DNA from: Utricularia gibba
Lineage: Eukaryota; Plantae; Magnoliophyta
Length of the DNA stretch: 64,000 nucleotides
Assembly (NCBI GenBank): GCA_002189035.1
Contig: NEEC01000019.1
Span: forward strand, 62,001 to 126,000
Reading direction: 5' to 3'
The position numbers were made by a program, and so were the translations under genes. The notes under the pieces were generated by a model. It searched no databases. It saw only the letters and a list, made by a program, of their open reading frames with translations, and was not told where the DNA came from. Shown here piece after piece: positions 1-64,000 of this stretch. Each line of letters begins with the position of its first letter. The first letter of the stretch is position 1.

Positions 1-3000
1 GAGTCCACGACTAAAAGCACCCACTAGCCTTGATCTTCAACAAAAATTAAAGGCATTGCAGAAAAGTTACAAAGGGAAGGAAAAATTGGTTGGTGAGGAT
101 ACACCTGTTGAGCCACCCAAGATCGTGTATCAGAAAAAGAAGAAGGGGAGGAAGGCTCAAAAGAAGCAGAAGGAGACAACCACATAGATAGGTGGTGTAA
201 CAACAACAACGAGGATGGAAGAAGAGGTCTTACCTGAAACAGGGATGGCAACAATAGAGGTTGAGGGAACCTTGGAAGATGCAGAAGGAGTGCATGATGA
301 CATCATAGCAGAATCTGACATACCGGAATGCACTCCAGCAGAAGAGAAGGAGCCATCCACACCTACTACTACGTCAGCAGAATCTGACATACCAGAATCA
401 GATTTCCCTCGTCTCAATCTCTGTATGAAAAAAATAAGGAAGAGAATGAAAAAAAAAGAGAGGAAAAATAGTCATAACAACTAGCATTCTTTGGAGGTAA
501 GCATATGCTATTCTTGCTCATTTAATCTTCGAATGCACCTTTTAGTATGAAACTATCATGGATGCTTGAGTGACCACCTGACTTGCACACTAGTGCACTT
601 TTAATTCAGACATCTTGGGCTGAATGTTAAGCATCCACATCGTTGTGTATGAAATGCATCAACTATTTGCCTCTTGTTAGTCTTAGTTAGAACTTGATGA
701 CAAGTCTAGTATCATTATAGCATAATGTGATAACACATATTTTTTTGAGTATTTGAGTACACGAAAATGACTCATATTATGCTACAAAACTTAAGTTTTA
801 TTGTCTATTTCTATGTTTTTGTGAATAGTATCGAAGTTGTGCTTTTTATTCTTAGTTGGGACTAAATTAGATTTAGTCATAACCTTAATTCTAATAGTTT
901 TTTTCTGAGCAATGTAGCACATGTTGACATCCCAAATCCCAAGGAATCGGATATGAAAAATTTAGTAGCAGAAGATGAGGCAAAAGGCTGAAAAGAAAGA
1001 CACAAAATCCAATGACAGGAAAAATGAGGATTTTGGACACAAAATGAGACAAGATGGAAAGATAAAGGGGATCTCCCTCATTGGAGCACACAACACATTT
1101 TTTTCTGGAGAAGAGATTTGGGGAAGAACAAGGAAGGATGACAGAGGAGAAAAATAGGAATGAAGCTGAAATCTGAAGATTAACCTATTGGGTTTCTCGT
1201 AGACATCGTATGTCTCAAAAGCAGCGGAATTTTAAAATTCTGGAATACAGTATACATCAGACGAAGAGATGTTCAAAATACCTTTCAGATGACTGCGTTG
1301 TTCACCAACCGCCAATAGCAGACGGCCTCTATGGTATCCACACGTGGAGCACTCCATCGATAACCTTCTCAAGTCTCTTGAATGCTGGTCGAATTTCTCA
1401 TGTGCTAGTAGAGAAAAACGCCTCCTTGTGGATTAGTCTTAGAGAGCACGAAGACCTTGGAGCAGATCTCAAGATCTAAATCTTTTTTATAGATATTTTT
1501 TGACATATCAAATCATATCTATATGAGATATTTTATTTTGAGTTTAATCAATATTAATCTCAAAATAATTCTCTATTTAATTTATCCACTTTACCAATTA
1601 TATCTCATGTAATTGTGTCATTCTATTTTATATCGATGAGTGACTCCACTATTGTGTGTGACCCTATAGGTTTCCTCAATCAAGGCCGTAATAATGGATT
1701 TATTAATTAATTCTTAATTAATCAAATCCATCATTATCGATCATAAGTGATGTCTAGCAACATATCATGATCCCCAAGATTAAAGAATAATCAGGTGAAC
1801 TGATTGAGCCTTTCCATGACCAGCCACCATGCAATGAACAGCTTTCATCATACTTATATCTCATTCGATACCAGAACATGGGTGTGTGTCTTTCTGATGT
1901 ATTGAACTTATAATTACATTCAAGAACTAACACTCAATGACCTACTCAAACAATTCGAGCGTCATTACCCTGGGCCCAAGACTTACTGTTAGGCTTTGAT
2001 GCAATTACTTGAGATATTATCTCATTGCTAACATGAGTGATGAATCCTTTATTGATCAATCAACTATCTCCAACCTTAAGGTGTCACATCCCTACTCATC
2101 CATACTAGGCAAGCCATGGTTAGACTCTCATTAGCAATGAGCGAAAATGTGAGCTTAAGATCAAGATAACTTTGTTGACCTCAAATCTAAGTTTACTTGC
2201 ATGGCTGTCATATTCAAAATCTTGCTACTGACACTTGGTTAGCTTCCCATAGTAGCATCTCAAAGATGAGTCATCCAGTGAATCGATTCTCTAATCGACA
2301 CCCACACATAGGTTCTAGTAATCTCATTACATCAATTGTGAGAACCATTGCCTAAACTGTTTAGGGAACTCAATGTGTGCCAGCTTATCTGTATTTGTGA
2401 TATCCTCATTTCACAAATACTCTAGCCAGGGAGTTTTAACTTGATCATGAGTGCTTGAAGAATCTCACATTATGATCTCATCATAATTTCTATAGCACAT
2501 AGATCAAGTAAAGGATTTTATCAATGATATAAATTTGATCACAATTCAAAGTAAATATCAAAAGATAAGATTTTCCAATGAGTTGATTGTCTCTAGAACA
2601 CATACACTAACAATTCAGAATCCCTTTTGTATACCGTATTCCAAGATCTGCGTTGGGGGTTTCTCAAAAATTTTAAAATTCCGCTGCTTTTGAGACATAT
2701 GATGTCTACGAGAAACCGAACATAACCTTCTATTTTTCAAAAGCATTACTCACACCTAAGAGTAACCAGTGACAGTTTGAGTTTTCTTTTGAACTTTTTG
2801 AATTCCTTGCTTCTTTTTTTTTCTTGTTATTGACTGTGAAATGATTATATTGTGGATGATGTTTTACTTTCCATTTTCATTTACCTTAAACATGAGTGGC
2901 CAATGCACCACCCATCTCATCTTAGATACAATGAAGTCAAAAGTTTGTTACTTTTCTTTATTGTATTTTTTTGTAAATCTGTCTTAGTCCTAGTTAAGAC

Positions 3001-3170
3001 TAAATCTATCAACGTAACCTTGATTGCATGCATTGATAATCACATGACAAGCATCAACTCTTCATGTTCGACCCTAATCACTATGCTCATAACTGTATTA
3101 TGTTTGAATGCCTATTAGGTTATAAATTTTATTTGGTAGGACAAATTGCAATTCAACGACGTTGTAATAT
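1..3170 (+). mobile_element. Athila-like (Ty3/gypsy) remnant: acidic env-like ORF fragment, 3' noncoding region and probable LTR, interrupted by the 1186-2722 insert
   Basis: Bases 1-185 resemble 4948-5130, which lies upstream of an Athila env-like ORF. Bases 770-900 (gctacaaaact...tagttgggactaaatta) resemble 48907-49040. The flanks of the 1186-2722 insert join across the TAACC TSD. Boundaries are approximate. Confidence 0.45.
1186..2722 (-). mobile_element. Composite LTR insert: complete Angela-like Copia LTR on the minus strand (2612-1186) plus the last ~110 bp of the same LTR family on the plus strand (2613-2722), flanked by TSD TAACC
   Basis: 2612-1186 is the reverse complement of the LTR at 41039-42508. 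2613-2722 matches that LTR's 3' end (~42400-42508). TAACC occurs at 1181-1185 and 2723-2727. Confidence 0.85.
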
Positions 3171-3289
3171 TTTTCGTTTATCATGACTTTTATTTCCAAT
3201 ATCCCATGATGTTAATTTCCACTTTCTCTTTACTTTTATTTCCATTTTCTTATCATCATAAATATTTATCTTTAATGTTTTTTATTTTT

Positions 3290-4545
3290 TAGAAATGCAT
3301 TCATCGAAGGCATCTATAGAAGATAATTCTCCTCATTCTTTAGAAGTAAATACTAATTTCAGCGATGATAAACATGCATGGAATCAAACTTTCCAAGCCA
3401 TAGGAGTAGTAGCTGCTTACCACGAGCGCTAAATGATGAAACAATCTTTCAATAATCGACCAATTAATGGCTAATTTTTGCTTTTCCATATGCTTAATTG
3501 TCATAATTGTAGGGCATACAACTCTTTGCGGATGAACACTCCCACTTTTCTACAATTCTCTCTACTTGTGATTGACTATGGTCTAAATAGAATATAATAA
3601 GTTGTTTTATAAGAGTTTTTCCAGTATGGGGCTAATATTATCCACAAGTGTTATAACAATCTATTATAGACTTTAGTTCGATGGGTTCAACTTCCATTTC
3701 TACTATTAATCCAAATATGCAATTGAATGACAAGCATTGACCTTTTTTAAAATTGTATTGGTGCAATTGATGGTACACACATTAAAGCTTCACTTTCTAC
3801 TACTGATCGCATCCATTTTATTCGATGTAAGGGAGAACCGACCCAAAAATATTCATGTTGTTTGCAACCTTAACATGTGTTCCCTTTTGTATTGATTTGA
3901 AATAAAGCCACTTGTCATGACAATAGACTTTTGCGAAAATATTTAGGAGATTATTGTCGTAATTTCTCAAAACCACCAGTTAACAAGTATTACTTACTAG
4001 ATTAGGGATTCCCTAATACTAAAAGATACATGGATCCATTCTACAATTAATGATATTAGTTACTTGATTTTTAACATGCATATAGTTTTAGAACTGCACA
4101 ATAGCTTTTCAATTATAGACACTCATTGTTAGGTAACTATATTGAGCAAACTTTTGACGTATGGAAAAACATATTTCATATAGTGAATGATTTCCCTCAT
4201 AACTTGCAATTCCAAAAATAAATATAGCTTTTTGTAACTACAATGACAATACACAATTTTTAAACTTGTAATTGATGATGATTATGATGGTGTAACTTTG
4301 GATTAATATAACAAAAAAACCCTCTCATCCTAGTGATGAGGAAGTTGCAAATGAAGAGCTATGTGATCCTTTTATAAACCAATTAAAAAACTCGATATTA
4401 TAAAGAACATATGACAAAAGCTAACTCATAAAGATATAAATGAACCATTGTGATTAATGTGTTTCAAATGTGGTTTCTATTCAAATAAATAATTTATTTG
4501 TGATCTTTTGATATTCCAATTCAATATATTTATGTATTTCATATT
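3290..4545 (+). mobile_element. PIF/Harbinger transposase remnant (DDE_Tnp_4), copy 1, degenerate
   Basis: NCIGAIDGTHI at ~3751-3783, YYLLD*GFPN at ~3990, and an IEQTFDVWK-like motif at ~4140. Many stops and frameshifts. Confidence 0.8.
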
Positions 4546-4559
4546 TTGAAGTTACAGGG

Positions 4560-6600
4560 GAGTTACATTCAAGAATTGTGATTAACCGCTCAATTTTATG
4601 GAACTACCCCTATCTCTTGTGAATTTGAGGGTAAATGAGCTCCTCACGTTTGCTTTATTTCAAAATCCGTCTCTTGTTCTTGAGAATTGCAGAAAATCTC
4701 TCCCAAGATGCCTGCTAAGCACCAACGCCAAAGTGATGCTGCTGCGAAATCTAGTGAGAAGGTTGCCGCATAGAGCAGCACGCGCATGAAACTAAGAAGG
4801 AAGCCACTGTTGTTCCTAACTAGGAACAATACAAGGTGATGAATGTTGAGAAGGAACAATTTCAAGGGTGGATGCCCTTTTCATGCTGCACGTCTAGGCA
4901 AAACTCTATCCCAAGGAACAAAGAAGCCTATTGTGGTAGAACAAAGGATTCCACGACTGAAAGCACCCAGTAGCCTTGACCTTCAATAAAAATTGAAGGA
5001 ACTGCAAAGGAGTTACAAAGGGAAAGCAAAATTGGCTATTGAGGAAGCATCTATTGAGCCACCCTAGATTGTATAGTAGAAATAGAAGAAGAGGAGGAAG
5101 GGCCAAAGGAAGCAGAAAGGAATCACCACGCAAATTGCAACTGAAGAGGTGATTGCAAATGTAGACGAAAACATGGAATCTGAAGAGAAAATTGCATCAG
5201 CAGGGGTTGATGAAGTCCTAGAAATTGTAAAGCAAGCAAATGAAGAAAAAGAAGTAAAAGCTGGTGAGGCAGAACAAGGTCCAACAAAAGAGGAATCAAC
5301 CGAAGATACTACTACTGCAACCTGAACCGAAAGTGGAAGAACCAGAGAAAAATTCCTGTGAGGAGGAACAGAAACAAATGAGAAGAGGAAAATGTTTACC
5401 TCACCTAGTCCCGTTGTTCTTGAGTTTAGGTAAACATGAAGAGGAAGAGAAGGGGAAATCGCAATGGAAAATGACCAGTGAGGGCATTCTCTACTTCAGA
5501 AAAAATGCAGAGATGCTAAACATGAAATACCTCTAGTTTGATGATGAAGAATTCGCCGCAAGGTATAATGAGGTAAAAGGGACAAAAGTGATGCCTTGCC
5601 GCATCATAGATTACGAGATATTGGTCGAACTAGAAATAGTTACTGATGTCTATTCACTACTAGAAAACTTTGGGCTACTTACTTTGTGTGACATGAATTA
5701 TCCTTTCTATTTTGAACTTATATATGAATTTGCTTCCACATTCTTTTATGAAAAACTAGAGACTATTAGGAAAAGAATTTTCACTCTTTATTGCTGAATG
5801 GAATGTAACCTTAGGATTCTGTTTTGAGCAGCATGTGGGCTCACATGCATTTGCCACTTCCTTATTTGATTATCCTGAAGATTTCGATGTTGAGGAAGTG
5901 TATGGGGTATTAACTAGTCAGCATGTTATAATTTAAACCTAAGGGTACAAAGGCTGACTTGTTTATAGAACCTGCTGCACGATATGTCCATTTATTGATT
6001 TCTATTGTGCTATTTGGAAGAGCCCTAGGATTTAATGCATTATATAAACATGAATTGTTCATTATATAGTGTCTATTGCACAAGAAATCATTGAATTTAG
6101 GGGCAATTTTAGCAAAGCAAATGAATAGGGACTATAGGCAAAACACCATCAATCATCTTTCATTTGGTAATGTCATTACCCTTCTTGCTCAAAGATTGTG
6201 TGCTGATCAAATTTCTGAGCTAGAACATTTTCGTGTGAAGACAAAAATATTCCCTTTAAATGCTCACTTTCTTAAAACCGCTGGAGTGATCCAATCTAGG
6301 GCGAGTAGTTTTGTGTTTAGATGTCTTCCAAGACTCTACAACAATTTACTTGCACAGAAAGCAAAAGCAGGGATCTCTTGACAAGAATCGAACAAATTGA
6401 AGGATGGAAAGGATTGCTGCTACAAAGAAAAAAATTGACATGGTATACGCTAGTCTTGGGATTTGTTTTGGGAGGTAAAAGAGCTGAAACAGGGAATGAA
6501 GGATTCTTCCATGATTGTTTTATAACTTATTATTGTTATATGATTATGTTTTATATTGTTTTGACTTATATTCTTGATTTTAATAATATTTGTTGACTTT
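4560..6600 (+). mobile_element. Athila-like env/ORF2 remnant
   Basis: An acidic Glu-rich region is followed by LENFGLLTLCDMNYPFYFELIYEFAST (5588-5797) and LNLGAILAKQM...FGNVITLLA (6076-6381), typical of the Athila ORF / plant transposon protein family. Broken by stops. Confidence 0.6.
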
Positions 6601-6649
6601 TAATGTGATTTTTTGGTTTTGATTTTTTTGGTTTTTCTTGATTATAGAA

Positions 6650-8420
6650 TAACAAAAATGTTAAAAAGTTTTGTGATGGAATGCCACCACACAAAGAACT
6701 CATGGAGAAACTCTTTGATGGTAGGTATCGTTGCCACTGACAATATAGCTACATACCAAATTTTGAAATTCTACCACCTGTGATAGATGGTGAAGTTGTG
6801 TCCTTGAGATAAAAATAATATTTTTATATAAAATTGTAATTGATGACTTTGTCATACCATTTTCAAGCTAGGGTGTAGTTTAGGGTTTAGGGTTCAGGGT
6901 GTATATCTAGTAATGGTATAACAAAAGAACAACCAAAGATATAAAAGAGTTGAAATGGAAGTAACTCGAACATTTTAGTCAAGTAAATCAAACAGATTGC
7001 TAAAGATAATGTACGTCAGTTAAAGAAGGATGATCTATAGCCTGTGGAAGAATATATGAGGATTTTGTATAATACCAAGGAGATCATCGGTATTGATGCT
7101 ATATGATGCATTAAAATGCACATCTTTTCTAAGATAATTGAACGTCGTATATTCTTGGTCATCGACATTGATGAAAAAATGTATAGCATATTTGAAGAGT
7201 CAAATGATCACTTCTTGATCCTCAAACTACTCTCGATGTACATATATTAGATCCTTAAACCATAGGAGTAGTAGCTACTTACCATGAGCGCTAAATGATG
7301 AAATGATCCTTCAATAGTTGGCCAATTAATGACTAGTCTTTGCTTCTCGATATGCTTAATTATTATAATCGTAAGGTATACAATTCTTTACAGATGAATA
7401 CTCCCAATTTTCTACAATTATGTCATCTACTTATGAATGACTATGATCTAAAGAGAATATCACAAGTTCAAGAAAAATTAACCATGTTTCTTAAAGCAGT
7501 CGAACATCGAACAACAAATCATTTTTTGTAGGATTTTTTCCAACATGGGGCTGATACTATTCGCAAGTCTTTTAGCAATGTATTACAGGCTTTAGTTCAA
7601 TAGGTTCAACTTTCATGGGTATATCCTACTATTGATACGTATATGCAATCGAATCATAAGCATTGTCCTTTTTTTAATATTGTATTGATATAATTGATGG
7701 TACACATATTAGAGCTTCATTTACTGCTACTCATCACATCCGTTTTATTGGATGTAAGGGAGAATCAACCCAAAACATTCATGTTGTTTGCAACTTTAAC
7801 ATATGTTTTGCAAGAATGTTTAGGAGATGATCATTGTAATTTCCCAAAACAACCACTTGAAAAATACTACTTACTAGATTAGGTACTCCTTAATACCAAA
7901 GGATATACGGCTCTATTCTACAATCAATGATGTCATTTACCTGATTTTTAACATGCACGTGGTTTTAGAACTACACAATAGCTTTTCAATTATAGACACT
8001 CATTTCTAGATAACTGTATTGAGCGAACTTTTGAAGTATGGAAAACAAATTTCATATAGTGAATGATTTTCCTCATAACTTGCCATTTTGAAAATAAATG
8101 CAACTTGTTGTAACTATGAGCAATACACAATATTTAACGTGTAATTGATGATGGTGGTACAACTTTGGATTAATATAACAAAAAACTCTCTCATCCTAAT
8201 GATGAAGGAGTTGCAAGTGAAGAGTTAAGTAAATGAACTTTATATGGACCAGTTAAAAAACTCAATATGTAATGAATTATGAAGTACTTATCATGGGAGC
8301 TAACTCATAAAGATATATATGAATCATCGTGATTAGTGTATTTCAAATGTGGTTTCCATTCAAATAAATAATTTATTTGTGATCTTTTGATATTCTAATT
8401 CAATATATTTATGTATTTCA
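6650..8420 (+). mobile_element. PIF/Harbinger transposase remnant, copy 2, degenerate
   Basis: Collinear direct similarity with copy 1 from cataggagtagtagc (7261 vs ~3399) to ttcaatatattttatgtatttcatattt (~8400 vs ~4520). IDGTHI at ~7693-7710. The 5' boundary is approximate. Confidence 0.75.
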
Positions 8421-9017
8421 TATTTGTGTTTTATTTGAAACAATGATATTATTATTCTTATTCAATCTATATATACTATTAATAATAATCTTCTTTCATA
8501 AATGGATAAAAATGACAATTTATTTTTAATGGGAAAGTAGATTTGAAATTTGGTATGAAAATAAGAATTAAAATCAATACTACTAAATATAATTTATAAA
8601 TTCTCAAAAAATAACTTTTACTTTCTATTTATTTTTTAAAATTCTACTTCTTAAAAAAAGTATTATTTTAAAAGTATGTTAGAACATATCATTACTCATT
8701 TACTCATTTTAAAACAATTTTCTAGTATTTTCAATGCTATATGATCTTTTTATGATTTTGGAATATACCTTGAGAGGAATTAAGATGAAAATAGGAAATT
8801 CGCACTTTCATGTTGCGAACACGTAATTCATATAAGAAATGCCGTTTGGCAAATGGAGAGTACATCACCAACGTGTGGTGGATTCCCAATCCTCACAGGT
8901 GAATTGTTAAAGCAGCCGGGGAGTTCATCTCCTTGCTCGCAGCCCATCTGAAGAAACAAGATCATTGTCTGAAGTTTCAATCTTGACCCTTCGCCCCTTT
9001 CCAACTTTGACTCTATT

Positions 9018-10546
9018 ATGGAGTCGGTTTCTTTGCCGGCCGTAACTCCAAAAGATGCCGACTCCTCCGCAATTTCACCTAAAGAAGAAGAGCATCTGCT
9101 GATCTCGCCGCCGCCGCTGATTGACAACCACTCTCCTCCTAAATCTGCCCCGAGTAAACTTGTGTTGATCTGCCTAGTTGTGGTCACTTCGATTGCTGTA
9201 CTTTTAGCCCTTGTTTTTGCTTATTTGTTTGCAACTTATTCTCCCTCACATTTCCAAAAAAACGCTGCTTCCCCATCTGCTTCTTCGTTACCTTCGAATA
9301 ACGCTACTGTCGGCATCTCGGCTACTCCCAATTTGAGTTACGAGGTCGCAAGGCCGCTGTCAAAGCTGAAGAACCCTGTGGTTTTGCTAGTTTCAAGTGA
9401 TGGGTTTCGATTTGGGTATCAATTCAGAACTGAAACCCCAAACATCAATAGATTGATCATGAATGGCACTGAAGCTGAGAGGGGTTTGATTCCAGTTTTC
9501 CCGACGTTGACTTTCCCCAACCATTACTCCATTGTTACAGGCTTGTATCCGGCATTCCATGGAATTATCAATAACTACTTCACTGATCCTGTGTCTGGAG
9601 ACAAGTTCACCATGGCTAGTCATGAACCCAAATGGTGGTTGGGAGAACCCCTGTGGGAAACAGTGGTGAATCATGGTTTGAAAGCTGCAACATACTTTTG
9701 GCCTGGCTCTGAGGTACACAAGGGTTCTTGGGATTGCCCCATTAACTATTGTAGGAACTATGATGGTGCTGTTCCTTTTGAAGAGAGAGTGGATACTGTT
9801 TTGAAATACTTTGACTTGCCTAGTAATGATATCCCTTCTTTCATTACCTTGTACTTCGAGGACCCTGATCATCAAGGTCACGAAGTCGGCCTGATGATCC
9901 GCAGATTACAGCAGCAGTTGCTAGAATTGATGAAATGCTGGGAAGATTGATTCAAGGATTAGAACAAAGAGGTGTTTTTGAGGATGTTACAATTATTCTT
10001 CTAGGTGATCATGGCATGGTTGGAACCTGTGATAAAAAGTTGATCTTTTTGGATGACCTTTCAAACTGGATTCGTATTCCACCTCAGTGGGTTCAATCCT
10101 ACACACCCCTGCTAGCAATCAAACCAGATTCAAGCGTTTCAGCTAAAAATGTGGTGGACAAGATGAACCAAGGGCTGCAATCAGGCATAGTGAAGAATGG
10201 AGAACAACTGAGAGTTTATCTCAAGGAAGATTTGCCTGAGAGACTGCATTATGCAGATAGCTACCGAATCCCTCCTATTGTGGGGTTGATTGAAGAAGGG
10301 TTTAAGATTGAGCAGAAAAGATCAAGAACTCAGGAATGCGGAGGTGCTCATGGATATGACAACAGATTCTTCTCCATGAGAACCATTTTCATTGCACATG
10401 GTCCACAGTTTGGGAAGGGAAGAAAAGTACCTTCCTTTGAAAATGTGGAGATTTACAACTTGGTTACCAAGATTCTTAACATACATGGAGCTGCAAACAA
10501 TGGGACGGCTTCGTTTTCAGACAGTGTTCTTTTACCTGCAGCTTGA
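9018..10546 (+). CDS. Ectonucleotide pyrophosphatase/phosphodiesterase (type I phosphodiesterase, alkaline-phosphatase superfamily), intronless, with an apparent 1-nt deletion at ~9890
   Basis: N-terminal TM anchor, SSDGFRFGY, catalytic PTLTFPNHYSIVTGLYP, EDPDHQGH, LGDHGM and GAHGYDN. ORFs 9018-9950 and 9935-10546 join if GGCCTGAT is read as GGC CCT GAT (GPDDPQITAAVARIDEMLGRL). Confidence 0.93.
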
Positions 10547-10834
10547 TATTTGTCATGTATATGCTGTTTTGGTGTGGTTGAATCGTGGACTGTCTCGAAC
10601 TATACATTGCTCTGTTTACATGAGCTTGTGAATGTGGATCTTGAAAGTGGGTTCGAGCGCACGCTAGCAGAGGAAGGCCAAACGGATCACAGCATCCTTT
10701 TCAATGAAGGGACCCAAGTCTTATGGCAGCCAGGAGTTTTATTGATACTTCGTACAATGAAGATAAGTAATGTGGATGATAAATAGCTCATTTCGTTTAA
10801 GAGTACACAGAGCGCGAGGGACAATCAGCTGCAT

Positions 10835-11758
10835 TCATGCGCTTGAAACCTGTTGACAAGAGAATGCCTGGAACTCACACTTGGGGGAAACGGCCTTCAG
10901 CAATAACCTTGCCGTGTCTTCTTGCTTGACTTCGGCTCCTTCCTTCTCCACCAGCGCCGCCGCCACAATTCTCTCATAATCGCCGCCGTTGCTGCCGACA
11001 ACGTACGCAACCAGAGCACATTGCACCGGTCCGAGACTTGGATTGTAAGCAGCAGATTCGGCGTAGGAGCCTCTGTAGACTACACCTTCGCAGTCCATCA
11101 ACGCGATCCCCGAGGGGCACCCGCTGTATGGAGCGTGAGCCTTGTTTGCAGCTTCTAGCGCTGATTTCGACAATTTTGCAGAGTTGTTTCTGTTCAAGGG
11201 ATCGAGATTCTCGATCTGTGGGGATGCGTTTAAGGCTAATTGATTGTCGTGGTGTTCTAGGAGGAGTGGGGTATCTTCATCGAGCAAATCGTGCGGCCCA
11301 AATGGATTGGGAAGAAATGTGGACAAGGGCATGAAATCAGGGATTTGAATCGAATTGCTTTCGATTTCGTTTTCGAGGATGAGGATCTGAAGAGAGGCGG
11401 AGTGACGGACTTCTTGGAAGAATTGGCGGCAGTGGCCGCATGGGGCGGAGGAAACGGCTACGGCGATGAGGCGATCACAGCCATGAATTGCAAGATTAGT
11501 AAGAAGGAACTGTTCGGCGTGGACGGAGTGATGGAGTGGTAAGCCAGGGAATTCGAGATTGACGCCGATGAAAATGCGACCGTCGGAGCCGAGACCGACG
11601 GCCGCGACGTGATAGTTGGAAACCGGAGGGCGGGCTAAGGATTTGGAGGAATGGAGAAGATGAGGGAGGAGGTGGAGAACCGAAGGGAGGTTCAGAGATC
11701 TCGCCATGGATTCCGCCGCAGAAGCTTGAATCACGAATTCAGATTGACGCCGATCCAT
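10835..11758 (-). CDS. CDA: Cytidine deaminase (two-domain plant type), intronless
   Basis: HHSVHAEQF and SAPCGHCRQF zinc motifs, and HAPYSGCPSG...ESAAYNPSLGPVQ. The likely start is MDRRQSEFVI (ATG at 11758); the track ORF starts 60 nt further upstream. Confidence 0.95.
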   Translation of the reverse strand: MDRRQSEFVIQASAAESMARSLNLPSVLHLLPHLLHSSKSLARPPVSNYHVAAVGLGSDGRIFIGVNLEFPGLPLHHSVHAEQFLLTNLAIHGCDRLIAVAVSSAPCGHCRQFFQEVRHSASLQILILENEIESNSIQIPDFMPLSTFLPNPFGPHDLLDEDTPLLLEHHDNQLALNASPQIENLDPLNRNNSAKLSKSALEAANKAHAPYSGCPSGIALMDCEGVVYRGSYAESAAYNPSLGPVQCALVAYVVGSNGGDYERIVAAALVEKEGAEVKQEDTARLLLKAVSPKCEFQAFSCQQVSSA

Positions 11759-12949
11759 CGGAAGAAACGAAGGATTTCGCGGGTGCGTCCTCTGACCTGT
11801 CTTCCAATGCAATTCCACCCAATCTTTTTAAAAAGAAAAGAGCCACACTTTTGCACGTCTGTATAGGCATTAGATGATTGTGGAATGAATTGGTTTAGTT
11901 TTATTAATGATTTATTTGAGGATAAAAGTTTTACCCCTTTTCTTATCTTATTTTATCCTTTACAAGGAAAATTTCATTTTTAGATTTAATAAACTTTTGT
12001 ATAAACTGGGTTAAATACACATCTTATCCCTTTAAATAAATTCAAACTTAATAATTAAATATGAGCTAAATATCACATTTTGAAAAAATCGGGCGTATTT
12101 TTTTGAAACAAAAATTCTTTTTAATTTCTATTTTTTTATATGTAAATCAGTTATATTTCATAATAAATATATTTATAACATATTTTTTTATAAACGCAAT
12201 TAAAAATAAAAATTAAGTTTGTAAACAAATTTTTAAAAAACACCATGACAATAATATTTTAGAATTGACTGACACCTGCTGTTTTTTTTTTGGGGGGGGG
12301 GGGATTGTCATCTAATCACACTTACAAAATCAAAAACTTCTTTGTGCATCTGCATGATTGATATTGATTTCTTAATCAAAAGGATCACGTGATGTAGATG
12401 TGATTTTGGGTTTTTTTGTTAATCTTACAAAAATTAAGACACCATAAAAGTTAGAAATTAATGTGATTTTTTTGGATGAATAAATGTTATATTATTTTTC
12501 TAATTTTAATATTTTTAGATTTTAATTTCGTTGAAATATCAAAATTATTGATTTAAAATAGGAATGTATAATTGGATCTGATTTCATACCAAATTTAACG
12601 ATATTTGATCCAAGTTTTTTGTTTATAAATATTCCATTTTATATGCAAATAAGATTGGTATTTAAATATATAAAATTCATTAATAATATAATTAGTTGTA
12701 GTGCTTTATTCAACATTTTTTAAAATATGTAAATATTTTTAAATCATACCTATTTTCAAAATAAAAATTTTAAAAATATACTTTAAAGTAATGATTAGTC
12801 TCAAAAATATAATTTTATAATGAAATACTTGTCCGAGACAAAAATATTATCCAAGGCTATAAAAATTGTTTTAATGTTGAAATTGAAAACTGGTGTTCGA
12901 AGGCCGGATCCGGCCGCGAAGGCGAGGTGGGGTTCCTCTTGACTCTCTG

Positions 12950-14941
12950 ATGATTGCATTGGTGAGGAGAGCGCCACTAGCTCGTGATTTCGGTCGCCTA
13001 TGCCTGAGATGTTTCTCCGCTTCTGTGAAAGGTACTCGTCACAGCTTTTTCAGTCATCTTCCATCAGTAATGATGTGCTTTGTTTGTTTGCAGACCTCGA
13101 GCTGGAGGCTGAAAAGAATTCGTGTTCTAATGGAGCGCGTATGAGCAGAGGATTTATTCATCCGTCCGCCGTTGTTCATCCCGATGCTGTTCTAGGTCAG
13201 GTATGGACATTGCTTCTCCTTTTTCTCTTTTTCTACTGATATACTGTTTTTTTTTTAATCCGATTCAAAATCAGTGTGGCTTGTGAGTTAGTATGGAGAT
13301 GAAATTGAAGTTATATGACATACAAGCTGCTATGCTTTCTCAGGATGTCACCATTGGTCCGTTTTGTACGGTTGGTCCTTTGGTGAAAGTGGGTAACTTT
13401 TGTCGATTGCACCCTGGAAGTCATATATCTGGAGATACGCGATTAGGGGATAACTGCATTTTGATGACGTGAATTTCGATTACCTCCCGTAAATTGTGAG
13501 GCCTGTTTCTTCTGTTGAACAATCAATTTTTCACAGGGGTGCTATTGTTGGTGAGGATATTCCGGGGCGCACAGTTATCGGACACGATAATATCATTGGC
13601 TACCATTGTGTCTTGGGAGCTAAGTGCCAGGATATGAAACACAAGGTTGGCTTTAACTCTACAGTTTTATTGCCTGCTTAAGTGAAGTTGGGTATTCGTA
13701 TTGTTTCTTTCAAAGTAGCTTTCGTTTGCGTCATACCAGCTTGGATTTTTTTTTCGTATGCTGTGCGTTTCTACAAGTGTCACTTCACCATCTCCAGCTG
13801 CCTGGATGTCAAGTGTATTTATGTGTTATTCGTAGCCAGGTAGTGAATGCTTCCTTGATATTGGTAACAATAATGATATCAGAGAATACACATCCATTCA
13901 CCGATCTTCGGTGCCGGATAAAAGAACGGTATGTGATGTGTTGACATCTCTAGCAGATCTTTGTATCCCATTGTAAAAGACCGCTTTTGTTGGTTTTATG
14001 TATGCATGGTGATCATTTTTATTCAACAGATAATTGGCAATAGCAATCTCATAATGGGATCATGTCACATAGCCCATGATTGCAAGGTGGGAAACAACAA
14101 TATTCTAGCCAATGGTACACTGTTGGCAGGGCACTGTGTTATGGAGGTGAACTGTGTAATTCATCAGCATCCTCACTCTGTGACTGCGAGCAGTCTGCTT
14201 CACCAGCTCTGGTGTTCTTGTATTTCAGGACTATGTTCGTACTGCAGGCTCAACTGTCGTACACCAGTTTTGTCAAATTGGCTCATTTTCCTTCGTGGGT
14301 GGGGGATCAGTGGTAAAAAGCTTAAAAACTTCATTGTATCAATCATGATTCACTTTGCCTTCTGAATGGTCAAGGCTACGGGCATTGGAACTCACGTATG
14401 TGTTAACTGAACATGCATGAAGGTTTCACAGGATGTTCCAAGATACACCATGGTATCAGGTGAAAGAGCCGAAATACGTGGACTCAATCTGGAAGGCCTT
14501 AGGCGGAGGGGTTTTTCTGATAAGGAGGTTGGTTGGTTGGTTATAAAATCAGGATCTCTCATATCCTCTACTAATCTCTTGACGAGCGCAAGTGCTGCAT
14601 CCCAGATACGGGCCTTGCGAGCGGCTTATAGAAGAATTTTCATGCCTAGAGATGGAAACAGTCCGAGCATTGAAGAGCGTCTGAAAGAACTGGTATGGTT
14701 ATGCTGAATACTTGCGGTCTTATCATGTTATAGCACCTCCCGTCTTGTACCGTACCTCCTTGGATGCAACCTCCAGGAAAACGATGAGGAACTTGGTCGA
14801 GAGGCCGTCGTGTGCTCTATGGTACGTTCAGTTCAGGATTCATTCGCTGGGGATCGCCGTGGGATTTGCAAGAACAGATCATGGAATCAGGACTTAACTG
14901 AAAAATGCTACAACACTTGTTGCACGCACTTAACCCCCTGA
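12950..14941 (+). CDS. LpxA: UDP-N-acetylglucosamine O-acyltransferase LpxA (hexapeptide repeat, mitochondrial type), 10 exons
   Basis: Exons 12950-13031, 13094-13200, 13344-13468, 13537-13645, 13836-13928, 14030-14146, 14229-14312, 14423-14527, 14606-14692 and 14777-14941, all GT-AG and in frame. Motifs [26 protein letters not shown] and [13 protein letters not shown]-terminus looks like a transit peptide. Confidence 0.93.
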
Positions 14942-15020
14942 GGTTTAGCAGGACTTCGGAAATGAGGATCAGATGCTGATTTACAGTCGAAACGCAATGT
15001 AAACACTGTCTGTTGAATCA

Positions 15021-16523
15021 TCAGGCAGCTAATTTTCTGGAGAAGACGACGTACATCGGATCCGTACGACCAGGGTTGGGAGATATATCCACGGCCTTGC
15101 AGAGTGTAAAGCACTAGTCAGTTACGATGATGCTTCATGTGCTCGTGTGAAGGTAATTCACCCCTACACAGCTTTACTCCCAGACACGACAGTAATCAAC
15201 TGCACACACCTTTGGTGGTTCAAATCCTCCGGCGTAATGGAAATATGCACCAACTATCATGACATGTTCCATGTCTCCGGTGGATGTCCATATGGAGATC
15301 GCCTTAGTCCAGAAGCATCGGTTTGAGAAGCTGCACCAGGTCGCAGGTTACAAGCAGTTGTGCAAGGAATCCATATCAATTCTCACCTTATGATGGCCTG
15401 TCCACCAGGTTTAAGTACCCTAGACATCTCCTTGAATACCTGGAGCGGCTTGTTCAGGTAGTCTACACTCACCTGGATGTATATGAATCAACTTCAGCAG
15501 ATTGTAGGATTTACTAGGATCAGGCAATGAATATGGATGATGGAAAACTCACCACATTCGTGATCACGTCGAATGTGTTGTCATCAAATGGAAGCTTAGG
15601 ATCAACATTCAGGTCCTGCACTACATACTCCGTCAAGACCTGGAAAACATGATGAACCAACTTCAGACGTTATGTTCCTGTGTAAGGAGGTGATGGACAG
15701 TAGAGTTGCCGAGAGCGAGTCTGAGCAAACGAGAAAAGGAGGTGACTGATAACCGGATTTCTCTTAAGCTCTTCCTCGTTCATACCCATCCCCACTATCC
15801 TTTGTTGCCTATAGCCTTTAGGGTAGTGACTGACCTAGCAACAGAAGAGAAATCATGGAGTGAAACCCCAGCCACCGCACGGGAATCAGAGCTGCAAGAA
15901 GTAAACTCTCACCCAACTGCTGCACATATCCAGCAGAGCGACCCCTGAACCACTGCTCTTTGGAAAAACACTCGAGTAAAACTTCGTGACTGCAGCAATG
16001 GCTGGATCATCAATATGGGTGACGAAACGTGGATATTCATAGAACGATGTATCCGGAGACCTAAAAAAAAAAGAACAGGATCAGCGGTCTATGAATCTTC
16101 TTGTTCGGTTAGAAGTGGCTTACTCATCAAATCTCTGGAAGTCCTCATCCTTGAACGGAAACTCCCCCGGCCACTCCACATTCTCAAACAACTTCAAAAC
16201 ACGCAAGATACGATCGAGAATGTATCAGGAAAGAAAACTGGAAAAAGGAGAGATGGATCAATAAATACCTTGTCAATTGCAGAACTCTGGCGGGCGAAGG
16301 CGAACAAGGATCTGGAATTACTTCCAGAGCCCATCATGTTGTTGAACTGAGACAGGAACGATATTCCTACACCTAAAAGCGCCCTGCGGAATGCGTTGGA
16401 TCCAGAAATTCGGTTTTTGAACACAGGCAAAGAAGCTGCTGCAGCAGGCATACGACGATAGAGTCCGCAAAAACACACCGGACCTTGCCTCAGCTCGATC
16501 CCAAACCGGTATGCCACCTCCAT
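15021..16523 (-). CDS. Class I SAM-dependent methyltransferase (Methyltransf_11, At4g29590-like, probable plastid transit peptide), 8 exons
   Basis: Exons 16523-16269, 16191-16124, 16060-15913, 15834-15754, 15639-15553, 15472-15387, 15330-15210 and 15095-15021. Motifs PRFVTHIDDPAI, LLDMCSSWVSHYP, QDLNVDPKLPFDDNTFDVITNVVSVDYL and FSNRCFWTKAI. Confidence 0.9.
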
Positions 16524-17061
16524 TAACGATCTGGTTCGATTTTGGAGGTTCCGATTTGGTTTGGGTTCCTCGACTCATAGGTTCGGCGGTTCTTCGTCGT
16601 TATCTCCTTTCATCGGCTGTAATTGAAACACATGGCCTCCACATCACCATTAACGTACTACGGAAACATGAGGGGTGCGTGAATGACTTGAGCGGAAAAC
16701 GGCGCAGCTGCTGCTTCGATTAACAAAGGTCACGTTATGTGATGAAGGACCTGTGATCCATGGCTTCGCTGGGAATGTCTTCATGCCTTTCCGGCTGCTG
16801 TTTCTCGTCGATCAAGTTCGCCGGATACCCAACACCCGAGGTTTCTTGTGGCGGCGCATCAATGACAACGGCTGTTTTTAGAGGCTTTTTAGAAGACTGC
16901 TTTTTATGTGTGATGGACGACGACTTGCAGCGGCGTTTTTTTACAGTTTTTCTATACCCGCCGGAAACATCTACAAATGCTGCAACAGTGAATTAGGAAC
17001 AACTGATGGGAGGTTTCGGCGAGCCAAAGCAACTTTATTGTTGAAAGAATGGCATTGCGAC

Positions 17062-18998
17062 TCATTCAGATTGTTCACGGGTTCGAGATAGCGTGTGGTG
17101 GGCCTCCTTCACGGCGGTAGTCGTCGTTGCAACTTGCGACCGCACTGCATCTCTCGATGGAACTTGCAGAAATGCTTTCAGAAAATCATAGCAGGTGAAT
17201 CCGATGGCAACCGAAGGCGTGACCTGAAATTTGAACGCGCGCACAATCAGATTCGATCCAGAAAAGTCGGCCTCATAGACTAATGGATGTGCACCGGGCA
17301 AGGGAAAGCCGTAATCACCTTGATGTAGTTGATGCTAAGCCCCGAAAACAGCTGCCTCCATCCTTGAGTTCGAATGATGGTGACCAGAGTTTCCCAGGTT
17401 CCTCTCGCTGCGCTATTCGTGGATTCGGCAACTTGTTGCACCTGTAACGCAGAGTGGCCTGTAAGAAGCAGCTTACGGTTGATTGCAGAATGAATGCGGA
17501 GGGAGGAGCACAGCACCTGCATCTGTCGCCTCACGACATCAAGAGGGTAAGTCAGAGTCTGGCCAAGTAAACCGGCAACCGAGCCGCATACGAGTTTAGC
17601 AGCAACGTCCTTCTCGCGATCCTTGGGAACACGCCTTTTCATTTCCTCATAGAAATAGAATTTGAGTCCAGCGTATGGAAATATTCCATACAGTGTGGGT
17701 CCTGCACAGCAGACCTGAGAATCGGAGAAGATGACCTCATGAAGAAGCAGCCGAAGTGAATGCTTAATACATACCCACGCCTGTATAGAGGCCTCTTAGA
17801 CCACCCTGCCTGTAAATCTTGGAGAAGCAATCAGAAATTCCCTTGTATGCCAGCTGCCTATTTACTGCTTGTGTGGAGGATTCCCCCACCTGCATATGAA
17901 GGTAATGCCCGGTTTTATTGCTGCTGAAGTCTTGGGAGAATGCAGCCCTAGTGTTTTTGGATGCTTGCCTGAAAAGCGAGCCGAGTTCGAACTAAATCAA
18001 GCGGGTAAGTGAAAGCTACGGCTGTTCCTCCAGCAAATGCTCCAGCTATGAGATCAAGCACAGGGCCTCTCTCAACTGTTGGGAGTCCGAAAATTATCAA
18101 TCGACGGTATTCTTCATATGCCATATAATGCAGTGCTGCATAAGGAACAATACGCACAACACTAGCTCCATTCCCTCTACGAGTAAGTAACCATAACTTC
18201 TGTTTGATAAGATAGAAAACGGATGTATACTTGGGAAATCAAAGCTTAGCAGATCAGAAGGGGAGAAAAAATACCGATAAAATCCGAGGAGGCCTTCTGT
18301 TTTTGCGATTTTTGTGAAAGAGCCAGAAAGCCCAAGACTGCGGAATTCAGCCCTCCTGGTCTGGGAAATGCATGAGAAACAATAACTAACATCAAGAAGA
18401 ATCCATCTGCATAAAAGGATCATGACGTTTTCTTTTTTATAGGAATCAGCCACTGAAATAAGCTATATTTGGAACGGTTAGCAAATGCTCAAGGATGCAG
18501 ACCACAGACAACAAACTCTCAGTGAGAAAAACAGTAAACCGTGGCCAAAGCCCACAGTATGATCAAGATGGATAGTTGGCTCTTTTCAAGGGCCCATTCT
18601 CACAAGTTTGAAAAAAATAGAAAAACGCAGAGACACGAAAGCAAGGATCATCAACGAACAACACAAATTGGGTGGGAGAATCATGTTGATAACTGGAAAA
18701 ATCTACCGAATTTGAGCCAATTATATCCAGAGATCAAACAGAAAGCAGGAATCCATGGTCAACATTTCAATCCCCAATTCAGAACCAAATGATCAACAAA
18801 ATACAAACTATCATTTTCCTTCTTTTTCACGATCAAATTCATTACCTGGAACAAGATCTTGATGCGCTCTAGAGGCGCTACGGCAGTCTTTGCAAAACCA
18901 CCCGCAACCCCACCTGCAATAAACTCCTTCACAAAAAGAGGCATCTCGGCAATCAACCCATTCGCCGTAATCATCTTTTCATCTTTTTCTTCATCCAT
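17062..18998 (-). CDS. CoAc: Mitochondrial carrier family protein, CoA transporter (CoAc1/CoAc2-like), 7 exons
   Basis: Exons 18998-18846, 18360-18275, 18176-17969, 17889-17775, 17701-17517, 17441-17319 and 17223-17062. Three PX[D/E]XX[K/R] signatures (APLERIK, YPLDLVR, YPLDVVR), plus [17 protein letters not shown] and [14 protein letters not shown]. Intron 3 is GC-AG. Confidence 0.9.
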
Positions 18999-19236
18999 TG
19001 AAAAACACCGCGCTTTACTTTCAGGAATTACAGCTACTCCCTCACTCAATGCAGGTGATCCACCTGCAAGAAGAAGAGACAAGAGGCGCAGGAGGAGGAG
19101 CCAATTTGAAGTACGAATAAGTTCGTTGCGTATCAAACAAGTTGGGTGTGAGCTTTAACCAAACACACCAAAATTGATTTCATTAAAATGATTAATTAAT
19201 TAATATTACAATTAACCGCTTCAACCGGTCACCGGG

Positions 19237-19341
19237 GGCCCAAAACTGATTTCATTAAATGAGCTCATAAAGGATGGAGCCCAACAGTTCGACGAAAAAG
19301 CCTACCCAGTAGAGAATGGATTTATACAAAACTCCAGCCCA
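19237..19341. promoter_or_regulatory. Three Site II elements (TGGGCY on the minus strand) in the CoAc / ATP-g divergent promoter
   Basis: GGCCCA at 19237-19242, AGCCCA at 19278-19283 and AGCCCA at 19336-19341, between two head-to-head nuclear genes for mitochondrial proteins. Confidence 0.6.
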
Positions 19342-19906
19342 CACCCAAATCTGTGAGAGTGCTGCAGCCTCGTCTTCCCCGACAGTCAGCAGTGAGTGGA
19401 GTCTCACCAGAAGGTAAGTTTGTTCGTCATCGACATTTCAATTCTGTTCTTCGATTTGAAATACGGTATTCAGGTATTCGGTTTCCGCGGAAATCTAGGT
19501 TTTGAATGCTTAATGTGTATCTGTGTATGCGATTTGATGTTATGAGGTTGATGATTTCTACCGAGGGTGGGGAAGAAAAGTTAGAATGTGCTCTACTCTA
19601 GAGGATGTTGATCATGAGGCGATGATTTTTCTTAACTGTTGTTCGCGGGAGGCTTCAGTATGCACTATTTGTAAAATTATTGAGGATTACCGTAACCAGG
19701 GAAAAAAGCAATAGCGAATTATCTTCTTTTCTGCTCTGTGGTTCTCATCTTGCATCATGTACTGATAAGTGATGGATTTTTTCCGCATATTCATGTTCCA
19801 TCCCCCTTTGTCTGGTTTAATGATTTAAGGCGCTGCATCCTAATCATGTATCTTTTATTTTCCTCTTGTCTTTTGAAGAACCGTTTAATATATATTCTGG
19901 GTCTCC

Positions 19907-20351
19907 ATGGCTGCGAGGCTACAGAAACTTCAATCCAAAGCTTGTCAAGCCTCAGAGTTTGTTACCAAGCATGGAAGTACATACTTCAAGCAGTTGATGG
20001 AGCAAAACAAGCAGTATGTCAAAGAGCCAGCAACAGTAGAGACGTGCAATGCACTGTCAAAGCAGTTGCTGTACACTCGCCTTGCCAGGTACACAACATC
20101 CTTGTGCTTTTCAAGCACTACACCGAAGCAGCCCTTTGTAAGCCACATCTTCACCCAATTGCAGCATTCCGGGTCGTACGGAGTCCTTCAGGAGGGAGCT
20201 CGATTATGTTAAGAACATGTGGAAAAACAGGCAGGATTTGAAGGTTGAGGAAGCGGGAATCGCTGCCTTATTTGGACTTGAATGCTTCGCATGGTTTTGC
20301 GCTGGTGAAATTGTTGGTAGGGGCTTTACATTCACGGGATACTACCCCTGA
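19907..20351 (+). CDS. Mitochondrial ATP synthase subunit g, 2 coding exons, with a probable 5' UTR intron starting at 19414
   Basis: Exons 19907-20088 and 20165-20351 give MAARLQKLQSKACQASEFVTKHG...YTRLASIPGR...FGLECFAWFCAGEIVGRGFTFTGYYP*. Confidence 0.93.
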
Positions 20352-20611
20352 AAACCTCATATCATGGTTCCTGAGCTGCATCATAGGCAGGGACTTTGTT
20401 ATAGCACAAGATGTTTGTGTTTTTTTTTTCCCATCCGATTCATGTTATGTGCAGCTCAGATTTTCAATAATTGACCTTTATATTGCTCTCTGGGGCAACA
20501 GTTATATCACAAAATGCTACATAGATTCCTTTCCCTCAAAGATCACTCATTAGCATAAATGCAAAACACAATGTCAGACAAGACAATAAATTAACACGTT
20601 GCCGCAGCTGA

Positions 20612-22560
<1,949 letters not shown>

Positions 22561-22994
22561 TCGTATTCTCCAAACCACGGCGCTCGTGATAGATGCAGAT
22601 GCCCACTACACAAAGTTTCTGGGGCGCAGCTTCGGTCCCTGAAATCGCAGAGAAAATAAACTGCCGGCAGCGGTACCCGTAACAGCAAGTGTGCTCAAAT
22701 ATACAGGTACATTCAAGGATGAAAAAGTAATTTCCAAACATCACATCTTCTTCAATCCCACCTACAAAACGGAAGCCTTGCAATTGGTTTAAAATGGAAT
22801 AAAGCGCGGTGTTCCCCGACTTTTCTGAAGAAATTCCCATTTGTTGAATAAAAATTTATTAATGAATTTTCTTCTAATATCCTACATTTTTAGTAGGACA
22901 TGCACAGCCAGCACATAGCACAGTTGATTGCTACTGTGTAGGACTGGACAGTGAAGTTGTTATTTCCCATTGCATCAGCAGGATGGATGGACCA

Positions 22995-25354
22995 TCAGAT
23001 GGCTGCTGGTGACCCCCCTTTCCTGGGGTCGCTGACGGCCGTAAGCACGCCACGGTGTATGCCATCATCGTGGCTACCACTACCACTGCCACTATTCAGA
23101 TCTTGAACCACAAGCTGGCAAATTGCTCCTGCTGATATAGCTTTCAGTTGGTGCCCTCTTTCTCTCAAGAACTCCTGGCGATCCGAAGCAAGTTCGATAT
23201 GTTCTCCGACTCCCACTGTACAGTTTTCGTACTGCACCACGTTTGGGATGAGCTGGGAATGGAATGTAGGAGGAAAGTGTTATAGCTGCCGAGAAATCGA
23301 ATCATGCGAATGGGCTGCCTTGTTTACCGTGTGGTAGACTCTAGCAGTCTCAACCGCTGCCACAGGATCCATCCCCAGAATAAAATGGTTGATGAAGACT
23401 TGCACAACCGCAGGGATAATCCTGGTGCCCCCACTGCCACCTATCACCCCCGCTAGCTGATCATCCTGACAGAAATAAAAAAGAAAAGGGAAAGCTTAAA
23501 TTTTAGAATAGAGAATGAAATCAGACTACCCCCTTAAGGATACTATATATTGCCTTGAGTACGATTATTGGCATCATGGAAGACAAGGGTCTTTTCTTTG
23601 GGCTTATAAAGTTTGCGGGCGCAGGCGGAAGTTTATCCGGAGCTATCTCCTTTGGTGTGGAGAAATCATCCATTTCATTGTTCAGAACAATGCCTGTGGA
23701 AGGTGAGAGCACCCCTCCTCCAAATGCATAATTCACGGTTGTTGTCATGGACACAGTGTTTCGATCCTCATCCACGATGCAGAAGTGACTTGTTCCGTGA
23801 TCTCTTAGTTGACTCCACCTGCATAAGGCATACATTATACAGTCAGGCATGGCTTTCACAACGGAGAAAAAAAAAGACAAAATATCCAGAAATAAGAAAC
23901 CTTGGTTTATAATATTCAGGAGGGAAGGTAGTGTTATCGAGTATTTTTCCCTTGATTGTATCAGCGAATAATGGAGAGAGCATTTCTGATACTGTTTCAG
24001 CGATGTCCACGAACTGCGGATCCCCCAGATTCATTCTTATGGCGAACATGTGCTTTAGTGCTTCGATAAAACGGTGCACACCAAGAGAACCTTGAGCAGC
24101 ATCTTTACTTTTGTAAGCATCCAAGATATTTAGAATCTGTTTGTCAACCAAAATAAACAGGAATCTGTTTCAACATTAAGAAATCTGGAAGTCGAAAGTC
24201 AAAAGAGAAAAGGGAGCACCATACTTACAAGAGCCATACCAAGAGTTCCACTAGAAGGAGGTGGCATTCCTAAGATCGTGTACCCCATCACATTTACAGT
24301 GACTGGATCACTAACCGTAACTTTATAATCTCTTAGATCCTCCATTGTTAGAATCCCACCAGCTTTTTTCACATCATTGACCAATTTTTCCCCAACTTCC
24401 CCATTGTACAGAGCTTCAGGTCCTCTATCTGCAATGGCTTCCAAGCTATTCCCAAGCTCCAAATTGTAGCAAACATCACCAGTTTTCAACAATTCACCAT
24501 GAGGTACATAGACTTTTCGTAGACCGGGATCGCTCCTTATCTTTTCTACGTTACTTGCAATATGACTACCGAGGTAAGGGCTTACAATGAATCCTTCTTT
24601 TGCAAATTTAATAGCAGGCTGAAATAACGAATACCATGGTAAACGCCCGAATCTCAACCATGCAACATGAAGCCCTGCAATCTCACCAGGGACCCCCATT
24701 GATAAAGCGCCTCTGTACTTTGTAGTTTTATCCTCATCATACATCCCCTGCCATGAAAAAACAAAAATGCATAAACAAACCTTAATCCAAAAGGTTGCTG
24801 CAGCTAAACAAATGGAACAGAGTTATGAACTTGTGAAGCTGCAGCTGGAGCAGTTTCCCTCATATCAATTGCAAGAGCAGCCGAATTCGATGAATTGCGA
24901 ACAACCATGAAACCTCCTCCACCGATTCCACTTGAAATCGGGGAAACAACTCCGAGGCACGCAGCGACGGCAACAGCAGCATCAACTGCGTGGCCGTGTT
25001 TATCGAGGATTGAAATACCGATTTCAGAGCAACGGCCATCGTCAGCAGCAACAACCGCATGCTTTGACTGCACAACATCACTATTAGAGACGCGATCACT
25101 TCGTCCCGAATAAACGTTGATTGATCTTGTTTTAGCTAAGCCTGCACAATTTCACGCCGAAGAATCAATAACTCCAAAACCAGAAGCTTATTCCAATTTC
25201 TCAGGATCCTTGCGTAGTTTAAAAATCAGAACCTACATGAAATTGCGAGTATTAAGACAAGAAACAGGAGAGCTGCGACACGGATCCTTCCTCCTTTTTT
25301 GCCGGAACTCCGATAAACCTCCAGCAGCTCAACGCTTATGTCTTCTCGCGCCAT
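22995..25354 (-). CDS. GGT: Gamma-glutamyl transpeptidase / glutathione hydrolase (GGT4-like, N-terminal membrane anchor), 7 exons
   Basis: Exons 25354-25237, 25141-24831, 24747-24229, 24136-23901, 23818-23554 (or 23530), 23465-23328 and 23252-22995. Motifs VAADDGRCSEIG, DMRETAP, PPPSSG, DHGTSH (Thr nucleophile), LNNEMDDFS, RPLSSM and SDPRK. Confidence 0.95.
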
Positions 25355-27205
25355 GGAAGCTCGTGTTGGAGTTCCAGGTGCGAAGATAACTTCCGCCACA
25401 CCGGGATCCGCATCCCGGAACTGACTCGTCGTTTGGATGTAAAATCGAACAAACCAATCACATCATCTCCCTTGAAAATAATAATTAAAATGTTTTTCCT
25501 TTTTGGTGTTTTTTGTCGCAGAGCGGTGGGTAGCGTCAAGTTTTTGCTTTCCAAACCCAACACAACTTTTTGTCTACGCATATTCTCAAGGCAATAAATA
25601 TATTTATTAAAACGTAAATGGTTGCTATTATTTTTTTCAAATAACTTAATTGACAAAATTAATCACGGTCATCGAAGGGTAATTTCAATTTAAATTTCAG
25701 CTCTTCAAACCACGAACCAACATGTAATTGAAACAGATTGAAACCAACATATTTAGAAAATTGTATGAATATTTTTCACTATGTTGACTAGATTATATAA
25801 TTGATTCTCATAAACTTTATTTTATTCTACGTTGTTACAAAATTATTTATAATTAATTTTCACCATTTGAAAATTTGACGAAAATAAACATCATTATTTA
25901 CATTAATGGTGTTGTGGGCGAAAATCGGTATTCTAGTGGAGTCTGATTTTCGGGTTATGGATACGATCTGAACGTTGTATCAGATCGCGATTTAAGCGTT
26001 TTGCTTGGTTGGGTTAATAGAAATAAAGAGAGACAAGGATTTTTTTTACGTGGAAACCATCAAAGAACGAAAAAACCACGGAGCTGTCGAAGCTCGTCGA
26101 AAAAAAACTTTTTACTAAATGGAGGTGAGGAGATAAATACCAGTTGGAGAGTTTTTTTGTCTACCCCTTTCCACTATAATGTTTCTCACATTTATAGGTA
26201 AAATGAACTTGACCGAATTTTGAATTTTGCAAGTGTGGGTTGTTTTTTGCGCCTGTTGTACGTACTGCGATTCTGTTTTCGGATAACCGCTGATTACTCT
26301 GCCATTACCGTAATTCAGGTACTTTTCAATCTGTCCAAAACGACCGCTCTGATAGTTATCGGTATGTCGTCCATTATCAAGGTGTCAAAACACCTTTTGG
26401 CTATTCTTCAATAGCGGATTAATCAAGTATGATCTAGACCCCATCAAATGCTTCAGTTGATCCTCAATTTTAAATTCAAATTTACTATTATCGCATCAAC
26501 ATCTGATTGTCATCAGCAACACACCCGTCACCCACGCTGCATCATCCATCACCACTGCCCGTGGTTGCCTGTTATCGAGCGGTGAGCACGGACGATTAAA
26601 TATACCTAATTTTTAAATATTAAAAATTAAATATAACTAATATTTAAATAAAAAAAGATAAAAAAATGATTAAAATGAAAATTATTATAAACTAAATATA
26701 TTGATACATCAAAAATTTTGAAATTAAATATACAGATGAGAATTAATAATGCATTTTCATTAAATATTAAAGATTAAGCATGTCAATTTTAAAAATAATG
26801 GGGATGTATGCAATCGACTTGAAGCATGTAAGATGTCCATTTGCAATCAAAAGTAAAATACAAAGAATATTTCGATTTGCTTCCCTTAAAATTTAGAAAT
26901 AACTTCGATTGCAGGTTGGAATCTAATTTTTTTGTAAAATAAAAATATATTCCGATAAGGATTCCTAATTCTAGTTCACTTTCATATTTATAGTGGATTT
27001 CAGAACTAGCTACAGAATGTGTAGGCGTAATGCCGGAAGCAGCCAACCCCTGAATCGAATAAAGTTACACAAGAACCTCAGGTTCAGTGAAGAATGAGCC
27101 AAGGATTCATTCATCCATCCATCTCATGTACAACGAATCCCGAGTGCTACTACAACACCACGATGATCAGACCTTATTGAACCCCCCTCACCGCTGTCGA
27201 AGGAA

Positions 27206-30200
27206 CTAAGATTGGTTCTTTACAATCCTGACACTGCTGTAGAAGCGTTTGAGGTCTTTGATGGCCTTCTCCTCAATCTGGATTGAGCGAATTGAGGACG
27301 GGCCATCTGTTTCCGGTTTGAACCAACGGCTGACGCCACTGGTTTCTGATGGTGAACCCCCGAGTCCGTTCATCACCGAGAATCCTGTGGTTTTGGTCTT
27401 CGGGCTGTGTGAAACACCCTTTTGCTGCTGCTGCAGTTGTTTTCCCTGGAGAAGGAGAGTTATTATCATCAACGCTTGAGAAAAATATCATGTTGTATGC
27501 CAGAGTAAAAGTAAGAACACTGTTACTTGTTGCAGTTGGATATCCCGGAGTGAAGGCCGGAAGGGACAAGGAGGAGAGGCCGAGGCTGATGCCCAAGGGG
27601 GCGTGCATTTATCTCCATCTGAAGCTGGCGTCTTCCGAATCGAAGTTGTGGGTATTGGAGATGAAGGTCGAACTGAGTTCATTACAAGTTTTGGGCTGGC
27701 TTTAACCTCTGAAATCCCATCAACTTCTTTCTTTCTCGCAGGGATGATCTTCTCCTGGCTCTTGCTCTGCTCATCCTGTATGATACGAAGGGAGGTTGAC
27801 GGATGGCAGGTTTTGGCGCCACCCCATGCTGGGCCGCTTTCCGTTTTGATCACAATCGGAGTCGGAGCAGTGGCCACCATGGGAACATTATTATCAAGGG
27901 CACCACTAAGGAACATGGAGAGTCCACCTTTCCTGCCCTTCTTCTTTGTTGTCGTAGGCTTGCACTGGATTTGCTCGGCTTGTGACTTTTTGCTGAAGGT
28001 TAGAGGGATACTTGGCTCCTGGGTTTCAACAGCAGCAACTTCCTCCTACACAAATATGAAGAAAAAACAGATCACCATAACCATAACCACTACAGCAGCA
28101 CAGTACATATTCAAAGTCTAGGATCCTAGAATTGCGTGCGTATTTACTCTCACAACATCATACGAAAACCCGTGACAATGCAAGTGTTGCTCACCTTGTC
28201 ATCGTGTTGGGCAACAGCACTATCGAGGAAGCTCTTTTCGGTGCTCATGTTGGGACCAATGGCTGGACAATCATGGGACTCATGGTCCTCCTGTACATGC
28301 TTCTTTTTGCTCCTTTGTCTTTGCTTTCTGGATACACCCCTTCTACTACATCTTTCCTCCACAGCAGGTGATGATTTTGGTTCCGAAGTATCCACCAGTG
28401 CACCAAGCTCAGAAAGGCTGCTTTCCAGTTCCGATCGCTTCTGAAGTTTAGTTATCTGCTGGCTATCGAGAAGAAAACCCTTGGATTGCCTTTCCTCAAG
28501 AAGCTCAATCTGCTGCAGCTTTTTCCTCAATGCCCTTATTTGTTTGTCCACACTGTCCATCCCAGCAGTATCCGATTTCAAAAAGCCATCTGATCTCTCG
28601 ACACTTTCAACAATTGGCCTCTTCCCACCATCTCCACGTGTCCTAGGAAACACACAGTCAGCATCCTCTTCTTCACTGTTAATTATTACTGGGAAAGTTG
28701 CCGTAGGAGTTGGCAACTGTCGGTGACTCCACGGCTCAGATGACTTCGAGTCCAATGATTTCTCAAGGTTCACCAAAACATCTAATGAAGTGCCACAAAA
28801 TGCGGGTGATGATACAGCAAGAATGAAGTCAAGGTTACGAATCACAATTTCCTGCATAGAGTCAAATATGAGTCACAGGAAACCTGAAGGTGCTAGCTGC
28901 AATCAAGAGAGTCAGGCAGACAAACCTCACAATGATTCCGAAGATCCTCTGCTCCAAGCGAATCTGCAATTTCCATTAGTTGGATGGCATTACGAGGCTC
29001 AACCAAGTGCTGAGCAGCCACTTTCTCACAAAGACTTTTTAAGGTTGGTGCAGTTTGTTTCTCAGAAAGATGCGAGGTGCTCTGAACTTCAGTATTCACA
29101 ATAATGTCATTTCGAACACTGGTGTGCTCTTGCTCCATGTCATCAAATTCATCCAGTCCATCCCATTTCTCCTCCATCACTGGTTTCTGACAAGATTCAG
29201 CAACACCAGGAACATATACTGGATGATAAAGTGAACTGATTATCAAGAGATGTGTCTCCCCAACAGAAACAGACGTTGCCTTCTTCACACCATGCAACCT
29301 GGTCATTATAGGAGGATCTTCTCTCCCTTTCTTTCCATCCCACATATATATATCACCATATGTGGTAACCACAGCTGTCCAATACTTCCCAGCAGAAACA
29401 CTCACGATACTTTTCCCGCAAAGCAAATATAACTACAGGAAACCAATACCACTCCATGTTCATAGCTTGGAATAAAGAAAACCATGGTAAAAAATAAAAA
29501 ATAAAAACCTGATGGCAACGAAGGTCGGGATCTGGGGAATCCCAGTAGAACAAAGTTCCATCTTCGGCTAAAGCCATGCTGTTTGTCATACCAGCAGCTA
29601 TTGCAATCACATTAAGGCGTTCATGGCGATGAAATTTCAGCAACATGCTTCCGGCCTTTTTTAGATTCCTGGAAATGATGACACGTCTTGGAGACACAAG
29701 CCGATGACCCCATGTGAAAACCTAACATCAATTTCAATACAGTTAAAATATTGAAATTCAGAAAGGAAAAAATAAGTGAGAGACCAACCAGCTAACCACA
29801 TACCTCACCATCAGAGCCTAGAACAATGGTATGGTACTTCGCCGCAGAAACTCCAATTAAGGACTTCCCTTTCAAGTATTCCACCACTCTAGGAGTGTAA
29901 TTCGAAGCAGAGTTGGATGTACCATAGCCAAGCTGTCCCTCTTTATTGCAACCCCATGTGTAAACTTCCCCAGCCTCTGATACGACAGCAGAGTGTTTGT
30001 TTGCTGCAGCAACGGCAACTATTCTAGCCTTCAAGGAACTCACCCTACGGGGTGTTGCTTGGGTGTCAACAGAAGTATATCCAAGTTGCCCCTCTGCCAC
30101 AAGGTTTCTTTTCAAAAAAAAAAAAAAAATAGTGTGGAAATTTTAAGATAAGCATGGAATAAAGGTATTTCCTCATCAAATTCTCCGCCCCTACCCCCTC

Positions 30201-31786
30201 CTCAAAAAAGATTTAAAAGAACTTGTGAAAACATTTAATGGTGACCATCCAAACTAAATTCAGACAGGAGTCTGTCAATGATTAGAAAACGCATACAGTT
30301 ACCTCTATTAGAACCCCATGTGAAGACTTCCCCACCCTCAGTTGCAACCACAGTGTGATGCTTAGCTGCTGCAACGACCTTAACTCGACGAGCACCCAAA
30401 CCTGAAGTCACTTGACGAGGAGTGATAACAGCAGCTTGACCACTGCAAAAGATATATAAATAACTAAATCATTAAAATACGCACTTTCAACAAGTACACT
30501 AGTTGTGAAGCAGTCAGAACAGTCAAAGGATTAGTTAATAGTAGAATCACCTTCAACACTCAACTGTCAACATGCTCCAGAATGTCTTGGCACATAAAAT
30601 TAGAGAAATAAATATTCTATAAGGTGAATTATTTACCTGTGTATGTCAAAGTCAGGGTGGCCAAGCCTGCCACCACGGCCAAAACCCCAAGTATACACTT
30701 CGCCCCGCTCACTTACTGCAACGCTATGGAACTTAGCAGAAGAGATCTTCTTGATGAACGAACCCTGAAGTGAGTCAACTTTGCAAGGTAATTTTTGCAA
30801 ATGCGCATTTCCAGTTCCAAGTTGATAATTAACACCACTTCCCCAGCTCAGAACCTCCGTGGCAACTACAAATCAAATAATAACGTCATCCACAACCACC
30901 AGCCAAACAAAAAGAAAATCTTTCAGAAATATGGTTGCGCACTTGAGTTTTTTTCCTTTCCAATAGCCTGAATCACAGGACCTGACAGCAGGTCAACAGG
31001 AACTCTCATTTTCGAATCCTGTAAGGTCAATGAGGCACCATACTGAAGAAGGGTGCATGCAACAGCCAAATGCCCAAAATACAGAGCTCTATGAAGACTG
31101 CTCCACCCCGATTCTCCATCCTGACAACAAGAAAACTGATTTCAGTAAGATGTTAAACTCACAAATGGATGAATCCAAAGGTTTTATAGCCAAGATGAAC
31201 GTGTTTTGGGAACATATTTGGCTCACCTTGAAACAAATTGTTTCATTGTGCATGCTAACGACACCCAAAAAATATATATGTTACAAATATAATACAATAA
31301 ACCTATAGTAAGACTTTGGAAGCTACATCCATCTTTTTGAAACATAATTTCCTGATCGATATTTTCTTCTATCAGAGAAAAAGGACGCAAAAGAAATTTC
31401 TATGATTTTTAGTAATAAGCACAAAAACAGACAACTGAGAGGGAAACATAATTATAAAACAGCTAGAGGAGATTATCAAAAAAAAAGTATTAGCAAGTGA
31501 GAAAGATGTGACAGTTTACCCTGGCATTGGGGTCTGCACCAGCTTCAAGGAGTCTCCTAAGAATTGGTACATTGTTCCTCCATACTGCTATATGCAGCGG
31601 CGTTAGGCCAGAAGAATTCCTTGCATTAACATTTCCCCCACTTTTTTTCAGAAGCAGTAAGGCTGAGTCTACATCAGCGACAGATCCCTTGCGTACAACT
31701 AACCAGATATCGTTGATCTTGACTGGAGACTTACGAGCTATTTGCATAGCCTTCTTCTGAGATGGAGGAAAAAGTACATCCTCCAT
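27206..31786 (-). CDS. Ankyrin + RCC1 repeat + BTB/BACK-like protein (At3g03790 / IBtk-like), 10 coding exons, with an apparent 1-nt deletion at ~30331
   Basis: Exons 31786-31520, 31120-30943, 30865-30637, ~30442-30302, 30093-29804, 29721-29509, 29432-28926, 28851-28195, 28045-27527 and 27445-27206. Motifs GLTPLHIAVW, GWSSLHRAL, several VYTWG..EGQLGY RCC1 repeats, PTLKSLCEKVAA and SIRSIQIEEKA. Confidence 0.88.
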
Positions 31787-33914
31787 AAGAAATAATTAAC
31801 TAACGGAAAGGAAAGGCCTTTGTATTGTATGTTGCTAGGATTATCTTCCCATCGCCTAATTATGTTTATGTCAGTAACTAGCAACTAGGTCGCATTACAT
31901 CTCACAAAGAAACTCCTACAGTTGAAGACATAAACAGAAACCAGAACAGGACATTGATGATCAAACAGCTCCCATTTGCCATAAACGCAAGATACACTCG
32001 ACTATTTACGAGAGCCCTGATCGCTCAGTGGGTTGAATAATGGGCACCTGAAAATTAAAGAAGGAATCTTTAAGACCACAAAGCCCCAGCAAAGATCGCA
32101 TTCAAGTCTCTAAATCCAGGAGGCAGCCAAAGCCCTTCGATGCAAAATAACTACAATCTTATAAGCAACCCGCATAAATGAGTTGCATTTTAAATCGAAA
32201 ACATGCCTAACACCCATAATAGAAACGCTTACTCGAGAATCGAAAAAAAAAACAAATTCACAAAAATGCAGCAACCCTCACAGCCTCATAAATCGCTTAG
32301 CAGGAATTCACCTTCGATTTTACTCCCGCAACTCCATCACTTGAGAAGAATCAGGGGAACAAGAAGAAAGAAAACGTTAGATCTTCCGGTAAGCGTGATC
32401 GCCTTGCAACAGGTTTCCTTCCGAATTGAGCTCCCGGAGAACAAGAGAAGGATCCGAACACGAATATACCCCCGAGACCCCAAAGATGCACAACTACCAA
32501 GGAGGGGAGAGGAGTAAACGGTTAGGGCATTTCGGTAATTGTCTTACTGCACGGCCGAATATTCCCCAGAAAATGACGAACCTGGGCCAAGGGGGACGTG
32601 CAGCAGGGCCCTCTCCAGCATACGTGTCTCGCGCATACTCCGACACGAAGCAAAACCATTCCGACCTTGGAAAATTTTGTGGGTGCTACAAGTTTTAGAT
32701 TTATATTTGCAGCTTTTTTTTTTTTTGGAATTGGAATTAAATGTTTGTGGTTTTTTTTTCAATTGCAAGATTGAAATTAAATTAAATGTTGGTGGTGGCT
32801 GCTGGAGAGGCTCGGTGCACGCCGTGGCCATTCTCACATCCGATTGAGGTACCGCGTGCTGGGACTATGCTTGAGAATAATAATAATAATTCTGTGAATT
32901 TGATATTACAAAAGTAGCCAATTATATGTTAAAATGGTTATTTTATAAAAAATAAATAAATTGATTTAATTAGTAAATATTAACAATAAATTAAAATGAT
33001 GCAAACTAATTTTTTGTCATAAAATGAATTTGGTTGTAAACTCATCAACCCAAACCATTAATTAATTACAGCATCTTTAAAATCTACAAATAGTTTAAAT
33101 TATAAATTAAAATACATCTGCAAACTATAACTTTGTTCAAAGAATACTTCTACTGCAATTTGTAACAAAATTCACTATTTAAAAGTAGTACATAGTTGAA
33201 TTTTACTTTAAACTTAAAATATTAATTAATGTTTATATTACTTTAAACTTTTTTTATGAATGTTTATTCAATTTTTACAATTTTATTTATCAAAATTGCA
33301 TTTTTTTTCCACAAAATATGTGGAATGGTCACTTTTATAATGTAGGTTAGGGTAGAGGACATTAGGAGGGCTACCAGCTACACCTACACTTAACACTACC
33401 CAGCGAATAAATATGAAACTCAGAGGTATTAATTTTTGATATTGGGTAGAACTCATGTTTTAAATTCATGTATGGTTAAATTTAATTTAATTCAACTTTA
33501 GAATTAAACCTAAAATAAATTAAATAATTTTTAATATATTATTATATACTTTAAAATATAATTAAAAATTATTAAATCTAATTTAATGCAAAATTGTAAC
33601 CCATTGCCAACTGTGGACACCACAAACGCAGTAGGCAAATGAGCTTTCATAACAAGGCATTTAGGTACCTTGGCCTAAGAGGCTGGAAATGGACAGCAAT
33701 ACAAGTGATGAATACTATATGCACGCGCATACACGGTCTAGGTGAAGGAAATCAAGGAATGGAACTGAAAACACTCGGAAACATTCAAGAATAGGGGCAC
33801 CTGCATGTTGCAATAATACGAAGTTTTTCCATCTGCAGAACCAATCTTTATGAATAGAACTGAACCAAGACAAACCAAATCAGCAGCAGCAGATGAGGTG
33901 ATTCCGGCATTCGA

Positions 33915-35579
33915 TCATGTAGCAATAGGAGGATCCTGCATGTCGCAACAAGGAGATTAGGGCATTGAGTGGGAAGCCCTGACACACTGTTTGAATAGGG
34001 AATAAGAAGAACAAAGGCAATTGCTTAAACAAATCCCCCTTCTTAATCCATTAGGTTGATGCTCCTGAACTGTAATTTTAGAATGATCAATGAGGGTGGA
34101 CCCTTAGTAAAATGTGGAGGCTCACAGGTTCCGGTTGAGAGTCTGGTGCGTCTACTTTTCAAGGAGTGGTTGCAAAAATGGTGAAGTTTGTACCTTCGAT
34201 GTCAAATTGGAGCGAGCCAAACTCCATTTCTCCTTAGTTTTTGTAGTCGCCACCTGCCCAGCTTTTGCCATTTTGCTGAAAGCGCCATTTAACCAAGCAG
34301 CTCCAGCAGTCACATATCTAATACAGACCACAATATTAGTTTGACAGGGAAAAAAGCACGTCAAACATAAGAGAAAATGAGACACAAATCAACTGATTAT
34401 TGCAACCTGCTGGACTTAACAGCTGAGCCAGTGTCATTCAGTTTCCGTTCAGCAGCCAAAAGAGCTGACATAGTTTTATCCGATACTTGATATCTTTGAT
34501 CGACGGATTTCACTTTCTCATTCACGGCAGAAATCCCGACTGTAATTTTCTCACTGAGTCCAACTCTTTTGTCAAAAGACACCACTCGCGCAGATGCATT
34601 GGCAGTTAGCCTGTGCTTTTCATCAAACGCTTTGGCTTTACTCACAGCATCTTGTCTAATAGCAGAACCCTTAGCAATCATACTGGAGACAACATCTTGT
34701 GCTTTGCTCACGTAAACCCTTCCATTATTTGGGCTTGTTTTTACCTGCAAGTATAGACACAATAGAATCGTATGAAATCCAAGTGTCTAGACACTTGATG
34801 AACAGAGAAAGCACCAGCATTCGAAGTGTATGAAATCGACCACTAGAAAATCCTTGGTAGACACAAATCATTACACAGTTACCAAAATTTAAAGCTGACA
34901 GTAATTACGAATTTGCATTAATCACCTCAGAAAATGAAGAGCTATTTTCCTGAGAAAGGCTTACGGCATTGTCAACCAGTCGAACTTCCTGTAATCAGGA
35001 AACAACTTTAAAACAAACCCAATCTAGAGAAGAATACAGATAGGTGATAGGTTAATTACATGGATCTCAGGTTGCGGCACATAGTCGTTTGCAGGAGTGA
35101 TAATAACCACCTGGTCAACAATAGTTGCACCCTGCAGATACAATCCAAAGATTTAACACGATTTCAAGTTTCTGTAACTCAGGGGTTAGTCAACCGCAAA
35201 ATCAGAGGACATTTGGGATCAAAGATCGAGTGACTTACTGACAAACGCAAAGCTATTTCAAGAGCCGACGGATCTTTAAACGTAACAAAGGCAGTTTTCA
35301 GCACTCCAGGTTCTCTGAAAGCGTACAGAAACTCAAGAAAATAATCACCTAAGCACAATACAAGATCCAAACAAAGCAAGGCTAACCTCCGAATCTCAAC
35401 GCGTTCAATTTCACCGGAAAATGAGAAGAACTCATGGAGCTCCCTTTCCGTCGCTAGATCCGACAACCGTTTCACTTCAATAGTCCTCGTCTACGAACCG
35501 ACATAGAAAACAGCCATGAAGCAAAGTGATTTCAGAAGCAAACCTCAATGACAGCACAAGAATCAATACAAACCTGCAT
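33915..35579 (-). CDS. BPA1-like RRM protein (binding partner of ACD11 family), 8 exons
   Basis: Exons 35579-35574 (ATGCAG), 35490-35387, 35314-35239, 35131-35060, 34988-34926, 34744-34407, 34317-34194 and 33935-33915 (DPPIAT*). RRM TIEVKRLSDLATERELHEFFSFSGEIE, then KAQDVVSSMIAKG...KAKAFDEKH...SRYVTAGAAWL. Confidence 0.88.
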
Positions 35580-36129
35580 TACGAAACAAAATCCGCCAAT
35601 ATCCTCTTAGGAACCGTTCAGCAAGAAGCTAAGTAAACGAGAAAATCGAGCGGCGTTCTTCAAGTAAAAAAATCTCAAGCATCGCCGCCGATATCCGAAC
35701 CTCTTCCGAAGTACAAAGAATACCACAGCAACTGGACTTTTTCTGGAGTTCAGAAGAGTTCAATTTGCAATCCTGATCTATTTTTCATGTTTTAATTTGT
35801 GTTCATTAATGAATAAACACATTACAATATAAATAAAATGATATAATAGCAAGATCATGCTATTCTGATTTAAATAATTATGCATTAGGAATTTGCAGGT
35901 ATTCTACTCAAGTTCCCAAAACACCACCACCACGGCATACTACATTGGATAGGGTAAGGAAAACACTTAAAGTATAACTTTAAGAAAACTTACTAAACAG
36001 ACATTGTGTTGACGTGTCGTTTTATACACCCCCTTTCTATATATCACAAACAACAATACCTAGTTTCTAGATTAATAATATTCAGAGACGAAAAAAAGTA
36101 AAATATGGGATTGCTACAAAAGTAGCTTG

Positions 36130-37790
36130 ATCAACAACATCCGTTCGCTTCCTGGTTGATGCCTTCTCTTCAATCCTCAATGTTCTATCGCTGACAACAG
36201 CAGATTGCTCTACAGAAGATGGTATTGATGACTCTGCAGGCTGGGAGCCTGTCAAGATTCAAATTACAAGGACCCCCTACAGCTCATGGTACTTACTATG
36301 TTGAAACATGAAAGGAAGAGAGCTAGCAGATACTTGCTTTCACCAGCATTAAGATCACATATTACCAAATGCAAGCACAGCCATCTGTTTCTCTTAAGCA
36401 CAAAAAAGATTAAGAAAACAAGGCATACAAAATGAAAATCATGTGTAGTTGATTCTCACCATTAATTAGTGCACGGTATGCAACTTTTGCAGCATTCATC
36501 TCAGATTGCTTCTTAGTTTTCGCTACTCCACCCTGAAAGCAAAGTCTGCCAAGCTCCACTTGATATACAAAACCAAAGATGGTGGTTTTATATGACTGAT
36601 GATCTAAACCCTTTCTTACAGCAAGGTCTTGGAGAAGGTTTTCATATGAAACATCATCCTAACGTCATGCCAAATAAATATGATTTTTGTTGATGACAAA
36701 GAATAGATGACAATAATGACATCACTATTAAGTGAACTTGCATTACTAACCCTTGGAACCACATCTAATGACAATGCTTCACAAGCAGCCTTTGCAGCTG
36801 TTTATTCAGCTTCCCCTTAATGTATGTGTTAGCCATATGATATGCTGCTTGAGACACTTGATGCACCACAGGATAATTGTTAAGTGTTATTTTTTTTTAT
36901 ATATTTTAGCATGTATTTTTAAGTGTTAATTTATAATTAAGTTTTTTAATTAGGAATTATATTAAAAATTATTACGTTTCTTTTAAAAAAATTATTATTA
37001 TTATTATGTTATTATATATTTTTGCACTGTATTTTGAAAATTCCAAGAATCAAAGGTGACGTATGGCAGGAGGTTTTCAAACAAAAAAGACTTCCTTCTG
37101 TTAACTTGCAAGCAAGCTGGAATCATGTTGGATGGACCAGTTGCATGCATTCAATTTTTCCATCTCTTTAATCTCTTTAATGCTCATGACTTAAAACATG
37201 TGAGAGTTTATTCTAATGATTAAATAAATTGATTGTATGAATGTAAAAAGTTGAATGCACGAAGAAGACATAATGAATGAAGAAAAAGGAACAAATGAAT
37301 TAAATGTATTTCTCAATATGATTTAAAGGGAACTTTGAATGAATAAGAAATAAATTTTTTCACATTTAAATATAATAGCTACTTTTATTCTTTTACTCTA
37401 CTATATGGAATGGAGAAATAAGACTTTTATTTTATTTTTTTGTTGAAATAATGACATGCAACAATAATTACAACCTGTGGGCTGTGAGGGATAATTGATT
37501 GTGGAGTAATTGGTATAACCTATGCCAAAAGAGAAATGAGATGATAAACTGTGATTTGAGCAGCGTCATTTGCAAATTTGTGATGTGGAGGGCTGAAGAA
37601 TGTATGCTCATTCATGTTAACAGTCACCGTGAAATGAGGCAAATGTTGCGGCCCATCTTTCATAATGCTGTACTCTGGTCTCGAGCAATGGCCACTGTCA
37701 TTGTTTACATAATTCCTGAAGTTCACTCTTGCATATTGCGGTGCTATCGCAGCTAGGATTTCATCCGCGAGATCAAGTTGTACACTAATG
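36130..37790 (-). pseudogene. Degraded double-stranded RNA-binding protein (DRB, multi-dsRBM) gene
   Basis: dsRBM1 reads CKSELQELCKQ*QWPL, then a 7-nt insertion, then PEYSIMKDGPQHLPHFTVTV...NDAAQI (~37745-37545). Only the tail of a middle dsRBM remains (TAAKAACEAL, ~36810-36760). Exon 36658-36460 reads YENLLQDLAVRKG...GGVAKTKKQSEMNAAKVAYRAL. Confidence 0.75.
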
Positions 37791-38291
37791 AAAGGCATTT
37801 CGACTAAACAAACCCTAAGTATCACGATTGCATATAATTTTGTGGTCATCGATGCCATTTGATCCTTTTTTTTTTTTTATCATTGTAAATGATTAACTCT
37901 ATGTCTTTCCAACACAATTACCACTTTGGGACCGTTTGGCTGGCAGCGTTACCTATTTAGATTTTCCTTTATCTCTCAACCCATGTTTGATTGGGAGGTT
38001 GTAAATGGATAAATATAAATTCACATATGGTATATATACTCGATGGGAATCTAAAACCGATCTCCCTCTTCAATTTTTTCCCTCACGCATCCCTGAAATT
38101 CGAATGGATGATGTAGATTTGAAGCATTTAATGCTGCTTGGATTTGGAAGAAGGCATCGTGTTCAACTTTTGTTATGTAAGGATGTGGATTTAGAGCATT
38201 ACTTGGTGATATTATTTTGTGAAGCTTGCACTTTCTTCTATTTGTATTTGTGCAATTCAGTTGATATCATGTTTGAGATTCCCTATTAAAA

Positions 38292-41200
38292 CTATATATC
38301 CAAATCGGAACTATTCCAATATTTAATACAAGTTTACTACTGCTTTCTTCCACCATTTCTGCCTCGAGGTGTTCTCCTTTTATTGTCTCTTGCGACAGTT
38401 TTGTTTGCCAAGGTCCCTTCTAGAGTGTTCTGATTGGTGCCTTTGGGGTCAGTATTTGGGTTTGCATGTCTTGTTAAGCACATTGGGTGTGTTGATATCC
38501 CCTCCTCAAGCCCAAAAGCCTTCAGATCCACAAACCCTAGCCTTTGCAGGAACTGTTCATACTCTTCCACTCCCAGCGGCTTCATAAAAAGATCTGTGAC
38601 TTGCAACTTCGTCGATACATACACAGGTTTTAGCAGTCCATTCTTGAAGCACTCTCTCACTACATGGCAATCCACCTCTATATGCTTGGTTCGCTCGTGG
38701 AAAATTGGGTTCTCCGTGATTTGAATCGCTGCCTTGCTATCGCAGTGTAATGGAATTGCTCCATTGTTGGGGTACCCAATTTCTTGCAACAGATACGTTA
38801 TCCATTTCAATTCGCATGTTGTAGTTGCCATGCTTCAGTATTCGGCTTTTGCCGATGATCTTGATATAGTGGCTTGCTTTTTTGTCTTCCAAGACACTAA
38901 AGCTGATCCAGAAAATACAGCAAATCTTGTTAAAGATCGTCAGGTAAGAGGACATGCTGCCGAGTCGGAGTCACAAAACGTGCTGAGAGCCATTGTCCCT
39001 CATGGATAGAACAATCCTTTATGGAGGGTCCCTTGTAGGTATTTTGCTACCTGAATTGCAGCACGTCTGTGTTCTTCGCAAGGGCATTCCATGTACTAAC
39101 TAAGAGTTTGCACGTAATAGGATAAGTCAGGCCGAGAGAAGCCTAAGTAGAGAAGATACCCCACCAACCTTCGGTATCGTAGGGGTGACTAGTTTTCTTT
39201 CCCTGTATTGTCTGAGAATCTGAATCCCCTGAGCAGTGAGAGCAGCTATCCATTATCCTTAGATAAGCTTAAGTCTTTGATGATAGACGTCGCATATCTT
39301 GTCTGACTGATAAAGATTCCTTTTTCATTTATGTGAATTTGTAGCCTGAGATAATAGCTCGCCTCTCCTAGGTCTTTGATTGTGGACCAGCTGTGAAGTG
39401 CACTCTTCACCGCTTGAATTTCTTCGAGTGAATTTCTAGCAAGTAGTAAATCGTCTACATAGACTAATTGAACAGAGATTTGCTCGCCGTGTCTTTTGTA
39501 GAACATGCATAGATCATGATGGCTTTTTATTTAACCGATGGTTTCTAATTTTGAGGTAAGCTCACAGTTCCATTCTCTTGAGGCCTACTTTAATCCATAA
39601 ATAGGTTTTAGTAGCTTGCAAATCTTGTTACCTGCAAGGTAACCAGGTGGAGGTTTCATGTAAACCTCTTCTTCTAATTTACTGTGAAGGAATGCATTAT
39701 TCACATCCACCTGATGCAAAAACCAATCATGCGCCAAACTGTCAAAGCCAATATTAACCTTAAACTCGTGGCCTTGGCTGTAGGTGAGAAACTCTCTTTA
39801 AAGTCTTGGCCCTCCTTTTGGGAATAGCCCTGGGCTACCAACCATGCCTTCCTCCTCTCCAATGTCCCATCGGGATTTAATTTGTGTTTATAAACTCATT
39901 TGCTGCCTACAAGGTTGCGATTTGGAGGGGATCTACAAGAACCCAAGTTTGATTGTCTTGAAGAGCCTTCTCCTCAGCTCTCATGACCAACTGCCAACAT
40001 GGATCGTCCCTGGCCTCTTCAAAGGTATGGGGCTCTGGTTCCACTGAATTCCAATCCTCTGTCATGCATACATAATCTTGCATCCAAAGAGGCTGCACGG
40101 GCCGTCGTTGACCTCTTCTGATGGTTGGTGTCTCAGGTGGTGATTCAATGATATCATCGTTCTCATTGGAATAACCATGCGATACCTCTGGCTCTTCTAG
40201 TATAGGATTTGGTTGGGATGCTTCTGGTGAGTATTCTGATGCTGCATCACACGGTGATCCCGGGTCTGTTCGAAAGAGTTGAGTGTCCAATAGCAGTAGC
40301 ATTCCAAAATCCTCACTCGCTGTAGTACACGCTTTATATGGGAAGAATTCTTCATAGAAGATGACGTCTCTTGAGACTAGCACGGTACGTTGCTCTTGAT
40401 CAAATACTTCATATTCCTTTTTTTCAGGAGCATAGCTTATGAAGATCCCTTTCTTTCCTCTTGCACCAAATTTGTCCAGATTCTTGAGAGGGTCTGTATA
40501 GAAGCACAAACAACCAAAGGTTTTAATTGTTGATAAATCTAGTTGTTTCTTGAATAGGTACTCCACGGATATCTTGCCTCCCAAAGTGGTCTTGGGCAAG
40601 TGATTGATGATATACATTGCGGTCAGCAAGGCTTCGCCCCAAAGGTAGGCAGGTGCATTTGACTAGTACATTAAGGCCCTTGCAACCTCCAGAAGATGTT
40701 TATGCTTCCTCTCTACGCGCCCATTTTGCTCTGGTGTATGTACGCAGCTAGTGTAGTGTAGGATGCCTTTATTTCCAAAGAATTCCTTGAGCTCTTTGTT
40801 GATAAATTCACCACCGTTGTCACTCTGGATGATTTTTATCTACTTGCTGAATTGCCTTTTGATCTTGGTGACCAGATTCTTGATCACAGGGATGGCTTCA
40901 GACTTGTACTGGAGTAGGCAAGTCCAAGTTGCATGGCTCACGTCATCCACCACAGTAAGGAACAACCGAGTATTGGTAATGGTGGATACCTTGTAGGGTC
41001 CACCACATCAATGATTGGCTCTAGTACAAGTGGGAGATTGTTAGTGTATGTGTTCTAGAGACAATCAACTCATTGGCAAATCTTATCTTATGATATTTAC
41101 TTTGAATTGTGATCAAATTTATATCATTGATAAAATCCTCTACTTAATCTATGTGCTATAGAAATTATGATGAGATCATAATGTGAGATTCTTCAAGCAC

Positions 41201-43944
41201 TCATGATCAAGTTAAAAACTCCCTAGCTAGAGTATTTGTGAAATGAGGATATCACAAATACGGATAAGCTCGCACACATTGAGTTCCCTAAATTGTTTAG
41301 ACAATGGTTCTCACAATTGATGTAATGAGATTACTAGAACCTATGTGTGGGTGTCGATTAGAGAATCGATTCACTGGATGACTCATCTTTGAGATGCTAC
41401 TATGGGAAGCTAACCAAGTGTCAGTAGCAAGATCTCGAATATGACAGCCGTGCAATTAAGCTTAGACTTGAGGTCAACAAAGTTATCTTGATCTTAGGCT
41501 CACATTTTCGCTCATTACTAATGAGAGCCTAACCATGGCTTGCCTAGTATGGATGAGTAGGGATGTGACTCCTTAAGGTTGGAGATATTTGATTGATCAA
41601 TAAAGGATTCATCACTCATGTTAGCGATGAGATCATATCTCAAGTAATTGCATCAAAGCCTAACAGTAAGTCCTGGGCCCAAGGTAATGACACTCGAATT
41701 GTTTGAGTAGGTCATTGAGTGTTAGTGCTTGAATGCAATTATAAGTTCGATACATCAGAAAGACACACACCCATGTTCTAGTATCGAATGAGATATAAGT
41801 ATGATGAAAGCTGTTCATTGCATGGTGGCTGGTCATGGAAAGACTCAATCAGTTCACCTGATTATTCTTACATCTTGGGGATCATGATATGTTGCTAGAC
41901 ATCACTCATGATCGATAATGATGGATTTGATTAATTAAGAGTTAATTAATAAATCCATTATTACGGCCTTGATTGAAGAAGCCTATAGGGTCATACACAA
42001 TAGTGGAGTCACTCAACGATATAAAATAGAATGACACAATTACATGAAATGTAATTGGTAAAGTGGATAAATTAAATTGAGAGTTATTTTGAGATTAATA
42101 TTGATTAAATTTAAAATAAAAGATCATATATAAATAAGATTTGGAACATATACATATCTCCACAAGATAAGATCTTTACAGAGATATGATTTGATATGTT
42201 ATCATATATCTATCAAAAAGATTTAGATCTTAAGATCTGCTCCAAGGAGGCGTTTTTCTCTACTAGCACCTGAGGAATTCGACCAGCATTCAAGAGCCTT
42301 GAGAAGGTTATCGACGGAGTGCTCCACGTGTGGATACCATAGAGGCCGTCTGTTATTGGCGGCTCGTGAACAACGGAGTCATCTGAAAGGTATTTTAGAA
42401 TCCCTTTGTCTAATGTATACCGTATTCCAAGATCTGCGTTGGGGGTTTCTGAAAATTTTTAAAATTCCGCTGCTTTTGAGACATACGATGTCTACGAGAA
42501 ACCCTACACCGTTACCCCTATATTAATAATCCAAACACTGTTGTTAAAAAACAATGATGTAGTCTCTTTACCTGAGATGTGCATATGACTGGTGGAATGC
42601 TCCTGTCCTTCTTCAGACTTTGTGTGCACAGAATGAAAGGTCCGTGCATTAGTCTTTAGTTCCATGATCTTCTTGAGTTGATCTTCCCATACCTTACTCC
42701 AATTATCTCTATGTATTTCTTTGAAGCGATCTGACACCCCATGGATGAGGAAGCATGTATCATGAGTGTGCTCATCAAGGTGACATAAGTCAAATTTCCT
42801 TGGTATTTTTGGGTGGGTGGATGTTCCCCCCCATTCCCAGGTTTTTTTTTTCACTTGCACCAAGTCTCCTTTTGTTTTGTACGATCATAACACTATGTTG
42901 GATTTGCTTGCTCATGGATTCAATGATTTGTTTGTGTTCTTCTGTTGTCAACACCATGGATAATACGTCATTGATAGGTGGGAGTGACTTCATGAGAAGA
43001 ATTTGACTCCGTGTGATTTCAAACTCTGGACCCAAGCCCATAAGAAAATCAATGACAAAGGTGCTCCTAAAAATTTCAGACACTGGTACTTGCATCCCAT
43101 ATGAGCAGATCGATGGAGGTAAGGCAGCTGTGTAGTCTTACTACAACACCTTCCTTTTCATATAGTAATCACTGACTGATAGGTTCCCCTGTACTAGCAT
43201 CGCTAACTCTCTTTGTATGTCATACAGAAGTGGTCTGTTACTTGTCCTGTACTTTTCTTGGAGCTCCAACTAGAGTTCCCTAGAAGTCTCACAGTTGGTG
43301 AAGGATGCATGCAGCTCTGGAGAGATGGAACTCATCAGCCAAGCCAACGCCATGGCATTGGCTTGAAGCCAGTCATCATAAAACGGGGATGACTCTTTAG
43401 GTGTTGGCAATCGCCCGTCAATTAGGGCCATCTTCTTCTTGGCTGAAGAGCAATCCGTATCCCCTTGCACCAAGCATTATAGTTTTTTGGAATCAGTAAT
43501 GTGGAGACAAGGGATTGGTTAGGATTCTCTGAACCATAGAGCTTTACTATGCTTGCAACTACTTTTGGAGTGAGTTGAGGAGTAGAGTAGCTCGAGTGTT
43601 CACTAGGAACAAAGTCCTCATCTCCCGGTGTACCATGATTCTCACTGGAGGTCATGGCGGTAATCAACCTCGCTCTAATATCATCACAAAGAAAGAGTGT
43701 ACAAGCGCACAACATGCGTTTCATTTATGTTGACTTATATATCTAAACCGGAATGGTTCCAATATTTAATACAAGTTTCCTCTTGCTTTCTTCCACCATT
43801 TCTGCCTCGAGCTATTCTCCTTTTACTATCTCCTACGACTGGTCAGTTTTTTCTACCAAGGTCCCTTCTAGAGTGTTCTGATCGGTGCCTTTGGGGTCAG
43901 CATTTGGGCTTGTATGTCTTGTTAAGCCATTGGGTGTGCTGATA
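38292..43944 (-). mobile_element. Ty1/copia LTR retrotransposon (Ale/Retrofit-like gag), degenerate; 5' LTR 43944-43684, 3' LTR 38497-~38292 (truncated)
   Basis: Degenerate Met PBS TGATATTAGAGC at 43683-43672 and PPT GGGCTTGAGGAGGGGA at 38513-38498. Gag LVSTLLIPKNYNAW, WIINIGVT, integrase GPYKV...LTVVDD and FGCLC, RT LVYVDDLL, and RNase H CELKWITYLL...HERTKHIEVDCH. Confidence 0.9.
41011..42508 (+). mobile_element. Angela-like Copia 3' LTR (41039-42508, TG...CA) with its PPT and ~28 bp of internal sequence, nested antisense in the Ale-like element
   Basis: PPT AAGTGGGAGAT at 41028-41038 directly precedes TGTTAGTGTATG. The LTR ends GAGAAACCCTACA. It is homologous to 1186-2612 and 52857-54321. 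Confidence 0.88.
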
Positions 43945-46900
43945 ATTTCATCATGTTTGACATTGGTTCTTATAAGCATGTGCATTCATCAATCGTAGAT
44001 GAATCGAGGACAGCTAGATGTGGTTTCGCTCTTGCTAGTGCTTTAGATTACTTGAATTAATTAGCAACTTTTCTAACGTATGACTCTTAACCTTATCCTT
44101 TTGTGTTGATTTTGATGCAATTATGATGCTTTTTGGTTGTTTGATACTATGAAGGAATATGAACTTATATGTAGATTTTTATGTGGTCAACTAAGTTTAC
44201 CTTTTTGTAGAATAATAATTTTCATAACATTCGATGACTTGATGATTATTGGATAATTTTATATTATATTTTTGGGGTGCTATACGTTTTGAGAACGGAT
44301 CTCACCATTGTGAGTTAGGTTTGTGCTTCTACATACTTCTAATTTTGTGTTTTATGTCAATGTTGCAAGCTATGGACAAGATTCGATTAGAGAGTTTTAG
44401 TTGAAGAAAGCTTGATGCGTAGTCAATCATTGACAATGGCATTGGATTGATTAAGACATATGAGTCGTAATGGTTTTTTTCCACCCACATGGCATCATAT
44501 TTCTTTAATGATGATTTATTTTCCTTTCTATTGTTTACAAATCAAGTGAACAATCTTGGTAAAATTCTAAGGTCTAACATCAAGGATGGTTTTAGAGACA
44601 AAGTGCAGAAGGATGTTAAAGCCGGGCCTCAACATAGATGATTGCTAAGTGTTGTTTTTATAATAAATTTTAAATGAAATTAAAATATAAAACACTCAAA
44701 GGGTGTAATACAAATATCGATCACATGTAATTGATTTTGAGAGAATTATGTAGTTTGAAATCAAATATAAACTGTCATAATTTTATAATCAAAGTTACAA
44801 ATATATACAATGACAACAAACTTAAATGATAAATTTTAAATAAGATGATTGCTACTAGGATTAGAATTCTTTCCAATCATATTCACTATTTCCCATGCCT
44901 TTCAGATTCTTTCAAATACTCAGTTATTGGAATAAAGAATTATTTATATTCCCTTACACTCTCTTGAAAGATGGTATGATAATTGCCTCATGCAACTTCT
45001 TCTTGGATCATTGAAAAGATAAAAGGTACAGCCATCGATTATCTTTATAATCAAATTATGCACGTGTGTTCGAGTTTTGACAATGATTCAATAGTCTAAA
45101 TATGAGGTCAATGTTTGTCCATTACAATGGGAGATGATTACAAACAAAACACTTGTCTCCCTCAAACCATAAAGGTAGGAGTTACTGCATTTTACCATAC
45201 TCTTTGTGAAAATCTTTAAGCAGTGATCAGTTATATATGAATCTTGATTAAGAATCATTACAAAAAGACTGCAATACATAGACTTGGAGGCATGAGCTCA
45301 ATTGAATTTGAGAGGAAATGGAGAAGCAACTATGAAACATAATCAGTTGTGTTTTCTCCCTTTGTTACCACCTCCTCCTATTCCTACTATTACTAGATTT
45401 TGGACTAGAATTCTTATTATTTTGTCTTTTTATTTCAAATCTCTTCACCCCTTTGTGGAAACATCACCAAACAAAGCAGCTCTAATCCATTTTTTCCATT
45501 GCCATAAGTTAAAACCATGTAGTAAACTATAAGCGTTTATATAATAATATAGTGCAACTGGATATGAAATATTTTTTATAACATGGCGTGCCTTCAATTG
45601 TATCTAGAAACAACATATGCTTTACTTTTTAAATACAACATCACATTGCACCAGATATTGCACTACCAGAATTGCATTAAACTTGAAGAGGATTGCAGCT
45701 TGCAAAGTATTGTAACTTCACACAACACCATGTACCACTCTATCCTAAGCTTATTCCATTGTTCGCACAATGTAAAATTAAAAAGGATTAGTCATTTTTT
45801 TTTGTTTTTTAATTAAGCAAAGGAGGTTAATTTTATAACTTTACTTAAAAAACCATTAAATTTACCCTTTTCTAATTACATAACAACCATCTTATAATTT
45901 TAAATCCAAATAAATTACACTCATAATCCAATCATGAATTACCTTTAAAACACTCAAAATGTTTTTATTTAAATCTGAATAAAGTAATTTGAAATTAATA
46001 CCCAACACACAAACCAAACTAGCACTATACATACATCCTTTGTTGCATGTGCCTGAACTTTAGGCTCGTCTTTCACCTACATTCCTTACCTACTTGGAAG
46101 TTTGCAGTTGAAAATTCTTCAAATCAGTTTGTGAGGGTGATAAACGGGAAATTGTGACATGTCATTATAATGTAATTTCATATACCAAATATATTTATAA
46201 ACCTAATTCACAATCAATTATAAAAGAAATATGAGCATAGTGAAATTAAGATTGAACACAACAAGCATTGTGCTATTGTGTGGATGCTGACACATTCTAT
46301 TTTAGTCACGATTGAAGATTAAGTCTAAAGTATGATTAATAAAGTTCAATGATAAAATGCAGTAAAGCAATGCATAAGAAAATCAAATTTATGTGCAAAA
46401 GGAAATAATGTGATGTCTTGAAACTCACAGAAACAACTTGTCCATCACTATTTTTTTCCTATCCAAACATAAATCATGCCATATAACAAACAAGAATTCA
46501 AGTCTACGTAAACCCATGCTTTCCCCTAACCTTTGGTCTATGATAACACCATTTTTATAGTATTCTTCATATGTGTTTTTATGAGTGTTTACTATGCTTA
46601 AAAGTTTTTTTTGTGTGACTAATTGTTTCCTTTTGTATATCTAGTTGATAGGAATGTATTTATTATAAAAATAGACTCAGTTGGCAATAATTGAGCTGAA
46701 AAATCTAATGTTTCTCTCTAGTCTATGTTTAAATCTTAATAAGGTAAGAGTTAGTAATGAAAGTACACTTTCCGCATTGACAAGTCAAAAGGAGCAAAAA
46801 AAATTGATTGAAAGCGGCTTTTAATTGAAAGTAGCTAACCTCTAAAAAGGGAAGATATGGAACAAATATTTCCCTTTTAGAATCTCAAGGAATAGATGGA

Positions 46901-47109
46901 GATATTCTTCTGTTGAGCGGTAAAAAAAAAGGAGGAGGAAGGGAGCGAAGAGAAAGCTCGAAGCAAAGGAGAACGGTGGTTCTTTAGCAATTGCTCCGGC
47001 CGATTTCCAGATCTATATTTAGAGACCAGATTTAATATCCAAACTTTCAATTTTGGCCGATCTATGATCCATTGCAACCATTTGACATTTTATTTTTGTT
47101 TTTTGCTTT

Positions 47110-49400
47110 TCTATCCCTGATTTTTTATGGTAAATCTGCAAGTGCATAGAAACCGTCAAAGTAATAAAATAAGATTATATCAACAAGTAATTGTTATTAG
47201 AACTTTCTTTTCAAACAAAGACTGAAAAAGATTGAAAACAAAGAAAGATTTGGTTTTAAAAACAATAAGAAAAGTGGCTTTGGATCTAGAATCCATCTTG
47301 CTTAAAACTCGCTCAAACTTGTGTATGTAAACCTTGAGAATTGACCTGCTTGCACAAGTTCTAGAGGTGTTATTCTAAAATAATGCTACTTGATGACCGT
47401 TATAGCACCGTCCCTCGTTTATTGGGATTATAGAATCAACCATACCATCAAAGCCATTTCACCTCCTATGATAACCCATGTTTTCCCCACATCCAAATCT
47501 AACCCCTACACCTTACACCTCGTAGACAGAATAGAAAGAATGTGCTTTACCAACGATGTCTGATTGAGCCCTTCTCCTTAGGTGCTGGAGGCCAACCTTT
47601 AATTCTCTCAAACTCCCTTCGGGTTATGTGATACAAAAGAGCACGTTGGTAAAGAAAACGTTGCGAAAAACAGAATCAAAACTCAAATTAAATGTCGAAA
47701 AACATAGTAAAACAATCACACACGCAGGACTTGCGCAAGCAAGGCATCACCGCAGACCTTAGCCGCAAGCGCTCACATGCGCATGCTCGACTCTAAACAA
47801 TCAAAGTTGATGAAAAACGAAAGGAATGGAATCCAAAACATGCTAGGCTCGACTCTAAACCCTGAATTGAATCTCTGGTCGTTGACTCCTCCGATCTTTG
47901 AGTTTGGATCTTTATATAATGATGAGGAGTTGTCAGGCTTTCTTGATGGACTCACATCAAATCTTCCATCCAGATCTTCTAAGATTTGATATAGATCTTC
48001 TAGGATAAGACTAAATTTTCAAAGATAAGTTGCGAATCTTATCTTATCCAAGAATCTTTGACTGAGACTTCATTTGGATAGACCAAATCTTTGGCTCCAT
48101 CAAGCGAAGAACCAAGCGAGTGTGCAGTCTGGTCATGTCTTGTGAGATTCCGTAAGTCACTCAGTGCCTAACAAGAGTTTCTTCTTGTATGGTTGAAGAG
48201 AATGAAATAGGAACAACCGCACTGGTCATAATAGATCGACTTTCATGCTGAAGCAAGAACTAGCATGAAAGTTTTCGGGGAAGGACAACGTACTATGATA
48301 CTTTCTGTTTTGTCGAGCCCTACTTTGGTCTCTGGTTTGATGGTTGTATTCCAAAATCGTCTTAAAAAATCACAAAACACACTTTCCTTTCAAAAAGTTC
48401 AAAGTGGTATGAAAGATATCAAATTCTTCTAAAAATATAGGGAAAGTGAGATTAAAAGAATGCAAAACCTATCTACGTGAGTCCTAAAAAGCACAAATAT
48501 AAATGACACAAAATTACTTAGCAAATTTGAACAAGTTCTTGTATTTTTTGTATTTTCTATGCATTTCTTGCGATTCTAGTGCAAAGTTGTGAATGAGAAA
48601 TTTCCTATAGATGCTATTTAAGTTCTTCAATTCCAGCTCTTGAGTTTATTATGGCATCTATTCTTGCACTCTTTTTCCAACCTCCTAGGTGTTATAAAGT
48701 TGGGCTTAAGCCTAAGAACTTTTTTGAGTAATACAAGAGATAGATCCTAGTGTATACCCAACCGAATCACTTTCCTTTGCATTTTATTTGGATTCAAAAC
48801 ATTTTATGAACTCTTTTAACCTTGTAAAAACATTTTATAAACTCCTTAAACCCCTGATAACACATATTTTTGAATGTTTAGGAGTAAGAAAATGTCTAAT
48901 ATTTTGCTACAAAACTCAAGTTCTAGCATAAATTTCTATGCTTTTGCAATTAGTACTATAGTCGTGTGTTTTATTCCTAGTTGGGACTAAATTATGATTT
49001 AGGCCCAATCTCTATTTTAATTGTTTCTTGGAGCAATACAGCAATTGTTGGCCGACCCAATTCCCTAGGAATCAAAAAGAGAACAATGAAATTGTGAAAA
49101 ATATGAAGAAAAAGCCGAAGGAAGTACAATCAAATCTGAAAGAAGAAAAAAAAGAATTTTTGAAAATGATGGAAGAGAGGAGAAAAGGGAGTACCTTGAA
49201 CAACGGACCGAATACTTCTGGAAAAAATATCTCCTCATCATAAGAACACACAGAAGGAAGACGATCTAGGAAAACGAGCTCCCTTTTGGAGATTTCTTCT
49301 ACTTTTGAAGAACACTATTTCTAGGTGAGACTAGTTCTAGTTTTCCTATGTCAACAATTTGATGTTTATGTTATGCATGTCATGTTGTCATTTAACTTTC
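47110..49400. mobile_element. Athila-like LTR/UTR remnants
   Basis: 48907-49040 matches 770-900. The tgcaagtgcatagaaaccgtcaaagtaataaa block at ~47138 resembles gypsy LTR ends. No intact ORF; limits uncertain. Confidence 0.35.
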
Positions 49401-49989
49401 AGAACAGAATGTGGGTTAGGATATGTTATGAAAATGATTTCATTTCTCTTGTTATGAGAGGATAAGCTGTTAGAGGGATGCCTTGAAACCAAAGGGGTGT
49501 AATGTGCTAATCAATCATTTGACCTTGTAATCTATAGATCACACCACTTCCTTATCAATCCAAGATAAATCCACGAGGGGAAAGGAGCGACATTCATTTT
49601 AACAACCATAATTAGAGGTAGACCAAAGATTAGGCAAAAACAAGAGTTTGTGTAGACCTAGACTTTTTCTTGTTAGATGTATGACTTGTGGTGTATGTAA
49701 AGTTTTTTTAGTAATAAGCATGCAAGTCCTGATAAAGAGAAATAAAATGAGTTTATAACATAGTATCAATAGCATGTTCATATCATAACTTGACAACAAG
49801 AAAATAAACATTAATAGAAAATGTAAATAGTTCAACATGAAATTCTAAATCATTTGCGATATATTTTTGGCAAGTAGTAATATTCCTAATTAGAAGAGAT
49901 TTTTAAAAATGAGCTAAGTTCTTGCATTCATCTCCTTCCCTTTTGTTCTTCTATGATTTTTTTCCTGAACTATTTAAAAATGAGCTCAA

Positions 49990-51400
49990 CGTATATTCGT
50001 TAGTCTCTTTGTTTTACCATAACAAACACTTCACACCTTCCCAATGTTATTTATCACAATTATAGCATATGCTATATCTGGTCGAGTGCAAATATAAGGA
50101 ATATCAGAGAACTAACAATAGAGGAGTAAGATACCTTGCTCATCATTTCTTTTTCAATTTCAGTTTTTGGTGACATTTGAGAAAAGTATTTCAGATGTCT
50201 AGGGAGAGGTCTCAAGGTTCTTTTGACTCTGTCTCTAGCGATGACTATTCCCAAAATTTTCTTGGTTTCGCCCAAGTTTTTGATTTCAAAGACAGCGGCC
50301 ATTTCTCTTTTCATATCTTGTATCAGTGTTTCGTTCGGATTGGCTATCATCATATCATCAACGTACAGCAGCAAAAAAATCATGGTTCTGATTTTGCTTC
50401 TAGTAGGCACAATGATCTCCTTCACATCTTTTAAATCCAGCCTTTTTCATGAAGGTGTTGAACTTGTAATATCATTGATGAGGTGCTTGTTCAAGTGCAT
50501 ACAAACATTTTCTAAGCCTACACACAAGATCCTCTTTTCCATGTTCGAAAAATCCTTCTACTTGTTTCATATATAGCTCTTCTTTCAGGTCGTGAGGTAG
50601 AAATGCCGTTTTTATGTCTAACTGTTCAAGTTTCCAATCAAAGTGGGTAGTTAGGGACAATATAAGCCTTATTGTGTTCAACTTCACGACAGATGAGAAG
50701 AATTTTTCATAGTCTATGCCTCTCTTTTGCCAATAAGCCTTTATCACCACTCTTGCTTTATGTGTAACACTTCCTTATGAATTTTGTTTCAGCTTGAATA
50801 TCCATTGGTTTTCGACTGGTTTCAGTAGGTAACTATCAAATGAGTCCATGGCTTCCTTCACCGTCTACGGTTCTCCTTCTTCCATTATTAGGCAATATCA
50901 AGCATATCCTCTCTACTTAGGTCATATTCAGATTTAGGATATCTTGATGAGGGAACATGTAGTCTTGACGATCTTCTCAGGTTTGGAACCCCTATTTGAT
51001 CTTACATCAAAAGGCTCACAGGTGGTTGTACCTAGCTTTTCAATTTTTGTTGTAATTTTTTTTTGATTACATCATGAATATTTTAATCATTTCTTTTAAA
51101 GAACTTCCAGAACTCCCTCCAGCATTGCCTTGATTTAAGACTCTAAACTATTGTTGGTTCTATAGGTTTTGGTGACCCATTGTTGAGCTCTCCCCTTATA
51201 ATTTTCATTGTTATTCTAATGAAAATTTGGATGATCTCTACAACCTGAGTTGTATGTATTTGAAAATGGATTATACTTCTTTCTCTGTTAGAGATCTAAA
51301 CATCCCATAGCCTTAACATACTCTTTTTTAAATAAATTTGGTTACTTGTCAACAACATGTCCTATTCTGTGATAGTTTCTATACAACATATTCTTAGCCT
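49990..51400 (-). mobile_element. Ty1/copia (Tork/Tnt1-like) RT fragment
   Basis: GIDYEKFFSSVVKLNTIRLILSL...LEQLDIKTAFL..LKEELYMKQVEGF...LVCRLRK (50750-50472) and LLLYVDDMMIA...KNLGETKKILGIVI (50425-50072). Confidence 0.8.
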
Positions 51401-52280
51401 AAAATAAGAATAGCTTTTTTATCATTTTAGACATAGCGACAACATTTTTCTTCAGTTTAGTCTCTGAAACCCTTGGCTTACTTTCCACTTTGTACACTCT
51501 CTTATTTGATGTCTACTTTCTTATAATATGATTGGAATGCTCAACTAACTCAAGCAAAGAAAGAGCTTCTGTTGGCATTTTTTCTTCAAGAATCCTATTG
51601 TTGTAGAATCTACCATAGCCCACTTTGTGTACAACAATCCATCATAGAAATATTTCACAAAGTCAATGGTGTGGAAACCAAAGTGTGGGAAGGACCTCAA
51701 AGTTGGATAAATATTTCCCAATATTGATGCAATGATTCACTACTTATTCGCTCAACATCACTTATGCCCTTTCTTATTACCCCAACCTTTGAAGCTGCAA
51801 AATATTTGCTTAAAAATACCTTCTTCATTCCTGAACAATAGGTGATGCTTCCTTGCCTTATAGAATTGAACCAAGTTTTAGGTTCTCCTTCCAAATTAAA
51901 TTGGAAGGCTCTCAAATAAATTGAATCTTCTGGTTCTCTCCAATCTTCTTATAGAACTTAGATGAAAAATTAATCATTGCCAGTTTAAGTTCCTTTGTTG
52001 CATCATCTGAAATCTGATACATAGATCCCTATAGGTATGGTCAATAACATCCAAATTCATTCAAGGTTTTTTTAGATTTGGCCATCTTTGAAACCACTTG
52101 ATTTATGGCAAGAAGTCTTCTTAACTTAGCTGCTTCTCTCACTTTTCTTTGGTTCTTCCAAGCAGCCTTTTCAATTTCAGAATTAAAATCGAAATCATCT
52201 ACATCAGAAGAATGTAAATGCATCAACTAAAAATACAAAACAATTAAACAACGCTCTCTAACAATGACACCAATTTGATA
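51400..52280 (-). mobile_element. Athila-like gag (Retrotrans_gag) fragment with degenerate PBS
   Basis: RAFQFNLEGEPKTWFNSIRQGSIT...FLSKYF (51915-51697). The minus-strand TTGGTGTCATTGTTAGAGAG at ~52272-52254 resembles the Athila PBS TGGCGCCGTTGCCGGGGA. Confidence 0.65.
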
Positions 52281-52856
52281 AATGAAAATTCCTAATGTCA
52301 TTGTAAAATTAGAATTTTTACATCAAATAAATTTATAAACCTTATTCTTCACAAAATACAAATTAAACCTAAAATGCACGGTGGAATTACATGATTGATG
52401 ACAAGGAGCACATACTTGCTATGTGTTTCAGTAGATGCAAGTTTGTAGAATAAATGGTATTCATAGTTTAAGTTCAAACTAACATTAATATACAAGATAA
52501 GGAAATCGTAGCAAATAACAATATAGAAGGTATACCAGTTTGACTCTTGCACAAAAAGAAATGTGATGCCTCAAGGTACTTCGGTGGTTTGGTAAACAAA
52601 CTCTTAATTTTTCATGTAATTTTATACTTTCATAACTCCAAACAACTTAAGTTTATGCAGGTCGTTTGCCACATCTTTGGCTACAATACCCCTTAGTGTC
52701 CCAACCCATTTCACACTTATGTCTACCCATTTCTAGAATACATAGAATTAGGTTTATCTTATTCTAATGATTCTACTCGAGAGTAACACCTAATAGACTT
52801 GTCTCAACTTTTTGCTCTATTTTCAAGTTGAGGGTTTGAGTCATGCAGCTGATTCG

Positions 52857-54321
52857 TATTAGTGTATGTGTTCTAGAGACAATCAACTCATTGGCAAATC
52901 TTATCTTTTCATATTTACTTTGAATTGTGATCAAATTCATATCATTGATAAAATCCTCTACTAGATCTATGTGCTATAGAAATTATGATGAGATCATAAT
53001 ATGAGATTCTACAAGCATTTGTGTTCAAGTTAAAAACTCTCTGGCTAAAGTATTTGTGAAATGAGGATATCACATTGAGTTCCTTAAACTGTTTAGACAA
53101 TGGTTCTCACAATTGATGTAATGAGATTACTAGAACCTATGTGTGGGTATCAATTGGAGAATCGATTCACTGGATGACTCATCTTCGAGATGCTACTATG
53201 AGAAGCTAACCAAGTGTCAGTAGCAAGATCTCAAATCTGACAGCCGTGCAAGTAAGCTTATACTTGAAGTCAACAAAGCTCACATTTTAGCTCATTACTA
53301 ATGGGAGCCTAACCATGGCTTGCCTAGTATGGATGAGTAGGGATGTGACTCCTTAAAGTTGGAGATAGTTGATTGATCAATAAAGGATTCATCACTTATG
53401 TTAGCGATGAGATCATATCTCAAGTGATTGCATCAAAGCTTAACAGTAAGTTTTGGGCCTAAGGTAATGACACTCGAATTGTTTGAGTAGGTCATTGAGT
53501 GTTAGTGCTTGAATGCAATTATAAGTTCAATACATTAGAAAGACACACACCCATGTTCTGGTATCGAATGAGATATAAGTATGATGAAAGTTGTTCATTG
53601 CATGGTGGCTGGTCATGGAAAGACTCAATCAGTTCACCTGATTATTCTTTAATTTTGGAGATCATGATATATTGCTAGATATCACTCATGATCGATAATG
53701 ATGGATTTGATTGATTAAGAGTTAATTAATAAATCCATTATTATGGTCTTGATTGAAAAAGCCTATAGAGTCATACACAATAGTGGAGTCACTCATCGAT
53801 ATAAAATAGAATGGCACAATTACATGAAATGTAATTGGTAAAGTGGATAAACTAAATAGAGAGTTATTTTGAGATTAATATTGATTAAACTCAAAATAAA
53901 AGATCTGATATAGATAAGATTCGGAACATATACATATCTCCACAAGATAAGATCTTTACAAAGATATGATTTGATATGTTACTATATATCTATCAAAAAG
54001 ATTTAAATCTATAGATTGGTTTCCAGCATCTTCGTGTTCTTTGAGATTAATCCACAAGGGGGCGATTTTCTCTACTAGCATCTAAGGAATTCGACTAGCA
54101 TCCAGCAGCCTTGAGAAGGTTATCGACGGAGTGCTCCACGTATGGATACCCTAGAGGCCGTCTGCTATTGGCGGTTAGCGAATAACGGAGTCCTCTGAAT
54201 GGTATTTTCAGCATTCCTTTTTCTGACGTATACCGTATTCCAAGACTTGTGATTGGGGTTTCTCAAAAATTTTTAAATTTCGCTGCTTTTATGACATACG
54301 ATGTCTACGAGAAATCGTTAA
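52857..54321 (+). mobile_element. Angela-like Copia LTR, third copy (solo-like, no TSD found)
   Basis: Starts TATTAGTGTATGTGTTCTAGAG (TG>TA) and is collinear with 41039-42508 up to ...GATGTCTACGAGAAA. The flanks ATTCG and CCCTT do not match. Confidence 0.85.
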
Positions 54322-55729
54322 CCCTTAGGTGTATCTGAGGCATCGTGCGAGAATTATAAATAAAATAGACATTTATCTAACACCACCTTTATTATCTTAA
54401 GGCATCTCAAAGGTTTAGCCATACATAATTGGTACCCTAAGCAAACTTTCCTAAAGATAAACTGAAAATGTCATCACAACCATTATAAGAGAAATAGTAA
54501 AAGAGGTAAAATATTAAATAAATGAAAACAAAGTAAAATCAGTTTTTGCTTTCATCTTTTACTGTTCACAACTTAAAACAATATCATCGAACTGAATTTC
54601 TGAGTTTGTTATTCATTTTTTAGGCTTTTCTTCCATAAAAATTATCTTTTTCTTCCTTCTTGTTCATTGTTCTCTTCTCTCCCTCAAAAATATCTTTATA
54701 TCTTCTTTTTCTTTTTCATTTTCCAAAGGTGTCAAGTTTATTTTTGCACCCAACTATTTACACACATTAGAAAAAATGCCCCAAGAGTTTAATGTGATGC
54801 TATTGTGGGGCAACTTCACCCCTTAAATTTACACATATATGCAACAATGCCCTCCAAATTTTTGTAAAAACGTTTAAATATGTCACATATGATTGAAAAA
54901 TATATTTTTATCTCCAAATGTTTTTGACAGTATAAAAATGCCCTAACTTTCATTAAAGTTTTAAATGTTTATTTTATGTCAAATGTTTCGAAGTTGCACT
55001 TTTATCTCATACTGGTTTTTTATTATTACTAATATAATAATAATCATAATCATAATCATAATAATACTAGTAATAATAATAGTTGTTTGATTGCCATGAG
55101 ACAATTTTTTAACCATTTTTCATCCATTTTCATTAATGTTTTTATCTCAATTCATGGTTTCAATCATCACCATCATACTTAAACTCATGTAGTAAGATGT
55201 GAAATTTATTTTTTTTGTTTCTATTTGGTTTGAGTTTAAGAATTATAACAAAAGTTTAGAGTTCGAGTTTTTGTACAATAAAATTATTATTATTATTATC
55301 ATCATCACCATTATTATTGTTTGGAGGGCATTTTTACAAATTTCCCTTTTCCAAAATCTGTACTATTACTAGACTAAACCTATAGATTGCAGGCGACTGA
55401 ATATTAATCATGTCTCCTCTTTGTGTCTTGAGCTCATCCATTTTTGTATAAAAACTAACTAAATTTGATATATAATGTTGCTACTAACACTTAGAAGAAC
55501 ATTAGAAATAATAATATAAATTAAATCATCAATTTAATCCATATTATGCATAAAAATATAAATAATACTATAACTAATAAAGTATTAAAAATCACAATTA
55601 AGATACGTACTTTATTATTAAACATCCTAATTTTATAATTTTAAAATACTAATAAAATGTATGTTATCAGTCATCATGTTACACGGTTAATTATTATCAC
55701 TTTGCATCTACTCATCGACTATAAAAAAA

Positions 55730-57150
55730 TATCAAAGTTTTGCTTAAAAAATACCTCAACTTCTTACAAATCTTGATCTTTTTCTCATAATTTTCGTCAT
55801 TTGGTAGATTCTTATGAATTCTATCTATAGCCCAAAGTCTTGGAAGCATATGTTTAAAAATTTTAATGATGCCAAAGATATAATACATAGAATTCAATGA
55901 AGTTTTGCAATGAAGAGACAAACTCTTGCTGGAAGCAATGTTACATTGATGCAAAAATTAGATCAAATATCTCAATTCTCTTTATCAAAGTAGCCCAATC
56001 AATTACTCTATCACGAATTCTTTTCGAAAGTCTTCTCGATTTCTATGAAATCTACGTGCATAATTAAATTAAGAATATAGGTATTACAATGCATGCAGAG
56101 TACCTTTCCATCTAAAAGCATATCAACATAATATGTTTCTTTAGTACGTGGAGATGGAACATATGCACATTTATAAGAAAGTAATTAATAAAAGTTAATT
56201 AGTATTTAGCAACTCAGCATGATCGTAGATAATGAAGCATGAAAAAATGAAAATGCCTTAAAATGCAACCCCTCAATAATGAATCTTCATCAACATAATA
56301 TGTTTTAGTTGCCATGAATCCTTTATTGCGTTAATCTCAATAATGAATTTATTGGCAGCACAAGAAGATATATTTGCTATCGTCTTATATCACTTGGACT
56401 TATAATGCTTATACATCTTAAGAATAACTCTAGAAACCATTACAAATTGAGAATTTAGACTACTAAAATCTTTGAAATCTAAAGTGATCCACAATACTCA
56501 ATGGAAAAATCCTTTCATCAAAATTATATTTTCCCATATTTCCATTCTTTCCTATCTTCAGCAAATATTCATGAATATCCATATTTTTAGCAACTCATTG
56601 TTTGTTTTTAGTATCGAAGGACCTTGTCAAATGATCTCAACACTCAAAAAAAAAAAAAAATCCTGTTCCTAGAAACTCCACTACATTGTTTATCAATTTC
56701 AATTGATTACATGTTCAACGCATAAATAATTCATCTATTCAAAAGAAAAACATAAAAAAAATCCAATTTTTATGGATACAAACACTGAATATTCAATAGA
56801 AATATCAATCATTCTTCATTAGAAAAAAATATAAGAAAAATTTAACTCTAAACTATAATAAGAGAACATGTTTTCACCATAAGATCAAATAATTTTCCTA
56901 TATAAGAAAAAGCTCCTTAGCAGTATGGTAATTAGCAACAATTTTGTTTGAAAATTAAAATTCAAATGCGTATGGTAATTGTTGGCTAAACTCAAAATAT
57001 GCCCATTCAATATAAGAATAAGTTAACTAGCAGCATACCCTTACCCACAGCTTCCAAAGAAAGAGAAAACATTATGTACTATTGGGATTTAGGGGAACCT
57101 CATTGCACTAGGTGCACATTTAGTAGTGATTCCCGCTCGTTTCAACAAAA
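55730..57150 (-). mobile_element. hAT (Ac/Tam3-like) transposase relic, heavily degenerate
   Basis: Motif remnants in hAT order: KNMDIHEY (~56590), SRVILKMYKHYKSK (~56430), NKGFMATKTYYVDED (56327-56283, cf. KKGYMAVTAHFIDD) and AYVPSPRT (~56165, cf. FxYVPxPHT). Confidence 0.55.
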
Positions 57151-57367
57151 GCTTTCTTTTCATATTATCTAACTATGCTCCTCTATGAGTCCAGGGTAGC
57201 TTACATCCTCATTTTTTTATGGAACTCATGCAATAATCTGGATCACACTCTCCCATGAATTGAATGCAGTTCACATCTCTATCAAACCATCTTTCAGGGA
57301 GCCTGGGCAATGACCGATAAATTTACAAAATAATGAGATTTTCATAATTATTTTTTTTAATTTTATA

Positions 57368-57540
57368 CTTATATATATATGTATAGAAAATGTATAAATA
57401 AATAAATAAATATATATATATATATAAGTATTTATAGAAAATGTATATATAGATGTATAAATATATATACTTATATATATATAGATCCTCTTTTTCTATA
57501 TATATATATATATATAGAAAATATATAAATATATATATGT
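57368..57540. repeat. Compound (TA)n / TAGAAAATGTATA simple repeat
   Basis: Interleaved TA runs with three tatagaaaat(g/a)tata units. Confidence 0.8.
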
Positions 57541-59479
57541 AATTTATAGATGGAAAGACGACAAAAAAGGATGAAGATATTGATATATTATATATGTTAG
57601 TACTAGTAGACAATTAGTGTGTAAAGTGTTTCCCATATATTATAGACGAAAACCTAGTTATGTCTTTTGAGTTTTGGGGTCTTCTTCCCCTAAAGGCCCA
57701 AACCTCGTTTGAGGTTTTCATTGGCTCTATCCTGAGAAATTATAACTCGTAGAAAAGTAGATGTAAAGAGAGAAGTTTTCATTTATTCCATTTGCTATAC
57801 ACATTTCTTTTTCTAAATACCTCAAGTCTTCATGAAACAAAATCTCTATTTCATTCCTTAAAACATCTTTAGTAGTTTTCAGAAATGCTGATGTAGTTTT
57901 CCAGAAATCATTATTATTTTTACGGAAATCAATAATTTGGGGAAACCCCATTCTATGGAAACCAAAAAAAGGAAGTCTGGTTTCCTGTGACGTTCGCAAG
58001 AAAACCTCACTATGTTTTTTTATTTTTCTATTTGTTTTCGAAAATTGATAAAACAAATTAGGAAACTTAGTAAAGTAAACTTAATAAAGAAAAGACACGT
58101 AAGCATTTTCGAAAATTACTAAAGATACTCTTATAAAGTAACTTAAAGTGTTAAACACAATGCTAATTAATGGAGTATATGAATATGTTGGGTTTGAGTG
58201 CTAATATACTTGACCTGAGTCGAAAGTGAATGGGACAAATATTTTATGTTTAAACCCATTCCAAAAACCAAATATTTAGAACCCAAACCCGTCAAACATT
58301 TTGATCTATCAAATTTGAATCCCGAAATTGGTTCTTGCACAAACCTAGTCAAGAAGTTGTATTTTTTCTCTTTTCTTCTTCAAGATAAGATTCATTATCT
58401 TGAGGCATATTTTCATTAGTGAACCATGATAACAAGCGTGCTACTACCTTAATTTTAATTTTCTCCATCAACAAGATTGGCTGCATAAGCTTGGGGTGCG
58501 AATCTAAAAAAAACTACCTACTGATTTTTCTTAAAATAATCTCCCATTTAATCGATAATTAAAAAACTTAGTAATTAATAATGATGTGATTAAAGAGAAT
58601 GACCAACTTTTATAAAAAAATAGGTTGATTGTTTGATAAAAAAAACAGTACAACAAAAAGAAAGTTTCTTTCAAAACGAGATAATTGTATATATGACCTA
58701 AAAATTATGAGTTTAGAATATAATGGATCTAGAAATTTTCATAACGTACCCATAAAGTTTCGTGAATGGGCATATTTGATCCATAAGTTTGATGAATTGA
58801 CATATTTGACTTGCGGATTTTTGTTACTTTAGAACATACTCATTAATAATGATAAATTTAATCCGATAAAATTTCGATTTTGGCATATTTGACCCAAATA
58901 GTTTATCAGTTTGGCATATTTGACCTACATAATTGAACCCGGTTCAATAATAATGATATTGTATTAATATATATTTAATTATTAAAATATTTAAAAAATT
59001 TTACTTTTGATATTTGACCCTAAATTGAATTGGGGATGAGCCTCTTCTCCTCTTATGGGTGAAGGCGAACTACCCAGAGATTGGGAGAAGTGATTCCCAC
59101 ACAACATAAAGGTGTGAAGTTGCTCTTGATAATCATTCTCTTAAGGTATGGCTTTTGTGATTTTTTTCGCTTCATTGCATTATTGCATTTGCTTCTTGTT
59201 CGCCTGGTTGCTATTGTTGAACTTTTGTGCGAAAAATCGGTTGGTTTGGGAATGATAGTTTTCTTTGGCATTAGTGATGCTGAACAATTCTGTTGATATT
59301 TACTATTTGTCGTTTTCATAGTTTTAGGGTTGTATATCTCTCTGCAGTGTGTGAAGTGGGACAGTTTTGTACATGTTGATATTCAAATAAAGCATCGTTT
59401 GCTCTCTACCTTATTGGCTGCATACAAGATGCCCTCAAATAACTTGTAGTTATCTGCAACCTTGATGTTATAAATGCAG

Positions 59480-59769
59480 GTATCAGAGCAGCACCACTGC
59501 CATTTCAGTTGATAAATATGATAATAAACAACTGTCTATATAGATTGTTTTGCTTCAGATGACTAGCTGGACATGCATGTTATGCAATGGGTCCTGTTTT
59601 TTATGCTAACTTGGTGACAGCACAACTGGGTCAGTGGATAAAGTTTGAGCAAAATTGGAAAATGACCTTTAGCCAAGTGGGTGGTTCCAATAGTACAACT
59701 TTGGCTCTGGTTGTTTCTCGGATGCCTCTATTTGAAAAAAAAGTTAGAAACTCCATGTTCCTCTGTTAA
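59480..59769 (+). pseudogene. AGO4-like: Captured 3' fragment (last two exons plus intron) of an AGO4-clade ARGONAUTE
   Basis: Exons 59480-59511 and 59588-59769 splice in frame to YQSSTTAISVVGPVFYANLVTAQLGQWIKFE...VRNSMFLC*. From memory, the AtAGO4 C-terminus is YQRSTSAISVVAPICYAHLAAAQLGTFMKFE...VANSMFFC*. The 32-nt exon and the intron position fit AGO4-clade gene structure. Confidence 0.8.
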
Positions 59770-60472
59770 CCAGAACTAACCCATCATACATAACCTATCT
59801 TTTTAGAGTTAAATATCATTATACTCGATTTTTCTAGCCTGTCATTTCTCTTCTACTTGGATTCACTTACACTAGGGATGAGGGTGCTTATTTTTGCTGA
59901 GATCGTTTGATGAGGCAAATTGAAGTAGAAGTTAGGGACACCAATGGAAGCCTAACTTGTTCGTTCCTATCATATTTTAGGGTCATTACTTGCTTGATCC
60001 TGAATCGCTTGAATTAGAACACCCCTTGTTTGTAATTAATTTTCAAAATTTGTTGGTTATTTTTTAGTCGGTACTAAGTGCTATTATGTTTCTATAGATG
60101 ATACGAAATTGGTTCGTTGAAGATGACGTTCGTGAATTTGCAGAATTGATGGAGATTCCTCATTGATTTAGGAGCGGCCTAGTAAGCAAACTTTCCAAAA
60201 AAAATGTAGACATTGAACTTGTTTGTTGGTATGAACTTGTAGACTTTGTTATTTTTCTTTGACACTATTTATGCATTATATTTGCTTCTTTAAATTTTTA
60301 AACAAACATTATACAAACAATCATAATTATGGATGCAATCCCTATTCGCTATCCAGAGGTACATACAATCCTTTCTAATAACAAATATATGTTTATTAAA
60401 ATATAAATAATGTAAATATGTTATTTATTAAACCATATAATAAATATGAAAGTTTCTTAGTTTTTAATTTTA

Positions 60473-60750
60473 TTAGCATTCGATCCTTAGTTATACTTTG
60501 GATGGAGTGTGTATTTTTATTTTATTCATTTTAATTTGTATTCGATTCTTGGTTATGATTCGAATCGAATGCTATATTTTTTATTTTAATATTTTTTTAG
60601 CATTTGATCCTTAGGTATAATTCATATCGAGCATATATTTTTTATTTTAATATTTTTATTAGTATTTGATCCATAGGTATACTATGGATTGAGTGCATAT
60701 TGATTTATTTTAAATCTTAATTAGCGTTCAACCCTTAGGAGCAATTTAGA
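60473..60750 (+). repeat. ~62-bp degenerate tandem repeat, ~4.5 units, inside the MULE
   Basis: Units start TTAGCATTCGATCCTTAG (60473), (G)TATTCGATTCTTGG (~60537), TAGCATTTGATCCTTAGG (~60598), TTAGTATTTGATCCATAGG (~60659) and TTAGCGTTCAACCCTTAGG (60721). Confidence 0.75.
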
Positions 60751-63700
60751 TCGTACATACATGACAATGCCACACGGGCATGGTTTACGCATAAACCACG
60801 ATGGATATTCGGATTGACTGTTGTGCCCATATCTACAAGACACTTATCGATCAACATTTACTTCAAAAAGTATTCAATTTTTTTAAAATTTTGATAAACT
60901 TTATAGGTTAATTATGCCAATTCGATAAACTTTGTAGGTTAAATATGCAGATTTAACCAGCTTTAAGGGTCAATAATGTCAATTTATTAAACTGTAAGGG
61001 TCAAATATGTTAAATTATTGGGTTGAATATATCAACTGAACACTATACATGGGACCAATAGTAAACTTATTAGGTCAAACGGACTTCGTTGTAAAGTTTT
61101 ATAACTTTTCGTTGGATCAAATATGTCCCGTTATAATATTTTATAGGTCAAAAGTATCAAAACTAAATTTTTTATGGGTCAAATATATCATGCAAAAATT
61201 TTTTACAAGTCAAAATGTCATTTTGTAAATATTTTGGGTCACATATGCGGAAATGGTACCAGAGCAGGTCAAATATGTAAAACCGGTCATTTTGTTATGG
61301 GTCAAAAATGCCAAAATTTCAAAATTTTAGGTCAGAAATGCTATCACCCCATTTCAAAACTTATCTTCTTTTCTTATGGCATTTTTTTTATTCTTTTAGA
61401 TACACGATTGGTCAATATATTTGATAGTTGGGGTTTTTCTCAATATCGTTGTTATTTCCTCGAAAATTGTTCTTATATTTGTTATTTAAGAACAAGTGTA
61501 GCTACACCTAGACTGATCTTTCATATCAAAAAGTTTTTCATACGATGGTGTTTACAACTTTTGATAGGAAAAACAATGGATATTGGAGGATCAAATACTG
61601 CATGTTCCTTTATTAGAGGAATCTTAAAGATGTCTTATGTTGTGCATAAATGAAATTGCTAGAAAATAATGCATGGGAAAAGGTGTGCTTGAGAATGAAA
61701 TGCTCATATAGGCAAAACAAGAGGAAAAAGGTTTGGATAGGAAGTGCATAGAAAGAGTAGAAAAAATCCTTTAGCCCTTAGATGTCAGGCATAGCATGCA
61801 AAAGTAAATAAAGTTCAAAAAGAGCCATGGGCATAGTGAAGGCTTAGAAAAGAAATGCTCAAAAGATATTTTCTCAAAGTTAAAATTTGAACATAGAGAT
61901 GGATATCAATACAAGCCAACTCAGCTGGTCAAAAACCTATGATGGGTTGGCCACCCCATCATGAGTTGTAGATTAAATCAAGTACAAATTGGCCTTGATG
62001 GAGGTCAACTTTAAGTATAATAATGTTTTTTATATTATATAAAAAATAAATAAGAGGTGATCTTTCAATCTTTATACTATCTATGATTCGGATTGTCAAA
62101 TGAGGAATGGTATGAGATTCATGAGAGTTGAGGCCTCACGGGCAATGTGGCTTGGGCTTAGAATCGATTTGGAGAATTTTATGGAAGATGAAGAGAGACG
62201 AGAGAGGAATTAAATGCAAAGGTTGATAAAGTCTAGCAGAGGCATTGCTATTGTTGCCATTGATCATTGTGTGAAAATATGGCCATTACACGTCCAAATC
62301 ACTACCTTAGTTTGATTTTGTGTTTTATCAAGAGTGAAATTTCATGGAGTCGATGACGAATAAGAAGAGGAAAATGATGAATGGAAAAGAGTTTTTACAT
62401 CTAAAGTCGTTTAAAATAGCCGCATGTAAGCTCAAGTTAATTTAACAAGAGGTAAAAAAAGTAGTCCAACTATCCCCATACTCCTAGGTTTCAACTTTAG
62501 AATTTATTTTTTAATTAAAAAATAGCATCCCACAAAAATTGATTGTACCCACTAAAAATGAACTTGGTTCAAACCTATATGATACACATTCGAGTTGAGA
62601 CCCAAGTTAGGGTTGGGTCAGCAAGTTGACCACACCATTTTCCACCTGCACCCACACAAAAGTGCACACAAAAATTAACGTAGGTTGGAAGTGTTCGAGA
62701 AGATGCTCCAATAAAGAAGGCTTGTGGCTTGGGTGTGTAGTGCCCGAAAAAGACTATAGACATAGTGAGAACTCATGAAGAATGTTCTGCTGATAAAGGG
62801 CTGGGCATATAGCGCCCGTAGAATGTTGTCTCAATATATGCTCGAGAGCTGAGCGCCCAAGAACAACCTCCTGCATGTTGAAGATCCAAGAATGAGATCT
62901 AACATAGCAAGGATATGAAAAACAATTGCATGTATATTGAGATAGACTCTTGCATTGTACTCATTGAGCAAGCAGGATCACATATGCAAGAGCCCAAAAG
63001 CTCTTGAGAATCAAATAAATGAAAAATGCCATATTCTTGAAAGACTTAATTTATGGCTACCATCATTGTTTGTATTGAAACTTGAAAGATATCACTTTGC
63101 TATAAGAATTGAATGTAGGGTAAGAGTGTTGATCCTATTAATTTAAGTGAGAGATTAATGAGACTCAAGTCAATAGCCATATATTTTACAAACATCTGGG
63201 AAAGCTCATTCAATGGTCATATCGACCTTTGGTTGGTATGGAAAACACAAGCGTTTAACCTTTACATAATTAGGCTCATTCCTTGCTTCAAAAAACGTCA
63301 AATTAAAACAATGCTCTTTAATTTTTTCTTCTCCTTTCCTCTAATATATTGGTTTACAAGAGTTTGTGTAATATGTGCAGCATAGCATAAAAAATGCTAC
63401 CGAAGACACATCACAATAAGTGATGCATTTGTTGGTGAACTATACCCCAAGAGGTAGATGCTCTTAGTAAATAATGAATTTGTTGTTGATGATAAAAGTT
63501 TTTTTCACAAATATTGAAATTTTTTTGTGTTGGGTAGGTTTTAGTGTTTTTGTGAAAAGATAAAAATACATAATTTTGGTAATTCAGAAAGCCCAAAACC
63601 TAGGTGTTGCTTGCACTTGAGCTATAAGTTTCATTGAAATGCAAAGTGATCTTCAAGAATGCGAGCTTGGTTTGGACTCCAAAGATAGAAATCAAAAGGA

Positions 63701-63871
63701 AGAATCTCTGAGTTTCTTCTTGAATGCAGTTGCTATAATGAGGAGAAAGCATCGAAGTTGGCATTTAATTTCTTGTATAGCCTAGAGAGAAAATTGTGAG
63801 TAGTTTGGTGAGTCGTGGCTAATTAGATATTCCTCCAAAAATCAAATAACTTCCATTAGGATTTTTTGTTG

Positions 63872-63899
<28 letters not shown>
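63872..63899. repeat. (AT)n microsatellite
   Basis: Uninterrupted AT dinucleotide run of about 14 units. Confidence 0.9.
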
Positions 63900-63902
<3 letters not shown>

Positions 63903-64000
63903 TAGTTTAACCATATTCTAGGTTTTATCTAGATTATGGTAATTATCTTAATTTATGTGTTTGATCTAATATTTTTAGCTAATTTTGTTTAAGTTTTATT

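Follow-up and report, generated by a model that had tools for sequence, protein, structure and literature searches.

A Probable Pack-MULE of Utricularia gibba with a Decayed AGO4-Type 3′ End as Passenger

Introduction

Pack-MULEs shuffle pieces of host genes by the thousand. Mu killer of maize is an inverted duplication of MuDR and triggers silencing via a long inverted repeat of the target itself. In rice, the CACTA-borne miR820 targets OsDRM2, a gene for a de novo methyltransferase (Nosaka et al. 2012, PMC3459959). This system employs a hairpin precursor that gives rise to a defined small RNA, and both target cleavage and regulation have been demonstrated (PMC3459959). An “epigenetic conflict” mediated by siRNAs of captured genes in maize is attributed to Muyle et al. 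2021 in PMC12974517.

The element described here lies in the window, i.e., the whole 64-kb stretch of Utricularia gibba DNA that was analysed. It is probably a non-autonomous Mutator-like transposon (Pack-MULE) of a multi-copy family, present as an old, decayed copy that harbors an AGO4 tail as a non-functional passenger. A Pack-MULE with a captured AGO4 3′ end, as proposed in the first-pass annotation, is supported because the target-site duplication (TSD), termini, and arms fit, the internal gene piece is an AGO4 C-terminus with an intron, no AGO exons are found outside the element, and the family is multi-copy with different flanks.

Termini and Target-Site Duplication

TSDs are 9–11 bp long for Mutator elements, 8 bp for hAT, and 3 bp for CACTA and PIF, while Helitrons generate none. 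The element spans 2,673 bp (58678–61350) on the basis of an alignment of its two ends to each other. It is flanked by TTTCAAAAC at 58669–58677 and again at 61352–61360, a direct repeat with 9/9 agreement, which at fixed positions is expected by chance at ~1e-5 given the local base composition. The same alignment of the two ends places the right terminus at 61350, not 61351; therefore, the TSD is 10 bp, ATTTCAAAAC. Thus, the perfect 9-bp repeat of the first-pass annotation is present, but its actual length is 10 bp and the right end is at 61350. Position 58668 is a C in the window and an A in the orthologous contig of DNA run X4, such that 9/10 bp of the TSD agree in the window assembly and 10/10 with the X4 allele, which stems from another accession. 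This length falls within the 9–11 bp characteristic of Pack-MULEs.

The terminal 34 nt of the two element ends are ~75% alike. The left terminus, GAGATAATTG, is identical to the first 10 nt of maize MuDR TIRA, as given by the TIRA primer GAGATAATTGCC... (PMC2563033), and the right terminus reads GGGGTGATAG when reverse-complemented. Neither a CACTA nor a TC...CTRR signature is found at the element ends. Assignment to the Mutator superfamily is probable and draws on the TSD length together with these 10 terminal bases.

Arms and Internal Segments

The two inverted arms, of ~350 and ~460 bp, are clearly real and may represent long TIRs of the Mutator type. A 13-nt motif, GGTCAAATATGCC, is their characteristic unit. 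At ≤2 mismatches, all of its matches in the 64-kb window (12/12) lie inside the arms, and at up to 3 mismatches, six are found on the − strand (58686–59019) and ten on the + strand (60906–61342). Six inverted pairs detected in the window (I1, I2, I5, I6, I13, and I15) are concordant with inverted arms. The earlier description of a 2.67-kb unit with inverted modular arms therefore holds, as the motif arrays are oppositely oriented and confined to the arms.

Table 1. Coordinates of the element, its duplicated target site, and its internal parts (positions of the window)
Feature	Coordinates	Strand	Remarks
Left TSD	58668..58677		CTTTCAAAAC in the window; ATTTCAAAAC in the orthologous contig of run X4
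Left arm, long degenerate TIR	58678..59023	+	Terminus GAGATAATTG; 6 copies of the 13-nt motif (CATATTTGACC-type), ~30-nt subrepeats
Internal sequence	59024..59479	+	Common to other family copies (raised depth); no Pfam match
AGO4-type micro-exon, 32 nt	59480..59511	+	Encodes YQSSTTAISV
Intron remnant	59512..59587	+	At the homologous intron position of real AGO4 genes
AGO4-type terminal exon including stop codon	59588..59769	+	(V)GPVFYANLVTAQLGQWIKFE...VRNSMFLC*; frame still open
3′-UTR-like DNA past the stop codon	59770..59981	+	Common to other copies (raised depth)
Segment missing in at least two other family contigs	59982..60889	+	Joint 59981->60890
Right arm, long degenerate TIR	60890..61350	-	10 copies of the 13-nt motif, ~31-nt subrepeats
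Right TSD	61351..61360		ATTTCAAAAC, perfect

The last bases of the internal sequence next to the left arm are CAG, the conserved splice acceptor preceding the AGO micro-exon. The segment that at least two other family contigs lack contains a separate, very high-copy repeat at ~60385–60800, with loose contig ends at 60385 and 60800, a depth of up to 231,000 in run X6, and a 62-nt tandem array at 60467–60753. DNA run X6 looks bisulfite-converted. The element carries no transposase gene and no internal ORF with a Pfam match, its longest ORF being a 159-aa read-through of the right arm. By self-BLAST, both the element and the AGO piece are single-copy within the window.

The AGO4-Type Passenger

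The internal gene piece is host-gene-like and retains its intron, as is typical of Pack-MULEs. The 32-nt exon, the intron, and the terminal exon that the first-pass annotation had read from the sequence are all present, with the intron at a position homologous to that of real AGO4 genes (Table 1). Protein, tblastn, and profile searches agree that the best match is the PIWI C-terminus of the AGO4 clade, also as first proposed. Among 1.8 billion proteins, AGO4-type C-termini account for six of the eight matches (E 5e-5 to 7e-4), including every meaningful one. Across the searches, the named matches are all argonaute 4, 4B, AGO4-2, or 16. With three AGO4 loci as tblastn queries (E 1e-11 to 1e-13), the sole match in the window is 59461–59766. 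A profile search aligns the passenger with residues 930–988 of the 988 of AGO10 (PDB 7sva, E 3e-4); the alignment with AGO tails is end-to-end and extends to the last residue of the protein. When the single passenger sequence served as the query, AGO10 was not reached in the PDB, and only aminopeptidase matches attributable to chance were obtained.

The tail type, ..KFED.SETSS..LP.L...V..SMFFC, is that of AGO4 and not of AGO1/10, which is true of all credible matches, and the lineage-specific residues QLGQW.KF, MP, and VRNSMF are held in common with Sesamum AGO4. Over 39 nt, the micro-exon region and a Lamiales-type AGO4 gene are 85% identical. At the amino acid level, the tail is 38–45% identical to all real AGO4 tails compared; the values for potato, Dionaea, and Logan AGO4 tails are 39–42%, while these are 61–64% identical among themselves. 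None of the 172 AGO4 tails found by profile search exceeds 45% identity to the window tail. A word-indexed protein search with the 60-aa ORF returned no candidates, i.e., no close relatives of the ORF are recorded. Pfam gives no match for this ORF because the piece lies beyond the Piwi model.

Several features mark the piece as decayed. The splice donor after the micro-exon is dead (GT->AT at 59512–59513), as is the intron acceptor (AG->AA at 59586–59587), and the catalytic His of the PIWI tetrad is replaced by Asn (YAHL->YANL). With neither an intact catalytic His nor usable splice sites, the AGO piece is a dead fragment and not a gene. The tail reads SMFLC in the window copy, while a T at 59761 in other copies yields SMFFC, and about half of the depth of the other copies carries a 1-nt insertion at 59676. 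The 60-codon frame remains open, as it does in only 1.6% of shuffles. At such divergence, a frame that was open to begin with can be expected to persist fairly often. The initial caveat that the piece may be only a relic proves to be the better description, given the loss of the splice sites and the heavy divergence.

Family Copies and Insertion

Contigs assembled from three DNA runs of this species show the element, with its AGO part, to be repeated. The depth across the element, AGO exons included, is 10–40 times that of the flanks, a value summed from assembled contigs that is not a copy number. From X4, 646 contigs align to the element region with 80–100% identity, and the AGO exon is covered by 11–14 contigs. 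Nine X4 contigs enter unrelated, mutually different sequence just past 61350 (agreement only 0.46), and X4 record 9, following 43 unrelated letters, aligns from exactly 58678 onward. That several copies share their ends but not their flanks is evidence of transposition. More diverged contigs (82–84%) share only 59473–59821, 59627–59900, or 59641–59981.

Every DNA sample examined (3/3) has the insertion, with contigs of X4 and X6 spanning the junctions. The empty site that the first-pass annotation had suggested looking for was not seen, as no joint skipping 58678–61350 occurs among contigs of the DNA runs examined. Metagenome scans with a family-specific exon word and with a double arm motif gave no match. 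An exact look-up of a cytidine deaminase encoded in the window likewise gave no record, and a homology search places the host only broadly, among Lamiales-like asterids, its best matches being 65–70% identical.

Origin of the Element

An origin from another superfamily of DNA transposons, or as a composite of two solo arms, would leave the 9–10-bp repeat atypical or coincidental and is improbable. Degenerate subterminal repeat arrays such as these arms are known also from hAT and CACTA, the modest likeness of the terminal inverted repeats would suit such an origin, and no matching transposase is found anywhere in the window. These points are countered by a 10-bp TSD that fits Mutator and not hAT, CACTA, PIF, or Helitron, by the MuDR-identical terminus, by the missing CACTA and TC...CTRR signatures, and by the same two terminal bases in other copies. 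The view that the AGO piece was left in situ by a decaying AGO gene, or arose as a segmental duplicate, and lies between unrelated repeats by chance is essentially refuted. Isolated AGO4 tail fragments do exist beside real AGO genes, e.g., at potato locus L001; however, an entire AGO4 gene as query finds no other AGO exon in the whole 64 kb, so that no exons continue outside the TIRs, the fragment is repeated in the genome along with the arms, and the TSD and termini are precise.

For the favored Pack-MULE, capture from a host gene is suggested by homology to AGO4 genes of other plants. The ancestor of the family would have taken up a piece of an AGO4-clade gene comprising its final two exons (the penultimate one being 32 nt long), the intron between them, and a stretch of 3′ flank, probably via template switching or gap repair during transposition. 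The family would then have been amplified together with its passenger, the transposase being supplied in trans from elsewhere and presumably binding the subterminal arrays of the 13-nt motif. The window copy would have inserted with a 10-bp target duplication and is old enough to be common to three independent samples. Later decay would account for the loss of donor and acceptor, the private substitutions, and the addition of an unrelated high-copy repeat.

Regulatory Potential

The first-pass annotation had further suggested siRNA feedback on, or counter-silencing of, the host AGO4 gene. For this to operate, 24-nt or 21–22-nt siRNAs of the family would have to match the 3′ exons or UTR of the host AGO4-clade gene and lower its expression, or methylate it, and so dampen RdDM to the advantage of the transposon, as an analogue of miR820 acting on OsDRM2, which is quite improbable. 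In its favor, the fragment originates from a silencing effector and exists in many copies, other copies are nearer to the AGO4 consensus than that in the window (e.g., SMFFC), and the diverged contigs that share only the AGO part could be donor-like. Precedents are PMC3459959 and Muyle et al. 2021, the latter as cited in PMC12974517. Against it stand the structure and divergence of the piece. No inverted copy of 59480–59981 is found in the element or the window, no Rfam family, miRNA-like ones included, is matched, and the element thus offers no foldback, inverted duplication, or small-RNA precursor. No exact word longer than 13 nt is shared with two Lamiales-type AGO4 genes, and on the coding strand the longest words are 11–13 nt for the AGO4 genes of other plants (potato, Dionaea, Sesamum angustifolium, and a Sesamum-like Logan contig). 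Run X10 of the species, a transcriptome assembled to 85 Mb, has 0 contigs matching at ≥80%, and no RNA run is listed as holding 59040–60200. In maize, captured fragments are generally without effect on donor expression, according to Muyle et al. 2021 as cited in PMC12974517.

Counter-silencing by this copy is unlikely, and its AGO piece is most likely without present effect on the host AGO4 gene; with diverged sequence and dead splice sites, the feedback claim was not upheld. The window copy is a relic and gives no support itself for feedback on silencing. As a whole, the family of tens of copies, each bearing the AGO4 3′ end and some much closer to the donor, could conceivably be a standing source of Pol IV- or RDR-dependent siRNAs against the 3′ exons or UTR of a host AGO4-clade gene, which is very improbable. 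If true, a transposon would here encode a brake on RdDM, similar to miR820/OsDRM2 but directed against the effector Argonaute.

Comparison with Known Systems

The element resembles the Pack-MULEs of rice, maize, Lotus, and Arabidopsis in its putative long TIRs, 9–11-bp TSD, lack of a transposase, and intron-bearing host gene fragment that is amplified with the element. Its arms differ in being built from arrayed subrepeats of ~31 nt, each around a core of 13 nt, in place of a simple long TIR. Gene-fragment capture here is of the ordinary kind, making this one more Pack-MULE. The only unusual point is that the passenger derives from the tail of an Argonaute (AGO4 clade) directing DNA methylation to transposons, in many copies, which sets it apart from known Pack-MULEs; a full-text literature search found no published Pack-MULE with an RdDM-effector tail as passenger. 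Should younger members have retained a match to the host gene, the family would provide a natural test of feedback by captured fragments of silencing genes.

Similar to miR820/OsDRM2, a DNA transposon family here carries sequence related to a host gene for transposon silencing. In contrast to miR820, the captured AGO piece has no hairpin, and the match of the window copy to AGO4, as judged with the genes of other plants, is far below the level needed for targeting. Mu killer and the captured genes of maize are comparable in that Mutator sequences and captured pieces can yield trans-acting siRNAs. In contrast to Mu killer, only the arms are inverted in the present element, with the AGO piece expected within the loop between them.

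Termini, Arms, and Coding Content

The element is probably a Pack-MULE that has captured the 3′ end of an AGO4-clade Argonaute gene. This structural reading, advanced in the first-pass annotation, is well supported, and the underlying observation of the element is both confirmed and sharpened here. TTTCAAAAC is present twice in the window sequence, and the 2.67 kb between the two copies have mutually inverted ends. The left terminus begins GAGATAATTGTATATATGACCTAAAAATTATGA, and the right terminus, reverse-complemented, reads (T)GGGGTGATAGCATTTCTGACCTAAAATTTTGA. An alignment of the termini (~75% over 34 nt) is obtained only with the right terminus at 61350; therefore, the A at 61351 is part of the duplication. 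The direct repeat described initially as 9 bp is thus present, but its true length is 10 bp (ATTTCAAAAC). In the left copy, position 58668 is C in this assembly and A in the orthologous contig of X4, an independent DNA run, such that the duplication is 10/10 in the X4 accession. A target duplication of 9-11 bp is the Mutator signature. The first ten bases of the element, GAGATAATTG, are the same as the start of the maize MuDR TIRA, as taken from primer TIRAF (PMC2563033).

Both arms are characterized by the 13-nt motif GGTCAAATATGCC, set in subrepeats of ~30-31 nt. At ≤2 mismatches, the 64-kb window contains 12 matches, all of them inside the arms. The inverted modular arms recognized earlier correspond to arrays of this motif on opposite strands. 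A Pfam scan of nine internal ORFs of the element gives no match, and no Mutator transposase is found among the twenty large window ORFs scanned; thus, the element is non-autonomous. As a separate observation, GAGATAATTG occurs 22 times in the whole window at ≤1 mismatch (8.2 ± 2.7 expected; 22 reached by 0 of 100 shuffles), with one exact match elsewhere, and none of the other sites in the window is accompanied by the arm motif.

Features of the element and of the surrounding window
Feature	Positions	Strand	Remark
Type I phosphodiesterase / nucleotide pyrophosphatase gene	9018-10546	+	two overlapping ORFs, different frames
Cytidine deaminase gene	10838-11758	-	intronless, 307 aa
Host-gene exons	13961-14365, 17280-19136, 24199-24744, 28893-29426		hexapeptide transferase, mitochondrial carrier, gamma-glutamyltranspeptidase, RCC1-like repeat
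Retrotransposon remnant	38529-40629	-	retroviral-type SH3 domain, pol-like similarity to potato locus
Exact GAGATAATTG match	42700-42709	-	
Retrotransposon remnant	50072-50425	-	Copia-type RVT_2 fragment
TTTCAAAAC copies	58669-58677, 61352-61360		
Element	58678-61350		2,673 bp
GGTCAAATATGCC motif, ≤3 mismatches, left arm	58686-59019	minus	6 copies
AGO4-type micro-exon, 32 nt	59480-59511		encodes ..YQSSTTAISV
AGO4-type terminal exon	59588-59769		
Unrelated repeat	60385-60800		tandem array 60467-60753
GGTCAAATATGCC motif, ≤3 mismatches, right arm	60906-61342	plus	10 copies

The AGO4-Type Passenger

The micro-exon and the terminal exon of the first-pass annotation are both found; the Val written there is a codon split over the intron (G + TG). 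A 60-residue piece scanned against 1.84 billion proteins (cut-off E 1e-3) gives eight matches, six of which are AGO4-type Argonaute C-terminal pieces (E 5e-5 to 7e-4, 37-44% identity). The remaining two are low-complexity repeat proteins. One match is named 'Protein argonaute-4 [Dionaea muscipula]', and another lies 5 kb from a potato Argonaute gene of 913 residues. The credible matches are all AGO4-type tails, in agreement with the PIWI C-terminus assigned previously. A profile search collects 172 AGO4-type tails, the named ones all being argonaute 4, 4B, AGO4-2, or 16; none of the database tails is >45% identical to that of the passenger. The profile including the window piece aligns with residues 930-988 of the 988 of Arabidopsis AGO10 (7sva, E 3e-4), and the passenger alignment reaches the last residue of Argonaute proteins. 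The last intron occupies the position homologous to that in AGO4 genes, with the upstream acceptor CAG conserved. QLGQW.KF, MP, and VRNSMF are common to the passenger and the Sesamum angustifolium AGO4 tail, which fits the Lamiales-like affinity of the window cytidine deaminase.

A pseudogene decaying in situ would be expected to continue into further AGO exons beyond the TIRs. Three AGO4 loci were translated in all plus-strand frames, one being a Logan contig with an AGO4 gene (ArgoL1 region to stop codon). In the whole window, these translations match only 59461-59766. The absence of further AGO exons outside the arms in the window excludes an in situ pseudogene. In potato (locus L001, GCA_020169555.1 CM035017.1, 6001-6825), an annotated 114-aa 'hypothetical protein' consists of an AGO4 PAZ-linker exon joined to an AGO4 terminal exon, and a complete Argonaute gene (913 aa) is located 5 kb downstream of it. 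Stand-alone pieces of the AGO4 tail thus arise in other plants too.

Copies of the Family

Assembled contigs from three DNA runs carrying the same species label (X1, X4, and X6) were aligned to 58300-61800 at ≥80% identity. The summed contig depth in X4 is 115-450 within the element, with up to 330-430 over the AGO exons, versus 11-28 in both flanks. The matching X4 contigs number 646 (72 at ≥99%, 150 at 95-99%, 215 at 90-95%, and 209 at <90%), and single positions of the terminal exon are covered by 11-14 different contigs. Nine X4 contigs enter mutually unlike sequence directly behind 61350. In one X4 contig, the match starts precisely at 58678, preceded by 43 unrelated letters. On the basis of depth and these breaks, the element is repeated together with its AGO piece, other copies having the same two termini at different sites. 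We estimate the family at tens of copies, contig depth not being equivalent to copy number. X4 and X6 contigs bridge the junctions of the insertion, which is thus common to all three samples. The empty site asked for in the first-pass annotation is not seen in the contigs of the three DNA samples. In some DNA contigs (records 2, 10, and 11), the similarity is confined to the AGO part (82-84% identity); these contigs could represent either older carriers or loci resembling the donor.

At least two of the other contigs of the family lack positions 59982-60889, a segment that includes an unrelated, extremely high-copy repeat with 62-nt tandem units. Other genomic copies of this repeat end at 60385 and 60800, and its summed contig depth reaches ~231,000 in X6 and ~500-1,800 in X1 and X4. 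This repeat could represent a satellite or a small, abundant element that has nested in the window copy or been captured by it. The differences of X6 on 58300-61800 are strongly biased toward C>T (230 places) and G>A (149 places), compared with 33 places for T>C and 37 for A>G; bisulfite-converted or heavily deaminated libraries show this pattern. Properly mapped, X6 could yield methylation over the element family.

Decay of the Window Copy

The micro-exon donor (59512-59513) is AT, not GT, and the last-intron acceptor (59586-59587) is AA, not AG. The His of YAHL, a catalytic residue of the PIWI tetrad, is replaced by Asn. In all other copies seen, position 59736 is G and position 59761 is T, and the T at 59761 restores the consensus SMFFC; thus, the window copy has private changes. 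The passenger tail is 39-42% (protein) and 56-61% (codon-aligned DNA) identical to three real AGO4 tails, versus 61-64% and 65-70% among the three. Its frame is still open, as in only 1.6% of shuffles. By our estimate, a frame open at the start would survive such divergence fairly often, and about half of the depth of other copies carries a 1-nt insertion at 59676; therefore, there is no sign of coding constraint.

Genomic Surroundings

The surroundings of the element are AT-rich and gene-poor, 30 kb from ordinary host-gene exons. The best database matches of the cytidine deaminase are all from Lamiales, at only 65-70% identity. The protein collection has no record of the exact product, and the host's own family thus seems absent from it. 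The phosphodiesterase ORFs cover Pfam positions 1-188 and 194-342; either a short intron or a frameshift may account for the split.

Regulatory Potential and Known Systems

It had also been proposed that siRNAs against the element could establish a feedback loop on host AGO4. Such action requires near-perfect 21-24-nt matches. The passenger was compared with five AGO4 loci other than that of the host (Sesamum angustifolium, two Logan contigs, potato, and Dionaea), one Logan tail being 90% identical to that of Sesamum angustifolium. Conserved blocks are 73-86% identical across 28-67 nt, and the longest exact coding-strand words with these non-host loci are 11-13 nt. Self-comparison of the window reveals no inverted-orientation copy of the AGO fragment, and the element has no Rfam family match. 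In an 85-Mb transcriptome assembly of the same species, none of the contigs matches the 3.5-kb stretch at ≥80%, and no RNA run is listed as containing the AGO fragment; both results are subject to the filters of the searches. The short exact words, together with the lack of an inverted copy and of a matching RNA contig in these searches, leave the loop unsupported and, for the window copy, unlikely; siRNA feedback on host AGO4 by younger family members has a low probability.

In full-text literature searches, no account of a Pack-MULE with an AGO4 fragment was found. For siRNAs of captured fragments in maize, donor expression is generally unchanged, as far as the citing text relates (Muyle et al. 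2021, as cited in PMC12974517). The closest functional precedent is rice miR820, which is located on CACTA elements and targets OsDRM2 (PMC3459959).
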